Below, in pieces: positions 1 through 64,000 of a stretch of 64,000 bases of DNA. The stretch spans positions 124,001 through 188,000 of IMG/VR virus record IMGVR_UViG_3300037010_001227. The stretch is one strand, 5' to 3'. Position 1 is the first letter of the stretch, and the number at the start of each line of letters is the position of its first letter. The translations under genes and the position numbers were made by a program. A model generated the notes under the pieces. It worked only from the letters and a program-made list of their open reading frames with translations, was not told the origin of the DNA and did no database searches.

Positions 1-486
1 TTGATCCTTGTAGTGAGAGAGTGTGGGAACACAACAAGACAGTGGTTATTTAAATAGAATTGCAGCATCTTCTATAAGATGTATGAATGCAAAACAATGT
101 TAAACACTTTCTATAACTACGCCAGGAAAGTGTTAGGAAGTATATTTGGCGTAGATAAACAATCATTCTATAGGTGTTCTATGAATTGCAGTAATTGTGG
201 TTCTGAACTGATTTATAACGCTGGTTACGCATGGAATAGTAAGAAACTCTGTGAGGCTTGTTTTCACAATGAGTATTCGAGTGTGATTTCCCTTAAATTT
301 AAAAGTAACCAGTGCCAGGATACATCCGACACGCTTGTACTGCAATCTGAGACTAGGAGATAACCTAGTGTGATTGGAAGTTTTGAAACGGAGAATTATG
401 CGAGCGACAATCACACATGCAGAGACTAACTGTAATCTGCGCTTGGTTGAAGTAAGAGTAAATGGGTTTCTACAGGAGAATAACTA

Positions 487-696
487 ATGCCAAGAGGAAA
501 CGAAAAGTTTAAACCCGTCTTAAAGTTTGCACTGGTTGTTGATCCTGACGGGAAAGAACCAGATATTGAAGTTTTTGATACCCTTAAAGAACGCTGTGCG
601 TATGTTAATGTATTGAGGTCAATTGATACTCCATATATATTGTTTCCATCTCCTGCTGTTAGTTTTGAGATGGCTAATTATGAAGAGTTAGCTTAG
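487..696 (+). CDS. hypothetical protein (early-region small ORF)
   Basis: SD AGGAG upstream of ATG; followed directly by hairpin 693-741. Confidence 0.7.
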   Translation: MPRGNEKFKPVLKFALVVDPDGKEPDIEVFDTLKERCAYVNVLRSIDTPYILFPSPAVSFEMANYEELA

Positions 697-741
697 TTCT
701 TTAGCATCCAGATTCTTAATATCTGGATGATAAATAACTAA
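693..741 (+). repeat. intergenic imperfect hairpin, family member 1
   Basis: TTAGTT-CTTTAG-CATCCAGAT / 7-nt loop / ATCTGGATG-ATAAAT-AACTAA, overlapping the stop codon, no U-tract. Confidence 0.7.
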
Positions 742-864
742 CACAAAGAAGGTAAGCTAGTTAAATTAGCAAAAAGCAAAGAATAGAACCATCAACAGAA
801 GTATTAGTTCTGAGATGGATTGGTTAGAGGATAATTACTACCCACCCACCATACGGAGGATAGA

Positions 865-1221
865 ATGCTCTATCTAGTAACAATTCCTATTCCTAATTCC
901 TACGGGGATGGAGTTTTCGAGCAACCTTATTATTTCAGTGCTGACAAGTTTCCTTCTTGGGAGACAATCAAAACTGAAATTAAGAAGCTACATGAACGGG
1001 ATCTTAATTATCCTGAATATCGTGGTTGTCACGATCATGCACTATACACACTGAAAATGGCAGAAATGAAAAAGATTGAATTGCCGAGATTATGGGGCAA
1101 TCTCTGTCAATCTGCGGTTCCTTACGAACATGCGTGTGGTCATAGTTTTATTTCTGCAAGATCTATTCGACCTATTGTGGTCGAAGAACCTGTTGCAGAG
1201 ATGCAAATGTATTCTGTGTAA
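865..1221 (+). CDS. hypothetical protein
   Basis: SD GGAGG upstream; 118 aa ORF. Confidence 0.75.
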   Translation: MLYLVTIPIPNSYGDGVFEQPYYFSADKFPSWETIKTEIKKLHERDLNYPEYRGCHDHALYTLKMAEMKKIELPRLWGNLCQSAVPYEHACGHSFISARSIRPIVVEEPVAEMQMYSV

Positions 1222-1258
1222 ACAGGATATTCCACATAGTAGTTGTGATAACAACTGA

Positions 1259-1309
1259 TACAGATTATTCAGCACATTCTCTTAGGATGATGTGCTGTAT
1301 TAATTTGTA
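1259..1309 (+). repeat. intergenic imperfect hairpin, family member 2
   Basis: TACAGATTA..CAGCACAT / ATGTGCTG..TAATTTGTA, directly before SD GGAGG. Confidence 0.6.
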
Positions 1310-1474
1310 GGAGGATGTATGGACGTTCTCGTTATCTACCGTATATTGACTGACTTTAGGCAACTACAATTAGACATTCTGGAGGTAGAAGTAACAGATG
1401 TTAAAGCTGAATTTAATGAAAGAAAAGAACAGTTAAAGAAACGGCATCCACAACAAGAAGAATAGGAGGCAGTT

Positions 1475-1738
1475 ATGAAACTGCATATCTATCAAATCGA
1501 CAAGAAAGAATACACCAGAGATTTAGTTGCACTTCTTACAGTATCCTTGAGGATCATGTTTAATGATTCTCTTGAACTGGAAGAAGTAACTAAGACTTGC
1601 ATTACCGCTACAATCAAACACCTTGGTTTTCAAGAAGAGGATGAGTATTATCTTACTGAGATGTTAAGCAATGTAACTGGAACTGATAACCTGACATTGA
1701 TCTTAACAGAACAGACTGAGGAACAACATGTGGCATAG
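1475..1738 (+). CDS. hypothetical protein
   Basis: SD AGGAGG; 87 aa. Confidence 0.7.
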   Translation: MKLHIYQIDKKEYTRDLVALLTVSLRIMFNDSLELEEVTKTCITATIKHLGFQEEDEYYLTEMLSNVTGTDNLTLILTEQTEEQHVA

Positions 1739-1864
1739 AAACCCAAATGTTTATAGAAAGGAACCTTATTGGTATTGTAATCCTACCTTTAGAGTATCCT
1801 TTCTACTCTCTACACTAAGCATATTAACGTTCTTTGGAATGTATTTATTACTGCGGTAACCAAT

Positions 1865-1941
1865 GGACCCTTAGCTCAGTTGGTTAGAGCATTTCCCTTT
1901 TAAGGAAGTGGTCATCGGTTCAAATCCGATAGGGTCCACCA
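1865..1941 (+). tRNA. tRNA-Lys(UUU)
   Basis: Acceptor GGACCCT/AGGGTCC, D-arm GCTC..GAGC, anticodon loop CTTTTAA, T-loop TTCAAAT, encoded CCA. Confidence 0.95.
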
Positions 1942-1964
1942 ACTCTTTCTTTCAGGAGGATGTT

Positions 1965-2327
1965 ATGAAACGTCTACTTGGACACGAAACACGAGAAACT
2001 GCATACGTGGTAGATGATTACCCGTATGGTTTCAGGCTTCGTTGTAAGATTCGTTACTGGATCGAGCATCGAAAGGGATTTGGTTTCAGATTTTGTAGTC
2101 AGACTACAAATCCTAAGAAGTCGGGAGAAGTGTGGAACAAAGAAAAATGTGGAACATATAGTGATGGTATTCATCTGATGTATTTGGATGATGAAAATCA
2201 TGTTGTGTACGATTGTTGTTCCTGGTATTTTAAGAACTATTGTCAGAGTTTCTTGGATAAATACAAAGAGATCCTCACACCAGCAGAAATCATTCTGTTA
2301 GAAGCATTCATTTCACGTTGTGAGTAG
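1965..2327 (+). CDS. hypothetical phage protein
   Basis: SD AGGAGG then ATG 1965; the track start at 1908 lies inside the tRNA. Confidence 0.75.
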   Translation: MKRLLGHETRETAYVVDDYPYGFRLRCKIRYWIEHRKGFGFRFCSQTTNPKKSGEVWNKEKCGTYSDGIHLMYLDDENHVVYDCCSWYFKNYCQSFLDKYKEILTPAEIILLEAFISRCE

Positions 2328-2338
2328 GATACACTTCT

Positions 2339-2393
2339 AATCTGTTGAAGGATGGACTACAAGTAAGTTTTGTAGTCCATCATTGAATAGATT
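2339..2393 (+). repeat. intergenic imperfect hairpin, family member 3
   Basis: AATCTGTTGAAG-GATGGACTACAA / GTAAGTT / TTGTAGTCCATC-ATTGAATAGATT. Confidence 0.8.
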
Positions 2394-2565
2394 TAAAGGA
2401 GAGAAATCATGACTTGTGCTGGATGCAAGAAACCTATTACCGATACTAGGTACTCTGGTGAATACAAGGGTAAATCATACTGTAAAGCTTGCAATAAGAA
2501 GTTAGCAAGTAATCTGGTTAATAAATTAGCAACACTTAAGAAAAAATAATTCCTATGGAGGAAGT

Positions 2566-2796
2566 ATGTTTCTGTCGCAAGATGAAATCAAACAGAAGAT
2601 TGTTGATATGATTCAACAATTCAACGAAGAAACCTCCGAGGAGGGTTTACTACGATTCTACAACGAGCATGTAATAGAAGGGACAGAAGAACCTTTGAGT
2701 AGTGAGGAGTTTCAAGACTACCTTATTGCTCTTTACATTGACAACAGAATAACCTGGAACAAATATGGATTATTGACAGTTGTAACAAGTATTTAG
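2566..2796 (+). CDS. hypothetical protein
   Basis: SD GGAGG; 76 aa acidic. Confidence 0.7.
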   Translation: MFLSQDEIKQKIVDMIQQFNEETSEEGLLRFYNEHVIEGTEEPLSSEEFQDYLIALYIDNRITWNKYGLLTVVTSI

Positions 2797-2843
2797 TATC
2801 TAATCCAGGTAATAATGGTATTACCTGTCTCTGGAGAAACAAA

Positions 2844-3212
2844 ATGAAAAATGTTACTATTGATTTTTCAATCAGGAATTGCATTATTGAAATACTTCGT
2901 GGTCTTCAGATGCCAACGAATTACAGAGTGCTTTTGGAGTCTTCAGCAAAACATAATGAAGTAGCCATTGTGTTTGAACGCAAGACAGGATTCTATTTCA
3001 AGTTCAATGGAAAGAAATACTATATTCCCTTTGCATCTTGGTGGGTTCCTGAAAGAACCATTACAGAATACTGTTATGAAGATTTGCTTGAAAAGATTTG
3101 TAAATATCCAATGCTATTGGAAACAACGGTAGTAATTGAAAACAACAAAGTTTTACCATTCCGGTATTCTACTGTTGTTGTTAAGCAAGAAGATAAAGCT
3201 GTTGAAGCTTGA
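2844..3212 (+). CDS. hypothetical protein
   Basis: SD GGAG; 122 aa. Confidence 0.7.
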   Translation: MKNVTIDFSIRNCIIEILRGLQMPTNYRVLLESSAKHNEVAIVFERKTGFYFKFNGKKYYIPFASWWVPERTITEYCYEDLLEKICKYPMLLETTVVIENNKVLPFRYSTVVVKQEDKAVEA

Positions 3213-3257
3213 TCTCTTTATCGACTGGCTCTAAAACAGCCAGTCTATTAAGGAGAT
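3212..3257 (+). repeat. intergenic imperfect hairpin, family member 4
   Basis: ATCTCTTTATC-GACTGGCT / CTAAAAC / AGCCAGTC-TATTAAGGAGAT; 3' arm contains the next SD. Confidence 0.75.
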
Positions 3258-3260
3258 TCC

Positions 3261-3560
3261 TTATATAAGCAGTATAAAATAGAAACAAAAGAAAAAGAAA
3301 TTGAAGTATTAGATACTATTACTTGTGATAACTGTAAGAAAATCTTTCATAAAGAAGAAGATGTCTGGGAATATCAAGAAATGCTACATTGGGAAATGAG
3401 AGCAGGATATGGTGCTAAAGTATACAATGATGGAGATGAATTATCTCTTGATCTATGCCAGCACTGTGTTAAGACATTACTTGGTAATATAGTAGTAAAT
3501 CATGGTAATGCTTACTTCCCAGATAGTGATGAAGAAGCTAAACATTTTCAAGAGTATTGA
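3261..3560 (+). pseudogene. Zn-finger-type ORF lacking a canonical start near its SD (CDNC...CQHC)
   Basis: Open frame LYKQYKIETKEKEIEVLDTITCDNCKK...GYGAKV...LDLCQHCVK...* after SD AGGAG 3251-3255; no ATG/GTG/TTG at SD distance; absent from the ORF track. Confidence 0.55.
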
Positions 3561-3597
3561 AATAGATTAACAAGAACACGTAATAGGAATCACGAAA

Positions 3598-4074
3598 TTG
3601 GTTAGAACTCGACCCTTCGATATTAATAAACTTAAAGTTCATCATACAGCTAAGTTTCATCGGCTGAAACAAAAGCAAAGAAACATTAGGTTTAATGTGT
3701 GGAAACGAAAGTTGTTTCGTGATTGGCAGAAAGAACATCAAGGTAAATTACCTGATCTATCAGTAATTCCAGACAACTGTGATTACTGTTACACTTGCAC
3801 TGATGAAGTTGATAGAGTAATTGATTTTGAAGGAATACCATATACCTTGTATAAATACAAGATGTGTGATTATTACTATAAGATTGAAATACCAGAAGCT
3901 GAACGTGAAAGTCATGATGGAATAGTTGCTTGTGGACAAACTTACATCGGTGGTTGTCATCTACTAAAGAAAACAGATGATGATTTCAAAGGATGGGGTT
4001 TGTTGTGGGATGGATGTAAAGAATGCTCTCTTAAAATGCACAAAGATGTCTCTGGAGAATACGATGAGAGATGA
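3598..4074 (+). CDS. Cys-rich hypothetical protein
   Basis: 158 aa ORF with several Cys pairs (CDYC, CKEC). Confidence 0.65.
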   Translation: MVRTRPFDINKLKVHHTAKFHRLKQKQRNIRFNVWKRKLFRDWQKEHQGKLPDLSVIPDNCDYCYTCTDEVDRVIDFEGIPYTLYKYKMCDYYYKIEIPEAERESHDGIVACGQTYIGGCHLLKKTDDDFKGWGLLWDGCKECSLKMHKDVSGEYDER

Positions 4075-4221
4075 AAACACTTTGATTGATTCTGGATATG
4101 GTTATGGTTATTGTCCAGAATGTCATGCTCCTGGAATTAAAAGAGAACGAAAACCTGATGGAAATGATATGTGTGTAAATTGGCATGTGTATCCTTCAAC
4201 AACGGCTCTAAAGGAGTCCAA

Positions 4222-4557
4222 ATGACAGACCCAATAAATCTTCACCTTGCATTAACTGCTTGTTTCTGTTCTATCAAGCAGATTTTGAGTTATAACACTG
4301 ATGACATTGTGAGTAATGCTACCAGTGAGAAGTTTGATTCAGACACAAGAAAGGCTATCTCTTATATAAGAGATAAAACTTCTTCGATTGAATATATTTC
4401 TAGAGAAACTGTAGTTTTCTTACTCAGAAAATATTACAGAGAAGAACATAACAGTGAAGGTGAAAACTTCGCAAAAGTCTTTGATTGCATGTTTACAAAG
4501 CTTAGTGTGGATACTTTTTACTGGGGATGTGTAGAATTAAGTAGTGAAGCTCAATAG
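4222..4557 (+). CDS. hypothetical protein
   Basis: SD AGGAG then ATG 4222; stop codon falls inside the 5' end of tRNA-Ile. Confidence 0.65.
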   Translation: MTDPINLHLALTACFCSIKQILSYNTDDIVSNATSEKFDSDTRKAISYIRDKTSSIEYISRETVVFLLRKYYREEHNSEGENFAKVFDCMFTKLSVDTFYWGCVELSSEAQ

Positions 4558-4623
4558 CTCAGTTGGTAGAGCAAGGCACTTATAACGCCTAGGTCGATGG
4601 TTCAATCCCATCTTGAGCTACCA
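4548..4623 (+). tRNA. tRNA-Ile(UAU)
   Basis: Acceptor AGCTCAA/TTGAGCT, D-arm GCTC..GAGC, anticodon loop CTTATAA, T-loop TTCAATC, discriminator A, CCA. Confidence 0.9.
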
Positions 4624-4671
4624 GAGTAATCTCCTAATAGTAGTAGAAAAGTTACACTTCCTGGAGGAGTC

Positions 4672-4956
4672 ATGTCTAAGGTAGTTAATATCTCAGTTGA
4701 CTATATTAAGCTCAACATTAAAGTTGGCTTTGAGATTACCTCGGACGATCAAATCAAGTTGGCAGTTGTTTCCCCAGTTAAACATTGTTGTAGTAGAAAG
4801 TTAACATCTTTAATGGATGTGGCTAAACATCTCCATTTAGAAGAGAAAGATCACCCAACGTTTATCAGTTTGTTTGATTCTGATAGATCAGAAGGAACAC
4901 ATTTCGTAGTTAAAGCACCTCGAATTGAATGTGACTATAATCATATGGGGAGTTAA
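4672..4956 (+). CDS. hypothetical protein
   Basis: SD GGAGGAG; 94 aa. Confidence 0.7.
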   Translation: MSKVVNISVDYIKLNIKVGFEITSDDQIKLAVVSPVKHCCSRKLTSLMDVAKHLHLEEKDHPTFISLFDSDRSEGTHFVVKAPRIECDYNHMGS

Positions 4957-5186
4957 GATGATGGAACCAGAAGAATATAAAGATAGTAGATGCACAACAA
5001 TTGAAATTACTTCTGTCCAATACAGTGATTTCATGGTTGATTATTACAAAAAGAAAAAAGAGTATCCAACTTATAGAGTTGGACAACATTTCTGTAACAT
5101 GTTCCATATGCATAATCCTGAACTGTTTTATAAACGTGACTTTCAGGATTGTTTAAAATATATCCTAGAGAACTATGTTGTTGATT

Positions 5187-5241
5187 AGTTTCTTTATGGC
5201 AACGATTACACACTTAGTCTAACCGTTGCAATAAGCAAACT
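5187..5241 (+). repeat. intergenic imperfect hairpin, family member 5
   Basis: AGTTTCTTTATG-GCAACGATTA / TAACCGTTGC-AATAAGCAAACT, starting in a stop codon. Confidence 0.6.
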
Positions 5242-5446
5242 GAATTAACTTTATACTTTAGAAAGGTTATTCTAATGGCTACGGCCCAAAAATTCATTGA
5301 TCGTAATTTCTCTTTGTCTGAACATGATGATTTTCAGGTAAACATCCTACCCTTAGTTAATGATGGTAATGAACCTGTAGAATTGTTAGATGAAGATCAA
5401 AATTTAATCGGATGGGTATTGAAAAGGCTATAACCTGGAGGGTTAT

Positions 5447-5725
5447 ATGAATTTCTATGTGGTATCGTTAGTCAATGGAGAGTCTGGTTCGGAAATATTA
5501 GGGACCACAACAGATTCTTTAGATGATGCAGAAAGTGTTGCTATTGACTTTTTGTCTGAATACTTGATTGAAGGTGATACAATCAAGAAAATAAAAAGAG
5601 ATTCAGACTTTTCTTCAGACTCAGATATAGAACAGATTTATACAATTCAACATTATGATTTCACATACCATTTTATGGAAGTAAGAGTATTAAAAAGAAA
5701 TCATAATAAAAATCTTTACAGTTGA
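5447..5725 (+). CDS. hypothetical protein
   Basis: SD GGAGG; 92 aa acidic. Confidence 0.7.
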   Translation: MNFYVVSLVNGESGSEILGTTTDSLDDAESVAIDFLSEYLIEGDTIKKIKRDSDFSSDSDIEQIYTIQHYDFTYHFMEVRVLKRNHNKNLYS

Positions 5726-5858
5726 AAGTCTTTTCAATACAGATAATAACTGTAGTTGTTAGAACAAAAACATAATAGTTTCGATGTAGAACATAATCAA
5801 CTTTAATGATAACATCATTTAAATGACGGTGCTTTCAGTAGTCCTGAAAGGAGGGCAT

Positions 5859-6203
5859 ATGAATACCTTAGCAAGAGAGTTAGCTATGGCATTTCTAGAA
5901 AATAGGCCCTTGAAATTGAAGGATACAATTGTAACCATGACTGAATATGTTCTTGGTGGAACAACAATTGCTAAATGGGATAGTTCATCTCTATTGGTTA
6001 TTTTTCCACAAACAAATATTAAATTAGTTAAAGACCGAGTAAATCCTATCTTAGAAGGATACGGTTGTGGTATTTCAATCGAATCTTTCCAACAAAGACT
6101 ATACTTCGTAGACAACTCTGACAAACAAAGAAGTTTAAGAGAAGTCGAATTTGAAGTGTGGTATTTGATAAAAAAAGATGGATTTATCTTAAGAAACTAT
6201 TAA
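5859..6203 (+). CDS. hypothetical protein
   Basis: SD GGAGG before ATG 5859 (track start 5823). Confidence 0.65.
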   Translation: MNTLARELAMAFLENRPLKLKDTIVTMTEYVLGGTTIAKWDSSSLLVIFPQTNIKLVKDRVNPILEGYGCGISIESFQQRLYFVDNSDKQRSLREVEFEVWYLIKKDGFILRNY

Positions 6204-6240
6204 ATAGTCCGATATAAGTATATGAAGGTGTTTCAAACTA

Positions 6241-6327
6241 CCCAGCATGGCGTAATTGGTAGCCGCAGAAGTCTTAAAAACTTCTTCCTGTAAAGGAGTC
6301 CCGATTCGACTTCGGGTGCTGGGACCA
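6241..6327 (+). tRNA. tRNA-Leu(UAA)
   Basis: Acceptor CCCAGCA/TGCTGGG, anticodon stem GAAGT/ACTTC with loop CTTAAAA, long variable arm TCCT-GTAA-AGGA, T-arm CCCGA-TTCGACT-TCGGG, CCA. Confidence 0.9.
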
Positions 6328-6333
6328 GTAGAA

Positions 6334-7044
6334 TTAGGAGTGTCTTTTGATATGCTGTCTTATAGCATTATCAGACACTCCTAATTCTTTTCCTAGTTTA
6401 GTATAGCCAACAAGCTCTAAACGAGTTAATAATTCTGGTAGTGATGGCCAGGTAATTTTGGTTGCTATTAATTTACCAGCACATCGTTTACATCTAGTGG
6501 AGTTTCTAGCAATTTTAGTATTACAGTCCAAGCAATAGTTAATAATTGGCTCTTTTATTAGAGATGTTTTAACTTTAGCAAGATTTTTATTCTTCTTATT
6601 CTTACCACGATATGTATCTGTGAGAGCATGGCAATTAGGACACAGTAAAGTAAGATTGCTTAGAGCATTATTTAGATGGTTTCCATCTATATGTTCTAAC
6701 TCAAGAGGAATAGGATTATTTAACCACGTTGTTTGATTACAGTTATAACATTTGTAATCAAGCAAGTTTTCTTTTATTAATCGTAATTTTAGTTTGTGTG
6801 ATTGTATATAATGGTCATTAGATAAATATTCGTGAATATCGCGTTTCGGTTTAAATGTTTTTCCTTTATTAGAACCTTTTCCTAATAAATGTGTTGTATC
6901 TAATTGTAGTCGTGTAATAGCAGCGGCAAGGCAGTCGTAATTTCCTCCTGCTTGTGCCAATCCCAACTTACCTAATATCTCACGTTTAGATACAGATGTT
7001 TTGACAGCTTCGATAAGTTCTTGATCCGTATATCTTCGAGTCAT
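6334..7044 (-). CDS. HNH homing endonuclease (intact)
   Basis: CYNC...LELEHIDGNHLNNALSNLTLLCPNCH; second Zn ribbon (CLDC..CKRC) and C-terminal HTH; SD GGAG before ATG 7044; ends 6 nt from the tRNA-Leu 3' end. Confidence 0.9.
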   Translation of the reverse strand: MTRRYTDQELIEAVKTSVSKREILGKLGLAQAGGNYDCLAAAITRLQLDTTHLLGKGSNKGKTFKPKRDIHEYLSNDHYIQSHKLKLRLIKENLLDYKCYNCNQTTWLNNPIPLELEHIDGNHLNNALSNLTLLCPNCHALTDTYRGKNKKNKNLAKVKTSLIKEPIINYCLDCNTKIARNSTRCKRCAGKLIATKITWPSLPELLTRLELVGYTKLGKELGVSDNAIRQHIKRHS

Positions 7045-7345
7045 ATGCTCTCCATATAATTTAATTACGGTAAAGACTTTATCCAAACTGTCAGTATATT
7101 TACCGTAGGAGATTATCATGACAACCTCAGAGTTAATCAAAATAATGAGGGAGTTAGATAGCTCTCATAACAAACTAAACAATCTGTTGGCTAATCTTAC
7201 TGTAGCAGCTATAACTAGAAGCTACGTAAATATTAAACTAAAAGCGCAAATGATTTGATTTTGGAGTAGATCATGCATGAATTATCCAGCTAATTCTTTT
7301 AATAGATAATGAACTGTATTAATTTATGTCACATTTGGAGGTTAC

Positions 7346-8167
7346 ATGCTAAAGAATAGTAAAGACCATCCATTTAATACTACAAGAGAACTAGTTAACT
7401 TTCTTGGTTGGTTTCAGACAGGGTTCTTTCAAGATCAGATGAGGTATGGTAATAAAAGAGGCGATCCAGAACTAGTAGAAGGATTTTTAGTGTTGGGTTT
7501 AGATGCCTTTAATGTTCTAGTTTGCTACGATTTAGTAGAGATTGGAACATATAATAGAGTTGCTCCTAGACGTAAAGATGTATTTAGAACGTTAGTTGGT
7601 GTAAAAGAAGTTGTAGTTGTTGTGGTAGTTCACAATCATCCTGATGGCGATCCTACTCCATCTAATGAGGATATGGAACTAACACGTAACTACAGAGAAA
7701 TAGCTGGTATCCTTGGATATATCTTTAAAGACCATATCATTATTGGTCGAACTTCAAGTGTATCTATTACAGAGAATAACAAATACATGATGGGTGGTGA
7801 AGTTATTTCCTTGTCACCAAACAAACCCAAATCAGTAGTAACAACAGAAGTATTAGAAAATTCAGAAACACCAAATATTATCACATTCGATAGGCGGCAA
7901 AAACCTAGAGATATGATAACAACCAAAGAACAGGGAATTAGCAAACCACAATTTCCTCCTGATTGGATAGATGGAAAACCACCAGGATGGGAACCTGATA
8001 TGGAAATTCCCGTTATATATAACGGAACTATTTGCTGTTCTGCTACAAAGATAGGTTTCTGGGGACATATGCTAACAATGCAAGTCCCTGCTCCAGATTG
8101 GAAACCTTGGGATAACTCAATGGTGAAGAAACTAAAACGTAACGGAGGTAAACCATATGAGCTGTAG
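7346..8167 (+). CDS. RadC-like JAB/MPN domain protein with C-terminal extension
   Basis: HNHPDGDPTPSNED and DHIIIG motifs of the RadC/JAB family. Confidence 0.85.
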   Translation: MLKNSKDHPFNTTRELVNFLGWFQTGFFQDQMRYGNKRGDPELVEGFLVLGLDAFNVLVCYDLVEIGTYNRVAPRRKDVFRTLVGVKEVVVVVVVHNHPDGDPTPSNEDMELTRNYREIAGILGYIFKDHIIIGRTSSVSITENNKYMMGGEVISLSPNKPKSVVTTEVLENSETPNIITFDRRQKPRDMITTKEQGISKPQFPPDWIDGKPPGWEPDMEIPVIYNGTICCSATKIGFWGHMLTMQVPAPDWKPWDNSMVKKLKRNGGKPYEL

Positions 8168-8627
8168 AAGCTCAAGTTATCCAAACAATATCTTCGATCC
8201 AATGAGAATACAGTATCATATTGTAGCTCTTGCTGGTATTGCCAGAGTTCAGATTCTGGGTTACAAGGAGTACAACAATGTTCTTTGTAATATGATTGTT
8301 TCCAGTTTGGAAACCGCAGAACGAACTCTTCAAACAGACCCAATGCGCCATCAAGATGTTCTTGATGCATTGGATGCACTTCAACTCTTAATTGAACCTA
8401 TGGTTCAATTAAGACGTAGTTTCGTATTAGCCAAAGATGCTGATAATCTCTTAAAAGTTATGGGCATCTGCCAGTTATTAAATTCTTTAATTGTTCTGAC
8501 TGAAGTTTTACATACTCTTTCTCATCACAATGACCATAAAGATGTGAATAATTCCAGTATGGAGTTATTTAGAGTTCAAATGGACCTCATCTTTAAGGAG
8601 TTAGGTATTGGTATTGACGCCGAATAA
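8157..8627 (+). CDS. hypothetical protein
   Basis: SD GGAGG; overlaps the previous stop. Confidence 0.65.
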   Translation: MSCRSSSYPNNIFDPMRIQYHIVALAGIARVQILGYKEYNNVLCNMIVSSLETAERTLQTDPMRHQDVLDALDALQLLIEPMVQLRRSFVLAKDADNLLKVMGICQLLNSLIVLTEVLHTLSHHNDHKDVNNSSMELFRVQMDLIFKELGIGIDAE

Positions 8628-8975
8628 GTTCAGTTAATATAACCCGAGTGATAATACTATCACTCTTCCTAAGAGGTTACATCATGAGCGAGGATAATGG
8701 CAATGCTGCCAAGTTCCTAAAAGCAGAGTATCGTCGAGATGATATTTGGACGTTGATTCCAGGTAATCGTCTTCCTGACAACAAGAACAATAGAAAGAAA
8801 CTAAAGGATCTTTTGGATGAATTTACCAAAGATTCTAAGTTTCAAGTCCGAATCGTTCTTTATGAGGTTACAGAAAAACCTCTTGAAATCTTGTTCGGAG
8901 AAGGCGCTGGAACTATCTTTCAATAACCCCAAGACATTAAAAATAGTGTCGATTTCCAAAGAAAGGAAATAAAAA

Positions 8976-9206
8976 ATGAATGAAACGAAAATCCTTGCAG
9001 AGGCCAAGACTGAACCACAGATTTTCTGGATGCTTCTGGTGGAAGGAACTGGAAGTTGTTCCGCAAAACATTTTACCCAGGAAGCAGCGGAAAAAGAGTG
9101 CGAGCGTCTTGCCAGAGTATCTGGTAAGAAGGTTCACATTCTAAAGACTGTGGGAAGTATGGAACTGGAACGGATTCTTCCTCCTGTACTATTCACGAAA
9201 TACTAG
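8976..9206 (+). CDS. hypothetical protein
   Basis: SD AAGGA; 76 aa. Confidence 0.7.
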   Translation: MNETKILAEAKTEPQIFWMLLVEGTGSCSAKHFTQEAAEKECERLARVSGKKVHILKTVGSMELERILPPVLFTKY

Positions 9207-9208
9207 TA

Positions 9209-9259
9209 AATCTTCTGAAGGTAGTAGCTGCTAATCCCAGCTACTACATTGAGTAGATT
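9209..9259 (+). repeat. intergenic imperfect hairpin, family member 6
   Basis: AATCTTCTGAAG-GTAGTAGCTG / CTAATCC / CAGCTACTAC-ATTGAGTAGATT. Confidence 0.8.
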
Positions 9260-9374
9260 GAGATTGTAATGAAAATAAATTGGAAGTTTCATAATTAAGC
9301 CTTATGAAACTTCTAATGATTTATAGAATACACGGAATAGTTAATAAGGGATATCGACTCCCTGGGAGGTAGTT

Positions 9375-10058
9375 ATTAAGATAATTTCGAAGTTTCATGA
9401 CTACTACGATAGCCTGGTAAATTTTGGTGGAAGTGATAACACTAAAGTATACAATAGAACTACGTATACTTTGGAATCCTATCAATTTCCTCCGAATCAT
9501 AATAAAAGACTACCTGACTTGTATTTAATGTTTGATGGTCATAGATTTGTTTCTTCTTACTATTACAGCAAGAATAATAACGTTAAAATTGAAAGTTTTG
9601 TTGTTATCTTTACTGGTATCTCTTATACTGGAATCAGAGTAGAATTCATTAAGCCTGAACAAAGTGAAATAACTTACCATTACACTTTCGAAAGTCTTTT
9701 TAAGTATCTCAACAATATTGATCCTACTATTATTGAGAAACAAAAGAAACCTTTCATAGAGTTTTATGAGGGCAACAAATCTGAGTGTGCAAGAGATTGG
9801 GCAATCAACAACAAGATTATCATCGCTACTGATTGCACTGGACTTGGTAGTAGAAATACTTGGATTGCTAATCCTCAACTAGATAAGATTAGCTTTCAGA
9901 AAGTTCTTGATCCTTTCACAGCATTTCAAGAGTTGGAAATGTGGATTGGTGGAGTTCTGACTGATAACAAAGAGATCAGTCAAGTTTCCAATGATATTAG
10001 AATTCAGCAAGCTGGATTTGATCTTAAAACATCTTTCAGAAAACCAAAACAGTTTTAA
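9375..10058 (+). CDS. hypothetical phage protein, probable ATT start
   Basis: SD GGGAGG 9364-9369, in-frame ATT 9375 (IKIISKFHDYYDS...), continuous with track ORF 9471-10058. Confidence 0.65.
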   Translation: MKIISKFHDYYDSLVNFGGSDNTKVYNRTTYTLESYQFPPNHNKRLPDLYLMFDGHRFVSSYYYSKNNNVKIESFVVIFTGISYTGIRVEFIKPEQSEITYHYTFESLFKYLNNIDPTIIEKQKKPFIEFYEGNKSECARDWAINNKIIIATDCTGLGSRNTWIANPQLDKISFQKVLDPFTAFQELEMWIGGVLTDNKEISQVSNDIRIQQAGFDLKTSFRKPKQF

Positions 10059-10106
10059 TCTATTGAAAGATGGACTAATTAATTTTTAGTCCATCATTGA
10101 GTAGAT
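10058..10106 (+). repeat. intergenic imperfect hairpin, family member 7
   Basis: ATCTATTGAAA-GATGGACTAA / TTAATTT / TTAGTCCATC-ATTGAGTAGAT; ends 2 nt before the tRNA-like gene. Confidence 0.8.
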
Positions 10107-10108
10107 AT

Positions 10109-10191
10109 GTGCCGTTAGCCGATTTCGCCTTCTAAGCGATTATTCGTAGTTGGAGCTGCAAACGGGGGTTCGAGTCCCTCACGGCACACCA
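10109..10191 (+). tRNA. atypical tRNA-Arg(UCU)-like RNA lacking the D-arm
   Basis: Acceptor GTGCCGT/ACGGCAC+ACCA; anticodon arm TCGC-CTTCTAA-GCGA; T-arm GGGGG-TTCGAGT-CCCTC; too few nt for a D-arm; extra stem GTAGT-TGGA-GCTGC. Confidence 0.75.
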
Positions 10192-10291
10192 GTTCTTCTA
10201 AATGTCATGGAGTATTATTTTTGAACTATACGCAAGGATGCTGTATTTAGTTTTTTATAGGCGAAAACCAATTAAGTCTTTAAGGAGTCAT

Positions 10292-10699
10292 ATGAAGAAA
10301 TTTCTGATGCTGATGTTGTTAATGTGTAGTGGTTATTCGTTAACAGCACCAACAACAGTGAACCAGCAAGAACCTGCTGGAGTAGTCACTGAAACTCTCC
10401 AAGAAGTTAGAACTGGAACTATCTCTTGGTATGGTCGTTCTTCCCATGGAAGAAAGATGGCTAATGGTGCTCTGTTTGATATGTATAAATTCACCTGTGC
10501 TCATCCTTACTTTCCATTTGGAACGATGCTATTAATTAAAGAAGCTACTACTGGTAACTCAGTAGTAGTGGAAGTCACTGATAGAGGGCCTTTCGTAAAA
10601 TCAAGAATTTTAGACCTCTCTTATAGTGCAGCCAAGGCCCTTGGTATAATAACAGCAGGAACAGCCAAAGTTACCGTATTTTTAATTACGAAACCATAA
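10292..10699 (+). CDS. rlpA: RlpA-family (DPBB) lytic transglycosylase with signal peptide
   Basis: ISWYG..HGRKMANG..TCAH..PFGT..VTDRGPF..RILDLS; hydrophobic N-terminus; SD AGGAG before ATG 10292. Confidence 0.9.
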   Translation: MKKFLMLMLLMCSGYSLTAPTTVNQQEPAGVVTETLQEVRTGTISWYGRSSHGRKMANGALFDMYKFTCAHPYFPFGTMLLIKEATTGNSVVVEVTDRGPFVKSRILDLSYSAAKALGIITAGTAKVTVFLITKP

Positions 10700-10919
10700 C
10701 AATTACATATTCTGGAGGGGTTATGAAATCCCACGCTAAAGCGCATGTAACTACCAGAAAACATTACAAATACAAAGTAGCGCAAGCATTTGGAATGCTT
10801 TTTCTACAACTAACAGATATGATGAATCCAGAGAGGTCAGTATCTCTCCGAATACTTCATAAACATGTGCGTAGGAAGGATTTAATATATACTCTGCACA
10901 GGCTGTTAACAATGCCGTG

Positions 10920-10971
10920 ATCTTTTTATATACAGTAGCTCTTCTAGTGCGAGCTACTGCAATAAGAAGAT
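10920..10971 (+). repeat. intergenic imperfect hairpin, family member 8
   Basis: ATCTTTTTATA-TACAGTAGCTC / GAGCTACTGCA-ATAAGAAGAT. Confidence 0.7.
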
Positions 10972-11011
10972 TTTGGAAATCTAATGGTAGTTTTCCATTG
11001 TGGAGGTTAAA

Positions 11012-12448
11012 ATGGTTATGGACGTTGAAACCGTTGAAACGTCTGATAGGTTCAAGATTTTGTCAAACGAAACTGAAGTGATTCAGTCTATCATCAAACA
11101 TTGCAGCATTATTCTGGTTAAACCAGTTCAATCTGGTAAGACCAGTGATGTGTTCAAGATTGTTGAAACAACTTATAAGAACTCTGCTACTATCTTTGTA
11201 TCAGATAAGAACTCTGCATTGGCAGGACAAACTAATGTTCGAGCTAAAATTCAAGGTTTCACCGTTTTGAATTTCAATGAAGCCACAAGAAAAGAACGTG
11301 GCGGAATCATTAATGATTTGCCTAAAAGTGTGGGAAAAAAGAAGATTTTTCACTTTTTGATGGAAGTTAATAACTTGGATTTGTTGTATGCTATCGTTCT
11401 TAGTGCAACTTATCCAATAACTCTTATTATTGATGAAGGTGACAAAAACAGGAACGTTGCAGACTTTGAAGAGTCTGATAATGAAGGTAATAATCTTCCT
11501 ATTATCACAAGAAAACTTCTTACCATCAAGAATAGGCTCAAAAAGCGTGAAGATGGAAGTAAAGTTATCTTTGTTACAGCAACTCCTCAAAGTCTTCTGG
11601 TATCTGAAAAAGATCCAGACAGATTGGTTGTTTACAAAGAGCCTTACAAAAATTATATTGGAGCAGGATTGGATCATGAACCTGATGTTGAAGTAATTCA
11701 TGCAATCAGAACTAATCCAGTTCCTGCAAGTGAGCGATGGTCTAACAGTTCCTGGGATGTTTCAAGTAATAGTTTCAGGCATGGTGTGGACATTGCAATT
11801 GACAAATTCAAAAATCTTGGAACAAAAGATCCTACCGTAAAACAAATTCTACTCATCTCTCTTGAAAGCAGAAATGCTTCTCAATCAAAGATGGGTGAAT
11901 TTGTTAAAGAATGCCTGCAAGATAACGAAGATATTGACATCATCATCTTTAATGGGGAGACTAAAAAGAAACAGAATTTTCTACTTTCAGACCTCATCGG
12001 TTTTTCCAAGAAACGAAAGATTGTAATTATCGCTGGTTTTATGGCAGCGCGGGGAGTGTCTTTCACGGATTTTAGTGACCCAGAAAACAAATACGAACTT
12101 GTTATACAGGTTCACAATACGAAAGAACAAGATCCATTGAACTCTTCGTTGCAGGCAATGCGTATTTTTGGACCTGCAAGAAGAACTGTTACAAGACCAT
12201 TTATGATTTGTAACAGTATTTGCGCACAAGATTTACGATACAATTTTGTAGAATGTTATCGAGTTATCCATGACTTAGCATTGGGACTTCCCAGTATTGA
12301 TCGTGGAGCCTATGACATTTCAAGGCCTTTAACACAAAAATACAACTTCAGGTATATGTTGCAATCCAGTTATGGGAGAACTCTCTTGTTTGAATCTCCC
12401 AAAGAAGAGGATCACATGCCAGTAAACACTTGGGGTTCTGATCTATAA
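11012..12448 (+). CDS. SF2 helicase-like ATPase resembling Z1-domain-associated proteins
   Basis: Walker A PVQSGKT, Walker B IIDEGD, motif III VTATP, C-terminal IAGFMAARGVSF and LQAMRIFG. Confidence 0.7.
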   Translation: MVMDVETVETSDRFKILSNETEVIQSIIKHCSIILVKPVQSGKTSDVFKIVETTYKNSATIFVSDKNSALAGQTNVRAKIQGFTVLNFNEATRKERGGIINDLPKSVGKKKIFHFLMEVNNLDLLYAIVLSATYPITLIIDEGDKNRNVADFEESDNEGNNLPIITRKLLTIKNRLKKREDGSKVIFVTATPQSLLVSEKDPDRLVVYKEPYKNYIGAGLDHEPDVEVIHAIRTNPVPASERWSNSSWDVSSNSFRHGVDIAIDKFKNLGTKDPTVKQILLISLESRNASQSKMGEFVKECLQDNEDIDIIIFNGETKKKQNFLLSDLIGFSKKRKIVIIAGFMAARGVSFTDFSDPENKYELVIQVHNTKEQDPLNSSLQAMRIFGPARRTVTRPFMICNSICAQDLRYNFVECYRVIHDLALGLPSIDRGAYDISRPLTQKYNFRYMLQSSYGRTLLFESPKEEDHMPVNTWGSDL

Positions 12449-12472
12449 CAACTTTTTGCGAGGATGCTTTAA

Positions 12473-12685
12473 GTGAGTAATCTTCTGGGAAGTTTCAAGT
12501 TAAGCCAAATAATTGTGAACTTCGGTCTTAGAACCTCTGAGGCTGACGCGAAGTGTAGTATCAGAAATGGAGTAGTTGCAGTAAACGGAAAGACCGAAAT
12601 CAATCCTGAAAAAGAAATTTCATTAGTAACACTCAACGAACTGAAGTGCGGAAAGCACCTCATTGTTCTCAACCGTTCCAACTAA
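12473..12685 (+). CDS. stand-alone S4-like RNA-binding domain (TyrRS C-terminal-like)
   Basis: GLRTSEADAKCSIRNGVVAVNG...KCGK matches the S4 pattern GL..S..EA...I..G.V.VNG...GK. Confidence 0.6.
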   Translation: MSNLLGSFKLSQIIVNFGLRTSEADAKCSIRNGVVAVNGKTEINPEKEISLVTLNELKCGKHLIVLNRSN

Positions 12686-12897
12686 CTGGAGGCTATATGG
12701 AAATGGTAAAAGTCTTTGTTGAAACCATCGGAAACATTGGTGAGTTTCCACGAGGAGCAGACGTTCATGGGTCTATTTATCGTATTATTGCTGGGATGCA
12801 AGTTACACATCCTGGGGATCGTCTGAACTATGTTGTTATTGATAGCAGAGGAAACAGAGTTGGTGCTGGTAGTTTAGCTTTTTAAATACATATTTGT

Positions 12898-12934
12898 AAA
12901 GCCTAGTATCCATTTCGGATACTAGGCTTTTTTT
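12898..12934 (+). terminator. Rho-independent terminator
   Basis: GCCTAGTATCC/GGATACTAGGC 11-bp stem + T7. Confidence 0.85.
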
Positions 12935-13530
12935 ATGTCTACTCTTCTGAGGTGAAAATGAATTTGAAACCTAATTTTACTTATCCTAGAATTGGTGCAA
13001 AAATTAGAATCATTGGAGATGGTTTTAATGCTGACCGATATGGATATTACCTTGAAAAAACAGAAACTGGTCAATTGGTATTGGATATGGACCCAAACAA
13101 TATTTTTCCTCCAGATCGTAAGAAAGAAATTATTAATGTTTGGGACAACTTTGAAGTAATCTAATTGGAGATATAATGTATAATAATTCTTCGTAGTATT
13201 AATACTACTATTTTCTTTCTGATTGCTCAGTATAAGAAGGTTCTAAATGGCATTTCTAATAAGTGGTTTGAGAGTAAAGTAACTAGTTCCCAAAAATACT
13301 AAAGATACTTGGAAAACAAAGCAGATAGATGTCATTAATCCAATTCCTGCAAACCTATAGGTACTCCTGAAATTCCCATAATCAAGTGACAAAATGTAAC
13401 TTCTGCTTGTTATGCCATTTAGTTATAAAAGATCCCATGTGAATGAAATAAGATATAACAGTAGAAGAATAACTCAATAACACTGAATCGGAGTCTTTCA
13501 TTAGGCTTCGATTCAATTTTAGGAGCTAAC

Positions 13531-13863
13531 ATGGCATCTGTTCAAGAAGATATCATTGTTGCTGGTAAATATATCCAGCTAAAAGATTCAGCCAAATCGA
13601 GAGGAATTGATTTTGAGTTAAGTCTTAAACGAGTTAGACAGTTAATGACTCAGAAAGTTTGTTATTACACACGAATTCGCTTTGTCAAAGACGACCAAAA
13701 TTCTCCATATTATCCAACTGTGGATCGAATCGACGCTAGTAAGGGATACACAAATGACAATGTTGTTATGTGTGTAAAATATATCAATAATGCCAAGACT
13801 AATCTTACTGTAACTGATATGCGTAAGATTTTCAGAAAGCTGCAATCTGTTGGTAAATTGTAA
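13531..13863 (+). CDS. small HNH-like (His-Me finger) nuclease-family protein
   Basis: CYYT...TVDRIDASKGYTNDNVVMCVKYINNAK; DRID-x3-GY-x3-N-x3-C-x4-N pattern. Confidence 0.6.
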   Translation: MASVQEDIIVAGKYIQLKDSAKSRGIDFELSLKRVRQLMTQKVCYYTRIRFVKDDQNSPYYPTVDRIDASKGYTNDNVVMCVKYINNAKTNLTVTDMRKIFRKLQSVGKL

Positions 13864-14003
13864 TGCTGAACAAAACCCAACAAAGTCGATTAAATAAAAT
13901 AGTAGAAGATTGTATTAGAGACTATATTAGTGATGAAATAAACAGTATTATCACCACTCCCAATTATTAAATAATAAATAATCAAATCACATGGAGAAAT
14001 ACT

Positions 14004-14201
14004 ATGAAATGTGTTAAATCCACTATTGACAACGTAATTCGTCGAGTTCGTGACGATATTGCTACCGAATTGGTAGAGAACAAGAAGTTTACTTTCTGTA
14101 GCAAGGAAGAGTGGAAGAAGCAGACTCGACCTGAAAACTGGAAGAATACGGAAGTAATCAATCCAGAGAAGCCTAAGTTCAGTAAGAGGCATCGTTACTA
14201 A
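14004..14201 (+). CDS. small basic hypothetical protein
   Basis: SD GGAG; followed by a terminator. Confidence 0.7.
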   Translation: MKCVKSTIDNVIRRVRDDIATELVENKKFTFCSKEEWKKQTRPENWKNTEVINPEKPKFSKRHRY

Positions 14202-14216
14202 TTCGATTAACAATTA

Positions 14217-14260
14217 GGCCACCAACTCAGTTTAACTTGGGTTGGTGGCCACTTTTTTGT
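14217..14260 (+). terminator. Rho-independent terminator
   Basis: GGCCACCAAC../..GTTGGTGGCC + ACTTTTTT. Confidence 0.75.
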
Positions 14261-14564
14261 TAGGAAAAGTTATGTGTGAAAACGTTCTAAGGTTTAATAA
14301 AACCAAAGAAGAACTACTTAAAGAGGGTGAAACTCTTTATGTAGTTATCACCACAAAGAATGGTCTTTGGTATGCAGTTTCCAGTCTTTGTAATGTCAAT
14401 GAACAGACTGATGATGTTCGAGAAGCTATTCTTGAACATAAAGAAGGAATCCCACTGTTTCCAACTAAGGAATTGTGTTTGGCTCAGGTGAGAGCTGAAG
14501 CTGTTCCTTTTGAAAATATTGGAATCAAAGTCAAAGTCTTCACTGTCATGAATCAGGAGCTATA

Positions 14565-15215
14565 ATGACTAAGTCGTTTAAGTTTAATCTCAACTATGTA
14601 GTTTTTGGTGTTTTTTCTCTTGTGCTGATAGTGCTATCATATACAAAAACAGTTCCAATGTCTATGACAGAAGTTCTTGGGTTTATCACTGGAGCTTTGT
14701 GTGTCTGGCTCTGTGTGATAGAAAATATCTGGAACTGGCCTATTGGCATCGCTAATAGTGTATTCTTTCTGATTATGTTTTGGCAAGCTAATCTGTTTGC
14801 CGATTCACTACTTCAGATTGTATACATTACTACCGGTTTCTACGGCTGGTGGGAATGGTTGTATGGTGGAGAAAATAGAAGTAATCGTAAGATCGACAAT
14901 AGCAGTCTAATTGAATTAGCGTTAGTTATAGTGGCTGTAGGTGGGATTACGTGGCTCATGTATCTGCGTCTAACTGCAATCAAAGACGCTTCGCCATTCC
15001 TAGATGCTTTCACCACGGCTCTAAGCCTTGGTGGTCAGTATCTTCTGTGCAGGAAATTTATTCAAAATTGGCATTTCTGGATTGTTGCAGATATCCTTTA
15101 CATCTATCTGTATTTCAATCAGTCTTTGTATCTAACTGGTATTCTTTACATCGGTTTCTTCATCATGGCTTGTATGGGTCTATTTGAATGGAAGAGGAGA
15201 AAGAAGAATGGTTAA
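14565..15215 (+). CDS. pnuC: nicotinamide riboside transporter PnuC
   Basis: Multi-TM protein; NIWNWPIG, YGWWEW, FLDAFTT, QNWHFWIVAD motifs; next to nadR. Confidence 0.9.
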   Translation: MTKSFKFNLNYVVFGVFSLVLIVLSYTKTVPMSMTEVLGFITGALCVWLCVIENIWNWPIGIANSVFFLIMFWQANLFADSLLQIVYITTGFYGWWEWLYGGENRSNRKIDNSSLIELALVIVAVGGITWLMYLRLTAIKDASPFLDAFTTALSLGGQYLLCRKFIQNWHFWIVADILYIYLYFNQSLYLTGILYIGFFIMACMGLFEWKRRKKNG

Positions 15216-15219
15216 TACT

Positions 15220-15561
15220 TAATGTGTAATACTTGTTCTTGAATTATTACACATTAACTGGACTTTCAGTATACCCATCCTGAGCTTTTGAATGACAATC
15301 TCTACATAATGTTGTTATATTCGATATTTATCCTGCTAAGTAAATATCAACTTTAACTGGTATAATAGAACAGTAAGGCTACCAAAAGACATATATTTTT
15401 TTAATCTATTACTCTATTACTAATTCCTATAGTGAGCTTATGTGTTCTTTTAGCTAGGTTTCTAATTGACTCCCGAGTTCGTGTAGGAAATATTGATTAC
15501 TATTGGAATAGTGTTGTAGTAATATATCGTCTTCTTATTTAATCCATTTAACTTTTGTCAT
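15220..15561 (-). pseudogene. decayed HTH-repeat + HNH endonuclease
   Basis: Minus strand reads MTKVKWIK*EDDILLQHY, FPTRTRESIRNLAKR and TTLCRDCHSK with stops and frameshifts. Confidence 0.55.
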
Positions 15562-15583
15562 AGATGATTTCTCAAGGAATAAC

Positions 15584-16564
15584 ATGGTAAACGGATTAAT
15601 TTGCGGAAAATTCTATCCTTTCCACAAAGGACATGAATTTCTGATTAAAACTGCATCAGAACAATGTGATATATTAAACGTTCTGGTTGTAATAGGAGAC
15701 AATGAAGAACCACATGCTTATACAAGAGCAGAATGGATTAAAGCTACATTTCCTCGTAGCAATGTTCACGTTGGTAGCATTATGGATATTCATGATGATA
15801 CTAATTCAGAAGCCTGGGCGATAGCAACTAAGAAAGTAATAGACTACTGTGATATTCACAAAGTTTTCACAAGTGAAGATTACGGTAATGAATACGCAAA
15901 ATATCTTGGAGCAGAACATATCTGTGTGGATAAGAATCGAGTTACTTATCCTTGTTCTGGTTCTCTTATCAGGTCTAATCCTCTTGAACAGTGGGGATTT
16001 CTTCCTGATGCAGTTAAAGCCTATTATGCACTTCGTATCTGTATTATTGGTGCAGAGTCTACTGGAACCACAACTTTGGCAAAAGATCTTGCTAAATATT
16101 ATGGAACTACGTGGGTTGGAGAATATGGAAGACATTACACAGAATCTAGGGGTTTGAAAATTCCTTGGAAATCTTCTGAATTTGAACATATTGCAACAAT
16201 GCAGTCTTTAAATGAAGATGCAATCGCAAGAATCTGCAATAGAGTTCTTATCTGTGATACCGATGCTTTTGCTACTAAGTTATGGCATCGCAGGTATATG
16301 GAAGGAACAGATAATCCGATACTTAATGAGTTAATTGCCAGTAGAAATATTATGGGGCTTAAAAAATCTTTATACATTCTTACTGGTGATGAGATTCCCT
16401 TTGTTCCTGATTCTACCAGAGATGGTGAAAGTATTAGAAAACAAATGACAATAGACTTCATGAATGAGCTTAATAAAGAAAATCTCCCATGGATGATTGT
16501 TACTGGCTCTCCTGTGCAAAGAATGCTAGATGCAACAAGAGTAATTTCTTCTCTCCTGGGATAA
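15584..16564 (+). CDS. nadR: NadR-type bifunctional NMN adenylyltransferase / ribosylnicotinamide kinase (no HTH)
   Basis: GKFYPFHKGH (HIGH-like), SGSLIR, Walker A GAESTGTTTL, EYGR, CDTDA. Confidence 0.9.
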   Translation: MVNGLICGKFYPFHKGHEFLIKTASEQCDILNVLVVIGDNEEPHAYTRAEWIKATFPRSNVHVGSIMDIHDDTNSEAWAIATKKVIDYCDIHKVFTSEDYGNEYAKYLGAEHICVDKNRVTYPCSGSLIRSNPLEQWGFLPDAVKAYYALRICIIGAESTGTTTLAKDLAKYYGTTWVGEYGRHYTESRGLKIPWKSSEFEHIATMQSLNEDAIARICNRVLICDTDAFATKLWHRRYMEGTDNPILNELIASRNIMGLKKSLYILTGDEIPFVPDSTRDGESIRKQMTIDFMNELNKENLPWMIVTGSPVQRMLDATRVISSLLG

Positions 16565-16725
16565 CTTTACTACAAACAACGAAGATGAAGCAATTGCAGA
16601 ATTAACTAGACTAACCAGAGAGAATAACCAAGAATACATTTTGATTGTATCTACTTGGAAGTCCTCTCCACTTCAACTACTAATCAAATACGAAAGGTAT
16701 TAACTTGAAACTAGTAATTTTTTTT

Positions 16726-16983
16726 GGCAAACAACGAAATTATTTTCCAGACTTTTTGTTAAATAATAAATATATAGTAGAAATAAAACCAAGTAGGTTA
16801 AAAATACTCCTACAGTATTAGCCAAACAACAGGCGGCTATAACTTATTACAATAGTATTAGGTTATTATATAAGACTATAACACCTAAAACTCACCACAG
16901 AACAAATAATAGAACTATGTAATAATAAAACAGTAATTTTTCTACCAAGATATGAAAAACTATTACAAGAAAAATATCTATAG
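16726..16983 (+). pseudogene. remnant of a TnsA-like PD-(D/E)xK endonuclease
   Basis: GKQRNYFPDFLLNNKYIVEIKP followed by frameshifts. Confidence 0.55.
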
Positions 16984-17009
16984 GATGGTGTATTATTAAA
17001 CTGGTTATA

Positions 17010-17474
17010 TTGATGTGTGGAATACCAGGTTCTGGTAAAAGCACTACGTGCAAACGATTAGCTACCGATTACTTAAGCAAGGGATTTTCAGTTGAGATTT
17101 GTTCTGCTGACGATTTCTTTATGAAGAGCGGAACATATCAGTTCGATTTCAAGCTGTTGGGTTCAGCCCATAAAATGTGCCAAGGTTTATTTAAGGGTGC
17201 ATTAGAAAGAAATACTGATATTGTTATTGTTGACAACACTAACATAAGACCTCAAGATAGAAAGTATTACTATAAGGTCGCTGAAGAGCATGGTTATACT
17301 ATTGTTCTTGAAGTTATACAAGGTGATGTTGATATCTGTGAGCAGAGAAATGTTCATGGAGTTCCGCGAGAAACAATACAACGAATGAAAACAATGTTAA
17401 CCTTATCATCAGGTAAATACATTGTAACATTCAATTCAAACAATAACACTTTTGACGAAGTCAAGATTCTTTGA
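17010..17474 (+). CDS. P-loop kinase (AAA_33 / polynucleotide-kinase-like, N4BP2-type)
   Basis: GIPGSGKST, SADDFF, IVDNTN, RNVHGVP. Confidence 0.85.
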   Translation: MMCGIPGSGKSTTCKRLATDYLSKGFSVEICSADDFFMKSGTYQFDFKLLGSAHKMCQGLFKGALERNTDIVIVDNTNIRPQDRKYYYKVAEEHGYTIVLEVIQGDVDICEQRNVHGVPRETIQRMKTMLTLSSGKYIVTFNSNNNTFDEVKIL

Positions 17475-17483
17475 GGTTTATAA

Positions 17484-17828
17484 ATGATTACTCTTTATTC
17501 CAAATGGCCTTATAAGAGAACTAAGGCCACCCGAGTTCTTTTCTGGCAAGTAGTGAATAATGAAACTGGTCTTACGATGAAGATCATGAATCTAGCTGAG
17601 TTTCTTCGTGATACTGGTATTGTGGTTGATTATAAGAAGTTGGTAAAATCGATATATAGAAATAATAACTTCACAAATCTTGAAGAGTTCTCAATTTATC
17701 GGATTCTCAAAAACAGAGAGTTTGATACTACTTTTGAAGTAGTAACAAAACGTAAAATTCGTAGGGATAAAGTAACTGGTAAGAAAACCTATAGACATCT
17801 TACTCTTCGTAATGGTGTAATTTCGTAA
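17484..17828 (+). CDS. basic hypothetical protein
   Basis: SD GAGG; translationally coupled to rnc (TAATG). Confidence 0.7.
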   Translation: MITLYSKWPYKRTKATRVLFWQVVNNETGLTMKIMNLAEFLRDTGIVVDYKKLVKSIYRNNNFTNLEEFSIYRILKNREFDTTFEVVTKRKIRRDKVTGKKTYRHLTLRNGVIS

Positions 17829-18493
17829 TGCTGTCAACAATTATAACAAAAGAATCTCTAAGTAAAGCTAACGACTTAATTACACAAGCACTGGTTCATC
17901 AGTCATATGCTTTTGAGCATAAAGTGGAATCTAATGAGCGGTTAGAACTACTTGGAGATTCTGTTATTTCTCTTCTATGTATTAACTATCTGTATGAAAA
18001 ATATCCTCAATATGATGAAGGAGAACTCACTCAGATTAAAACATACATGGTAAATGGTAAACAACTATCACTTATAGGAGAGAAATTAGGATTAGACAAA
18101 CGAATCAAACTCGGAACAGGAGAAGTTCTTAGTTCTAAAACAGTGGGCCGTGCTTTTGAAGCTCTTATTGGTGCGTATTATTTGAGTATGGGCTTTGAAA
18201 GCACTAAAAAATGTCTTAACTTGATATTTGATCAGTTAGATTCTGGTCAAATTGAACAAATTCTTTATAACTACAAAGGGGATTTACAAAAATACTCTCA
18301 ATTGAAGTTTAAAGAAGATCCGCACTACGAAGTAACAAAACAAAGTGGACAACCACATAATAGAGAGTATACCGTAAAGGTTACAATTAAAAGCAATAAA
18401 ACGCTTACTGGAATCGGTTCAGGAAAAAGTAAGAAAGAAGCTGAACAACAGGCTGCAAAAACCCTTCTAGCCATATTGGAGAAGAAGCAATGA
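17828..18493 (+). CDS. rnc: ribonuclease III
   Basis: ALVHQS, signature NERLELLGDSV, FEALIGA, C-terminal dsRBD (YKGDLQ...GQPH...GKSKKEAEQQAA). Confidence 0.95.
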   Translation: MLSTIITKESLSKANDLITQALVHQSYAFEHKVESNERLELLGDSVISLLCINYLYEKYPQYDEGELTQIKTYMVNGKQLSLIGEKLGLDKRIKLGTGEVLSSKTVGRAFEALIGAYYLSMGFESTKKCLNLIFDQLDSGQIEQILYNYKGDLQKYSQLKFKEDPHYEVTKQSGQPHNREYTVKVTIKSNKTLTGIGSGKSKKEAEQQAAKTLLAILEKKQ

Positions 18494-18768
18494 TTAGCAT
18501 CCATCAGCGCGTAGTTAGTTTTCTCATCGAAAATCTGAAATGTGTTGAAACTACCAGCAAGAAAACTGTTCAGCCTTATCGGAAGTTTAGGTATCAGGGA
18601 ACTGAAAACTTCTTCTTGACTGACTCACGATTGTTTATTGGAGAATCTTTCTTGAATGCTCGACCAGCTGATTCTGTGTTCACAAAAGCAATCTCTTCTG
18701 GAAAATAGAGGTAGTAAATGATTAACGCAACTGCACTATTTTCTTTCATCTAAACAGGATATAATATA

Positions 18769-19290
18769 ATGACTGATTCTATAGCTCGTAAGATTGCCAA
18801 ACATCTTCATAAGAAGACTGTTGCTTTCACAGCAGACTTCTTCAAGAAACACGCAGATTATGTAAAGTTACAAACTGCCGAACTATCTCCAAAAGCTAAA
18901 GAACTTAAAAGGCTTATTGAAGAAGGTGATGTAGACTTTGGTTGTCAGCAGGATTCAGTAATTCAGGTTTTAGAAGTTTTACTCGGTGAAAAGCTGGGTA
19001 TTTACTATAATAACAGTAATTCTGATGAAGGCCCTTGGATGAATACTGATAGTTCCAAGGCTGGCCTTATCTACAAGAATCTAAATCCAGATAATGATGT
19101 TCGAGTAGGTGCTCTTCTTATGACTATTTCCAATGATGCTAATGACTTCATTGATAAAACTGGGACTGAAGAATATGCCGGAATCACATATGCTCTAAAT
19201 AAGTTTTCAGTTCCTACAGTAGATGAAATTGAAGCATTTGTGGAGAGCGTCACAGTTAAGAAACTTGGTGAGTTCATCGTAATTGTTTAA
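18769..19290 (+). CDS. hypothetical protein
   Basis: 173 aa ORF with typical codon usage. Confidence 0.7.
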   Translation: MTDSIARKIAKHLHKKTVAFTADFFKKHADYVKLQTAELSPKAKELKRLIEEGDVDFGCQQDSVIQVLEVLLGEKLGIYYNNSNSDEGPWMNTDSSKAGLIYKNLNPDNDVRVGALLMTISNDANDFIDKTGTEEYAGITYALNKFSVPTVDEIEAFVESVTVKKLGEFIVIV

Positions 19291-19508
19291 CTAAATTATC
19301 ATATATCGCGTCTACTAAACCTCTCCAGAGACTAAACGCTTACAAAAGCTGACTGTGTATGTTATAGTAGCAATCTTGTAGTATAGCAGTGAGAATTAAA
19401 TTTGATGAATTTAAAGACGCCTACGAAACCTCTCCAGAAGTCAACGACACAATTATAGAAATTAAGAAATACCAGTCGGACTGTGCATGTTTTCGTAGTT
19501 AATCCAGT

Positions 19509-19574
19509 AGAGTCACTATCATTACCACATTCTGTAATATTATAAAATTATAGGTAATGATAGTGACTCTTTTT
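19509..19574 (+). terminator. 18-bp perfect inverted repeat with 26-nt AT loop, followed by a T-tract
   Basis: AGAGTCACTATCATTACC (19509-19526) / GGTAATGATAGTGACTCT (19553-19570). Confidence 0.6.
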
Positions 19575-19590
19575 CTTTTATGGAGATAAA

Positions 19591-19932
19591 ATGAAACAAC
19601 TAAAAGCAGCTCTTGAGAAAGCTGGATTCAAAAAACAAGCTATGAAACAAGGTGAGAAACGGTATAAAGTGTTTCATTTACCTTCTGCTCAGTTTCTTTC
19701 ATACCTTGGATACCCAGATTCCAAGAAGAAAAAGAAAGCCCCTGTAGTGGCAATATTTAAAAGTAAAGCAGCTGCTGGACATGCAAGAGATTCAGTAACA
19801 GGCTGGAATACAAAAGAAAAGTATTCCTGTTTTGGCTTTGTTGACAAGATCCCTAAAACTCAACTACATATTGATCTGTTTGACATCATTGAGGTAGACG
19901 AGTATGAAAATACCCAAGATCACAATTTCTAA
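19591..19932 (+). CDS. hypothetical protein, FHxP...FDIIEV family
   Basis: YKVFHLPS...LFDIIEV shared with ORFs at 31398-32377. Confidence 0.7.
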   Translation: MKQLKAALEKAGFKKQAMKQGEKRYKVFHLPSAQFLSYLGYPDSKKKKKAPVVAIFKSKAAAGHARDSVTGWNTKEKYSCFGFVDKIPKTQLHIDLFDIIEVDEYENTQDHNF

Positions 19933-20549
19933 CAAAGCTAAATACACTATAGTTAGTATATTAGAAGGATCTCTCTTGCTAGGAATGGTAGTTGGATTGT
20001 TTGTGTTAACAAACACAAGAGAACCAGAAATCATCAAAACAACAGGAAGTATCTCTAAGCTCGAACTTGTTTTAGACGAACCTCCATCAGCATATTATGT
20101 TCGTGTTAGTCTTAGAAGCTCTAACTTGTCACCTCTTGTGACTAATTTAAAGGTTGGAGAAACATTACACTTGAATCATCAGTATGTATTTTTTACTAAA
20201 AACAATGTAATCCTATATCACACGGACAGCAAGTAACTCTCAACCAACCACTCTAAAGAGTATCGGACTAAACATGACCTGACTAAAACGAGTAATTTCT
20301 TTTTCTTTAAATATTAGTATGATTGACGTTATGGAGCATTAGTAGAATATTTTGATGCCCCGGAGGCTGTTATAATGAAAACTATTTCTATCTTCATTGA
20401 TGAAGCTATTAAAGATGGCATCGAATTTTGTAAGAAAGGTATTCCTCTTCAGAACAATCCTTATAAGTCCTTTAACGAAGATCCAGAGGTCATATGGACT
20501 GCTGCTGATTGTTTTGAAGAAGCATACAAATTTTTCGAAGCGAGAAAAA

Positions 20550-20822
20550 ATGAACAAAACTGATTATATTAATTTCCTAGAGATAATTTTTGACTTAGTT
20601 GGATCACAAAACTCAACTGAAGCCTTAAGTCTTATTGACGGTTCAAAAGAAGAATTACTAAAAGCTTACAATGATGGGTATGACGCACAAAAGACTGCAA
20701 TTCCTTTTGATACTAACCCCTTTCCAGAAGTTAAAGATACCACCTACAACTCTTACATTGCATGGGCAGAAGGTTGGATGAATGCTTATCTGGAAACTGT
20801 CAACACAGATACAGGAGACTAA
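20550..20822 (+). CDS. protein with ribosome-modulation-factor-like motif
   Basis: AYNDGYDA..NPF..AWAEGW resembles the RMF pattern AyxxGYxAG..CPY..WxxGW. Confidence 0.45.
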   Translation: MNKTDYINFLEIIFDLVGSQNSTEALSLIDGSKEELLKAYNDGYDAQKTAIPFDTNPFPEVKDTTYNSYIAWAEGWMNAYLETVNTDTGD

Positions 20823-21662
20823 ATGAAGCGAGATGTTCGGGATATCTGCACACAACGTTCTTATCTTGATGAAGGTTGTATGTCTAATGATAAGAACGTA
20901 AATCCTTTTGACGAAGATACTCGATTGGAACAGAAAAGAATTCTGTCTCATGCTAAACAGACAAGTTCTTGGTCGCGTGGTGGTGGATACGTTTGTAACT
21001 ATCGTTATATCCGTCGGTTTATTGAAAAGAATGTCGGAAGAGCCTGGAATGATGTTTTCAGTGAACTTTGTAAAGTAGCTGATTCTCGACAACTCACTTC
21101 TTTACGAGTTAGGGAAGAAGCAACAAGAACTTTGATTTCTTTAGTTCCTTGTCATGTAAGCAAAACTACTGGCAATTTAGTAGACGCTTACGGTAAAATC
21201 GTCACTAACAAAGCCTCTATTTACCAATGCAAAAAATTCTATGTTGATGACAATGGAATTCTTTGTGAGTTTGTGCCTCAAAAAGTAGACCCTAAAGATA
21301 GTCCTAAATATTACCAGTATACTCCACCACCTAAAATTGATCCTTTCAATCCCAGTGGTAGGAACATGCGTATCAAAGCCAATCAATACCTTGTTGGTGT
21401 TGGTTCTAATCATTACATAATTGATACGATTGATATTTCTAAGGTGTCTCCTAACAAGTTGTTTACTACTCTTATAGAACATGGTGATGTTATTCTGAAT
21501 ATGAGACATCCCAAAGGATATCCAGAATATTACAAACTCAATCCTGAACTTCTTGAAAAGGATTTAAGAGCTATCTATTCTGGTGATCTGGTTCTTGGAT
21601 ATCGTAAATCTGCTGCAACTCAAAGCATCCTCAATGAAAACTGGAAACAACCAGTCGAATAA
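20823..21662 (+). CDS. hypothetical protein
   Basis: 279 aa; SD AGGAG. Confidence 0.75.
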   Translation: MKRDVRDICTQRSYLDEGCMSNDKNVNPFDEDTRLEQKRILSHAKQTSSWSRGGGYVCNYRYIRRFIEKNVGRAWNDVFSELCKVADSRQLTSLRVREEATRTLISLVPCHVSKTTGNLVDAYGKIVTNKASIYQCKKFYVDDNGILCEFVPQKVDPKDSPKYYQYTPPPKIDPFNPSGRNMRIKANQYLVGVGSNHYIIDTIDISKVSPNKLFTTLIEHGDVILNMRHPKGYPEYYKLNPELLEKDLRAIYSGDLVLGYRKSAATQSILNENWKQPVE

Positions 21663-21669
21663 ATAACCT

Positions 21670-21703
21670 AAACAGGGTTCACTATTAATAGTGAACCCTG
21701 TTT
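21670..21703. repeat. perfect 34-bp palindrome
   Basis: AAACAGGGTTCACTATT|AATAGTGAACCCTGTTT, no spacer. Confidence 0.9.
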
Positions 21704-22315
21704 TATTTTGGGAGAACTTAGTGGATAAGAATACTGCTCCCAGCTATCATTGGGAACAAACACTTAAAGAACAAACTGGTAAAGAGATTAAAACCAAATG
21801 TTCTGCATATAAATGGGAAAATGGCTTGTATCGGTATTTCTTTAGAAATGTTCGAAACGATTATTATTTTGAATGTTTAGTTTACCGAGGACAATATCCA
21901 CCCTCTGTAGGTAATGCCTTTTTTCTAAATGCGTATAATAAAATTTATATGCATGTAGGAAAATGTATTCGATGTGAAAAATGGCGAGAAAACATTGAGG
22001 AACAGTTCTGTCCAAGATGTATGGATGCTGTTAAATCTCTTGAAGATTGTAAGTCAATCGCACTAACAGAAATTGATTATGAGCTTAGACTCATCAAATT
22101 CTAAGAGTTTTAGTGTATAATAAACTAGATGAATGAGCATTACTTTGGTTTCTTTATCCTATTGGTGCCATGAATTGTGTTTTATAGCTAACAGCAAAAA
22201 TGAAAGTTGCTAAAGATACTATACATATTGTTTTTGGTAATTCTTCGTTCAACACTGTTTATATTATTTGTTGGACTATTAACAAAATGTGTTCTTATTA
22301 TCATAAAGGCTAGTC

Positions 22316-22576
22316 ATGACAAATAATTTTGATTCTATTGAAGATGAACTGAAGTTCATTTTTGAAACCCGTAAAACTTCGTATCCAAACAATCCAAAAG
22401 AATTTCTAAAACGTCTAGGTCAGATTTATCTTCTTGGCACTATTAGTGAAGAAGCTTTCAATATTGCCAAAGATATTTATAACGGCACAGGATCAGCAAA
22501 GAAGTCTTCCTCAAGTAGAGCTTCTACTCACGATCCTTATGAAAGTGGTGGTCGAGTTACGAATAGTAGGTGTTAA
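22316..22576 (+). CDS. small protein with Ser/Gly-rich tail, abutting a radical SAM gene
   Basis: C-terminus SSSSRASTHDPYESGGRVTNSRC; stop directly adjacent to rSAM ATG. Confidence 0.7.
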   Translation: MTNNFDSIEDELKFIFETRKTSYPNNPKEFLKRLGQIYLLGTISEEAFNIAKDIYNGTGSAKKSSSSRASTHDPYESGGRVTNSRC

Positions 22577-23461
22577 ATGCGAAACATTCGATTGTTCGGT
22601 AAAATAATTCCATTGAAAGACAGGGATTGTGGACTGAATGGAAAGCCTGGTGAATTAAGGGAACCTTCAGTCAATATCTTTGTAAAGATCACTGATAATT
22701 GTAATGCAGCTTGTCCGTTCTGTGTCTTTACAAATGCTGCATATACTCGTTTTAATAACATCAAGTTCATTAACACTCTTGATACAATCAGGAGTCAAAT
22801 AAAAATATCTAAAATCTCTTTTACTGGTGGAGAACCTACTCTCCAGCGAGATACTTTAGATTTGGTTCTTTGGGGAATCCATAATCTTGATCCTAAAATC
22901 AATGTCACAGTAAATACAAATGGCTTTGATTTAGAAGCATTTCCTTACGATTACATCAATAATATGTCTCTCAGTAAGCATCATTACGATCCAGGTATTG
23001 ATGATGTAATCTTTGGACATAAAACATATAAGAGCGAAGAAATCAATAAAATGATTGCTTCTATTCCAAAAGAAAAATTACAGCTTTCTTGCAGTGTAGC
23101 TAAGAGTGGACTTTATAAGACAATTGATTCAACAGATGAAATCTATAAGTATCTTACTTTCTATGCTGGATTGGGAGTTTATGCTTTTGGTTTCAATTCT
23201 TTAATGGCTGTAAATGATTACTGTAAGAGTCATTATTTGAATACCCTTGAAATGTTGGACAAACTTCCTAATACAAGAAAGTCAATGTCTTGGTTACGTC
23301 CTGACAAGGGTTGTATGTGTAATAATTATGTTACAGCAACTCCTTCTGGATTAGTTACCAGTTATGCTAAGTGTAATAAAGACATTGCAGCTTGTGATAG
23401 CATTCTTGTGTTTGATGTAGACAAACTCATGCTTGGCTTCGGTGGAGAAGTCATTTATTAG
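22577..23461 (+). CDS. radical SAM enzyme
   Basis: CNAACPFC (CxxxCxxC), FTGGEP, NTNG; C-terminal CMC. Confidence 0.9.
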   Translation: MRNIRLFGKIIPLKDRDCGLNGKPGELREPSVNIFVKITDNCNAACPFCVFTNAAYTRFNNIKFINTLDTIRSQIKISKISFTGGEPTLQRDTLDLVLWGIHNLDPKINVTVNTNGFDLEAFPYDYINNMSLSKHHYDPGIDDVIFGHKTYKSEEINKMIASIPKEKLQLSCSVAKSGLYKTIDSTDEIYKYLTFYAGLGVYAFGFNSLMAVNDYCKSHYLNTLEMLDKLPNTRKSMSWLRPDKGCMCNNYVTATPSGLVTSYAKCNKDIAACDSILVFDVDKLMLGFGGEVIY

Positions 23462-24088
23462 AAGATATAATGTATACAAGAGAAAACTTTTTAAAAGAGA
23501 CTGGGCTTCAAGAATTATTTGATGTTACAATTCAATCAAGAGATTCTTTTATTGATGCTCTATTTGAAAAAAAAATGTAGCTAGTTACGCTGAATATACA
23601 ATCAAACAAGAACGTATTGGACATATTTATGATAAATTACTATTAAACCCATTCAATTTAGCTGGAATATGATCAAAGCTCCATTTGTTTGATATTGGCA
23701 TTGGATTGAAGATACTTTAGTCATCTTTTCTTTATCTTACATGCTGCCACACGTAGCTGTTATGTTGACAAAGAAAATTTCTAACTTTGTTGTCTGTGCT
23801 TCTTTTGAATTTCTGATGGTAGTGATTGGTCAAGTAACTAAAGCTTATCAAGAAAAGGATAAGTAATGTGCTGAGTATTAAGTAGTCATAGATGGTCTGA
23901 TTGGAGTCCAAAGAAAGAAATTCTAATTCAGACCGTAAGAGAAGAGTTTCCTCTTGTGTTTAATATTATCGTAGTAAGAGTAACACAAGAAAGAACTTGT
24001 CTAGTTTATAATGAAATACAAAGTAGATTAGTTGAAACTTATGAAAAACCAAAAAATATATTGGTTTTTATAAACAACAGAGATAATA

Positions 24089-25060
24089 ATGGATTTGAAA
24101 GATATCGGATTTTATACTCTTTCAGACGAACGGGCACGAAGTGCCTCTAAAACCTCACCTTTGATGCGCTGTGAATTGATTTTAACTGATCAGTGCAATT
24201 TCAAATGTCCTTATTGCCGTGGTCCTAAAGCTGGATTTGATGGTATTATGCCATTAGATCGAGCCAAATCTTATGTAGATTGGTGGGCAGGACAAGGACT
24301 TAAAAATATCAGATTCTCTGGTGGTGAGCCTACAGCTTATTACCAGTTACTTGATTTAGTGAAATTCACTAAGGAATCTGGTATTGAACGGATCGCTATT
24401 TCAACCAATGGCTCTGCTAAGTCAAGCTACTATATTGATCTTATTGAGGCCGGTGTAAACGATATATCCATATCCTTCGACGCCTGCTGTGCAGCTTTTG
24501 GTGACAAGATGGCTGGAGGTATCCCTGGAGCTTGGGAAAGAGTGGTTCAGAACGTCAAGATACTTTCCCAGCTTACTTATGTGACTCTTGGCATCGTTGT
24601 CACAGAAGAAACAGTAGATCAGTTGGAAGATGTGGTTAAGTTAGGTGCCGAGTTAGGTGCCCAGGATCTTCGTATTATTTCAGCAGCTCAATATAACGAG
24701 CTTCTAACTTCAGTAGAATTGCTACCTTCCACTTTAGTAGATAAATACCCTATTCTCAAGTATAGGGTGAATAATATTAAATCAGGGAGGAATGTAAGAG
24801 GTATCCAAAAAACAGATTCACATAAATGTCCTCTTGTATTAGATGATATGCTTATTATTGGAGATAGTCATTTTCCATGCGTTATTTATGCACGGGAGCA
24901 TGGAGAACCTATTGGTAAAGTTACTTCCAATACACGCGAAGATAGATATCAGTGGTATCTAAAACATGATACACATCTTGATAGTATCTGCAAGATTAAC
25001 TGTTTAGATGTCTGCGTTGATTACTCCAACAAATACATGGAGTTTCACGACACGGAATGA
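24089..25060 (+). CDS. radical SAM enzyme with Cys-rich (Twitch/SPASM-like) C-terminus
   Basis: CNFKCPYC, FSGGEP, STNG; KCP..PCV..ICKINCLDVC. Confidence 0.9.
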   Translation: MDLKDIGFYTLSDERARSASKTSPLMRCELILTDQCNFKCPYCRGPKAGFDGIMPLDRAKSYVDWWAGQGLKNIRFSGGEPTAYYQLLDLVKFTKESGIERIAISTNGSAKSSYYIDLIEAGVNDISISFDACCAAFGDKMAGGIPGAWERVVQNVKILSQLTYVTLGIVVTEETVDQLEDVVKLGAELGAQDLRIISAAQYNELLTSVELLPSTLVDKYPILKYRVNNIKSGRNVRGIQKTDSHKCPLVLDDMLIIGDSHFPCVIYAREHGEPIGKVTSNTREDRYQWYLKHDTHLDSICKINCLDVCVDYSNKYMEFHDTE

Positions 25061-25717
25061 TATTTCTTAAACTTTCTATCTAAATATATTGTGGAATCTT
25101 TATAAATCCAGGTCAAAAATGTTTTACATACTGTACTTCCATGTAGAGCAAATTGACTAATTTCTGAACCTTTTTAGCATGACAAACAATAGAGTTTTTA
25201 CTATAATGTTTTAAAAAATGTTTTTTAAGTGTTTCACAAAACTGTGTGGTTCCAAGAATAGAGATAGATAGTTGCCCAGCTTTAGTCATATTTACAGAAC
25301 CGTTACCATCAAAATAACCACGAACAAAGTGTGGTATTAGAGAATCTGGTAGAAACGTTGGAAAAGTTACTTTAAGACTTTTGGCTTTTACTAATCCCAA
25401 CGTTTCTACCTGCTTACTAATATGTTTATTGGTTATAGATAGACAATATGTTGCTTTAGATTGATACTGTTTATCTTTAACTGTATTCAATCTTGAGGGT
25501 CTAAAGGTTAATGGTTTTGGTGTGTAATATGGATAAGATTGCTTAACTGTTCTAAAAGAGTTTTATCTGATTCTGTTAATATAAGTCTTACAGAATTGGT
25601 TTCTGGACTATTACAACCATCAGCATATAGAATACCAAGAAAATATGCTTTTTCAGGTGTATTAATACTATCAAAATAATCTTTTTTGAGTTGATATTTT
25701 CTACTTCGCTCATTCAT
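25045..25717 (-). pseudogene. frameshifted double-motif LAGLIDADG homing endonuclease
   Basis: AYFLGILYADGC (25508-25717) and FVRGYFDGNGSV (25113-25490) in different frames. Confidence 0.85.
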
Positions 25718-26748
25718 AGATATAATAGTTACATTTTGGTTTTCAAAAAATTAAGTAACCCTGTGCAAGAAACACCATAATCTGGAGCCATTGATAGTGC
25801 TAACTCACCATTTACATATCTACTAATCAACCCATCTTTTACAGCTAATAACTTTGATACTGCTGGCATACTATTAATTGTGTTTGGAAGGTTACCATGG
25901 AGTAAAATAATGAAACTACCTCAGTTGTCTCCCTTGAATTTTACTTATTGCTCTTGGGAAGCTGGTGCATTTCATAAAGAACTTGGCATTGAACTACGGT
26001 ATGAAAAACTAAATCAAGAGCATGTTCGACGTGTATTTAAAGAACATGCTCTTGGTTGGTGTCCTGCTGAGAAATTAACAGTAAGACCTAAAGTTGATCA
26101 TGTTGCAATAATGCTTGAAGTTCAAGGTCAACTTGGATGGTTTCATTTGACCAATAATGAATTTAATCTAATATTTGGAGATTAAATGTTTACTCCTTGG
26201 GATATAAATCAACCACCAGATTTTGTAAATGAGTTGGGTATTAAATGGTGGTTTGACGCTGAAACTACTAAGTGGGCACACAGAAAGGATTCTAAAGGAA
26301 TTTCTCTACCTGATATTCATTGTTTTTTCATTGAAAAACCTGATGGCTATAAATCTCGTGTTTTAATTCAAAATAATAAAGACATTTATGAATCTCAGTC
26401 TCTTGAAGCAGTTGCTTGTCGTATTGACATTTTAAAATGCATTAAACAAGAAGAAGTATAAATGAAAATATGACTCCTAGTTAAACTTTAAATATATCTT
26501 ATACTGAAAGTCTTAAAAATCTGTTTGGTGAGATAAAACTTATTATGCTGTTTAAATGGAGTATTTTAAGTTATAATCCTGTAATAAATTCAATCAACCT
26601 TTTAAAATACACTGAAGGTATAAAAGAAATTACAGTATTTAAACTAGGTGGATTTTAATAAAGGATGTAAAAATAGTAATTATTGGTAAACTCGTGCTGT
26701 TGAATCAGCAGTCAAACTATTATTTCGTTCATTTCGTAGGAGATCAAT

Positions 26749-27147
26749 ATGAATATCCACCAAAAATACTATAGTAAGACTATGGAAGAAATGCTTACTT
26801 TAACAGAATGTGCTGTTCGTGCAGATTCTTATTCATCTCGCATGCTTTGGGTTGAAAATAGAACTCATTTTGATCCTAAACATATCAGAACTTGGGAACA
26901 AATCAATTTTGGATTTAGTCCAACTATTGATTATGTTAAACTGACAAATTCAGAATATACTGATGAAGAGTATCCAATTTGTGTGGAATTGTTTTGGGCT
27001 GAAGTTTCTAGCAAACTGATCCTTTTTTATCATTGTTGTTCCATGGTGTCACACTATGCAATTGTAGAAGAGTGGATTGACAAGATGTGCCCAAATAAGA
27101 AACATAAAACTGATGCAATGAATTTTTATACTTGTTTTAGAGACTAA
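26749..27147 (+). CDS. hypothetical protein
   Basis: SD AGGAG; 132 aa. Confidence 0.7.
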   Translation: MNIHQKYYSKTMEEMLTLTECAVRADSYSSRMLWVENRTHFDPKHIRTWEQINFGFSPTIDYVKLTNSEYTDEEYPICVELFWAEVSSKLILFYHCCSMVSHYAIVEEWIDKMCPNKKHKTDAMNFYTCFRD

Positions 27148-27453
27148 ATGCATTATATACTGGATTTTAATTTCATCTATTTTCTATGCTTGAGAATACT
27201 TTTCTAACCGGTATACTCTTGAACCTAGAATACCTTGGGTGCTATTAGTAGTAACATCATATTCTATTGGAGTTCTTTTATGGCTACCTGCTGCAATACA
27301 TCAGAAAAATCATTTGAGTATAGCAAGCACTATTTGGCCTGTAGTTGCATTAACAATGACAGTTTTAATAGGCTTGTTTTTATTTAATGGACATTTGAGT
27401 TTAGTAAATTAGATAGGACTCTTTCTGGGAGTAGTAGCAATACTATATTACTA
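27148..27453 (+). pseudogene. decayed SMR/DMT-type small membrane transporter
   Basis: Reading WVLLVVTSYSIGVLLWLPA...LSIASTIWPVVALTMTVLIGLFLFNGHLSLVN*IGLFLG with internal stop and frameshift. Confidence 0.5.
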
Positions 27454-27461
27454 AGTGTATA

Positions 27462-27878
27462 ATGGACAAAACACTATTTAAATCAACTGGTAAATTACAT
27501 TACTCAATAACAGATGTAGGATACAAATTAATAGTTGCTGTAGATCCTGGAATAGCGATGTATTATCGTAGTATGATTCCCAAATACATCGCTATTCCCA
27601 GACCACAGAAATATCCTACTCATATATCCGTTGTGAGAAAGGAAATCCCGCCAAATCTACAGTTCTGGGGAAAATATAACGAGGAACTTGTCGAATTTTT
27701 CTATAGCCCTGTTATCCATAATGACGATAGGTATTTCTGGCTTAATGCTTTTTGCACTCGTTTAGAGGATATTAGAGCAGAGTTAGGATTACCTATATCC
27801 TCTAAATACACAAGACCTCCTACTGGGTTTGAAAAGTGTTTCCATATCACGATAGGTAATATAAAGGAAGTAAAATGA
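27462..27878 (+). CDS. 2H phosphoesterase superfamily protein
   Basis: Two HxS/T motifs: HISVV and HITIG. Confidence 0.7.
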   Translation: MDKTLFKSTGKLHYSITDVGYKLIVAVDPGIAMYYRSMIPKYIAIPRPQKYPTHISVVRKEIPPNLQFWGKYNEELVEFFYSPVIHNDDRYFWLNAFCTRLEDIRAELGLPISSKYTRPPTGFEKCFHITIGNIKEVK

Positions 27879-28582
27879 TTACCTTAGACAAGGTTTTATT
27901 TAGTGTACTATTCATTATCTACATAGTACTAATAGAGCTTGTGTAGCGGTAGAAACATTAAATTTGGTTTCTCTACTTCAGGAATAGCTGATATAATTGA
28001 GAAAAGAAACTATTATTTGAAACAGTAACCATTAGCGATGAACAACAGGTCTTAAATATCCCTGCCTGCCATTTCAAGCGATATTGCGGTGGTGCAGGTA
28101 ATTGGAAGATTCATACTAACTTTTAATCACAAATCTCTTTGAGGTAAGAAAATGGCAGAGGGCCAGACAATACCAAAACTCTATATGGTAATTGGTATGT
28201 TCAACGATAATATTTATGGTAAACATACCTCTTATACAGACGCTTCAAAACAGGCTTCTGACCTCTGTAAAACTGCTCCAGACAAAGATTTTATTGTATT
28301 TGAAGCAGTTACTCGGCATAAAGCTGTTCTTATGGTTGAATCTATACCTATGAGATAGTTATGAATCAAATTATTGTAACTTACTTTTTTTACAATGGTA
28401 ATTCAATCTTTAGTTAAACTTGCGGGCACGGCAGGCGGCAGTGGTGGGTTCTATCCCTGTAAATGGAGATAAAATGAAGATAAAGTGAAGATTACTTGTA
28501 GTATTGCACTATAAGTAACTGATAGAATTTGGCTAATTAATCAAAATGGAACAATAGAACTTTATGCTACTTTGGAGCAATA

Positions 28583-28963
28583 ATGACAAAGGAAGAGATT
28601 GATAAACTTGCCATTATTTATAAAGGCAATAACATTGGATATTTAAATCCAACTCTTATCAAGAAAAACAGTATTACAGACAACGAAATAGAAGAGTTAA
28701 AACGTCTTCATTGTATCAAAGCTCATATTTTTGAGCAAATGGAGAAAACAGACGATCCAAAGTTACTCAAATCATTTGCTAAAGATGTAACAGAAACAGA
28801 GTTTGCACTTCAAAAAACCTGGCGTTTCATTCCTGATGAAACAATGCATGAATGGTATAAAGTTCCTAAATGCCAATGCAGTAAGATGGATAACGCAGAA
28901 CGACGTGGGACAAAATACCAAGTTATTAATGGTAATTGCCCTGTTCATGGTAGTGCAGAATGA
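28583..28963 (+). CDS. hypothetical phage protein with CxC...CPVH Zn motif
   Basis: PKCQCSKMDN...NCPVHG. Confidence 0.7.
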   Translation: MTKEEIDKLAIIYKGNNIGYLNPTLIKKNSITDNEIEELKRLHCIKAHIFEQMEKTDDPKLLKSFAKDVTETEFALQKTWRFIPDETMHEWYKVPKCQCSKMDNAERRGTKYQVINGNCPVHGSAE

Positions 28964-29249
28964 TTACATTACCGTTCTATACAGTAGTGGAGAAGTTCTG
29001 TTTCTAAGTGAGATAGTAGAAGAAGTATATGGCTGGCTTCCAATTCCTGAATGTCCTTTTGCACCGGATAAATCATGACCCCGCGAAGAAAAGAACTTAT
29101 TAACGGAGTTAAAATAGAAGAATACTATTGGGCAGGTGATTATCCATGTTATGTTGATAATCTTTTGTCTAAAGATTCTTATAATATAACAAAAGAATTG
29201 TTATTATCTGGTAAAAAACCAAACTTAGTCACTGCACCTAGGAGAAATA

Positions 29250-30254
29250 ATGAAGATTGCTGCTGATAAGATTGTATTTAGTGGCCTTGCTGGTTCCAGA
29301 CTTTATGGAGTAGCTAATGCTAACTCGGATACAGACATTAAATGCGTGTTTGCACATAGTTTAGATGGTCTTATTTTGAATGAAAAAGACACGGATAGAA
29401 TAAAAGATCCTTCTGTAAATAGTGAGACTGAGTGGTTTTCAATTAGAAAGTTCTCCAGCCTTCTTGCACAGAACCAGACTGTAGCAATTGAACTTCTATT
29501 TATTCCACAGTCTCATATTATTACTACATCAGCAGCTTGGGAAGAACTTCTTGAGAATAGAGATAAGATTATCTCCAAAAACATTATGCCTTTTGTAGGA
29601 TATGCACGAAATCAGGCTCGTCTATATTCTGTAAAGGGTGATAGACTTGAATTTCTGCATGAAATTAAAAAACTTGTAGAACAATTCAAGAAAACTTGTG
29701 TTGCTTTAGAACCAACTTGTATTGGAATTACAGAATATCTAAATACATTTGATATTCTTGATACATGGATTGATAAGGATTTTATTTCCTTTGAAACAAG
29801 AAAAACACCTAATGGTAAAGATAACAAAATGGTGATGATTCTTGGGCGAGGGTTTGAAGAATTTTGCACTCCAGACCTCTGGTTAGAACGAATCGAAACT
29901 CAAATCAATAAATACGGTGAACGTGCTGAAATGGCTGAAGAAAACAAAGGCCATGATTTAAAGGCAACTTACCATGCTGTTAGAATCATTCAAGAAGCAA
30001 TGGATCTTCTTGATACTGGAATATTAGAGTTTCCGCGACCAGAAGCTCAGTTACTTCGTGAGATTCGTAATGGTAAGTATGATTATCGTTACACTTGTGA
30101 TCTAATTCAGGCTATGACTAAAGAATTAGAAATCAAAATGACAGCATCTACTTTACGAGAAACTCCAGACAAGAATTGGTTAACTTCTTGGGCACTTCGT
30201 TATCAACGTGCTTATGTTGTAGATGATTTTGAAGTTATCGCTAAAATCAATTAG
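29250..30254 (+). CDS. Pol-beta-fold nucleotidyltransferase (T4 NrdC.11 / RlaP-like)
   Basis: AGSRLYG...SDTD, FVGYARNQ, HDLKATYHAVR, LEFPRP. Confidence 0.85.
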   Translation: MKIAADKIVFSGLAGSRLYGVANANSDTDIKCVFAHSLDGLILNEKDTDRIKDPSVNSETEWFSIRKFSSLLAQNQTVAIELLFIPQSHIITTSAAWEELLENRDKIISKNIMPFVGYARNQARLYSVKGDRLEFLHEIKKLVEQFKKTCVALEPTCIGITEYLNTFDILDTWIDKDFISFETRKTPNGKDNKMVMILGRGFEEFCTPDLWLERIETQINKYGERAEMAEENKGHDLKATYHAVRIIQEAMDLLDTGILEFPRPEAQLLREIRNGKYDYRYTCDLIQAMTKELEIKMTASTLRETPDKNWLTSWALRYQRAYVVDDFEVIAKIN

Positions 30255-30798
30255 GATTATATAATGAGCCGACGAGATGTGCAAGTAATTGATGATCGTT
30301 ATGATATTCTTACTAAAGAGAATGCAGAACTAAAACGTTAATTAATTGCCATTTCGTCGGTAGCTAAATAGCTTGACAGCATGAGAGATAATGAAAGTGC
30401 TAAATTGAAAGCTGAGATAGTTGACATAACTCTTTATGTTGACGAGGCTACACTAACTCGCACTAAAATGTTAGCTGAACGCAGATATGGTCTTGTTTAT
30501 TATTATTATAAAGCTGTTGTTTTAGTAGGACAGCAAGCCAGTCTTAATTTTTAAGGGTTTACTGGAACATAGCCCAAACGAACCTTGGTATACGGTTAAC
30601 TGGGCTTTGGTAATGCTGTAAAATACCTTATTAGTTGTAGTAAATATATACCTTTTACTTCTACAACTAAAAGATATTCACATATTACGAGAAATCCAGT
30701 ATGCAGATTACAACTAACAAAAACAATTATTAATTTGTTTAAAAACAATTTTGTGTAAATAACAATTTACCTGTTACGAACAGAAAATGGAATAATAT

Positions 30799-31398
30799 AT
30801 GATATTCATAACAAGTGACTTACATATAGGACATAAGAGGATATTGGAATTATGTCCTAATCGACCGTTTAAAACTGTCGATGAAATGAATGAAAAATTA
30901 GTAGAAAACTTTAATGACGTTGTATTAAAAACAGATATTGTCTATTGTCTTGGTGATTTCTGTATGGGAGATAGAATACAAAATCTAAAATATCTTTCAA
31001 AGTTCAACGGACAGTGGCATTTAATCGCAGGCAACCACGATTATCCTTATGATCATCGAGATAGGGAAAAGTGGTTAAAGATTTATTCTGATGCTGGCTT
31101 TGAATCAATTCAAAGAGTAGCTGTGCTAACAGATGTTAAACTTAAACACTGGACAAAACCCATCCGACTACAACACTTTCCTTTGCTTGAAGCCGGAATC
31201 CAGGATCATATTGATTCCAAAGTCAGGTTTGCACATGACAGGCTTCCAGATAATGGTAGCCTTCATCTTTCTGGCCATACTCATAGTACTAATAAAATAG
31301 CGTGTAAAAATAATATTCATGTTGGTTGCGATGCCTGGGATTTTCGTCCTGTAAGCATCATTGATATTATACACCTTCACAATGAGCAAGGTTGGTAA
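30799..31398 (+). CDS. calcineurin-like metallophosphoesterase
   Basis: SDLH, LGD, GNHD, HFP, GHTH motifs. Confidence 0.9.
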   Translation: MIFITSDLHIGHKRILELCPNRPFKTVDEMNEKLVENFNDVVLKTDIVYCLGDFCMGDRIQNLKYLSKFNGQWHLIAGNHDYPYDHRDREKWLKIYSDAGFESIQRVAVLTDVKLKHWTKPIRLQHFPLLEAGIQDHIDSKVRFAHDRLPDNGSLHLSGHTHSTNKIACKNNIHVGCDAWDFRPVSIIDIIHLHNEQGW

Positions 31399-31628
31399 TG
31401 ACCCATTGGAGATTGTTTTTACTACCAGAAGGTCCATTTTTTGAACGGCAATTTATAACAAAAGAAGCTGTCGTTCTCTTTATAAGAGATAATTTATTTT
31501 TTTGTTCCAATATTAAGAAGCCTTATAATAAAGATTTCTTAATCGCGGCGCCCGATATGGTTTCATTTATTCCAGAAGAATATACTGAGATAGAAAAATG
31601 TTTATTAGAAATAGTGGAGGTAGAATAA
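31398..31628 (+). CDS. FHxP...EFDII family paralogue
   Basis: WRLFLLPEG...LLEIVEVE. Confidence 0.6.
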   Translation: MTHWRLFLLPEGPFFERQFITKEAVVLFIRDNLFFCSNIKKPYNKDFLIAAPDMVSFIPEEYTEIEKCLLEIVEVE

Positions 31629-31868
31629 ATGTATGCAATAATTCATTTGGGGACATCTGAACGAGTTGTTGAATCCACCAATAAAAATTGGTTACACAAT
31701 ATTGTTGATGGGTTCAAGATTTGTAAACATAATAAAACATACAATTGGAGAATAGTCCGTCCTGAATATAATGTAACCAAGATAGATTATACTGTTTATT
31801 CTAAGTGTGAGTTTGAGATAATGTCAATTGAACATTCTACGGGAGATAAACTCTGTTATGGCATATAA
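31629..31868 (+). CDS. FHxP...EFDII family paralogue
   Basis: YAIIHLGTS...CEFEIMSIE. Confidence 0.6.
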   Translation: MYAIIHLGTSERVVESTNKNWLHNIVDGFKICKHNKTYNWRIVRPEYNVTKIDYTVYSKCEFEIMSIEHSTGDKLCYGI

Positions 31869-32103
31869 ACTTTTTCATATCCCAGAATCTACTTTCGTTG
31901 AATTTCTATTTGACGGAATTAGATCAAAAACCAACTGGAAAAAGTGGTTAAAAAATAACAAAATTTGTTATTATCCAAAAGCTAAAGCATATGGTTGGAG
32001 GAGTAATTCTTGTGCAAAAAAGGTTACTAGTTATCCAGGTAAAGATATAATTCTACTTAACAGTAAAGAATTTGATATTATTGAGGTAAAAGATGCAAAA
32101 TGA
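31858..32103 (+). CDS. FHxP...EFDII family paralogue
   Basis: YKLFHIPES...KEFDIIEVK. Confidence 0.65.
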   Translation: MAYKLFHIPESTFVEFLFDGIRSKTNWKKWLKNNKICYYPKAKAYGWRSNSCAKKVTSYPGKDIILLNSKEFDIIEVKDAK

Positions 32104-32377
32104 TATTAAATGGGCACTGTTTCATGTGCCTAAGTCAGATGTTATATTTGTATCAGAAACAAGACACTTCATTGAAGAAACTCTGAATAACTATTGTATA
32201 TACCTTCAAAATGGTGTATACTTTTACACAGCACAAGAAGATTTTCCTCATAAAGAAAAGGAAGCAATCAAGCTTGATAAAGCTGAGTTTGATCTTCTCA
32301 AAATTCAAGTATTACAATCAACGGACACGGTATTTTCTTACAAGGTTTTAGAGCACGCTAAAATGGACAAAAAGTGA
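32093..32377 (+). CDS. FHxP...EFDII family paralogue
   Basis: WALFHVPKS...AEFDLLKI. Confidence 0.65.
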   Translation: MQNDIKWALFHVPKSDVIFVSETRHFIEETLNNYCIYLQNGVYFYTAQEDFPHKEKEAIKLDKAEFDLLKIQVLQSTDTVFSYKVLEHAKMDKK

Positions 32378-32786
32378 GCTTAAGCAGCTATTTGCATCAC
32401 GATTAAATAAAGAACAATTTGCCTCTAAGATGGCAGAACGTGGAACTCATATTATAACTCCTGATATGGCTTCTACATTAGACTATCGGACAGATCGATC
32501 AAGATTCTTTGTTAAGCTTGATCCAACTGGTATTGTTATTGGAGGAGATTTTGGATGACTGGAACTGCTTGCTCATTACTGATATTCAAATGAATGGACC
32601 TGAAAGACTGTTAATAGGACTCTATCAAAAAAAGTATTGTGAACAGATAAAACTGGAAGAGTGAAAATAGCAGTTAACAAAAGTAATGAAATAGCATGGT
32701 CATACTGTTTCATTACTGCAAGCGACTTTAATAATAGATTCCTTGCCTCATGAATATGACTATATTAAACATTGTAATAGGAGGGT

Positions 32787-33791
32787 TTGATGAATGTTAC
32801 GCAGAACTTGATCAACAACATCCTTAAAGCTAAGACAGTTTACTATCATTCTGGTTGTCCAGACGGTATTATTGCAAGGGAGTTTATTTTTCGAACATTA
32901 ACTGAAGGTATGAATAAACCTTGCACGGCTGTGTTTGAACCATATTTTCCTGGTAATAAGTTGACTGTAACTGACAACTGTGTTTTCATTGATGTTGCTC
33001 CAATTCAAGAGCAATATGAAGACTTTTTAAAAGCTGGTAGTGTTATTATGGACCACCATATTACCAATAAGCCAAGCAATTATGATGAGCTGGATATTGC
33101 TTATCCAGATCAACTTAGATTTGGTCTGAATGCAAACAATGAGAGTGGAGCCCAACTTGCTTTTGAATGTTTGGAGTTTCACCTAAAAGCAAAGGGCTAT
33201 ATTGGCTTTACAGGTAGTATTGAACGACATATTGCCAATCTTATTGCGATTGGTGATTGTTGGGATACTAAAAGTCCTTTTTTTGAAAAAGCCAGATTCC
33301 TTGGTCAATACATTGCAATGTATGGGAATGATTATGACAAAGGTATCCCTGGACAAAACTTCATTGAACAAGCCTACGAATATGGTAGACTAAGAAAGAG
33401 AAGTTTTGAGCGGACGGTCAAGAAAGTTATTATCCAACAGTTTTCAATGAGTGTTCCTGAAAGAGTAATGAAAATTGCTTTTATGAACACTCATGATGGA
33501 ATATCTGATGTGTCTGAAATACTTAGAATAGAACAGAATATTGATCTAATTGTTGGTTGGATTATCCAAAAGATACTGATTGACGGTGTTCCAACTGACG
33601 TAATTTCTTACTCACTTCGATCTAATGACAAGTTTGACTGTTCTAAGTTTGCTAAATACTGCAATATTCGTGGTGGAGGTCATCCAAAAGCAGCTGGATT
33701 TATTATCAACCTATCTGAAACAAACAGACTTAATGGTATGGATTATTTTATGCAACTTCTAGCTACTTACTCACCTAAAAGTTATGTTTAA
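32787..33791 (+). CDS. DHH/DHHA1 phosphoesterase (nanoRNase-like)
   Basis: YHSGCPDG, FID, MDHH, YSLRS, GGGHPKAAG. Confidence 0.85.
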   Translation: MMNVTQNLINNILKAKTVYYHSGCPDGIIAREFIFRTLTEGMNKPCTAVFEPYFPGNKLTVTDNCVFIDVAPIQEQYEDFLKAGSVIMDHHITNKPSNYDELDIAYPDQLRFGLNANNESGAQLAFECLEFHLKAKGYIGFTGSIERHIANLIAIGDCWDTKSPFFEKARFLGQYIAMYGNDYDKGIPGQNFIEQAYEYGRLRKRSFERTVKKVIIQQFSMSVPERVMKIAFMNTHDGISDVSEILRIEQNIDLIVGWIIQKILIDGVPTDVISYSLRSNDKFDCSKFAKYCNIRGGGHPKAAGFIINLSETNRLNGMDYFMQLLATYSPKSYV

Positions 33792-34230
33792 TATAGAACC
33801 ACATGCATTTAGCAAACGAATTAAGATGATGCCTTATGTGGTTTGTTCGAAATGTGGTATGGTGAAACTAAATAACCCATTTTCTTTATGGTGTATTAGA
33901 ATGGGTTGTGACCACGAAGAACATCCAGACTATAACAATCAACGAAGTAAGGCATTACATGTATCTTGAACTTGAATTACACAACAAGACTTATACATCT
34001 ATAAAAATAATAGATGTTAAGGATTCATAGGGACTTATTAATAGGTTTTCAATCAATTCATGAGTGGTCATGGATCTCTTAGTTTAAATCTTATTAATGG
34101 TAATATATTAGTGTTAAGTAAGTAGCACCTAAATGCAGGAACACTCACAATCGTGGAATGATTTGTTTGTTGCTGCTATTACTAAACCTCACGGTTTCAT
34201 CACATTTTCAATCCTTCTAAGGAGACTACA

Positions 34231-34671
34231 ATGGTAGAAGAGACACAGCCTAGAGATTACAGAGAGATTCGTAAGTGGATTAAGGGATTCCATCGGGGTT
34301 CTTATAATCTTATTGGGTTTCTGATGGCTTCTTATAATAAGGAAACTGAGTCAGTTAGAGTTGGTTGGAGTTTTTGTGCTCCAACAGATGTTTTCAGTAA
34401 GAAAGTAGCTGAAAACATTGCTCGTGGACGTATCGACAAGATGACTACAGCTCGTATCCCCAAGCGTTATCTGGATGAAGTTGAAATATTCGTTCAGACT
34501 TGCAAAGCATATTACAACACGAATGAAATCTATGTTTGTTGCGGTAATACTTGCGATACTGATCCAGGCTATTTTGATGAAGAAGATTGCAATTGTTCTA
34601 TTTGTGATACGTGTGAGGATTTAGATTGCAAAGAATGTACAGAGTGTGATGGTTGTTCAGAGTATGATTAA
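34231..34671 (+). CDS. hypothetical protein with Cys/acid-rich tail
   Basis: SD AGGAG; 11 Cys in the last ~44 aa. Confidence 0.75.
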   Translation: MVEETQPRDYREIRKWIKGFHRGSYNLIGFLMASYNKETESVRVGWSFCAPTDVFSKKVAENIARGRIDKMTTARIPKRYLDEVEIFVQTCKAYYNTNEIYVCCGNTCDTDPGYFDEEDCNCSICDTCEDLDCKECTECDGCSEYD

Positions 34672-34956
34672 ACAAGCGGTAGGAGACTGTTAGTCAATGC
34701 TGAGGTCTAAATAACCAACTGTCAGAAGTGCCCAACTGCAAGACTGAAAGAACTCCTAAAGCAGGTTTTGCACACGAGTATTACGGTTCAAGTTCACCCT
34801 TTCAAACAACAGTAAGGAAAATGTCGTAATAATAGTAACGGGGTGGTATGTATAGTAAATAAACTTATTACAACAAATAGAACAATCTAAAATGGCCATC
34901 TGAAGCACCACACGGTAATCAGATATCAGATTGGTGTCCACTTTCACAGGAGAAAT

Positions 34957-35481
34957 ATGAAGACCCAGCCTATTAAGACATTTGAGTTTGTAGTTGCAAT
35001 AACTTCAGAAGAACCAAAGAAGGTTGAAATACCTTCTATTACAGCACTAAGTAACCATCTTCAGTATCTGATTGATCATCAGGCTGGAAGTTGGATTGGT
35101 CAGGATTGGGTTCCTGAACAGTATTATAATCCACAGCTTGATTATTCAATTAAAGAACTTGAAAATTTCTTTAAGACTCAGGCTAATGTTATTGCAAAGT
35201 GTAAGGAAACTCAAGTTAAACTTGAGAAACTTTACAGTGACCTTTGTAGGGAAATTGAAGAAGAAAAAGAAGAAAAAGAATTCAAAATTGGTGATAGGGT
35301 TATTCGAAATTGTCCTCCTGTTGACATTGGACCATATAGCATCATGAACGGTGAAATTGGAACAATCGTAGCAATTTCACCTAATGTAAATAATTGTTAT
35401 CGTGTTATTTGGGATAGATTTCCAAAATTCAAATGTTCATATAGTAAAAATCATTTACTGAAATATGGAGGAGGTCGTTAA
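34957..35481 (+). CDS. hypothetical protein (coiled coil + SH3-like C-terminus)
   Basis: FKIGDRV..GEIGTIV..YRVIWD pattern. Confidence 0.65.
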   Translation: MKTQPIKTFEFVVAITSEEPKKVEIPSITALSNHLQYLIDHQAGSWIGQDWVPEQYYNPQLDYSIKELENFFKTQANVIAKCKETQVKLEKLYSDLCREIEEEKEEKEFKIGDRVIRNCPPVDIGPYSIMNGEIGTIVAISPNVNNCYRVIWDRFPKFKCSYSKNHLLKYGGGR

Positions 35482-36035
35482 TGAGAATAATGTTTGTTGG
35501 AAAAAAAAGAGCCGGAAAAGATATCGCCACTTCTTTCTTTAGAAGTCATTATGGTGGTTATACCGATAGTTTTGCGGCACCAATTTATGAGATTATGTAT
35601 AGTATCCAAGATAAACTTGGTATTGCTCGTCACAAAGACAGAGACATTCTCAAGTTTGTTGGTGCTTTAGGCCGTGCAATTGATCCTAATTTCTGGATTA
35701 ATAAGCTGAAAGAACGAGTTTTTGAATCTGCTCACCGTAATGAGAATGTGTTTATTTCAGACGGTAGATTTGAAAATGAGTTGAATGAAATGCGTAAGAT
35801 GGGATTCATTCTTGTTAAAATTCATTGTTCGGATTCAATCAGAAAGAATCGGCTACTTCCAGAAGATGTAGTTAATGATGCTGATATCTCTGAAAACGGT
35901 TATCCTGCCGATTATCCTTTCGATATGGTAATTACTAATGAAGGGACTCTTGAAGAGTTTCACAACGCTCTTTGGGAACTCGGAAACAAAGTAACCAAGA
36001 ATGAAATTAAGCCTAGAACAGTATTTGATTCCTGA
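35481..36035 (+). CDS. deoxynucleoside monophosphate kinase
   Basis: GKKRAGKD, SFAAPI, FWI, ISDGRFENE, ITNEGT. Confidence 0.85.
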   Translation: MRIMFVGKKRAGKDIATSFFRSHYGGYTDSFAAPIYEIMYSIQDKLGIARHKDRDILKFVGALGRAIDPNFWINKLKERVFESAHRNENVFISDGRFENELNEMRKMGFILVKIHCSDSIRKNRLLPEDVVNDADISENGYPADYPFDMVITNEGTLEEFHNALWELGNKVTKNEIKPRTVFDS

Positions 36036-36410
36036 GCATAGATTTCCAATTCCATTTCATCCTTTCAAGGAATTGGAATGCTATCACTACTACGATGGTC
36101 CTGTTTGTGCTCTCGTAGAAGATGGAAGACAAAAATATATTTCAATTTATTGGAATGAGAACAGAGAGGCTCAAACTCAAACATTTGTTTATTTTCCTAC
36201 GGATGAAGTTACAACAGATGCCTTAGTCAATAATAAAATAACATTGCTAGAGTTTGAACTATCTGTTCCTTATATAATAGTAATACGAGAATACTTTAAA
36301 GATATTTATCCTTCAGCATGTTGGAAAGTATCTCCACTATTAGTAGATCCAAAAGAATTTGCGAGTCCAGGAGTATATATGTTTCTGGAGCCGCCAGCAG
36401 AGGAGAAACA

Positions 36411-37019
36411 ATGAATCTAGTAGTAGAAAACATCGGTAAGGAACGGGCTTCTTATGTAATCGGTTTTGAAGGTCATATCAATGCTGAAACTAAGGAACCT
36501 ATTCATATTAGTAAGCGTAGTGTAGAAGTTCTAAAGCAGATGATTGATCTTGGTAACCAGTTTAATGCTGCAAAGCCAATGCTAGAAAAGGGTGTCTTTG
36601 ATCGTCTAAAGGGTTTTCCCAATGGCGAAGATATTCTTCTCTATCTTGAAAACAATGGTATTGATGTGTTCGAGTATATCGAAACTGCATCAAAGACCTT
36701 TGAAGATACCGTCAAGGCAAGTGGAAACACAGGTGAACGTGCAAAGAGGGGTCAGGGATATATTTCCAAATCTCAGAAGTTCGCTAATAACAGTGTTGCT
36801 AAGTTAGCTTGTCTTCTAGCGCCTGCATCTAAGACTGGCACAGTATCAGACGAACAGCTAATTGCTGGTTTTGACGCTGCTGTTAAGATGATGAGTGAAG
36901 TAACACAGGAAAACGCTGTAGCTATCGCTCGTAAGATTGCAGAAAAGACTGGCTTGGATAGTGATGGTAGAATAAGGCTTCGCGCAGAAAGTGTTAAAGA
37001 AGAAAATACTGAAGAGTAA
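36411..37019 (+). CDS. hypothetical protein
   Basis: SD GAGGAG before ATG 36411. Confidence 0.75.
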   Translation: MNLVVENIGKERASYVIGFEGHINAETKEPIHISKRSVEVLKQMIDLGNQFNAAKPMLEKGVFDRLKGFPNGEDILLYLENNGIDVFEYIETASKTFEDTVKASGNTGERAKRGQGYISKSQKFANNSVAKLACLLAPASKTGTVSDEQLIAGFDAAVKMMSEVTQENAVAIARKIAEKTGLDSDGRIRLRAESVKEENTEE

Positions 37020-37029
37020 GTTGTATTTT

Positions 37030-37657
37030 TAGTTTTGTGCTTCTTGCATTTTAACTTGATTTTCGGGAGAAATTTTTCTATTTTGTTCTTTAGCGATTTT
37101 AGATAATTTCTCCCGAGTTTACTTAGTGTGTAGTTTACCAGGAATCTGTTTGTGAGTATCTGACATTTTTCTGGTTTCTTCTAATATAGGTTCTCTTATT
37201 TTATTGGACTGACGAATTTTCTCTTTAGATTCGTCAGTCCAAACTCTATTTTATTCCATTCAATTAACCGTTGGCGAGCCTCTTCTGAAATTGGATGAGG
37301 TTTGCCAGTAGCTAATATGGATTTAGCTTTTCGTTGTTCTTCAGTTAGTGGTGATTTCTTTATTACCAACCAGCCTGCTATTATACCCATTGTTATAGGA
37401 ATCAGAAATATCCATAGCACACTGTTCATAAAATAATAGATTTTTAAGTTCACAATATAGTAAAATTTCAAAAATAAAGTTAGCTTCGTCATGCTTATTC
37501 CAAGAGTTTTGTAATCTTGGTGAATAGTGGTTATCAGTTTAACTGGCCATACTAACAAGTTCGAAAGGTTACTATAGAACCTATATATATAATTTTCCAG
37601 TTACTAAATTACGAAGTTGATACATATCTGATATCTGTGGTAGTGCTTTGCTTGTCA
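37030..37657 (-). pseudogene. decayed GIY-YIG homing endonuclease with NUMOD3-like repeats
   Basis: Minus strand ISDMYQLRNLVTGKLYIGS, then frameshifted segments (PLTEEQRKAKS, HPISEEARQRL). Confidence 0.7.
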
Positions 37658-37884
37658 TATATTTACTTGTGTGGATGAATACGACTACGATACAGTGGAC
37701 GCTACTATGACAAAAGTGTTCAAGGTCATTAAACGTTACAGTTGGTAAAGTTGCTGGACAGGGTGGAATTTCTGACCTAGTCCTGTAAATAAGACTTTAG
37801 AAAAGTGCCTTTCGACCCGATTACATAGTAAGCCGGCTGATTTAAAACAAAACAATCCCACCCAGTCACGCAAAAATTGACCCT

Positions 37885-37908
37885 TGCCTCTCTTTTGAGG
37901 CATTTTTT
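37885..37908 (+). terminator. Rho-independent terminator
   Basis: TGCCTC-TCTTTT-GAGGCA + T6. Confidence 0.65.
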
Positions 37909-37926
37909 ATGTTTGGAGTTTTTGAA

Positions 37927-38436
37927 ATGAAAATTGCGGGCATGTATCAGTTTGATAATATTCATAATGTTTATGTTAATGTTACACAGCCAATTGTAAT
38001 GCTAAGTAATTTACCAGCTTCTATCAAACGTGGATTTGAAGCAGCTCTTGTGGCATCTAATCATTCTGATGGATTGCAAAGAAGATTGAGAATGGGAGCT
38101 GCTATTTATGCTGGCTCCAGACTTTTGAGTATAGGCTTCAATCAGTATCAGAAAACAAAGCCAGGAAATAAGTTCTTCAAAGTTGGAGAAAATGGTGTGG
38201 TCAAAGAGTTTCTAAAGACCATTCATGCTGAACAAAATGCATTGATTAAAATCAGGCATAGAGATTATAGTAACAACAAACTCAGTATGTATATTTATAG
38301 ATCTGATTCAAATGGAAATCCTGCTACATCAGCACCATGTCCATTATGTCAAGCTGATATTAAAAAAGCTGGTATAGCTAAAGTTTATTTTATAGCTCCT
38401 GGTGGATATCTTGGTTATTGGAATACTGGTATTTAG
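37927..38436 (+). CDS. zinc-dependent cytidine/dCMP deaminase-fold protein
   Basis: MGAAI, IGFN, HAE, APCPLC; exact start uncertain (37909-37942). Confidence 0.85.
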   Translation: MKIAGMYQFDNIHNVYVNVTQPIVMLSNLPASIKRGFEAALVASNHSDGLQRRLRMGAAIYAGSRLLSIGFNQYQKTKPGNKFFKVGENGVVKEFLKTIHAEQNALIKIRHRDYSNNKLSMYIYRSDSNGNPATSAPCPLCQADIKKAGIAKVYFIAPGGYLGYWNTGI

Positions 38437-38700
38437 TATCTCTTTTTATATACCTACTAAATAATCGTATTTACCACATACTAGCTAACGTAATTTGTAT
38501 TTCTTTATCTAAAGTATTTTATAAAATACACTAAATTGTGTTTATTTCTACCATTTATTTTATTTGTTTCATTCCAGTATACATAGTTTTTGCATAGTTA
38601 TACTTATTATCAGAGATAATAATAAATTTATTAATAGCTTCTATTTGCATAAGTCGTTTAGGCTAATATACGCTATGTATCAGACTATACAGGATACCAG

Positions 38701-39327
38701 ATGAGAATCTCCGCTAAGGAATATATTAAGCAGTATAGAAGTGGTTGCGAAGATTACATTATGCAGTTTTTCGGAAATAGAGAAGAACTAGTAATTGAGG
38801 GTGGTTTCCTTAAATGGGAACAGGATGCTTCTCAATGGGCTGGGCCTTGGATGGGAAATTTTGTTCTGTATGTAGTTTCTGATTTCAGACAAACCAGACT
38901 GCCGAAAGAAGAAGAACTTAAAACTAAATATTCCGAATACGTAATGGCTAATATAGATTCGTATCCACAGGATGTTGTTAGTAAGTGTTTTACTGAAGAT
39001 CAATTTACCTGTTTCGTAGATGGTAAGAAATGGATAAGAACACAATTAACACTGGATGAACGAAGAGAGATTGTGGCAAATCTCTCCAGACAGGAAGTTA
39101 TGGATCTGAGTTTATCTATTAGAACTCAGATAAATCATTTCAATACAGTTGAAATATTGGGAGATGTTTGTAAAGAGCGTCCTTTTAAGTTGTATCTTTG
39201 CGGAAACAATGATACAGCATATTCTAAAACTTTTGCTACAAAGGAAGAAGCACTCTCAATGTTAGCCAAACTAGAACAAACTTCTAGTTGGGATATCATC
39301 TTTAACTATTTTGTATTCACTAAGTAG
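38701..39327 (+). CDS. hypothetical protein
   Basis: 208 aa ORF. Confidence 0.75.
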   Translation: MRISAKEYIKQYRSGCEDYIMQFFGNREELVIEGGFLKWEQDASQWAGPWMGNFVLYVVSDFRQTRLPKEEELKTKYSEYVMANIDSYPQDVVSKCFTEDQFTCFVDGKKWIRTQLTLDERREIVANLSRQEVMDLSLSIRTQINHFNTVEILGDVCKERPFKLYLCGNNDTAYSKTFATKEEALSMLAKLEQTSSWDIIFNYFVFTK

Positions 39328-39561
39328 AAGCATTTATGACCAGTGCTGATGCACGATTCAAACACGATTCAAACACGATGAACTAATGTTTCGATTATTT
39401 ATCAAACGAGACAATAATACAATAATACAATAACTCAAGAAGAAAATAAAAATCTTCTAGAATAAATGGATAATCTATGGTATGATCTATCTGAAGATGA
39501 ACTGGATAAAGTTAATGCCTTAGTAAGGTAGACCGTAAACAACTATGAATTAAAGGAACCT

Positions 39562-39993
39562 ATGATGGGACGGAAAGCGTATAGAGCAGTAGATTTAGAC
39601 GGAACTCTAGCATATTATACTAAATATGCTGGAGCTACTGTTATAGGAAAACCTATTGAACCAATGTTAGCTCAGGTAAAGAAGTGGCTTGAAAACGGTG
39701 ATAGAGTGGCTATTTTCACGTCAAGAGTAGATCCTTCAGCAAAAGACCATAGAGAAGCTACTCTTGCTGTTGAACATTGGTGTAAAATTCATATTGGGCG
39801 CATTCTTCTTGTTACTGCTGTAAAGTCAAAAGATTTTACACATTTCTATGATGATCGAGCACAACAGGTTATCAAGAACAAAGGTATTATAGTAGAATCA
39901 CCCAACTTTGACGAAATAATTACTGACATTAATGATAATGGAAACCGTGCCGAAAGTATTCGTGTAGCTGGAGGATTAAATGGCAACTTCTAA
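39562..39993 (+). CDS. HAD-superfamily phosphatase (PNKP-phosphatase-like)
   Basis: DLDGTL, IFTSR, K, YDDRA. Confidence 0.85.
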   Translation: MMGRKAYRAVDLDGTLAYYTKYAGATVIGKPIEPMLAQVKKWLENGDRVAIFTSRVDPSAKDHREATLAVEHWCKIHIGRILLVTAVKSKDFTHFYDDRAQQVIKNKGIIVESPNFDEIITDINDNGNRAESIRVAGGLNGNF

Positions 39994-41099
39994 GTATTAT
40001 GGATATTGAGAATGTAAGGCATGAAGAAAGATTTCTGTCTTACTCCTAAATTTGAATTGACAGATAATCAGGTTCTTTATGTGGATTATTCAGGGCATGC
40101 TGTTGTTATGGACTTGAAGGCTAGTGGTCACCAGATACAATTGATTGGCATCAAATAGCAATGAAACCTGTATGCTATTTTACTCCACAAGAACTTGTAG
40201 ATTTGGCCAGACAGCGTATTAATTAAGGAGTGACATGAAAATCATACACTATCAAAACATAAATCCCATTATTTCTTACTTTACTGCATGGGTCTTAGCT
40301 CTTATATTTATGATGAGTTTTGGCTCTGCTAGTTTTTATCATGCTTTTGCTACTATTGTTGCGGCCCAGTTTATTATTTGGGCTAATGACATCTTAAAGG
40401 GTGTTTAATGAAATTTACAACTGAAAATTCTGCTTATGAGGTGAATTTAGTAAATAAGGAAATTAGACGTTTAAAAGGATCTAGTGATCCTACTCCACGA
40501 CAAGGTGAAGATGGTGTATGGAAGAAATACGAAGATATTTCTAAAGTAAGACCTGGGGAACCTGTTATAATTATCTGGCCTCCAGATAAAGGTTTAGCAA
40601 AAACTACTGTAACTTCAGCAGTTGTTAAAATAGGAGTGTAAATGGCTATATTAAAAGGGATTAGAAGCATCTCTGATGTTTACAGGGATATGGATCTTTT
40701 AGTAAATATCACTGATGGTAGTGAAGCTTATCATAAAGAGGCAGATGAATTGGTGTGTGAGTTGTTGAGAATCGTTTCTCATTCTAGTTCCAATAAAACA
40801 GCGATGCTAACAATTGCAGACAACTATAGAAAAATCATCACTTATCATGAGAGGTTTAAGTGAAACCTTTAAAGTTTCCATACTAAGCTAAACTTGTATT
40901 TCCATTCAACTTAGAGCCACATTATAGACATGGATATCCCTTTTCTGAAGGTGATATTGTCTGTGTACTAGGAGAACTTACTGGAATGGATGGACATTAT
41001 GTTATTGCTTTAAATACAGATAGAGTAGTATTTGGTTTTTCATAGTGATTTCTAGAACCTAGTGATGATAAAACACCAAAGGATATGCTGTGAAATTAC

Positions 41100-41790
41100 C
41101 ATTTTGAGCCATATCTACCTAATTCCCATCCTTGCTGAATATAAACATCAATATCTTCTAGTTTAACCATTTTAGCACATTGAAGTTGCTTATTATGAAC
41201 ATATTTTTACCATAACTTCCATTTCCAGCTCCAGTTCGTAAAATAGCTAATTTAGCTTTAGTTTCTTTTGATTTAGGTCCAAATTTTCTATCTTTTATTC
41301 AAATAAACTGATAATTCTGTATTTCTAATTCTAATTGAGTTACCATTTTTAGTTACCCAGCAAGTTCCTTTAGATCTTAGATTATCTTCATTTTAAGATT
41401 TACTCCCTAGTTCTTTAGTTTGTTGTGAACATTTTCTACATAAGTGAACTTGTCATAATAGAGCAACTCGTAAAGAACATGCTTTATTATAATCTTCTGT
41501 TAGAATAATAGTATCAGGAGTTCTTCCAAGATTAAAACACGACCATGCAAAGGTAGTTTAGGATTCGTTTTGTCACATCGCCATAGTAACCAATGGGCTA
41601 TAAAATGATTTTTAGTAGATAATAATTTGTTATTCCAAGGATTAGCTTTTAATGATTTTATATTCTGGAAATAACCATTTTGGTAAAACGTGGTGTTTCT
41701 CATATTTTATTTTGGTGATTCACAAATAAGTATAAAATTAGTATACTCATCTATAGTAGATTGATCTGGATGTTTTAATTTTGCTGTTAA
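41100..41790 (-). pseudogene. decayed HNH homing endonuclease with NUMOD-like tail
   Basis: Minus strand YEKHHVLPKWLFPEY, frameshift, PWNNKLLSTKNHFIAHWLLW. Confidence 0.7.
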
Positions 41791-41823
41791 GGTTTGTTTC
41801 ATATATTTATTAATTGGAGTCTA

Positions 41824-43296
41824 ATGATGGTAAATATTCCTAAAGTTCTTAATGAAAATTATTGTGCGAGAGTAGTAGAAATTGAAAAAATTGTAGCTCT
41901 TCCCAATCGGGATAAGATTGTTGGAGCTTTGATTTTTGGCAACCAAGTTATTGTCAGTAAAGATACCAAGGTAGGTGATGTTGGTATCTTCTTTCCAGTA
42001 GAAACTGCACTCTCTGCCGAGTTTATGGCTTTCAACAATTTACATCAAGACAATACCCTTAACAACGATCCTTCTAAGAAAGGATTTTTTGGTTCTAAGG
42101 GACGTGTAAAGTGTCAGAAGTTCGGTGGTCATAAATCTGAAGGTTTCTTTATCCCTCTTGATTCTCTTGAGTATGTGTTTCATGCTCAAATTACAAAAGA
42201 TGATCTTCCAGTTGGAACCAAGTTTGAAATACTGGATGGTAAAGAAATCTGTAAGAAGTATGTGATTAAAGACTCTCGAACTCCAAGAGAACCTGGATCT
42301 AAGCAGAAGAAATCTGTTAAACTGAGTCGTCTTGTAGATAATCAGTTCAGACTACATTTTGATACCTTAAATCTTCGGATGAATGCTCATAAGCTAAATC
42401 CGAATGACTATATCAGTATTTCCAGTAAGTATCATGGAACTTCTTGGGTCGTAGGTAAGGTGTTAGTAAAAGACCCAATCTGGCAACATACTCTTGCTAT
42501 GAAGATTACTGGTATTGATCTTTACAAGAACAAGAAGATAGCAAAATATCTTAAGTATTTGATTAAGCCAGCTGAAAAGTTTCAGAACTATCTGATTGGA
42601 ACTCTACTAAATGTAGACAACAATTCAAAGCCTTTTTATGATGTGATTTGGTCTTCTCGTAAGGTAGTTAAAAATGCCTTTGCCAATCCTAATCCAGTTC
42701 ATTACTACGGTATGGATATCTGGGGTGAAATTGCAGAACATGTGAAAGATCATATTCCTGCCGGTATCACTCTTTACGGTGAGTGTGTTGGTTATCTCCC
42801 TAATGGATCAGCAATTCAGTCAAGTGAAGGTAAGTGTTTTGACTATGGTTGTGAACCAGGAACTTATAAACTCATCGTATATCGTATTACTTCTACGAAT
42901 GCAGAAGGTAAAGTATTTGAGTTCTCTTGGCCACAAATTCTTGAGTTCTGCAATAGGATAAGCCCCTATATTGGTTCTGGAACTTGTGTAGGTCTTGAAA
43001 CTCCTAATACTTACTATTACGGTAAGGCTAAGGATTATGCACCACAGATTCCAATTGAAACTCATTGGAATGAAAACTTCCTTGCCAAACTTGAGAAAGA
43101 TTTTATGAAAGATGCCGATTGTCCTTTCTGTAAAAATGTAGTTCCTGAAGAGGGAATTATCATTTCTAAAGAAACTCTCTACGAGAGGGAATCTTTCAAA
43201 CTTAAGAACTTTAGATTCCTTAATAAAGAATCTGAAGAACTTGATAAGGAAGTAGTTGATATTGAAACTTCTCAATCTGAAGAAGACCCTGTGTAG
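41824..43296 (+). CDS. RNA ligase (Rnl2/DRB0094-like) with N-terminal OB/tRNA-binding-like domain
   Basis: Motif I SKYHGTS, III LYGE, IV EEGII, V FKLK; N-terminal VALPNRDKI..VGDVGIFFP. Confidence 0.85.
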   Translation: MMVNIPKVLNENYCARVVEIEKIVALPNRDKIVGALIFGNQVIVSKDTKVGDVGIFFPVETALSAEFMAFNNLHQDNTLNNDPSKKGFFGSKGRVKCQKFGGHKSEGFFIPLDSLEYVFHAQITKDDLPVGTKFEILDGKEICKKYVIKDSRTPREPGSKQKKSVKLSRLVDNQFRLHFDTLNLRMNAHKLNPNDYISISSKYHGTSWVVGKVLVKDPIWQHTLAMKITGIDLYKNKKIAKYLKYLIKPAEKFQNYLIGTLLNVDNNSKPFYDVIWSSRKVVKNAFANPNPVHYYGMDIWGEIAEHVKDHIPAGITLYGECVGYLPNGSAIQSSEGKCFDYGCEPGTYKLIVYRITSTNAEGKVFEFSWPQILEFCNRISPYIGSGTCVGLETPNTYYYGKAKDYAPQIPIETHWNENFLAKLEKDFMKDADCPFCKNVVPEEGIIISKETLYERESFKLKNFRFLNKESEELDKEVVDIETSQSEEDPV

Positions 43297-43960
43297 GAAT
43301 AATGCAGCTAATATTATTAATAATACTAAGTATACTAGTATTAGTACAAGTATTTTGTATTATTAATAATATTTAAAATTTATTGGATATATAAAAAGAG
43401 TAGCTCTGATTTGGTCAAAGTATACCAAACTCTGGAAATATAACAAAATGTTATTTCATTTTTGGATCTGGGATGTAGAGAAATGAAAGATGAGTAATAA
43501 TTGCACCGGCCGTATAAACTTCCTCAAGTTCAAATTAGATCGTGGGGAAGTTTATGCAATTTGTAAGTTTTATGATTGCAGGCCGAAAGTGATCGTGGGT
43601 CATAACTGTGAACATTTTCTTCCAGTACATTAACTAAAACGTATTAAATGAAAGTTGAAAGGTGCATTGAAAGAGTCACTATAGGTTACAAAAAAAATCG
43701 TGGTTCTTAGAATTGCCTAATTTTACTGCTATTATGACTCCATGGAAATCTGAATTAGTTTAGGCAGGAAAATTTGATCAAGTATATCTTGATCAAGTAA
43801 GAGATGATAGTCTTCCAGGTATGCCTCGAAGGAGTTATAGGAAACTCATTTAATGGTGAATATATGTTCAAATATAAGTGTCAGAGATGGTATGATGCTT
43901 TGAAAGAACATTGTAGTGAAAATCAAGGTATTTACAATGTCCTAAAAATAGGAGGATTAA

Positions 43961-44599
43961 ATGAAGACAAGAACAGGCTTTGTAAGTAATAGTTCTTCAA
44001 GTTCTTTCATTCTTGACTTTGGAAAGTTTATAACAAAAGCTGAGGATCTGTATCCTTTTATTACAATTCCAAATGAAGATCAAGAACTATGGAGAGGTTC
44101 TGATTATGTAGAACCAACTATAGAACGAGTAGCAGAATACATGTTTGCTGAAATGAAGCTGGTTAATAAACCTAGGCTTTTAAAACTCTTGGAACAAGAG
44201 TTTGATCCAGAACAGTTTATTGAGACTGAAGAAGAAAAAGACAGGTATGCATGGGCTTGTGATGCTAGATGGAATGCTAGAGATGAACTCCTCGCCCCAT
44301 TACTTGATAAATTTGGTCTTAACGGTGAATATGAAATTACTAGAGGACCAATTATAAATCTTCAGATGTTCAACCTCGCGTATGGTCCAATTCAACTTCA
44401 ACTAAATAATATTTTAAAAGAAGCTAATGAAGTTAAAGCTATGATATTAGATAAATACATTCCAATAGCATTAGCTAAAATTGGCGATTCTGAACATATT
44501 TACGAAGCAAAATTTGAAGACCATGACGTGATAGGTAGCATGCTTGAACATGATGGACTATTAGATAAGTTCACTATCATGAGATTTAGTCACCACTAG
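43961..44599 (+). CDS. MKxRxGFVSNSSSSSF-family protein 1
   Basis: MKTRTGFVSNSSSSSF; SD AGGAGG. Confidence 0.9.
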   Translation: MKTRTGFVSNSSSSSFILDFGKFITKAEDLYPFITIPNEDQELWRGSDYVEPTIERVAEYMFAEMKLVNKPRLLKLLEQEFDPEQFIETEEEKDRYAWACDARWNARDELLAPLLDKFGLNGEYEITRGPIINLQMFNLAYGPIQLQLNNILKEANEVKAMILDKYIPIALAKIGDSEHIYEAKFEDHDVIGSMLEHDGLLDKFTIMRFSHH

Positions 44600-44926
44600 T
44601 GAAAACAAGAACTGGTTTTGTGAGCAATTCAAGCTCAAGTAGTTTTGTTATTACTACAAAAGAACCATTAAGTAAACAACACCTTTTGGAGTTATTTAAA
44701 GTTCCTGTAGAGTCTCCTTTATACTATTTTGTTGAAGAAATGGCAGAATGGTTTGAGCGATATTCTGAACAGGTTACAGTAAAACATGAGCATTGTTAAC
44801 AAGAAGTTGATTTACGTTGGTTCTGCTTCAGATGATGCTTATGAAGAAATTGAATTATCTATTTGTTCAATGACTATTAATCATATTAGTGCCGATTTTT
44901 CTATTAAGAAAGATGGTAACTACTAA
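44599..44926 (+). pseudogene. MKxRxGFVSNSSSSSF-family protein 2 (frameshifted)
   Basis: GTG start MKTRTGFVSNSSSSSF, stop at 44799; +1 frame 44786-44926 (NKKLIYVGSASDD...KKDGNY*) ends overlapping the next ATG. Confidence 0.7.
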
Positions 44927-45339
44927 TGAAGATTCGAAAAGGTTTCGTAAGTAACAGTTCAAGTTCAAGTTTCTGTATTTACGGAACTAGCGTTGATTCA
45001 CTAAGTGAAATTACTGGAGTATCAGTACAAGAGATTAATGAGAAACGAAAACAAAAGTTTCTAGAGGGTTACGGGAAGCAGCATCCAGAGCTAGTTCCAC
45101 AATCTGATGAAGAATGGCAAGAATACTTTGATGAAGATTGTGACTATGCTGATTATGTCAGCGGAACTGGCTTAGAAATCTACAGTAAGGATGGTTACGA
45201 GTATTACATTGGTAAGTCTTGGCATCTTATTGGAGATGATGAGACTGGTAAAGAGTTTAAAGCTGCTGTTGAGGCTAAGGTTAAAACTCTTATTCCTAAA
45301 GCTAAATGTGAAACTTACTTTGAGGAGTATTACTGCTAA
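44926..45339 (+). CDS. MKxRxGFVSNSSSSSF-family protein 3
   Basis: MKIRKGFVSNSSSSSF...YYIGKSWHLIGDDETG. Confidence 0.9.
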   Translation: MKIRKGFVSNSSSSSFCIYGTSVDSLSEITGVSVQEINEKRKQKFLEGYGKQHPELVPQSDEEWQEYFDEDCDYADYVSGTGLEIYSKDGYEYYIGKSWHLIGDDETGKEFKAAVEAKVKTLIPKAKCETYFEEYYC

Positions 45340-45800
45340 TGAAAACCCGTCTTGGTTTTGTCTCGAACTCCAGTAGCTCTTCATTTTGTATCTATGGTAT
45401 TCAGTTTGATTCTTATGACGAAGTTCTTCGTAGTTTACAGAAAAGTGATAAAGAGTTTCTACATGGTTTCTTTGTACAGTTCAACAATAAATATAAACGT
45501 GAATTAGAAGATAATGAAATTGCAGAAGTTACTACAATTGATGAATTAATCAATGCTATAAATGAGCTTGGTTACGATATGTGGGAGTTTTGCGATGATT
45601 TGTTTAAAGATGACAAAATAATACGTGTTCACACAGGTAGTGAATATAATGCTGGTATGGTTTCCATTGGAAGAGAATGGCGCTTTATTGGAGATAAAGA
45701 GACTGGAGAAGAGTTTAAGGAAAGCATTCGTAAACGATTAGAGTATTATTTTGGTAAGAAGCTCAAACTTCAAACTATTGAAGAATCTTTTCGGTGCTAA
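45339..45800 (+). CDS. MKxRxGFVSNSSSSSF-family protein 4
   Basis: MKTRLGFVSNSSSSSF...SIGREWRFIGDKETG. Confidence 0.9.
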   Translation: MKTRLGFVSNSSSSSFCIYGIQFDSYDEVLRSLQKSDKEFLHGFFVQFNNKYKRELEDNEIAEVTTIDELINAINELGYDMWEFCDDLFKDDKIIRVHTGSEYNAGMVSIGREWRFIGDKETGEEFKESIRKRLEYYFGKKLKLQTIEESFRC

Positions 45801-46163
45801 ATGAAAACTCGTTCAGGTTTCGTAAGTAATAGTTCAAGTTCAAGTTTCGTAATTCTTGGTGTGAAAGTAGTTGAAGGTTCCAAAGAGTATAACCACATTA
45901 AGGAACTTTTCTATGATGTTCCAGCAGATGAGGATAATGGAGTGAGTCCTTGGGAATGGGAACTACCTAACAATGTAAGTTATATTACCACTGGTGATAA
46001 CAATGATCAGACTTACTTCGGTGAGTATCTTGCCCAAGGTGAGTATACGGAATTTGAAGAGTTCAGCTTTAATGATCTAAAGAGAAAATCTAAGGAATTA
46101 GCTGATCTTCTTGAAGTTCCTGAGTCTGACGTAAGACTTGTAGTAGGAACTGAGTATATCTAG
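45801..46163 (+). CDS. MKxRxGFVSNSSSSSF-family protein 5
   Basis: MKTRSGFVSNSSSSSF. Confidence 0.9.
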   Translation: MKTRSGFVSNSSSSSFVILGVKVVEGSKEYNHIKELFYDVPADEDNGVSPWEWELPNNVSYITTGDNNDQTYFGEYLAQGEYTEFEEFSFNDLKRKSKELADLLEVPESDVRLVVGTEYI

Positions 46164-46210
46164 AGCAATTAGCATTAGTAATTATTAGTAACTTTATTTT
46201 GAGGTTGCTA

Positions 46211-46591
46211 ATGAAAGTGAGAACAGGATTTGTAAGCAACAGTTCAAGTTCTAGCTTTTGTATACTAGGCAGATCTGGAGATCTTTACAAATTTAAGGAC
46301 TATATGACTTTTACATTCCCAAATTCTTTTAACGTTAACGACTTAGAAGATGAGGGTGATATTTTAAATGAGATTGTATCGTTAGTAGAAGATATGACTG
46401 GTCTTGATTGTCTGTATGGTTTTGAAAATGAACAATGCTATATTGGTTACTCTTTTTCAAATAGTAATCTTTATGATCGATCTGTAAATGAACTGATCAA
46501 AGAAGTTGATAACAAGTTTAAGTTACTAAACATTCCACAAGAAGTCTTTGACATTGCTACAACACTTCATTATGGCGAGCTTTACCACTAA
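46211..46591 (+). CDS. MKxRxGFVSNSSSSSF-family protein 6
   Basis: SD GAGG, ATG 46211: MKVRTGFVSNSSSSSF. Confidence 0.9.
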   Translation: MKVRTGFVSNSSSSSFCILGRSGDLYKFKDYMTFTFPNSFNVNDLEDEGDILNEIVSLVEDMTGLDCLYGFENEQCYIGYSFSNSNLYDRSVNELIKEVDNKFKLLNIPQEVFDIATTLHYGELYH

Positions 46592-46618
46592 ACAAAACTA
46601 GGAAACCTAGGAGATAGA

Positions 46619-47701
46619 ATGCTTCATTTTACATCAAAAGAATGGCGGTCAGTTCGTTCAGAAAATTACAATTATGATTTCAATACTGTCACAGGTTTCT
46701 TTGCTCGTTGGGGAGCTACAAAAGAAGAAGATCCCATCGTAGCTCCAGCACCTGAAATCTTGGACCTGGAAGTTAGTTATGGTGGTAAATGTTTTGGTAA
46801 CTGTGCCTTTTGTTATAAAGGGAACGGTGGTGATCAGCCTGTAGTTAATATGACTTTAGATCAGTTCAAAGTTATATTTTCTAAAATGCCAAAAACTTTG
46901 ACACAAATTGCTTTCGGTATTATGAATATCTCTACAAATCCTGATTTATTTTCTATGATGGAATACGCAAGAGAGAATGGTGTGGTTCCAAATTACACCT
47001 GTCATGGCCTCGACGTTACTCCTGAAATTGCCAAACGAACTTCAGAGCTTTGTGGGGCGGTCGCAGTATCAGTTTATTCCTCAGAAGCCTCTTATAACGC
47101 GATTAAGATGTTTACTGATGCGGGCATGAAGCAAGTTAATATTCACTTTATGTTAAGTGAAGAAACTTATGAAAGAGCGTTCACTATTTTACATGATCGT
47201 CTAACTGACCCAAGACTTGCTGAAATGAACGCGATTGTATTCCTTGGTTACAAACCAAAGGGTAGAAATGCTGGTGGTTTTCATCCAGTATCTACTGAGA
47301 AATACAAGAAGTTAATTGAATATTGTAATCGTAACAATATCAGTTATGGTTTTGATTCTTGTTCAGCTCCTGTAGTTCTAAAATGCATTGAGAACTCTGA
47401 AGATTATAAGAGGATTTCACAGTTAGTAGAACCTTGTGAATCTTCTTGTTTCAGTTCTTATATTAATGCAGATGGTATTTTCTACGCCTGTTCATTTTGC
47501 GAGGGCGAAGGTATGTGGAAAGAAGGCATTGATGTTTTAAATTGCAATGATTTTGTTAAGGATGTTTGGCAACATCCTAAAACAGTAGCATTTCGAGAAA
47601 TTTTACATCAGAGTACAAAATCTTGCGGTGCGTGCAAAAGTCAATCTATTTGTAGACATTGTCCAATGTTTCCTGTAACAAATTGCCACAATGAGCTATA
47701 G
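46619..47701 (+). CDS. radical SAM enzyme with SPASM domain
   Basis: CFGNCAFC; SPASM-type PCESSC..YINADG.FYACSF...CGACKSQSICRHCP. Confidence 0.9.
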   Translation: MLHFTSKEWRSVRSENYNYDFNTVTGFFARWGATKEEDPIVAPAPEILDLEVSYGGKCFGNCAFCYKGNGGDQPVVNMTLDQFKVIFSKMPKTLTQIAFGIMNISTNPDLFSMMEYARENGVVPNYTCHGLDVTPEIAKRTSELCGAVAVSVYSSEASYNAIKMFTDAGMKQVNIHFMLSEETYERAFTILHDRLTDPRLAEMNAIVFLGYKPKGRNAGGFHPVSTEKYKKLIEYCNRNNISYGFDSCSAPVVLKCIENSEDYKRISQLVEPCESSCFSSYINADGIFYACSFCEGEGMWKEGIDVLNCNDFVKDVWQHPKTVAFREILHQSTKSCGACKSQSICRHCPMFPVTNCHNEL

Positions 47702-47704
47702 TAG

Positions 47705-47761
47705 TTGAGTGTTCCATGAAAGAGCATATACGGTTAATTATGCTCTTTCATGGAGACTTGA
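47705..47761 (+). repeat. long hairpin after the rSAM gene (16-bp perfect stem, no U-tract)
   Basis: TCCATGAAAGAGCATA (47713-47728) / TATGCTCTTTCATGGA (47739-47754). Confidence 0.8.
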
Positions 47762-48378
47762 ATGCTTTGCAAACAATGTAATACAGAGTTTATACAAAAT
47801 AAACCACATCAAGTATATTGTTCAGAAACGTGCAGAAATTCTTACTGGGGTCATACATAAACAGTATGAAAAAAAATAAAAATAAAATAGCTAAAAAGAA
47901 TAATAATGATGAATATAGAAAGTATCAAAAAGAATTAACAAAACAACCATATAGAAAACAAGCAAGAAATGACTATTTAAAAGTAAACGAAAATCTGACA
48001 TAGTATTTAAATTAAAACACTCTATAAACGATAGATTACGTCACGAATTTTCTAATTTTAGTGTAGTTGAGTTAGAAAGTTATTTAGGATATTCTATTTT
48101 AGATTTATCTAATTATTTATTCCAAACAGATGAAGAAAAAGAAGAATATCTTGCTGGTAATTTAGAACTTGACCATATTATACCTTATAATTGGTATATA
48201 GTTTTAGCGTTAGGTGATGGCGAGTTTAAAAAATGTTGGTCCTTTGAAAATTTACGATTATTATCAAGTATAGACAATAAACAAAGAAGTAAAAAAATTG
48301 ATTGTGTTTTTAGTTAAACAACAAAAGATAAGTCATCTTTTACCTATAGGAGCTAATGAAATACGGAAATTGTTCTAA
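47762..48378 (+). pseudogene. decayed HNH endonuclease
   Basis: MLCKQCNTEF..YCSETC, stops, then LELDHIIP..KKCWSFENLRLLSSIDNKQRSK. Confidence 0.7.
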
Positions 48379-48693
48379 ATACTTCGGAATTAGTGTTATG
48401 TAAACCAAAAAAGAAAAATAGAATTTGATTCTTTTGAGTATAGTGTTATAGAAGCTACTGAAAATATAGCTTATCATAGAATGAAATTTATGTTTCAACC
48501 AAGCGGTAAAACTACTATAGTCTTATCCTGTTTTGGACAAAGTATTTTAGAACATAAATTTGAAACACCAATTTCTGTTATAATATATTGGCCTTATAAT
48601 GGAGTAGGTATATCATCAGAAACTTTTGCCCAAAAAGATATACCAGGAAGAAGAACAGTATATTTTACATCTTGTCATAAGGAGTTATAAATA

Positions 48694-49068
48694 ATGAAAA
48701 TTCGAAAAGGTTTCGTAAGTAATAGTTCTTCTTGTAGTTTTACTCTTTACGGAGTATATTTAGATCCAGTAGAAGAAGCAGTTTATGCTAATCTACAAGA
48801 TGATATTAAAGCAAGATGTTTAATTGAAGCAGAGAAACGTGGAGGTGATCTAGATTTAGAAGTATTTATAAAAGTTATGTGGGAAGAATTTAAAATAGAA
48901 GCTACTTGGGGTCAAGATCACTATACTCTCTATTTTGGTTTCAGTATTAACGACATGAAAGATGATGAAACTAAAATACAATTTTATGATCGGATTGAAA
49001 AGTTTTTTCAAAAGATTTTTAAAGAAGTAAGCTGTGATTGGCATTCAGAAGCATGGTATGACTCTTGA
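48694..49068 (+). CDS. MKxRxGFVSNSSSSSF-family protein 7 (S to C variant)
   Basis: MKIRKGFVSNSSSCSF...YFGFSINDMKDDET. Confidence 0.9.
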   Translation: MKIRKGFVSNSSSCSFTLYGVYLDPVEEAVYANLQDDIKARCLIEAEKRGGDLDLEVFIKVMWEEFKIEATWGQDHYTLYFGFSINDMKDDETKIQFYDRIEKFFQKIFKEVSCDWHSEAWYDS

Positions 49069-49259
49069 GTAATTAAGTAGTATGACAACTAAAATATGTA
49101 GTAGTAAATGTAAAGATTTAAAGATTTAACAGATTTTTATTCAAACTCTTATAGATAGTAAAGATTATCATACTAATGTTCATAATAATGGAGCATATAA
49201 ACAATAAATAATGAATTTACTATAGTTTTAAATAATTATATAACTACTTTGGATAATTG

Positions 49260-49520
49260 ATGAAAACAAGAGCAGGTTTTGTAAGTAACAGTTCTAGTTC
49301 CAGCTTTGTGTTGGATAAAGATCATCTTTCACCAGAACAAATTGATCAGATTAAGAGACATACCAAACTTGCACAAGATTTTGGTATAGAACATTGGATG
49401 ATAGAAGAACGAGAGCATATAATCCTGCTAGAAACTTGGATGGATAACTTTAACATGTCTGAGTTCCTGGAACATATTAAGGTTCCAACAGAAGCCATAT
49501 TACGTCACAACAGAGACTAG
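49260..49520 (+). CDS. MKxRxGFVSNSSSSSF-family protein 8
   Basis: MKTRAGFVSNSSSSSF. Confidence 0.9.
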   Translation: MKTRAGFVSNSSSSSFVLDKDHLSPEQIDQIKRHTKLAQDFGIEHWMIEEREHIILLETWMDNFNMSEFLEHIKVPTEAILRHNRD

Positions 49521-49521
49521 C

Positions 49522-50046
49522 ATGACAAAGGAAGAGTTTATCAGCAAAGCCGTTGAGCGTTCTAAAACTTTTATTAAGGATGCTCAACTTGACATTAGAA
49601 AAATTAGTGAGATGCAATCTCATATTGTTAATTGTCTTTTTAATAATCAGCCGCTATCATATTCTGTAGTGGACAGTGAAGCAAAAGAATGTAAGAATAT
49701 CTACATTATGTTAGATACTCCTTATATCGACCATACAGAAGAAGAAGCGTTCTGTGTATTGGATGTTATTAACTATTACACATTTCCAGTTACAGCTATT
49801 CTTGATTCAATTTCTCTGTCTAAAAAAGGTAAGTTGACAGAAGCTCTTGATATTAGACCATTCATGTTCAGCGGTCCAGCTCCAACTCAAATTATTTGGT
49901 CTGGATCTGATATTTCCACAGTTAAAACTGTAGGTTATCCTTCGCTAACTAATGAAGATGCAGTTGCTGCATTTAAACACTGGATTCATTATGTATTCGG
50001 TTTACATTTAAATATAGAAACAGGCTACCTGGAGGATTCTTTCTGA
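49522..50046 (+). CDS. hypothetical protein
   Basis: 174 aa, coupled to neighbours. Confidence 0.7.
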   Translation: MTKEEFISKAVERSKTFIKDAQLDIRKISEMQSHIVNCLFNNQPLSYSVVDSEAKECKNIYIMLDTPYIDHTEEEAFCVLDVINYYTFPVTAILDSISLSKKGKLTEALDIRPFMFSGPAPTQIIWSGSDISTVKTVGYPSLTNEDAVAAFKHWIHYVFGLHLNIETGYLEDSF

Positions 50047-50903
50047 TGCTTAGAACTTTGGATTCAACCCAATGTTTGGGTGTAGTGAACGGAATTATAG
50101 AATACCTGAAAGAAATTGAACGAGCTTCTAATAAACCGTGCTATATGGAACTTATAGATTTTGAAGTAACTACAGAATTTGTAGATTTACTCGAATTTGT
50201 AGGTTTAGCTTATTTTCAAACAAAAGATTCTTGCGTAATAGCATGGAAGGGTAACATTGACAAAGCAATCTCCTGCATCGACGCCGAACGAGAACACAAG
50301 CAACTCCGAAACAACCGAAATCTTTTCGGAGAATGATAAGCTTGTAGTTTGGGAAATTCCTATTGTTCAGATTTTTAATCTGGTTCATTGGCCGGACGGT
50401 TGTAAAACTGTCCCTACATTTGAACAGCTTGAAGATACTCTTAACATCGTTGAAGGATATAAACAAAGCCCAGAAGAATACGATGAGCCTGATAAAAAGG
50501 CTATTGAGGAATGGCTTAAAAAGAACTCTTTAACTAAATTCAAAAAAGCATACATAGAAGCTGTTCAAGAACATGAACGGCTTGAAAATATTAAACATGA
50601 CTGGTTTAGAGATAACAAGTTGTTTCCACAACAGTATATGAGAACTGACAACTAAGGATTTATGACAAACAAAAAGAAACTGGGATTATGTCTTATCCTT
50701 GTCTTAATTTCTACTGGTGGAAAGTATGTAACTGCTGGATATATTATTTACCAGTTAGTTTTACATGGGTTTGCTGAATCTTTTATTAGTTACTACTTGT
50801 TACTAATACTTCTGTTGTTCGCATGTTTTAAACTTCAGAAATCATTAGAGGAATTGGCACTAAGTTATATTACTATCGAACCGGATAGCAATGAAGAAAA
50901 ACA

Positions 50904-51599
50904 GTGATAACTTTACAAGATCTAACAAAAGAGTTTAAAAAAGATTCTTGGATTTGGGAAACCAACGACAAAGACAAAGTTGAAGTAATATTACCATCAG
51001 TAGAAATTATTGATTCTATGGATGGTGTTAGTATTCTTAAGAAATTAGAAAAGATTATTAGAGTAGCATACAAGAGTGAAGATAAAATCACTGATACTTC
51101 TTATGAGAAGATGCTGAATGTTATTCTAGCAAATAATCATCTATCTACTTTAGAACATGAACATATCACTTTCAAGATAGTGACAAATCGTGGTGTAACT
51201 CATGAATTGGTTAGGCATAGACTAGCTAATTATACACAAGAATCTACACGATATGTTAACTACAGTAAGAAAGGTGGCCAGGTAATTTATCCTGCTTGGA
51301 TGGTTGGTAAGTCTGACAAGGATAAGATGTTCTGGTATGCAAGAATGTGTAGTGCTCTTATGGGATACAATCAAGCTATTACTGAATTTGGTTGGAAGCC
51401 ACAGGAGGCACGAGGAATTCTCCCGCATGACGTTAAGACTGAAATCTATTCTACTATGAATTTGCGAGAACTACGGCATGTTGATAGTCTTCGTGGAGAA
51501 GGTGCTAACGCGGCCCATCCAGATATTAGAATAGTTATTTCTGAACTGATGTCACAACTACAATCAAAAATTCCTATTATTTTTGATGAGAAAGTATGA
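50904..51599 (+). CDS. thyX: flavin-dependent thymidylate synthase ThyX
   Basis: HLSTLEH, RGVTHELVRHRLANYTQESTRY, PQEARGILP, MNLRELRH, AHPDIR. Confidence 0.95.
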   Translation: MITLQDLTKEFKKDSWIWETNDKDKVEVILPSVEIIDSMDGVSILKKLEKIIRVAYKSEDKITDTSYEKMLNVILANNHLSTLEHEHITFKIVTNRGVTHELVRHRLANYTQESTRYVNYSKKGGQVIYPAWMVGKSDKDKMFWYARMCSALMGYNQAITEFGWKPQEARGILPHDVKTEIYSTMNLRELRHVDSLRGEGANAAHPDIRIVISELMSQLQSKIPIIFDEKV

Positions 51600-52465
51600 A
51601 CGTCGATGTAGGTGTATTAAACAGATTTGATCCCGCATTTGCTAGTCATTTACGTGATATTTTGTCTAATTCATTAAGTATTGAAGAAGTAAGTAACATT
51701 ATGGCTAAAGGTAGATATTGCTTAGCTGGAGGTGCTATTAGAAGTTATTATGATGACACAAAGTTAAATGATTTAGACATTTATGTGTTAGATGATAACA
51801 CTTGGGATGAAATGAGTAGTCTTGCCCAGGCGTATTCTGCTGAAGAAGACGTAAAAAAATTACGAGCTTCACAACCTGGTATGTATAGTTTTGGCGCAAG
51901 ATTCGGAACTTACAAGTATCCATATAAGCACATTGACCATATTTCTTTTGATGGTCTGAAACCAAGAGTAGAATTTTTACGGATCCGTTATGTTCCAGAC
52001 TACAAGAACAGGTTTAATAATAGAGATCTTCCTAAAGTTGCTGACTTGACTGAAGCTGAATTCATCACAGCTACCTCAACGTCAGAAATCTTAGAAGGTT
52101 TTGATTTTATTTGTTGCACCGCAGCAGTTGAATTTGAAGTTTCTAGTGAAACAAATGATTTGTTTAGTTCTTTAAGAAAAACTCAACAAGCTATTACAGC
52201 AACTAAGAAACTAAGACAACTGGGTATAAAGTTAACAAACTATAAACAACACCCATTGTTTCTGACTTGTATCATCAAGAAAGATTTACGACTGACTCCA
52301 AGTAAAAATATGCAAAAGTGCGGTATAGCATATAAGAGACTTTACAAATATTTTTCTTATGGATACAGAATTCTTCGTGATTATGATTTTAAACAGTTAG
52401 AAATGCAGAGAGCAGAGGCAGTTCTTTCTGGTTTAGACATAACAATTGCTCAATACGATGTGTAG
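51596..52465 (+). CDS. nucleotidyltransferase (CCA/poly(A)-polymerase head-like)
   Basis: LAGGAIRS..NDLDIY, FDF, RLYKY..YGY. Confidence 0.7.
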   Translation: MNVDVGVLNRFDPAFASHLRDILSNSLSIEEVSNIMAKGRYCLAGGAIRSYYDDTKLNDLDIYVLDDNTWDEMSSLAQAYSAEEDVKKLRASQPGMYSFGARFGTYKYPYKHIDHISFDGLKPRVEFLRIRYVPDYKNRFNNRDLPKVADLTEAEFITATSTSEILEGFDFICCTAAVEFEVSSETNDLFSSLRKTQQAITATKKLRQLGIKLTNYKQHPLFLTCIIKKDLRLTPSKNMQKCGIAYKRLYKYFSYGYRILRDYDFKQLEMQRAEAVLSGLDITIAQYDV

Positions 52466-53207
52466 AAAATACATCTTAAATGTAGCATTCATTAATAGCT
52501 TCTTTTCTTCTTATGGCAACTATAATAGTCAATTTAAACAAATTGTTGCTAAACATGTAATAGAAGTGCATAGAGAACAGTTTGAACTTCTAGAAAAAGA
52601 TGTTCCAATGCTTCTACGGCAAGGAAGCAAAATTATTCCAAAACTTTGTAATGCCACAAGTTTCACCACAGAGTTATACACTCAAAACTACTTAAAACTG
52701 GTTTTGGGTGTTTTATATTATTATGTGGAAGCTTCACATTGGTATAAAGATATAGTTTATAAGAGAGAACAAGGTGATGTGGATTCATTAATCTTTTTTG
52801 AACTATTTGATGCGGAAGAGAACTTACTTTACTCTCCCATGGATTTGTTAAATCCCATTACAATAGATTATGAATCTAGAAGTCATTGGTTTTGTCGTCG
52901 CAATAATTATACGGGTGTTACTAGATGTGAGTTTACTGATGATAAAAATCAAAAGTTTGTTCTAGCAAAATCACAAACAGACTTTAGAACAGCAATAGAT
53001 ATGATTGCAACATCTGTTGATATTTATCGTCTTAGAGTAAATCCAAACGCTAACTATCACTATGATGACTTTGACTATCTTAGTTTGCAGTCTATCTATA
53101 GTGAATATACTGAAGATTCCACCTATGTTTTAGGTGAAACAATACCATGTGAGACTGAAAAATCGTTTTTATTCTTGTCACACATTAATAATGAACTACT
53201 TCTTTAA
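52446..53207 (+). CDS. hypothetical protein
   Basis: 253 aa ORF; start uncertain. Confidence 0.7.
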   Translation: MLNTMCRKYILNVAFINSFFSSYGNYNSQFKQIVAKHVIEVHREQFELLEKDVPMLLRQGSKIIPKLCNATSFTTELYTQNYLKLVLGVLYYYVEASHWYKDIVYKREQGDVDSLIFFELFDAEENLLYSPMDLLNPITIDYESRSHWFCRRNNYTGVTRCEFTDDKNQKFVLAKSQTDFRTAIDMIATSVDIYRLRVNPNANYHYDDFDYLSLQSIYSEYTEDSTYVLGETIPCETEKSFLFLSHINNELLL

Positions 53208-53209
53208 AT

Positions 53210-53870
53210 CTTGGTTTTACGTAAGTTATAGTTAGCATTTCTAGTGATATTCAGTTTTCGTGTTTCTAATGAAATTATATGTTTACCTTTGTTTGAATGG
53301 AAATTTTAATTTTAGTTTCATTAGAATGCGGTTGAGGTTTATCTGTTTTATAAGTAGATAATTTAGCTTTAGTTTTAGCAGGCATTGGAACATCCTTACG
53401 ACCCTTTGAGACAGCTTTTCGCTATTCAACAGTAAATTTCTACCTACTTGGGATTGTCGAAGTTTTTCTTTATGCTCTTTTGTTAAAGGTTTCTTTTTCT
53501 TGCCTTTACCAACAAGTGACATTTTGAGTTTTGTTTCCTCTGAATGTTTGCGAGGACTTGGTTTAGTTGTTTCTGACATATCTGCTGGGTTATTACCAAC
53601 AGCTTGTATGTTATAACCATTTACAACAGAGTCAAATTTATTTATTATTACTTGTGCTATATCAGCAAGAAATGATTTTAAAATAGAGAGTACAAAATAA
53701 GATTCACCATGCAAAATTCCAAGATGATGCTTGTAATTTTGGATTGTGATGATTATCAGCTTTAATGCGCTTTACATACATCGTCTATTAAGATTAACAA
53801 TAGAACCAATATAACCTTTATTAGTACTAGTATTAGTAATACAGTAGACACCTGAGGTTTTGTTTATTTA
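53210..53870 (-). pseudogene. decayed GIY-YIG homing endonuclease with NUMOD3 repeats
   Basis: SGVYCITNTSTNKGYIGS, stops, then NGYN and RKHSEETKLKMS. Confidence 0.85.
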
Positions 53871-53914
53871 GGAACCTCACTACGTTTAATTCATCCCATT
53901 GTATGGAGATATTA

Positions 53915-54535
53915 ATGGAAACCTACAACAACTCTAAGAGCAATCGTTCTTGTATTGTAGTCCTGAACCAGGCCAATATCACAGGGTTTCTCAACAATCA
54001 TGAAAACTCAAATGGCAAAATGCGTATCGACTACAGTAAGCTCTTAGAACAGGCTGCAAATGGTCGAAATCTAATTGGTGCTCTTTGTGTTTCTCAATGC
54101 GATTCACAGATTATGGGGCTTAAGCCCCAGGATTACAAAAAGAAGAACCGGAAGTTCCTGTATTCACTACAGGCATTCGGTTGGACACCACTTGAAGTAG
54201 AATACAACAGCCTAACTCAAGATGTTACTCAGGTAACTCAGTCAGTTTATAATGCTGTTTGCGAGATGTTATTGGACTCTGAAGGTAATCCTAAATATGA
54301 TCTCGCAAACCTAGACCTTATATTTATTACAGGTTCTAGTCTTTGGTCTACTGTAATCGCACCTTTTAGTGAAAACGGACTTGCAATTGAAGTTCTGTAT
54401 CCCAGAAAGTCTACGTCTTCTGCACTATACAGTCAGTTTGTATTCCGTGATCTGTATCCTTTCATCGTAGCTTCTAATACAGAAGTTATGTCTCGTCGGC
54501 TTGAAGCACTAGCTAACAAGACAACACGGATTTAA
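53915..54535 (+). CDS. degenerate NYN/LabA (PIN-fold) protein
   Basis: IVVLNQANI, RIDYSKL, IFITGSSLW..GLAIEV, TSSAL follow the NYN layout but lack the acidic catalytic residues. Confidence 0.55.
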   Translation: METYNNSKSNRSCIVVLNQANITGFLNNHENSNGKMRIDYSKLLEQAANGRNLIGALCVSQCDSQIMGLKPQDYKKKNRKFLYSLQAFGWTPLEVEYNSLTQDVTQVTQSVYNAVCEMLLDSEGNPKYDLANLDLIFITGSSLWSTVIAPFSENGLAIEVLYPRKSTSSALYSQFVFRDLYPFIVASNTEVMSRRLEALANKTTRI

Positions 54536-54606
54536 GAATAGAGGAATTAAAACCAAGTATGGACTTGGTTTATTAGTGCCGGAATACCAAAAATAGAGAA
54601 ACTTAC

Positions 54607-56589
54607 TTGACAACAGATATTTCGATTTCACCTGAAAAACTATTACAACTTATTTCTGAAACATTTGTAGGTGATTGTCTTACTGAGCTAACCACTGGAG
54701 AATATTCCTTTTCCAGTGGTTTTTCTATTGACAAGAATATCACTGATGAATCTATTTACCGGGATATTATTGATTTTAACTATAATATCAAATACACTTT
54801 TTTCTACCAGCTAGTAGATAGACTCAGTAAAGCTAGTAATAGTTTTAATACAATTAGGGTTAGAGATAACCTAATAAACACCTTTTTTGATAAACTATCC
54901 AGTATTTATACAGATGCTGCTTCGAATTGTAAGCTGTTCGTAAAAGATAATCAGGTTATTTCTATTATTCTCGGTAGAACATTACCAATGAATGCTGGAT
55001 ATGACTATGAACGTGCCGGCATTCCTGAATGTAGTGAAAACTTTGAAATGTCTGAAGGTCAGATATGTTTTGGTCAAGGACAGTGGAAAGGTTCTAGTGA
55101 TCCTAAAGATGTAATAGTTATATCTAGAGATTACTTTAGAATCAATGCTTTAGAATATTGTAGTGGCAATCTTAATCTCCTTGTGCATCCTGAATATGAG
55201 CCTTTTTTCTTTGATGATCTCAATTCACAGTATGGCCAAAAGCTTGAATCGTATATTTCAGCTTGCCATTATCCAGAAGATAATTATAACTATAACTACT
55301 TACTTTCAAGGATTGATTCACCACGAAGAGCAGATAAAAACTCTTGGTATACGAAACGGTCAAAAGATATACGTGTCTTTACGGATTCCACAAAATTAAA
55401 AGCAGTAAAAGGTTACATCAAACTTCCTATAAAGCATAGTGAAGATTCTATGCAAGCTAAATTTGAAGCAGCTAAAGCTTCAGGAGCAGAGATTCTGTAT
55501 AAAGAAATTTCTTTGCTAGACAAAGAAAAACTTATTAAATATGATAAATATGAGATTATTTGCGAAATTGGTCCAATTTTTATCTCCTGTAAAACTAGTA
55601 AATGTCTTGATATCATTAAGAAAACTGAAAATACAAAAACCTTTCGGTTTGATATTTTAAAAAACTTGGTAGGCCCAGTAGCAGATTGGATTCTTGGAGA
55701 TGAACTAAACTATAAGAATCTTAATAATCAGCCATTTCTGTATGTTATACGAAATCTTAATTCAACATTTGTAAATGATATTACATCAGAAGCTACAGGT
55801 TTACTTGGAGTATCTTGGAGAACTAATCCGACTGATGCTCTTACAGCAGTTCGTAATAAGCTAGTAGAAAGAATTCTGTTAGATGAGAAACAGTTCAAAG
55901 ATACTCTAAGACAGCATGTAAAGACTGTGTTCTCTAATAATTCACGGGCACAGTTCCTTGGTCTTGTTCCTGATTTGGCATACAAAGGATATAGTAGTCA
56001 CCCAGGATGGTATATTAAAGAATGTGTTAATGATTCTTTTGGTAGACGCAATCGACGGTTTTCACCGTATTCGTTCAAAGATACTGTTTTAACTATTGAT
56101 TTTATTGAATTACTTTCTTCACTATATACTTCAACAGATTACAGATATAGAAGTGTTTTAGGTATTACTAAACAAAGTCAGCTCATGGATTACTATCATG
56201 ATAACTTCATTCCTCAGCCAGATATTGAGAATTCAATAAGCAGCATATCTGATGATCGTTGTTCTAGTGGTTTATTTAAACACTATTTCCCTAAAGGAAC
56301 TATTCTTCCTGCAGAATGTATTACTTTATCTACAGAAGCAGTAGAGATTCTAAAAGCAACTGGTTCAATTAGAACTTATAGTGAACTTAATACTTGGTTC
56401 ACATTTGCTAAGAGTTATCTCTCTAACAATACATTCCCATCCTTGCTAGCAAAGATAGATTCAGATCATACTGATATTATCTCTGTTATGCATACACTCT
56501 GTAAGTTTACTTGTTTCTTACAATATACGGAATGGGCACTTACAGTTCTTGAAGAAGAAGAACTTGTATTGCTCCAACAGCAACAATAG
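54607..56589 (+). CDS. large hypothetical protein
   Basis: 660 aa uninterrupted ORF; no motif recognised. Confidence 0.8.
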   Translation: MTTDISISPEKLLQLISETFVGDCLTELTTGEYSFSSGFSIDKNITDESIYRDIIDFNYNIKYTFFYQLVDRLSKASNSFNTIRVRDNLINTFFDKLSSIYTDAASNCKLFVKDNQVISIILGRTLPMNAGYDYERAGIPECSENFEMSEGQICFGQGQWKGSSDPKDVIVISRDYFRINALEYCSGNLNLLVHPEYEPFFFDDLNSQYGQKLESYISACHYPEDNYNYNYLLSRIDSPRRADKNSWYTKRSKDIRVFTDSTKLKAVKGYIKLPIKHSEDSMQAKFEAAKASGAEILYKEISLLDKEKLIKYDKYEIICEIGPIFISCKTSKCLDIIKKTENTKTFRFDILKNLVGPVADWILGDELNYKNLNNQPFLYVIRNLNSTFVNDITSEATGLLGVSWRTNPTDALTAVRNKLVERILLDEKQFKDTLRQHVKTVFSNNSRAQFLGLVPDLAYKGYSSHPGWYIKECVNDSFGRRNRRFSPYSFKDTVLTIDFIELLSSLYTSTDYRYRSVLGITKQSQLMDYYHDNFIPQPDIENSISSISDDRCSSGLFKHYFPKGTILPAECITLSTEAVEILKATGSIRTYSELNTWFTFAKSYLSNNTFPSLLAKIDSDHTDIISVMHTLCKFTCFLQYTEWALTVLEEEELVLLQQQQ

Positions 56590-56597
56590 GAGAATTT

Positions 56598-57239
56598 GTG
56601 ATAGACAAAACATTATTCCATCTAAGATATAAGTTGGCACAGTTTCTTGTGGCTGACATTGTCTTTTCTGGAATAATCAAACAACCTAATTTTTCTGATC
56701 TCTCTTCATTAGAGTTGATCCAGGAGGATAAGGGGTTTTATCTTACCGCACTACGATTAGTAACAAATCTTACTCAGTTTGATACAAAGTCTGAACAGGA
56801 TTCTGAAATGTTCAAACAGAAAATCATTGATGGTAAGACATTGTATTTTAACAAAGGAGTGTTAGAATTAGCAGCTAATAAAAATCTAACCGAAGCATTA
56901 GCAGAAGCAAAGGATGTAGATGAATTGATTAAGGTAGATCTGTTTGATACCTTAGTTTATCAGAAAATCTATAATGCTTACTTCATGGCTTTTGAACAGC
57001 CAGATTACAACTATCAATTTCTTGATGATGAAACTGCACAGTTAGCAAATTCAAGTATTCCAATCAATGCTTTCAGTTTGTTTGATAATAAAACTCTACA
57101 AACTATCGAAGGCTTGTTTGATTTTGAAGATAACAAAGCAGTAAGAAAAGTCATTAAGTTCATGAAAGCTCATGAACATATTAAGACTTATACGCAGTTT
57201 ATTGCTTTAGTTGAACGATTTGCAATTGTTAAGAAATAA
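56598..57239 (+). CDS. hypothetical protein
   Basis: SD AGGAG, GTG start, 213 aa. Confidence 0.75.
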   Translation: MIDKTLFHLRYKLAQFLVADIVFSGIIKQPNFSDLSSLELIQEDKGFYLTALRLVTNLTQFDTKSEQDSEMFKQKIIDGKTLYFNKGVLELAANKNLTEALAEAKDVDELIKVDLFDTLVYQKIYNAYFMAFEQPDYNYQFLDDETAQLANSSIPINAFSLFDNKTLQTIEGLFDFEDNKAVRKVIKFMKAHEHIKTYTQFIALVERFAIVKK

Positions 57240-57299
57240 TGAATAATATTAGTATTATTAGTAATAACTTTTAACGTAATACAATTTCGGAGTATACGA

Positions 57300-58604
57300 A
57301 TGGCTGACGAAAAGATTGCTAAGGTTGATTATTTCACTTCTGCTTGCCGAATGACCTTAGCACAAGTTCATAAGTTCTTCACAGATGTTCTTCTAAAAAT
57401 GGATCCCGCAGATGCTCCTGCTGTTGTCCTTTGGGGCGCACCTGGAATTGCTAAGACTGCCATCATTGAACAGGTTTTTGGAGGTCATGAATTTGGTCTG
57501 GCTACTGTAATTGCTAGTCAGATTGGTCCTCTAGATTCTAACGGACTACCTCACATCGAAAAGCAGAAGATTACCGATGCTTCCGGTAACATTGGTGAGA
57601 CCGATATTACCACTTTTACTCCTACTAACATTTGGGGTCGTGGTAAGAAGAATCTTTTCCTTGACGAACTAAATAACGCACAGCCTTCTACTATGGCTGC
57701 ACTACAGAACCTTCTTTCTTCAAGAATGATGGGTGGTGATAATTTCAACGGAGTTTACATTGTAGCTGCTTGTAATCCTCCTAGCACAAATAGTCTTGCT
57801 AACGATCTGAACCATCCTTCTGTTTCTCGATGCCTTCACATCATTGTAGACTACACTCTTAATGATTTCATAAACTATGCTATGGAATCTGGTAAGATTC
57901 ATCCTGCTATCGTAGCATTCCATAAGAAGACTTCTGGACAGTATCTACAGGCAAAGTGGGAAGTTGTTAAGAATCATGGTTATCAGGTTCCTGAACCTAG
58001 CGCAAATGAGCCTTTCCCCTGTCCTCGAACTTGGACTCTTGCTTCTAATTTCCTTAATGCAATGGCTAAGACTGGAAAGATGGAATATGCTTTCATACAG
58101 CCTATTGTTGAAGGTTGCGTAGGTGTTGCAGCAGCTTCTCAGTTCTCTACTACTTATGCTTATATGAATCGCCTTCCTGATATTGAAGCTGTATTCGATG
58201 GTAAGCTAACTTCCAAGGGAATTGATATGAAGGGTGAAGTAGCAGTAGAATATCTAACTGCATTCTCAGCGATTAATCTTGCTGCAATGAAGATCGATGA
58301 AGCAAAGAGTTCCGGTATAAAGTGCATTATGCCAAAAGCTGATGACGATAAGAAGACTCCTGCTTGGCATCTCCTTGCTGGTCTACATCGTCTAATTCAG
58401 TTCGTTTCCACTGTTTGCTCTCCTGAACTAGGAACTATGGTTATGTCTAACGTAACTGATCGTATTCGCATTCTTCCTTCTTCTTTCCTAACTGCGATTT
58501 ATAGCGATATCGACGTTAAGAACGGTCTAACTCGGGCAAAGACTTTCTCTAAGACCGCTCTGACTAATTCTGAGAATCGTAACGCTATTGCAGGTTCTTT
58601 CTAA
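57300..58604 (+). CDS. MoxR-like AAA+ ATPase
   Basis: WGAPGIAKT, LFLDELN, VAACNP, SRC, FPCPRTW. Confidence 0.85.
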   Translation: MADEKIAKVDYFTSACRMTLAQVHKFFTDVLLKMDPADAPAVVLWGAPGIAKTAIIEQVFGGHEFGLATVIASQIGPLDSNGLPHIEKQKITDASGNIGETDITTFTPTNIWGRGKKNLFLDELNNAQPSTMAALQNLLSSRMMGGDNFNGVYIVAACNPPSTNSLANDLNHPSVSRCLHIIVDYTLNDFINYAMESGKIHPAIVAFHKKTSGQYLQAKWEVVKNHGYQVPEPSANEPFPCPRTWTLASNFLNAMAKTGKMEYAFIQPIVEGCVGVAAASQFSTTYAYMNRLPDIEAVFDGKLTSKGIDMKGEVAVEYLTAFSAINLAAMKIDEAKSSGIKCIMPKADDDKKTPAWHLLAGLHRLIQFVSTVCSPELGTMVMSNVTDRIRILPSSFLTAIYSDIDVKNGLTRAKTFSKTALTNSENRNAIAGSF

Positions 58605-58770
58605 TACAACTTTTGGAGGTTTAATATGTTGTATCTAATTATTGCTCTTAGTGCTATTTATATCACAGATACCTAATCTGCACGTAGAAAAAGAATTGAC
58701 AACCCAAAAAGTATCAACAAAAATTACAAAACTACCGCATCAATTTTTTTTAACGGTATTCTTGAAATAC

Positions 58771-59542
58771 TCAATAAGTTCTAGTTTGTTTCTCTAAAGT
58801 AGCTTTACGTGCAGCAACTCTTTTAGCACTTTGTTCTGGTGATTGTTTAGGTCTTGGAACTTTAGACATATTCTTCTTACGTTTTTCAGATAGAGAAACT
58901 CCAGTTAGTTTATCAAATATCTGTTTACGTAATTCAGCAGAACCAGTTCTACCAGAGTTAGCTGCACTAATTTTAGCTTTAGCTTCTTCAGAGTGACTTC
59001 TACCTAACATAGTTAGATAGTTAGACCTTCTGGTTTACTACCTTTACAACGTTCAGAACGTGTTTTGGCTTCTTCTAATTGTTTAACTTTAGGTCTAATA
59101 CTGGCAGCAACGTCAGCAGTAATTTTAGCTCTTGCTTCACGCATTTTAGCTTTAGTTTCTGCTGATTTTGGTTTGCTGCTGGCAATACGAAGGTTTTCTT
59201 TAGTAGTTTCAGAGCATTGTTTACCATATTGGCCATTTAGTTCACCAACATGGTGAACTACAGCAGTTTTATCTATGTTATATCCTGGAGAATATAAAGA
59301 AAAAGATAATTGTTCTTTTCAATCAATTGCTCTTTTTCACAAAGTAAAATAATTTCAAGTTTAAATGAAGTTTCTCCATGTTTCTTCCAACTACGTTGTA
59401 ATTTTTCGTTAGGTGTTTATTAAAACCGTAACATACTTATATGTTTAGCCCAGTGATTTTCAATATTAATGAAAGAGACAATATAAAGTTTGTTATTATT
59501 TGTATTAATGATTTTATAAATTCCGCACGATTTTGTTTTCAT
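58771..59542 (-). pseudogene. decayed GIY-YIG homing endonuclease with NUMOD3 repeats
   Basis: MKTKSCGIYKIINTNNNKLYI..LQRSWKKHG with stops; GRSHSEEAKAKIS in a downstream frame. Confidence 0.85.
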
Positions 59543-59627
59543 GTGAACCTCATATGTAACTGTGTATGAATGAGAATGTTTAAACAAAATATTTCTATTT
59601 TATGTAAGTCCTTCAATTGGAGTTAAA

Positions 59628-60947
59628 ATGGATTTCACAGAGTATATAAAATTACATTGGGACGACGTAACTATCCCAGTTGTAAATATTTCGAGCCTGA
59701 GGCAATTCCTGATTCGGAAGTGTCCATTTTATACTCAGGTTCTACAGTTAGTTAATGTAGAGTTTATTGATAATGCAAAGATTCCTGCTTGTGGTTATAC
59801 TAATGGCCACAAGATTTATCTCAATCCTAGGATTTATGCAATTTCTGAAATGTATTCCAAGGAGAATAATATGCCTTGGTTTAAAACCCCTGAAATGGGT
59901 TTTGCATTTATTCTAATGCATGAAGCTGGACACCTTGTTTTTGATAGTTTTGGAAGACAGGGTGGAAGAGATGCAAGAATGTGGAACTCTGCAACTGATT
60001 ATCAGATTAATCAGTTCGTAGTTAAACTTCTTAAAGAATCTCAAGTGTTCTCTACTCCACAGTCTTATCAGGAATTTCTTACTGTTATCATGAAGAACTT
60101 CCTATTAGATCCTGCAAAATATGAGAAGATGAATGCTGAAATGACTTATGATGATATATATAAGATCAAAATAGGTTCTGGTAACGGTGATGTTCCTAGT
60201 AATGGCACATTAGCTGGTGACCTGGTTGAGCCAGAAGATGATATGACTGATCAGGAACGTATGGATAGAGAGATTGTTAAATCTGAACTTAAGGACTACG
60301 CTACTAAGAACGCTTCTAAGTTAGCAGGTGTTGGTAGCTGTTTCCGAGAGTTTGAATTCTTACAAGAGCCTCCCAAGGTTAATTTGAAAATGGTTCTGCG
60401 TCAGATTACTGATAAAGAGGTAGCGGACGATTGGGGATGGCATAATCGTGGTTCTCGTATGGATCATTTGCTCGCAGAAGGTTCAAGACTTCCTTCTGTA
60501 GTTCCTTGTAATCCTGACATAGTGAGAAAGGTGTTCTTTGTTCTTGATTCATCTGGTAGTATGTCAGATGAACAGCTAAATGATGCTCTCAACATCGTTA
60601 AAGACTGCTTAGGGAAGTACACTAGACAGCCTATTTATCTTATTATCCACACAAGTGAAATTGTGTTTAGTAAGGATATTAAGAGCCACAACGATGTAAT
60701 TAAGAAGTTTTCTGGTGGAACTGCTTTTAGACCTGTGCTTGAAGAAATCGCACGAGTTCGTAAGAAAGAACATATTGAGCCTAGCGTAGTAATTTGGCTA
60801 ACAGATTACTATGGCGAAATGCGGCCACAAGCAGAAGACCTTCGTAAGGCTGTAAAGAATCCATTTAAGCAGTTTAAATGGATTATCTCTGGCAGTCGAG
60901 AAGTTCCTGATTGCGGAGCCTATTATTACATTGATGATGTTAATTAA
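59628..60947 (+). CDS. HExxH metallopeptidase (DUF2201-like) fused to a VWA domain
   Basis: TNGH.IY.NP, HEAGH, WNSATDYQIN; MIDAS DSSGS, GGTAF, WLTD. Confidence 0.85.
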   Translation: MDFTEYIKLHWDDVTIPVVNISSLRQFLIRKCPFYTQVLQLVNVEFIDNAKIPACGYTNGHKIYLNPRIYAISEMYSKENNMPWFKTPEMGFAFILMHEAGHLVFDSFGRQGGRDARMWNSATDYQINQFVVKLLKESQVFSTPQSYQEFLTVIMKNFLLDPAKYEKMNAEMTYDDIYKIKIGSGNGDVPSNGTLAGDLVEPEDDMTDQERMDREIVKSELKDYATKNASKLAGVGSCFREFEFLQEPPKVNLKMVLRQITDKEVADDWGWHNRGSRMDHLLAEGSRLPSVVPCNPDIVRKVFFVLDSSGSMSDEQLNDALNIVKDCLGKYTRQPIYLIIHTSEIVFSKDIKSHNDVIKKFSGGTAFRPVLEEIARVRKKEHIEPSVVIWLTDYYGEMRPQAEDLRKAVKNPFKQFKWIISGSREVPDCGAYYYIDDVN

Positions 60948-61421
60948 AGATTATATCGACGAAGTATACAAAAGTATCAATCTGACCAGTCACATATCCC
61001 TTTAGAAACTATAAAATCTGATTTTTCATTATTTGAAAAGCAAATCAGTATTTTAATAGGAAAATTAAATGCTGATGTAAGATTGGTATCTAATACTACT
61101 GTAGTAACATTTGAAAATTCTTCAGTTAAAATTACTGATGACGCGAGTTTAAAAATTGTAATGAGGGAAGGCCCATATAAAGGCACGTTATATATTGGGA
61201 ATAGACAAAAATGGATTGATTTATATACTTTTTACAGTAGTTCAAACAAATTCAATTGGACTATTTTCTGGACAGTTTTAACAGCTTTACTTGGAGCTAT
61301 TGTAGGTGGAGTAATTTCAGAATATTTTAAGTCATGTAAACCTGGACTAATTCAAAGGAAACATTCATGCCAACTATGACATGGGTAGAACTCCAAAGCT
61401 ACTGCTTTCCAAAACCGACTA

Positions 61422-61455
61422 AAATAAGCCCTATCAACCTAGGTAGGGCTTATTT
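61422..61455 (+). terminator. probable (bidirectional) terminator hairpin
   Basis: AAATAAGCCCTATC / GGTAGGGCTTATTT. Confidence 0.6.
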
Positions 61456-61915
61456 ACTTATTGCTAATTATTATTATGAGGGTTAATCTTGACTCGTACT
61501 GTTATAGTAGGATACGAAACCTTTAGTAAATTAAACATAAAAGATTACCCAGATCATTTGATTGAAGTTAGAGTCGATGAAAAGGATCCAAATACTGTAA
61601 TAACTATTTTAAGTGTGGATGAAACTGGTTCAAAACTATGCCACGTAGAGCACTATTTATCTTCAGTAGAATTTGCTACGGTCTCAATGAAGCAGGTTTT
61701 AACAATATATGTAAAACGTAAGATTGTTAGCATGTTTCCAGAAACATTTACTCCAGATGACCCAAAACTTCATTCTTATATCAGTCGATTAAGTTATGAA
61801 GGTATCAAATATGTTTCTGAACATATTGAACAGTTCGCAAAGGAATTCAAAAGCGGTAAAATCGTAATGAAGATTCCTCAGAAACAATATCAGAAAGACA
61901 AACCTAGGAGGTAAC

Positions 61916-62716
61916 ATGACGAAAAAGAAACTAAGACTTCCAAAAGATTCTGAGATTTTGGATGTTATCAAAGAGAAAGTTTTAGTAAGTCATGCAGTAA
62001 CTCTAGCAGCAGAAGATTATATCAAACAGGCTGTTACAGATTATCTCACAAGTTATCTACTGCAAGAACTCGGTTTTGTAGTAGTAAATAAAGATCCAAA
62101 AAACTTAGAATCTTCTATGTTAACGTCTTCATTTCAGCATATAGACGATATTAAATACATTCTTCATGGATGTGTTTCTTCAAAGAACGGCGCTAAGTTT
62201 GTTTCTACTTCAGATGAAAAGCTAACTGAAGAAGAAAAGAAAAGATTGAAGACACGAGAACAACTGTCTATTTGTTCTTTAGAACAGATTATTGAAAACA
62301 CTCAAAACTCTGATGGACAGCCTAGAGTAAAATATATTAAGTTCCGAGAAGATTTACCAGCAAATGCTTCTAGTGCCCAACAGGTTATAAATATGTTGGC
62401 AAAAGAGATCGGTGACTTTGTTTCTGTTCAGAAACCAGCAGAGATTGATTACAAAAAACTTGATTTCTCTAAAATAGCTAATGATAAAGCATTGGACAAG
62501 TTTCTTACTGATATCATTGCTTACGAAGCTGGACTTAAAGATACTCTTGAAGTGGCTTTGGATTTATTTGATCCACTTATTAGAACTCTTGTATTTGACA
62601 AAATGCCAGTTTGGCATGAATTAGCTATTAAAGAAGCTCAAATCTCCAACTTTAACGATATTAGTTTTCAAGTCGTTGAAGATCCTTGGATGAACTTATT
62701 TAATAACTTAACATGA
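61916..62716 (+). CDS. hypothetical protein
   Basis: SD AGGAGG; 266 aa. Confidence 0.8.
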   Translation: MTKKKLRLPKDSEILDVIKEKVLVSHAVTLAAEDYIKQAVTDYLTSYLLQELGFVVVNKDPKNLESSMLTSSFQHIDDIKYILHGCVSSKNGAKFVSTSDEKLTEEEKKRLKTREQLSICSLEQIIENTQNSDGQPRVKYIKFREDLPANASSAQQVINMLAKEIGDFVSVQKPAEIDYKKLDFSKIANDKALDKFLTDIIAYEAGLKDTLEVALDLFDPLIRTLVFDKMPVWHELAIKEAQISNFNDISFQVVEDPWMNLFNNLT

Positions 62717-63234
62717 ATTTTACCATAGAAGATTTATTTTTCGATCATAAAGACTTCGTTTTTACTAAACTTATGATAGCCTCCGCTACAATAGATGATA
62801 AACATTGGGCATCTGTGATAGGTTGTTTGGCGTCTAAATATAAGTTCGCAGTTTCTACCGACACCTTTGCTGGTATGTTAGGGACTGACATAGTGATAAT
62901 ACCGGACCAAAAAGTTTTATTTTCTGCTAAAGTTTTTGAACTCTTTGTCCGATATAACTTTATGAACGATCAGGACGCAGCGGTTCACGAAATGCTTCGG
63001 TCTGAACAGTTTTCAAAGAGGGAGTTGTTTCCTTCAAATAAGTATCCAAATGTTTACCATAGATTTGCTGCTCCAGCAGAAAAACATAGAAGTCCCACTA
63101 AGGGTGTTATCATAATTGATACAGAACTGGACAGTAAGTTTATTACACAGTGGAACTTCTTGAAAAATTACTCCAAATTAAACGGTAATATTAATATGTA
63201 TCTTAACAAATTAAAGGAACTTTCAAATGAATAA
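62713..63234 (+). CDS. hypothetical protein
   Basis: ATGA overlap with the previous gene; 173 aa. Confidence 0.75.
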   Translation: MNFTIEDLFFDHKDFVFTKLMIASATIDDKHWASVIGCLASKYKFAVSTDTFAGMLGTDIVIIPDQKVLFSAKVFELFVRYNFMNDQDAAVHEMLRSEQFSKRELFPSNKYPNVYHRFAAPAEKHRSPTKGVIIIDTELDSKFITQWNFLKNYSKLNGNINMYLNKLKELSNE

Positions 63235-63487
63235 GAGCGATCTAATCCTATCAGTAGCCAGTGCCCAGGAAATTTCCCAGCGTAAAGCTGGTGAGGTTGT
63301 TGATACTGTAATCTCCAGCATCCTAGAAGGTCTGGATAATGATGGTGAAGTAACTCTGCGTGGTTTTGGTAGTCTACAGGTTGTAAAAGCTGCTCCTAGG
63401 ACTGGTCGGAATATTAAGACTGGCGAAGCTATTAGCATTCCTGCTCGTAGTCGGGTTAAGTTCAAGAGCTATATCGAACTCGTATAA
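63227..63487 (+). CDS. hup: HU/IHF-family DNA-binding protein
   Basis: MNKSDLI..VTLRGFGSL..APRTGRNIKTGEAISIPA..VKFK. Confidence 0.95.
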   Translation: MNKSDLILSVASAQEISQRKAGEVVDTVISSILEGLDNDGEVTLRGFGSLQVVKAAPRTGRNIKTGEAISIPARSRVKFKSYIELV

Positions 63488-63519
63488 TTTAATAACAAAC
63501 TAATTAAAAGATTTATATC

Positions 63520-63551
63520 AAATAGGACTAACATCGTGTTAGTCCTATTTT
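63520..63551 (+). terminator. Rho-independent terminator
   Basis: AAATAGGACTAACA-TCG-TGTTAGTCCTATTTT. Confidence 0.75.
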
Positions 63552-64000
63552 ACTTTCTAACAATTTAAAATAATAAGGCTATACAAATGTCAAACCTAAA
63601 CAAACTTTCCGTAAATTCTTCCAACTACAAGGGAACTATCGGAAAGGAAACTCTTTACATTTGCCAGACTTGCCAGCTACATGAAAAGGAACTGGCTCTA
63701 CCTTCACGAAATTACAAGTATTGCAGTGATTGTGGCAATATATCAATAAAGAGTCATCTGGTTGAAAGTTTTAACTGGGTTAACAATAAGGTTACCCCTA
63801 ACTTTGATAACAATGAAGAGTAACTCATAGTGCCTTTAGTTACAAAAGAACTACTTGAACAAAAATTAACAAAGTGGACATTATCAAGTCAGGTTCATAA
63901 AGTTCTTGGTTTTACAGATGAGCAGGAGCTTGAAGTAAAGACAGAACTTAATACTCTTGCTTCCCTTGGTGTAGTAGATAAAGATGGTGCCAAGAGAGGT

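What the first reader, a model, noticed from the sequence alone, without database searches (positions are those of the whole stretch)
693..10971. Family of eight internal-loop hairpins between early genes, in a phage that carries its own RNase III
Seen: 46-55 nt hairpins at 693, 1259, 2339, 3212, 5187, 9209, 10058 and 10920 share one architecture. Each has an outer stem (often ATCT...AGAT), an internal loop, an 8-12 bp inner stem and usually a 7-nt loop. Three share flanks ATCT-x-x-TGAA and ATTGA-R-TAGAT while their inner stems co-vary (GATGGACTA/TAGTCCATC versus GTAGTAGCTG/CAGCTACTAC), which indicates selection on structure. Most start in or just after a stop codon, none has a canonical terminator U-tract, several end at the next SD, and one ends 2 nt before the tRNA-Arg-like gene. 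Established: T7 early mRNA is cut by host RNase III at intergenic internal-loop hairpins. Inference: the phage RNase III (17828) or the host enzyme processes a polycistronic early transcript at these sites. An alternative is that they are recombination or cassette-shuffling elements.
Basis: partly seen in the sequence, partly recalled or inferred. Interest (0 to 1): 0.75.

Follow-up and report, generated by a model that had tools for sequence, protein, structure and literature searches.

The report
Conserved hairpins between early phage genes
A family of roughly 50-base RNA hairpins sits directly after stop codons between the first genes of an uncultured 213-kb phage and its relatives; they are built like the sites where phage T7's early messenger RNA is cut by RNase III, but no transcript data exist to show that they are cut.

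Summary
All eight hairpins fold as described. Four more lie just upstream of the window, making 12 in 12.7 kb. A covariance model finds no copy elsewhere in the 213-kb genome. Each has about 20 bp: a conserved outer stem, a small internal loop about 10 bp up, a variable inner stem and a 5-12 nt loop. Eight of 12 start inside the upstream stop codon, a Shine-Dalgarno sequence often follows, and none has a U-tract, although the genome uses ordinary U-tract terminators elsewhere. The same family occurs in at least nine uncultured relatives, with compensatory changes at 16 of 18 pairs. A hairpin is kept upstream of one conserved gene while its sequence turns over. G-U pairs favour the sense RNA strand. 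The T7 R0.5 region folds to the same plan. My best reading is intercistronic RNA processing or stability signals of the RNase III type (about 0.4). The link to the phage's own RNase III is weak. That gene has only three close homologues, found on short contigs, is absent at the syntenic place in relatives that carry hairpins, and is atypical. No RNA data were listed, so cleavage is untested. I class it as a new member of a known kind.

The parts
693..741 (+). family hairpin; its 5' base overlaps the stop codon of ORF 487-696
   Evidence: Fold -19.1 kcal/mol, z -5.9. R1 37.1 bits, E 5e-4 genome-wide. Stop-codon overlap.
1260..1308 (+). looser family member (subtype TTATTCAGC / GCTGTATTAA); AGGAGG and ATG follow at once
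   Evidence: Fold -24 kcal/mol, z -5.0. Not recovered by R1. Same subtype as L027:8745 in a relative.
2339..2395 (+). family hairpin, subtype A (TGAARG / CATTGA with G.G and R.A mismatches); SD starts 3 nt after it
   Evidence: Fold -30.2 kcal/mol, z -7.1. R1 44.3 bits.
3211..3260 (+). family hairpin, subtype B (TTATCGA / TCTATTAA, 2x3 internal loop); starts in stop codon TGA; AAGGAG lies in the 3' arm
   Evidence: The same subtype occurs 7 times in L004 and twice in L018.
5185..5243 (+). family hairpin; starts in the stop codon of ORF 4961-5188; one of the few that fold better on the minus strand
9209..9259 (+). family hairpin, subtype A, with a different inner stem from 2339 and 10057
10057..10107 (+). 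family hairpin, subtype A; starts in stop codon TAA and ends 2 nt before the tRNA-like gene
   Evidence: (46.9 bits, the best hit).
10919..10972 (+). family hairpin; starts in stop codon TGA; 40 nt upstream of the conserved helicase-like gene
   Evidence: A hairpin holds the same position in L004, L005, L018 and L025/L027 with unrelated sequence.
10109..10188 (+). tRNA-Arg(UCU)-like gene with a reduced D arm and a long extra arm
   Evidence: Rfam RF00005 at 32.1 bits against a gathering score of 29. ARAGORN does not call it.
11012..12448 (+). conserved helicase-like gene (Walker A, DExD-like motif); used as the anchor to find relatives
   Evidence: 79 homologues, several on contigs of about 225 kb. 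Alignment A1.
12898..12930 (+). first canonical intrinsic terminator (14-bp G+C-rich stem plus T-run) downstream of the hairpin cluster
17828..18493 (+). phage RNase III gene (class 1: nuclease domain plus dsRBD), an atypical form
   Evidence: Pfam and PDB hits. E37, E40, D44, E64 and E111 are kept. It has a 5-aa deletion of the TGGRxR loop and R108 where bacteria have D or N.
9279..9317 (-). perfect 16-bp hairpin, not a family member; probably the terminator of the small minus-strand ORF 9321-9485
   Evidence: I9. Terminator-like on the minus strand. No R1 hit.

Best explanation
The hairpins are cis-acting structures in the sense RNA of a long early transcription unit. They most likely act as intercistronic processing and stability signals of the RNase III type.

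Proposed course, with shown and inferred steps marked:
1. Host RNA polymerase starts in the 700-bp repeat-rich non-coding region at genome 120.86-121.56 kb. It reads rightward through about 45 small genes and five tRNA or tRNA-like genes to the first U-tract terminator at window 12898. This is inferred from gene orientation, the absence of terminators in between and the absence of a phage RNA polymerase.
2. At 12 junctions the RNA folds into a helix of about 20 bp split by a small internal loop. The folding, covariation and strand bias are shown.
3. A double-strand-specific endonuclease cuts at or near the internal loop. This would be the host's RNase III, supplemented in this lineage by the phage's own enzyme. 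Cutting would divide the transcript into modules of one to nine genes. It would leave a protective 3' hairpin on the upstream piece and release the downstream SD or tRNA. This is inferred by analogy with T7.
4. The stop codon lies in the 5' base of the helix, so a terminating ribosome must open it. Cutting or occlusion may therefore depend on translation of the upstream gene. This is speculative.
For: - Structure under selection: 83.9% of cells are paired against 60.7% in shuffles. Sixteen of 18 pairs have compensatory changes. The covariation score is 0.583 against 0.203 for shuffles and at most 0.194 for slid controls.
- The family is shared by at least nine uncultured relatives.
- A hairpin is kept 27-40 nt upstream of the conserved helicase-like gene in five lineages with different sequences.
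- Sense-strand RNA: there are 68 G-U pairs against 20 A.C mismatches. 29 of 35 hairpins are more stable as plus-strand RNA. A U.G pair is the commonest state at one outer-stem position.
- Size: 18-27 bp in 35 hairpins, against 12-15 bp for this genome's U-tract terminators. RNase III substrates typically have two helical turns, and internal loops limit cleavage to one strand and leave a protective 3' hairpin (PMC1540722).
- Direct comparison: the T7 0.4/0.5 junction (R0.5) folds into an 8-bp lower stem, an internal loop, a 10-bp upper stem and a 5-nt loop, with the UGA stop in the 5' base and the SD after it. T7 also has three tandem promoters and one terminator bounding the unit.
- Here there are three tandem repeats of about 101 bp upstream and a first terminator at window 12898.
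- The cluster is confined to this unit.
- A phage RNase III gene is present.
- T7 raises host RNase III activity through its kinase (PMC4858673 abstract), so boosting this activity is a known phage strategy.
Against: - There are no transcript data. No RNA run was listed, so neither the single transcription unit nor any cleavage is shown.
- The host is unknown, so its RNase III rules cannot be applied.
- The phage RNase III is confined to close kin and is missing from relatives that have hairpins. It has R at the D/N site and a loop deletion, so its activity is uncertain.
- Three of 12 own hairpins fold better on the minus strand.
- The strand-bias sample was ascertained partly on the plus strand, and its members are related copies.
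- Helix length and internal loops are necessary features of RNase III substrates but are not specific to them.
Confidence: 0.4

Rival explanations
1. The hairpins are uncut RNA elements. They would act as barriers to 3'-5' exonucleases, as REP hairpins do in bacterial operons, and/or as devices coupling termination of the upstream gene to initiation of the next. In this reading no endonuclease is involved.
For: - Eight of 12 start in the stop codon, and an SD follows within 0-25 nt in most.
- In several members the purine-rich 3' arm is itself AAGGAG with a start codon 3-8 nt later (window 3211, L010:14976, L020:9523, L018). Opening by the terminating ribosome would then free the SD.
- The RNA-level evidence fits this reading equally well.
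Against: - SD sequestration holds for only a minority. In most members the SD lies outside the helix.
- Two hairpins precede tRNA or tRNA-like genes rather than ORFs.
- A uniform length of about 20 bp with a conserved mid-helix loop is not needed for an exonuclease block.
Confidence: 0.2
2. The hairpins are transcription attenuators or terminators without a U-tract, like the stem-loop part of T4-type PeSL elements. They would grade the expression of successive early modules.
For: - They are intergenic, on the sense strand, stable and directly after stop codons.
- The stem-loop of an RB49 PeSL reduced downstream reporter expression as strongly as rrnB T1 (PMC2839356).
Against: - None has a T-run in the 10 nt after the stem.
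- The same genome uses classical terminators with T-runs, including on this strand at window 12898, 14217 and 21670, so its polymerase reads the ordinary signal.
- The stems are A+U-rich and interrupted.
- Twelve efficient terminators without intervening promoters would silence the distal genes, including the conserved helicase-like gene. No sigma-70-like promoter accompanies the hairpins.
Confidence: 0.15
3. The hairpins are DNA-level linker repeats that promote recombination and gene-cassette shuffling in a hyperplastic early region. This would be PeSL-like or MITE-like, and any RNA structure would be incidental.
For: - Near-identical copies occur within one genome: L004:4892 and 5963; genome 122850 and 123118; the shared inner stem of window 2339 and 10057.
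- They flank small ORFans whose content differs wholly between relatives.
- Strain variants lacking window 1949-2322 end 16 nt before hairpin 2339.
Against: - None of the three deletions seen joins two hairpins.
- The element has no promoter.
- The genome has no RAYT transposase or integrase.
- The subtype-A motif has no convincing copy in 596 Gb of prokaryote genomes or in IMG/VR.
- Compensatory changes and the G-U bias point to selection on the folded sense strand.
- This role could nevertheless coexist with an RNA function.
Confidence: 0.1
4. The hairpins are binding or cleavage sites for another, unidentified RNA-binding protein or nuclease encoded by the phage or the host. That protein would recognise the conserved outer stem and purine mismatches.
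For: - The outer stem and internal loop are conserved in sequence while the inner stem varies: subtypes A, B and D/E each have fixed mismatches such as G.G, R.A or A.C plus G.U.
- This suggests sequence-specific contacts, unlike the mostly sequence-neutral recognition by bacterial RNase III (PMC1540722).
Against: - No candidate protein was found.
- Several subtypes with different loops coexist in one genome, which would call for several proteins or for loose recognition.
Confidence: 0.1

Closest known systems
RNase III processing sites of the phage T7 early region (R0.3, R0.5, R1, R1.1, R1.3)
   Same: - Both are hairpins of about 50 nt between cistrons of an early unit read by host polymerase, with a lower stem, internal loop, upper stem and small loop.
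- In both, the stop codon can lie in the 5' base and the SD follows shortly. This was shown for R0.5 by folding NC_001604.
- In both, the sites form a sequence family within one genome.
- Both have tandem repeats or promoters upstream and a single terminator downstream.
   Different: - In T7 the conserved part is the upper stem and the 4x5 loop. Here it is the outer (lower) stem and a 1x1 or 2x3 loop, and the upper stem varies.
- There are 12 sites in 12.7 kb against 5 in 7 kb.
- Cleavage is proven for T7 and untested here.
- T7 boosts the host enzyme through a kinase, whereas this phage carries its own rnc gene.
Bs-RNase III sites in the early mRNA of Bacillus phage SP82 (Panganiban and Whiteley 1983; recalled from memory, only cited indirectly in PMC4838370)
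   Same: A small family of mutually similar intercistronic hairpins in the early transcripts of a large myovirus, cut by host RNase III.
   Different: I could not retrieve the SP82 sequences or paper here, so no direct comparison was made. The host and the phage lineage are unrelated.
PeSL (promoter-early stem-loop) cassettes of T4-type phages (PMC2839356, PMC4122927)
   Same: - Both are repeated intergenic elements containing a stem-loop, lying from the stop codon of one small early gene to the SD of the next.
- Both occur in a region of variable ORFans of a phage with a T4-type capsid (gp23 hit).
- Both have near-identical copies within a genome.
   Different: - A PeSL is defined by a strong sigma-70 promoter with an AT-rich upstream element. 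None is found here, and there is often no room for one, with 10-20 nt from hairpin to start.
- PeSL stems are short and rich in G/C runs. These stems are about 20 bp, A+U-rich and interrupted.
- The indels seen here do not join two elements.
REP/BIME and other repeated extragenic palindromes of bacteria (known from the literature)
   Same: Both are imperfect palindromes repeated between genes of operons. They fold in mRNA and can stabilise the upstream cistron.
   Different: - REPs are chromosomal, occur in hundreds of copies in both orientations and are linked to RAYT transposases.
- Here there are 12 copies in one transcription unit and no RAYT.
- No copies were found in prokaryote genomes.

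Membership tests
T7-type RNase III processing signal | double helix of about two turns (about 20-22 bp) | tested here: met
   18-27 bp in 35 family members, most at 18-23. The rule is taken from PMC1540722.
T7-type RNase III processing signal | internal loop or bulge dividing a lower stem from an upper stem | tested here: met
   A 1x1 or 2x3 loop lies 9-11 bp from the base in all members. T7 R0.5 folded with the same tool gives 8 bp, a loop and 10 bp.
T7-type RNase III processing signal | lies between cistrons on the sense strand of one polycistronic early transcript | tested here: inconclusive
   The intergenic position and the sense-strand bias are shown. The single transcript is inferred only from the lack of terminators or promoters between genome 121.5 kb and window 12898.
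T7-type RNase III processing signal | cut by RNase III in vivo or in vitro | not testable with these tools
   No RNA run was listed.
PeSL cassette (T4-type phages) | sigma-70-like -35/-10 promoter with an AT-rich upstream element inside the repeat | tested here: not met
   Promoter-like sites are not above the shuffle expectation, and none sits at a hairpin. The TTGAA...TAGAT of subtype A is spaced 32 nt apart.
PeSL cassette (T4-type phages) | indel breakpoints between related phages fall in the repeats | tested here: inconclusive
   Three strain deletions were seen (1948>2323, 3289>3865, 4630>4790). One ends 16 nt from a hairpin and none joins two hairpins. The sample is small.
Intrinsic (rho-independent) terminator | G+C-rich stem followed by a U-tract | tested here: not met
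   No T-run follows any of the 12. The scan lists none of them as terminator-like, while it does list window 12898 and 14217.
REP/RAYT or MITE | cognate Y1 (RAYT) transposase, or many dispersed copies in cellular genomes | tested here: not met
   PF01797 is absent from the genome. The 14 matches to the subtype-A pattern in 596 Gb of genomes have no comparable inner stem and fold weakly (0 to -12.3 kcal/mol).
Integron attC-type cassette site | tyrosine recombinase (IntI) and R''/R' core sites | tested here: not met
   PF00589 is absent. There is no GTTRRRY core in the arms.
Any curated RNA family (Rfam 15) | match to a covariance model | tested here: not met
   Only tRNAs matched in window 1-13000, even at E <= 1.
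Class 1 RNase III (the protein at 17828-18493) | RNase III domain with the signature NERLExLGD, plus a C-terminal dsRBD | tested here: met
   Pfam PF00636/PF14622 plus PF00035. NERLELLGD is present. E37, E40, D44, E64 and E111 are invariant across 121 homologues.
Class 1 RNase III (the protein at 17828-18493) | acidic or amide residue three positions before the EA(L/I)IGA glutamate, and an 18-aa loop | tested here: not met
   R108 stands where 111 of 121 sequences have D or N. The loop is 13 aa instead of 18. Both traits are found only in the four phage-clade proteins. The effect on activity is unknown.

The most novel reading that the evidence does not exclude
The hairpin family and the trimmed phage RNase III (5-aa loop deletion, R at the D/N site) form a private, virus-owned RNA-processing system. 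The enzyme would have co-adapted to the conserved outer stem and purine mismatches. Cleavage would be gated by the ribosome terminating on the stop codon built into the helix base, so that each early module is released or destroyed according to whether its upstream neighbour is being translated. It could also yield small RNAs from the excised stems.
Probability: 0.1. Interest if true: 0.7.

Novelty: new member of a known kind. Interest (0 to 1): 0.45.

Why it matters
If the hairpins are cut, this would extend T7-style RNase III punctuation of early messages to a deep, uncultured lineage of roughly 225-kb myoviruses. It would provide a ready-made set of natural substrate variants: three or more internal-loop types, each with freely varying upper stems. 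It would also offer a rare case of a phage carrying its own RNase III next to a plausible substrate set, which makes enzyme-substrate co-evolution testable. More practically, the covariance model marks the early transcription unit and module boundaries in metagenomic phage genomes that otherwise have no annotation.

Tried and rejected
- DNA and protein searches of cultured phages (INPHARED) found nothing close. There was no DNA match and no match to the helicase-like protein. The capsid protein is at most 27% identical.
- A single-protein search of IMG/VR found no relative.
- The subtype-A pattern gave only chance matches without an inner stem in IMG/VR (3 hits) and no convincing copy in 596 Gb of prokaryote genomes (14 hits). 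A bacterial repeat origin is therefore not supported.
- For RNA evidence, no RNA run was listed. The DNA runs are microbial-mat and sediment metagenomes.
- Whole records of relatives could not be searched, so rnc absence is shown only for the loci I held.
- Host inference through a G+C-rich neighbouring gene found nothing.
- RNAalifold on the MAFFT alignment recovered only the outer stem, because inner stems differ in length. I set the pairing register by counting pairs.
- I rejected sigma-70 promoters inside the hairpins, U-tract terminators, RAYT or integrase-driven mobility, and a phage RNA polymerase with its own terminators. No multisubunit beta subunit was found, and the T7-type search was uninformative because its controls were silent. 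One sigma-70-family gene exists at genome 209646.
- Gene calls outside the tool's ORF lists come from my own crude codon-bias caller and should be treated as approximate.

Full report
**Setting.** The window is bases 124001-188000 of a single 213,189-bp virus record with 34% G+C. CheckV estimates it at 95% complete. It was assembled from a microbial-mat metagenome.

- It encodes a gp23-type capsid protein, a tail sheath, a split family-A DNA polymerase, UvsW-like and DnaB-like helicases, and a ribonucleotide reductase with an intein.
- No multisubunit RNA polymerase was found. It has one sigma-70-family gene.
- No cultured phage is close.
- By my own gene calls, genes run leftward from 0.2 to 71.6 kb and almost all rightward from 118.8 to 211 kb.

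**The observation.** All eight hairpins fold as described, at -17.6 to -30.2 kcal/mol and z -3.5 to -7.1.

- A two-strand scan of the whole genome found four more of the same build just upstream of the window, at genome 122262, 122850, 123118 and 123722. That makes 12 in 12.7 kb.
- The genome's other intergenic hairpins are mostly classical terminators: perfect G+C-rich stems of 12-15 bp flanked by A- and T-runs. Examples are window 12898, 14217, 21670 and 61422.
- The family members have 18-27 bp, are A+U-rich and interrupted, and have no T-run.

**Anatomy.** MAFFT alignment of 22 members gives a common outer stem of roughly AATCTnTTTA paired with TAAGnAGATT. A small internal loop follows, then a variable inner stem of 8-13 bp and a 5-12 nt loop. 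Subtypes differ in the loop region:

| Subtype | 5' / 3' motif | Loop feature |
|---|---|---|
| A | TGAARG / CATTGA | G.G and R.A mismatches two pairs apart |
| B | TTATCGA / TCTATTAA | 2x3 internal loop |
| D/E | TTTTAG / TCAAGA | A.C mismatch next to a G.U pair |

These are documented.

- Eight of the 12 begin within the upstream stop codon, and the others begin 3-39 nt after it. The next SD or start usually follows within 10-40 nt.
- Two hairpins precede a tRNA or tRNA-like gene.
- Only about one junction in four carries a hairpin. The genes in between are tightly packed, so the hairpins delimit modules of one to nine genes.

**Specificity.** I built covariance model R1 from 22 members.

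- Across the whole genome it gives no hit better than E = 0.6 outside genome 123116-134974.
- With the filters off it also recovers three untrained upstream members. It does not recover window 1259.
- The cluster lies between a 700-bp non-coding region holding three tandem repeats of about 101 bp and the first plus-strand U-tract terminator at window 12898.
- Sigma-70-like promoter matches are not enriched, and none sits at a hairpin.

**Relatives.** The conserved helicase-like gene at window 11012-12448 has 79 homologues at 37-62% identity (plus the window's own protein), several on contigs of 180-238 kb. I fetched 24 loci around it.

- R1 finds 23 distinct sites in nine distinct lineages. 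Nine of those sites were not in the training set, and each of the nine scores better on the gene strand.
- On the MAFFT alignment, which was not fitted to the structure, 83.9% of cells pair against 60.7% in shuffles. Sixteen of 18 pairs show compensatory changes. The covariation score is 0.583 against 0.20 for shuffles (0 of 500 reach it) and at most 0.19 for slid partners.
- The flanking small genes are almost never homologous between loci.
- Even so, a long hairpin sits 27-40 nt upstream of the helicase-like gene in the window, L004, L005, L018 and L025/L027, with different sequences and even different subtypes. This is positional conservation with sequence turnover.

**RNA or DNA.**

- Across 35 hairpins there are 68 G-U pairs and 20 A.C single mismatches.
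- 29 hairpins fold better as plus-strand RNA than as minus-strand RNA, by a mean of 3.5 kcal/mol (Wilcoxon p = 1.6e-4).
- One outer-stem position is U.G in 12 of 22 members.
- Caveats: the relatives were screened on the plus strand, the copies are related, and three of the 12 own hairpins prefer the minus strand.

**Comparison with T7.** In NC_001604 the early unit runs from promoters A1-A3 to terminator TE.

- Its intercistronic regions fold into mutually similar hairpins.
- The 0.4/0.5 junction gives an 8-bp lower stem whose 5' arm contains the UGA stop, a 4x5 internal loop, a 10-bp upper stem and a 5-nt loop, followed by the SD.
- The cleavage position I recall from the literature (1468) falls in the 3' side of that loop.
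- This is the same plan as the present family.
- PMC1540722 states that E. coli RNase III substrates typically have two helical turns. It also states that internal loops restrict cleavage to one strand, leaving a protective 3' hairpin.

**The phage RNase III.** Window 17828-18493 encodes a class 1 enzyme.

- It has only three close homologues (96, 88 and 53% identity), all on short contigs. Below that it is about 42% identical to assorted bacterial enzymes.
- It is absent from 334 kb of relatives' loci, which include the syntenic 8-10 kb downstream of the helicase-like gene.
- E37, E40, D44, E64 and E111 are kept. The four phage-clade proteins alone lack 5 residues of the TGGRxR loop and have R where bacteria have D or N.
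- The hairpin family therefore predates and outspreads the gene. If RNase III is the agent, the host enzyme is the general one.

**Cassette idea.** I laid the contigs of four metagenomes on window 1-6000.

- Strain variants lack 1949-2322 (the gene after tRNA-Lys, ending 16 nt before hairpin 2339), 3290-3864 and 4631-4789.
- None of these deletions joins two hairpins.
- The genome has no RAYT transposase or integrase.
- PeSL elements are defined by a promoter (PMC2839356), which is missing here.

**Verdict.** The family is a real, selected, sense-strand RNA structure that marks an early transcription unit.

- I put RNase III-type processing or stabilisation first (0.4).
- Uncut stability or coupling elements come next (0.2), then U-less attenuators (0.15).
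- Recombination linkers (0.1) and another RNA-binding protein (0.1) come last.
- Nothing here shows cleavage.

Noticed in passing
L001:17000-17412 (genome 121000-121412, just upstream of the window): Three tandem repeats of about 101 bp, plus a 31-nt repeat present twice, lie in a 700-bp non-coding stretch that precedes the rightward small-gene block. This may be a tandem early-promoter cluster like T7 A1-A3, or an origin.
   Followed up: partly
L001:18330-19795 (genome 122330-123795): The ribosome-binding motif CCTATGGAGG recurs six times directly after the first hairpins. At L001:19778 it is followed by ATG-TAG, a start-stop mini-ORF, 60 nt before tRNA-Leu(CAA) at L001:19854-19939.
   Followed up: partly
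window 10109-10188: A tRNA-like gene scores 32.1 bits in Rfam, and its anticodon loop reads UCU (Arg). Its D arm is cut to about 5 nt and it has a 20-nt extra arm. ARAGORN does not call it, so it may not be a working tRNA.
   Followed up: partly
window 17828-18493: The phage RNase III and its three close homologues share a 5-residue loop deletion and an Arg at the D/N site before FEALIGA. No other of 121 homologues has this.
   Followed up: yes
window 14565-17828: An NAD-salvage pair (PnuC transporter 14565-15215, NadR-like 15584-16564) is followed by an AAA_33 kinase-like ORF (17010-17474). An unknown ORF (17484-17828) ends where the RNase III start codon begins.
   Followed up: no
window 1949-2322, 3290-3864, 4631-4789: Stretches missing in strain variants seen in other mat and sediment metagenomes. 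The first removes exactly the gene between tRNA-Lys and hairpin 2339.
   Followed up: partly
window 47695-47770: An isolated long hairpin of 29 bp with a 17-bp inner stem begins in the stop codon of the radical-SAM gene 46619-47701. Its outer arms resemble those of the upstream-most family members. Model R1 did not detect it.
   Followed up: no
window 6334-7119 (minus strand): This is one of the few ORFs on the opposite strand in the cluster, directly after tRNA-Leu(TAA). It is Cys-rich with only a weak HypA-like zinc-ribbon hit. It may be a homing-endonuclease-type insertion.
   Followed up: no
L001:16235-16872 (genome 120235-120872): A gene of about 50% G+C sits in a 34% G+C genome and ends in a 19-bp G+C-rich terminator, just before the repeat region. 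It looks recently acquired. The genome scan found no encoded relative in prokaryote genomes.
   Followed up: partly
L035:12897-16445 (genome 92897-96445): The ribonucleotide reductase large subunit is interrupted by a LAGLIDADG intein.
   Followed up: no

What the first reader, a model, noticed from the sequence alone, without database searches (positions are those of the whole stretch)
10109..10191. D-arm-less tRNA-Arg(UCU)-like RNA with an extra hairpin after the anticodon arm
Seen: a perfect 7-bp acceptor stem, encoded ACCA, a canonical T-loop (TTCGAGT) and an anticodon loop CTTCTAA. Only ~8-9 nt (TAGCCGATT) link the acceptor and anticodon stems, so there is no D-arm. A 23-nt variable region carries the stem-loop GTAGT-TGGA-GCTGC, whose AGTTGGA resembles a D-loop placed on the wrong side. 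Established: D-arm-less tRNAs are typical of animal mitochondria, and bacterial ArgRS normally needs D-loop A20. Inference: this is a rearranged but functional tRNA, a decoy for anticodon nucleases, or a tRNA mimic with a non-translational role. The intact stems argue against simple decay.
Basis: partly seen in the sequence, partly recalled or inferred. Interest (0 to 1): 0.72.

Follow-up and report, generated by a model that had tools for sequence, protein, structure and literature searches.

The report
Rewired phage arginine tRNA family
The 83-base gene is a real member of a widespread, mostly unannotated family of phage arginine tRNAs in which the D-stem is not lost but is formed by long-range pairing around the anticodon arm, a tRNA wiring that I could not find described anywhere.

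Summary
Two structural claims do not hold. The RNA is not simply D-arm-less, and the "extra hairpin" is not conserved.

I found 50 distinct homologues, 81-84 nt long. They come from Vibrio, Caulobacter, Brevundimonas, Microbacterium and Pseudomonas phages, from IMG/VR contigs, and from three bacterial genomes. All carry arginine anticodons only: UCU 32, ACG 12, UCG 5, CCG 1.

Covariation supports a 4-bp D-stem. The linker (10-13) pairs with two short segments 3' of the anticodon arm, so the anticodon arm sits inside the D-stem. An 8-nt bulge, U-A-R-N-N-G-G-A, plays the part of the D-loop. It keeps G18 G19, an A20-like base (the main bacterial ArgRS determinant) and a covarying 15:48-like pair.

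A sister type with isoleucine anticodons has GGU in the bulge and A73, which matches isoleucine identity rules.

In this 213-kb phage the gene is the only tRNA-Arg, and AGA is the commonest arginine codon (47%).

The best reading is a functional AGA-decoding tRNA-Arg with a rewired core. Expression and charging are untested. Why phages keep this fold is unknown; escape from tRNA-targeting nucleases is a plausible guess.

The parts
10109..10115 (+). acceptor stem, 5' strand (GTGCCGT)
   Evidence: Pairs 7/7 with 10181-10187. All seven pairs show compensatory changes across 41 homologues.
10116..10117 (+). U8 A9 connector
   Evidence: Invariant in all 41 aligned members.
10118..10121 (+). D-stem 5' strand (G10 C11 C12 G13)
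   Evidence: Position 10 pairs with 10156 (A:U 23, G:C 18, none unpaired). Position 11 pairs with 10155 (C:G 36, U:A 2, U:G 2, other 1). Position 12 pairs with 10146 (C:G invariant). Position 13 pairs with 10145 (G:C 36, A:U 3, U:A 2, plus C:G in L020b)..
10122..10122 (+). spacer base (N14') before the anticodon arm
   Evidence: Forms a standard pair (Watson-Crick or G:U) with the base at 10144 in 24 of 41 members.
10123..10141 (+). anticodon arm: a 6-layer stem (4 Watson-Crick pairs plus 2 U.U in this copy) and the 7-nt loop CTTCTAA; anticodon TCT at 10131-10133
   Evidence: All six stem pairs covary. C35 and A37 are invariant and U33 nearly so. Anticodons in 50 members are UCU, ACG, UCG and CCG only.
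10142..10144 (+). 3-nt spacer (ATT) after the anticodon stem
   Evidence: The first base, A, is nearly invariant; the others vary.
10145..10146 (+). D-stem 3' strand, first half (C22' G23')
   Evidence: Pairs with 10121 and 10120. RNAalifold finds these two pairs independently. Compensatory changes are seen at 13:22'.
10147..10154 (+). D-loop-like 8-nt bulge U-A-G-U-U-G-G-A (A14-, R15-, G18-, G19- and A20/21-like bases)
   Evidence: U, A, GG and A are invariant. The R base at 10149 covaries with the base at 10163, like a Levitt 15:48 pair: A:U 34, G:G 5, G:C 2. GGA occurs in 50/50 Arg-type members and GGU in 10/10 Ile-type members.
10155..10156 (+). D-stem 3' strand, second half (G24' C25')
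   Evidence: Pairs with 10119 and 10118. The 10:25' pair switched between A:U and G:C about 12 times on a tree built without these columns, and no intermediate was seen.
10157..10163 (+). 7-nt connector U-G-C-A-A-A-C to the T stem; the last base is the 48-like partner of 10149
   Evidence: U, G and AAA are conserved. The 42:57 column association is.
10164..10180 (+). T arm (GGGGG / TTCGAGT / CCCTC)
   Evidence: Canonical T-loop; 100% of cells are paired across the family.
10181..10187 (+). acceptor stem, 3' strand
10188..10191 (+). discriminator A73 and encoded CCA
   Evidence: N73 is G in 30, A in 15 and U in 5 of 50 members. CCA is encoded in 35 of 50.

Best explanation
The gene at 10109-10191(+) encodes a working tRNA-Arg(UCU) that reads AGA, and probably AGG, for the phage. 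It belongs to a conserved, mainly phage-borne family of tRNAs with a rewired core.

Shown:
- The acceptor, anticodon and T helices are canonical.
- A 4-bp D-stem forms between linker bases 10-13 and two dinucleotides that lie 3' of the anticodon arm. The anticodon arm is therefore nested inside the D-stem.
- An 8-nt bulge between the two halves of the D-stem 3' strand carries the D-loop signature: A14, R15, G18 G19 and A20/21.

Inferred:
- The D-stem stacks on the anticodon stem to give a limb of about 11 layers, close to the canonical 10.
- The bulge makes the usual elbow and core contacts (U8:A14, 15:48, G18/G19 with the T-loop), so the RNA still folds into an L shape.
- Host ArgRS charges it through the A20-like base, C35, U36 and A73.
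- EF-Tu and the ribosome accept it.
- It supplies AGA decoding to an AT-rich phage genome.

Why this wiring is kept is not shown. My guess is that it lets the tRNA escape host or competitor enzymes that recognise or cut canonical tRNA-Arg while it stays chargeable.
For: 1. Family: 50 distinct Arg-type members of 81-84 nt were found with three DNA patterns, BLAST and a covariance model. Family members score 54-100 bits with model R1, while ordinary tRNAs in the same 569 kb score 45 or less.
2. Structure: 97.9% of cells are paired, against 41-50% when partners are slid. The long-range pairs 10:25', 11:24' and 13:22' all show compensatory changes. About 12 independent A:U/G:C switches occurred at 10:25'.
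3. Arg identity: only the anticodons UCU, ACG, UCG and CCG occur. C35 and A37 are invariant, GGA is present in 50/50, and N73 is mostly G or A. These are the bacterial Arg determinants A20, C35, U/G36 and A/G73 (PMC9976931).
4. The Ile-anticodon sister type has GGU and A73 in 10/10 members, found partly with a pattern that did not specify the anticodon. This matches the Ile determinants U20/U21 and A73.
5. Genomic setting: members lie inside tRNA arrays of isolated phages. In Ccr10 the member sits between tRNA-Gln and tRNA-Arg-TCT. In PG07 it lies 7 nt after tRNA-Ile.
6. In this genome (95% complete by CheckV) it is the only tRNA-Arg among 17 tRNA genes. AGA makes up 47% of Arg codons.
Against: - There is no expression, processing or aminoacylation evidence. 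The window comes from a microbial-mat metagenome with no matching RNA run.
- Nearest-neighbour energies do not favour the long-range D-stem, which costs +2.9 kcal/mol on average relative to the three-helix core. In this copy the competing local hairpin is worth about -5 kcal/mol. The model therefore rests on covariation plus assumed tertiary contacts.
- This copy's anticodon stem has only 4 Watson-Crick pairs plus two U.U.
- Some phages carry a canonical tRNA-Arg of the same anticodon right next to a family member (L054, L064). That hints at a role that is not simply redundant decoding.
- The 3D arrangement is my inference; no model was computed (one search was not folded).
Confidence: 0.68

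Rival explanations
1. Decoy or sponge. The RNA mimics tRNA-Arg closely enough to bind or absorb a tRNA-Arg-directed nuclease, or another tRNA-binding defence protein, but it does not itself serve in translation.
For: Some phages carry a family member beside a canonical tRNA-Arg with the same anticodon (L054, L064). That suggests a non-redundant role. The anticodon loop is strictly conserved as an Arg loop. Phage tRNAs are known to counter tRNA-targeting defences (PMC10264068, PMC11464382).
Against: A decoy for an anticodon nuclease would not need several features that are conserved here. These are a fully compensated acceptor stem, a discriminator restricted mostly to G or A, an encoded CCA in 35/50 members, an A20-like base, and an isotype-specific switch to GGU plus A73 in the Ile type. 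In this phage it is the only tRNA-Arg, although AGA is the main Arg codon.
Confidence: 0.14
2. One reading: a truly D-arm-less tRNA with a 9-nt connector and a stem-loop in the variable region, like a class II tRNA that has lost its D arm.
For: In this copy the hairpin is part of the minimum-energy structure and is worth about -5 kcal/mol. Two of its pairs, U.G and A-U, are invariant across the family and so cannot be tested.
Against: The other three hairpin pairs are unpaired in 29, 16 and 9 of 41 homologues. The hairpin is stabilising in only 14 of 41. The bases it would use (G24', Y25') covary perfectly with linker bases 11 and 10 instead.
Confidence: 0.1
3. A decaying tRNA pseudogene, or a chance tRNA-like sequence, with no function.
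For: ARAGORN does not call it. Rfam finds it only just above threshold. Its anticodon stem is weak.
Against: There are 50 distinct homologues in unrelated phage groups. They show no length drift (81-84 nt), fully compensated helices and invariant functional bases.
Confidence: 0.02

Closest known systems
Canonical bacterial and phage tRNA-Arg (for example E. coli tRNA-Arg ICG/UCU, or phage T4 tRNA-Arg UCU)
   Same: - 7-bp acceptor stem, 5-bp T stem and a TTCGA T-loop.
- 7-nt anticodon loop with U33 and A37.
- Arg anticodons.
- C35, U/G36, an A20-like base after G18 G19, and A/G73.
- U8, A14-like and 15:48-like bases.
- Location in phage tRNA arrays.
   Different: - The order of elements along the chain differs. 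The anticodon arm lies between the two strands of the D-stem instead of after it.
- The D-loop is a bulge within the D-stem 3' strand.
- The core is a three-way rather than a four-way junction.
- A 7-nt connector replaces base 26 plus the variable loop.
- Standard tRNA finders miss it or miscall its anticodon.
D-armless mitochondrial tRNA-Ser(AGY/AGN), including the UCU-anticodon forms of invertebrates (PMC7609411, PMC9427863)
   Same: There is no local D hairpin between the acceptor and anticodon stems. The anticodon limb is extended. Some members share the UCU anticodon.
   Different: - The mitochondrial forms have lost the D-loop and the G18 G19 elbow contacts, and they have degenerate T-loops.
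- This family keeps a D-stem (long-range), a D-loop equivalent and a fully canonical T-loop.
- It carries Arg rather than Ser identity features.
- It is encoded by phages of bacteria.
Class II tRNAs and allo-tRNAs with long variable arms (PMC5389517)
   Same: Length is above 80 nt, with extra nucleotides between the anticodon stem and the T stem. Both are found in phages of Alphaproteobacteria, among others.
   Different: - Those tRNAs keep a normal D hairpin, and their extra nucleotides form a real variable stem-loop.
- Allo-tRNAs have 8/4 or 9/3 acceptor/T branches.
- Here the branch is 7/5, and the extra nucleotides are the D-loop plus the D-stem 3' strand.
Permuted or split tRNA genes (Cyanidioschyzon, Nanoarchaeum)
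   Same: The gene order of tRNA elements departs from the canonical order.
   Different: In those cases processing restores a canonical mature tRNA. Here the covariation supports the rearranged order itself as the folded, selected molecule. A circular permutation cannot produce this order.

Membership tests
tRNA (Rfam RF00005 / canonical cloverleaf) | 7-bp acceptor stem closing the molecule, with a discriminator and a 3' CCA | tested here: met
   7/7 pairs, A73 and an encoded CCA. All seven pairs covary across the family.
tRNA (Rfam RF00005 / canonical cloverleaf) | T arm: a 5-bp stem and a 7-nt T-loop with T54 T55 C56 R57 A58 | tested here: met
   GGGGG / TTCGAGT / CCCTC. 100% paired in 41 members.
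tRNA (Rfam RF00005 / canonical cloverleaf) | Anticodon arm with a 7-nt loop, U33 and purine 37 | tested here: met
   The loop is CTTCTAA. A37 is invariant and U33 nearly so. In this copy the stem is 4 Watson-Crick pairs plus 2 U.U.
tRNA (Rfam RF00005 / canonical cloverleaf) | Local D hairpin (10-13 paired with 22-25, closing the D-loop) placed 5' of the anticodon arm | tested here: not met
   The Rfam alignment deletes the D arm, leaving 5 nt in place of 15. ARAGORN finds no cloverleaf. The D-stem partners lie 3' of the anticodon arm.
tRNA (Rfam RF00005 / canonical cloverleaf) | Score at or above the curated gathering threshold (29 bits) | tested here: met
   32.1 bits. The hit was missed in the default whole-window scan with Rfam's filters.
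Bacterial tRNA-Arg identity set (A20, C35, U/G36, A/G73; PMC9976931) | C35 and U or G at position 36 | tested here: met
   The anticodon here is TCT. All 50 members have C35 with U36 or G36.
Bacterial tRNA-Arg identity set (A20, C35, U/G36, A/G73; PMC9976931) | A20 in the D-loop, directly after G18 G19 | tested here: inconclusive
   An invariant A follows the invariant GG in the bulge in 50/50 Arg-type members, while Ile-type members have U. Whether ArgRS sees it as A20 in three dimensions cannot be judged from sequence.
Bacterial tRNA-Arg identity set (A20, C35, U/G36, A/G73; PMC9976931) | Aminoacylation with arginine by ArgRS | not testable with these tools
   The complex-prediction job was not folded, and no charging data exist.
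Metazoan mitochondrial D-armless tRNA | Loss of the D-stem and of the G18 G19 / T-loop elbow interaction, with a relaxed T-loop | tested here: not met
   A long-range D-stem is supported by covariation. GG is invariant and the T-loop is canonical.
Class II (long variable arm) tRNA | A conserved stem-loop between the anticodon stem and the T stem, in addition to a normal D arm | tested here: not met
   The candidate hairpin is unpaired at three of its five pairs in 9-29 of 41 members. There is no local D arm.

The most novel reading that the evidence does not exclude
Phages of many bacterial phyla maintain a separate structural class of tRNAs. So far it is seen for Arg (four anticodons) and for Ile (UAU and GAU). 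In this class the anticodon arm is nested in the D-stem and the core is a three-way junction.

The fold may be kept because it stays chargeable and ribosome-competent while being a poor substrate for host or rival tRNA-targeting nucleases, or other enzymes, that read the canonical D-arm and core. That would be a structural form of immune evasion, as opposed to the anticodon-loop point changes already described.
Probability: 0.25. Interest if true: 0.92.

Novelty: new variant of a known kind. Interest (0 to 1): 0.82.

Why it matters
The cloverleaf order of helices is among the most conserved features in biology. Known departures are losses of arms (mitochondria), changed stem lengths (tRNA-Sec, allo-tRNAs), or gene-level permutations that processing undoes.

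A family that keeps every tertiary signature of the tRNA core but connects the strands differently would be a natural experiment. [quoted passage not shown]

There are practical consequences too:
- These genes are missed or miscalled by ARAGORN, and they are left unannotated in GenBank records of isolated phages such as Ccr10, Pumpernickel, Zooman, Boevelstad and PG07. Phage tRNA repertoires and codon-compensation analyses are therefore incomplete.
- If the fold protects against tRNA-directed defences, it adds a new mechanism to the phage-host arms race.
- It could also supply an orthogonal scaffold for tRNA engineering.

Tried and rejected
- **Canonical cloverleaf.** ARAGORN in standard and relaxed modes finds nothing. 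In mitochondrial mode it gives only a 57-nt partial fold that ignores the true acceptor stem. For the homologues it forces 'Arg(ccg)', 'Thr(ggt)' or '???' with poor D and anticodon stems. Rejected.
- **First hairpin as D arm and second hairpin as a 4-nt-loop anticodon arm.** Rejected, because the first loop is a perfect Arg anticodon loop in all members and the second hairpin is not conserved.
- **Near or distant BLAST of the 2.5-kb neighbourhood against phages.** No match.
- **Exact T-arm plus acceptor pattern in IMG/VR.** No match.
- **RlpA-neighbour search in IMG/VR.** No relatives.
- **Relatives search.** Not available for a virus record.
- **ArgRS-RNA complex prediction.** Not folded, so it gives no evidence.
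- **Read laying.** No RNA run holds this phage. The contigs only showed a second family member in the same mats and a close relative in wastewater.
- **Thermodynamic support for the long-range D-stem.** Not obtained.
- **Loose anticodon-agnostic pattern.** It returned mostly chance hits. Only those with a T arm and a paired acceptor stem were kept.
- **Nine literature searches** and three papers searched by term found no description of this architecture. The library lacks most subscription journals, so prior description cannot be excluded.

Full report
**1. The observation**

The stretch 10109-10191(+) reads as follows:
- a 7-bp acceptor stem, GTGCCGT with ACGGCAC
- a 7-nt linker, TAGCCGA
- an anticodon arm with loop CTTCTAA and anticodon TCT at 10131-10133
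- 22 further nucleotides
- a canonical T arm, GGGGG / TTCGAGT / CCCTC
- A73 and an encoded CCA.

ARAGORN does not call it in standard or relaxed mode. Rfam's tRNA model misses it in the default whole-window scan. In a short-range scan and in a whole-genome scan it scores 32.1 bits against a threshold of 29. That alignment deletes the D arm (5 nt where the model has 15) and treats 20 nt before the T stem as an insertion.

So the listed features are real, and the sequence is tRNA-like beyond chance.

**2. Source and setting**

The window is bases 124001-188000 of a 213,189-bp virus record. CheckV rates the record 95% complete. It was assembled from a microbial-mat metagenome and has 34% G+C.

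Its proteins are only 30-47% identical to those of known phages, mostly T4-like ones. No near relative is held in the phage collection.

The genome has 16 other tRNA genes and none of them is a tRNA-Arg. In 155 long ORFs, AGA makes up 47% of arginine codons.

The neighbours of the gene are an ORF of unknown function upstream and an RlpA/DPBB lipoprotein gene downstream.

**3. Homologues**

A low-stringency BLAST of the 91-nt region gave partial hits covering the segment between the anticodon arm and the T arm. Two of these had the same overall layout. They are in Vibrio phage vB_VpS_PG07, where the gene is unannotated and lies 7 nt after a tRNA-Ile, and in Brevundimonas phage Bajun, where it is annotated tRNA-Arg.

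Three degenerate patterns built from the shared motif recovered dozens of IMG/VR contigs. One pattern run over 185,579 species genomes found only three true members, all in Alphaproteobacteria. A further BLAST found unannotated copies in Caulobacter phages Ccr10, Ccr2 and Ccr29, Microbacterium phages Pumpernickel and Zooman, and Pseudomonas phage Boevelstad.

I aligned 41 distinct sequences (A1). All are 82-84 nt long, and the only length differences are in the bulge described below.

A covariance model built from A1 scores the window's copy at 91.1 bits. In 569 kb of fetched loci it separates family members (54-100 bits) from ordinary tRNAs (45 bits or less). It also revealed further members.

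**4. Structure**

On A1 the acceptor, anticodon and T helices are supported by abundant compensatory change.

The new result concerns the linker U8 A9 R10 Y11 C12 G13.
- Base 10 pairs with the Y of the conserved G-G-A-G-Y motif: A:U in 23 sequences, G:C in 18, never unpaired.
- Base 11 pairs with the preceding G: C:G 36, U:A 2, U:G 2, one mismatch.
- Base 13 pairs with the first base of the conserved C-G-U-A motif: G:C 36, A:U 3, U:A 2, and C:G in an extra member.
- Base 12 pairs with the second base of that motif: C:G, invariant.

The columns that covary were not fixed together by any one search pattern.

Overall, 97.9% of cells are paired, against 41-50% when partners are slid by 1-3 columns. 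On a tree built without these columns, the 10:25' pair switches state about 12 times with no intermediate. RNAalifold finds the 12:23' and 13:22' pairs unaided.

The result is a 4-bp D-stem that encloses the anticodon arm. Its 3' strand is interrupted by an 8-nt bulge, U-A-R-N-N-G-G-A. The bulge varies in length by one nucleotide in a few members, as real D-loops do.

The R in the bulge is perfectly associated with the base just before the T stem: A:U 34, G:G 5, G:C 2. This is the pattern of the Levitt 15:48 tertiary pair.

U8, the A14-like A, the GG and the following A are all invariant. The molecule is therefore not D-arm-less. It has a D-stem and a D-loop equivalent, but with different strand connectivity.

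It is unpaired at three of its five pairs in 29, 16 and 9 of 41 sequences, and it is stabilising in only 14 of 41.

There is a caveat. Nearest-neighbour energies do not favour the long-range stem (mean +2.9 kcal/mol). In the window's copy the local hairpin is worth about -5 kcal/mol. The model therefore rests on covariation and on presumed tertiary contacts.

**5. Identity**

Among 50 distinct Arg-type members the anticodons are UCU (32), ACG (12), UCG (5) and CCG (1). C35 and A37 are invariant. The base after GG is A in all 50. N73 is G in 30, A in 15 and U in 5. CCA is encoded in 35.

These match the bacterial arginine determinants A20, C35, U/G36 and A/G73 (PMC9976931).

The covariance model also found a sister type with isoleucine anticodons. 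A pattern that required GGU in the bulge but said nothing about the anticodon found five more. All ten have UAU or GAU anticodons, U after GG, and A73. They also have a single covarying 10:25'-like pair (C:G, U:A, G:C).

Bacterial isoleucine identity includes U20/U21 and A73. The bulge base therefore tracks the anticodon's amino acid. This is what one expects if synthetases read the bulge as a D-loop.

**6. Genomic context of members**

Members usually sit in tRNA arrays and often lie next to canonical tRNA-Arg genes with other anticodons. In two contigs (L054, L064) a canonical tRNA-Arg(UCU) lies beside a rewired one. One 362-kb contig has three Arg-type members and one Ile-type member within 1 kb.

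ARAGORN misses nearly all of them, or gives wrong anticodons.

Five of 41 members have an exact TATAAATA motif 7-10 nt upstream, which resembles a T4-type late promoter. This resemblance is from my own knowledge and was not tested.

The Asticcacaulis chromosomal copy has C33 instead of U33 and lies between ordinary genes. That genome also has two canonical tRNA-Arg(ACG) genes. The bacterial copies therefore look accessory.

**7. Explanation**

The best reading is that this is the phage's own tRNA-Arg(UCU). It is chargeable by host ArgRS and used to read AGA, the phage's commonest arginine codon.

I infer that the D-stem stacks on the anticodon stem to give a limb of about 11 layers (2 + 3 + 6), against 10 in canonical tRNA. 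I also infer that the bulge makes the U8:A14, 15:48 and G18/G19-to-T-loop contacts, which would preserve the L shape with a three-way junction. None of this was modelled or measured.

Why the wiring is kept is unknown. Phage tRNAs are now known to counter tRNA-targeting defences (PMC10264068, PMC11464382). The side-by-side occurrence with canonical isoacceptors suggests a non-redundant property, and resistance to such enzymes is a reasonable guess.

A pure decoy role is less likely, because synthetase identity features outside the anticodon loop are conserved. It is not excluded.

**8. Novelty**

Nine full-text searches and three papers searched by term found no description of a tRNA with the anticodon arm nested in the D-stem, nor of D-arm-less tRNAs in phages. 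Rfam has no separate family for it.

The library lacks most subscription journals, so I cannot exclude an earlier report. I rate this as a new variant of a known kind (tRNA), and of high interest.

Noticed in passing
L064:6155-6238(-), L051:4806-4888(+), L051:4498-4577(+), L054:923-1007(-), L010:7511-7594(+), and L124, L138, L159, L160, L217: A sister type of rewired tRNA with isoleucine anticodons (UAU and GAU). Its linker is one base shorter (TA-N-CGA). It has a single covarying 10:25'-like pair, GGU instead of GGA in the D-loop-like bulge, and A73 in all ten members.
   Followed up: partly
G000:C1:62184-71579 (outside the window, minus strand): The phage's other tRNA cluster holds several unusual genes. 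These are an 87-nt tRNA-Thr(UGU) with a long variable arm and G73, a Ser-like tRNA with anticodon ACU, an amber-suppressor-type tRNA(CUA), and an 83-nt tRNA-Asn with a 13-nt variable loop. Two low-scoring tRNAs were missed by ARAGORN: CAU at 71510-71579 and Tyr GUA at 66836-66917.
   Followed up: partly
window 10069-10095: A perfect 10-bp inverted repeat (GATGGACTAA / TTAGTCCATC, with a 7-nt loop) lies between the stop codon of the upstream ORF and the tRNA 5' end, 13 nt before it. It has no T-run. It could be a processing or termination hairpin.
   Followed up: no
window 41794-43296, 29250-30254, 32787-33791: The window also encodes an RNA ligase (phrog_968), a nucleotidyltransferase (phrog_388, annotated as tRNA nucleotidyltransferase in some phages) and a DHH phosphoesterase. 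This set is reminiscent of tRNA repair and maturation. In Pseudomonas phage Boevelstad the rewired tRNA-Arg lies just downstream of an RNA ligase gene (L089).
   Followed up: no
window 6241-6327 and 4548-4623: ARAGORN calls a tRNA-Leu(UAA), but it is not reported by Rfam at gathering threshold in the whole-window scan. The tRNA-Ile(UAU) has an A.C mismatch at the base of its anticodon stem.
   Followed up: no
runs X1 and X4 laid on window 10115-10177: The same microbial-mat samples hold an 85-nt contig at high depth that is a second, different family member. Its acceptor stem is GCACCCT / AGGGTGT, and it has 8 differences over 63 nt. A wastewater run (X5) holds a close relative of this phage that includes the tRNA. 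X5 also holds another contig whose alignment skips 9939-10268, so some relatives may lack or replace this segment.
   Followed up: partly
L026:1949-2042(-): A 94-nt variant with an ACG anticodon loop appears to carry an additional hairpin between the D-loop-like segment and the T arm (40 bits with the family model).
   Followed up: no
L078:3757-3840(-) = Asticcacaulis sp. AC460 contig 25: A chromosomal copy of the Arg(ACG) type sits next to a canonical tRNA, between an RTX-repeat protein gene and an amylase/pullulanase gene. It has C33 instead of U33, so it may be a relic of phage origin.
   Followed up: partly
alignment A1, columns 1 and 81: G1.U72 wobble pairs close the acceptor stem in 15 of 50 Arg-type members, which is an unusual feature for elongator tRNAs.
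   Followed up: no
window 9471-10058: The upstream ORF (195 aa, no Pfam hit) is 27-33% identical to regions of Ralstonia and Rhizobium phage genomes. In the Rhizobium phages the matching region overlaps a hypothetical protein and a Seg-like homing endonuclease annotation.
   Followed up: no
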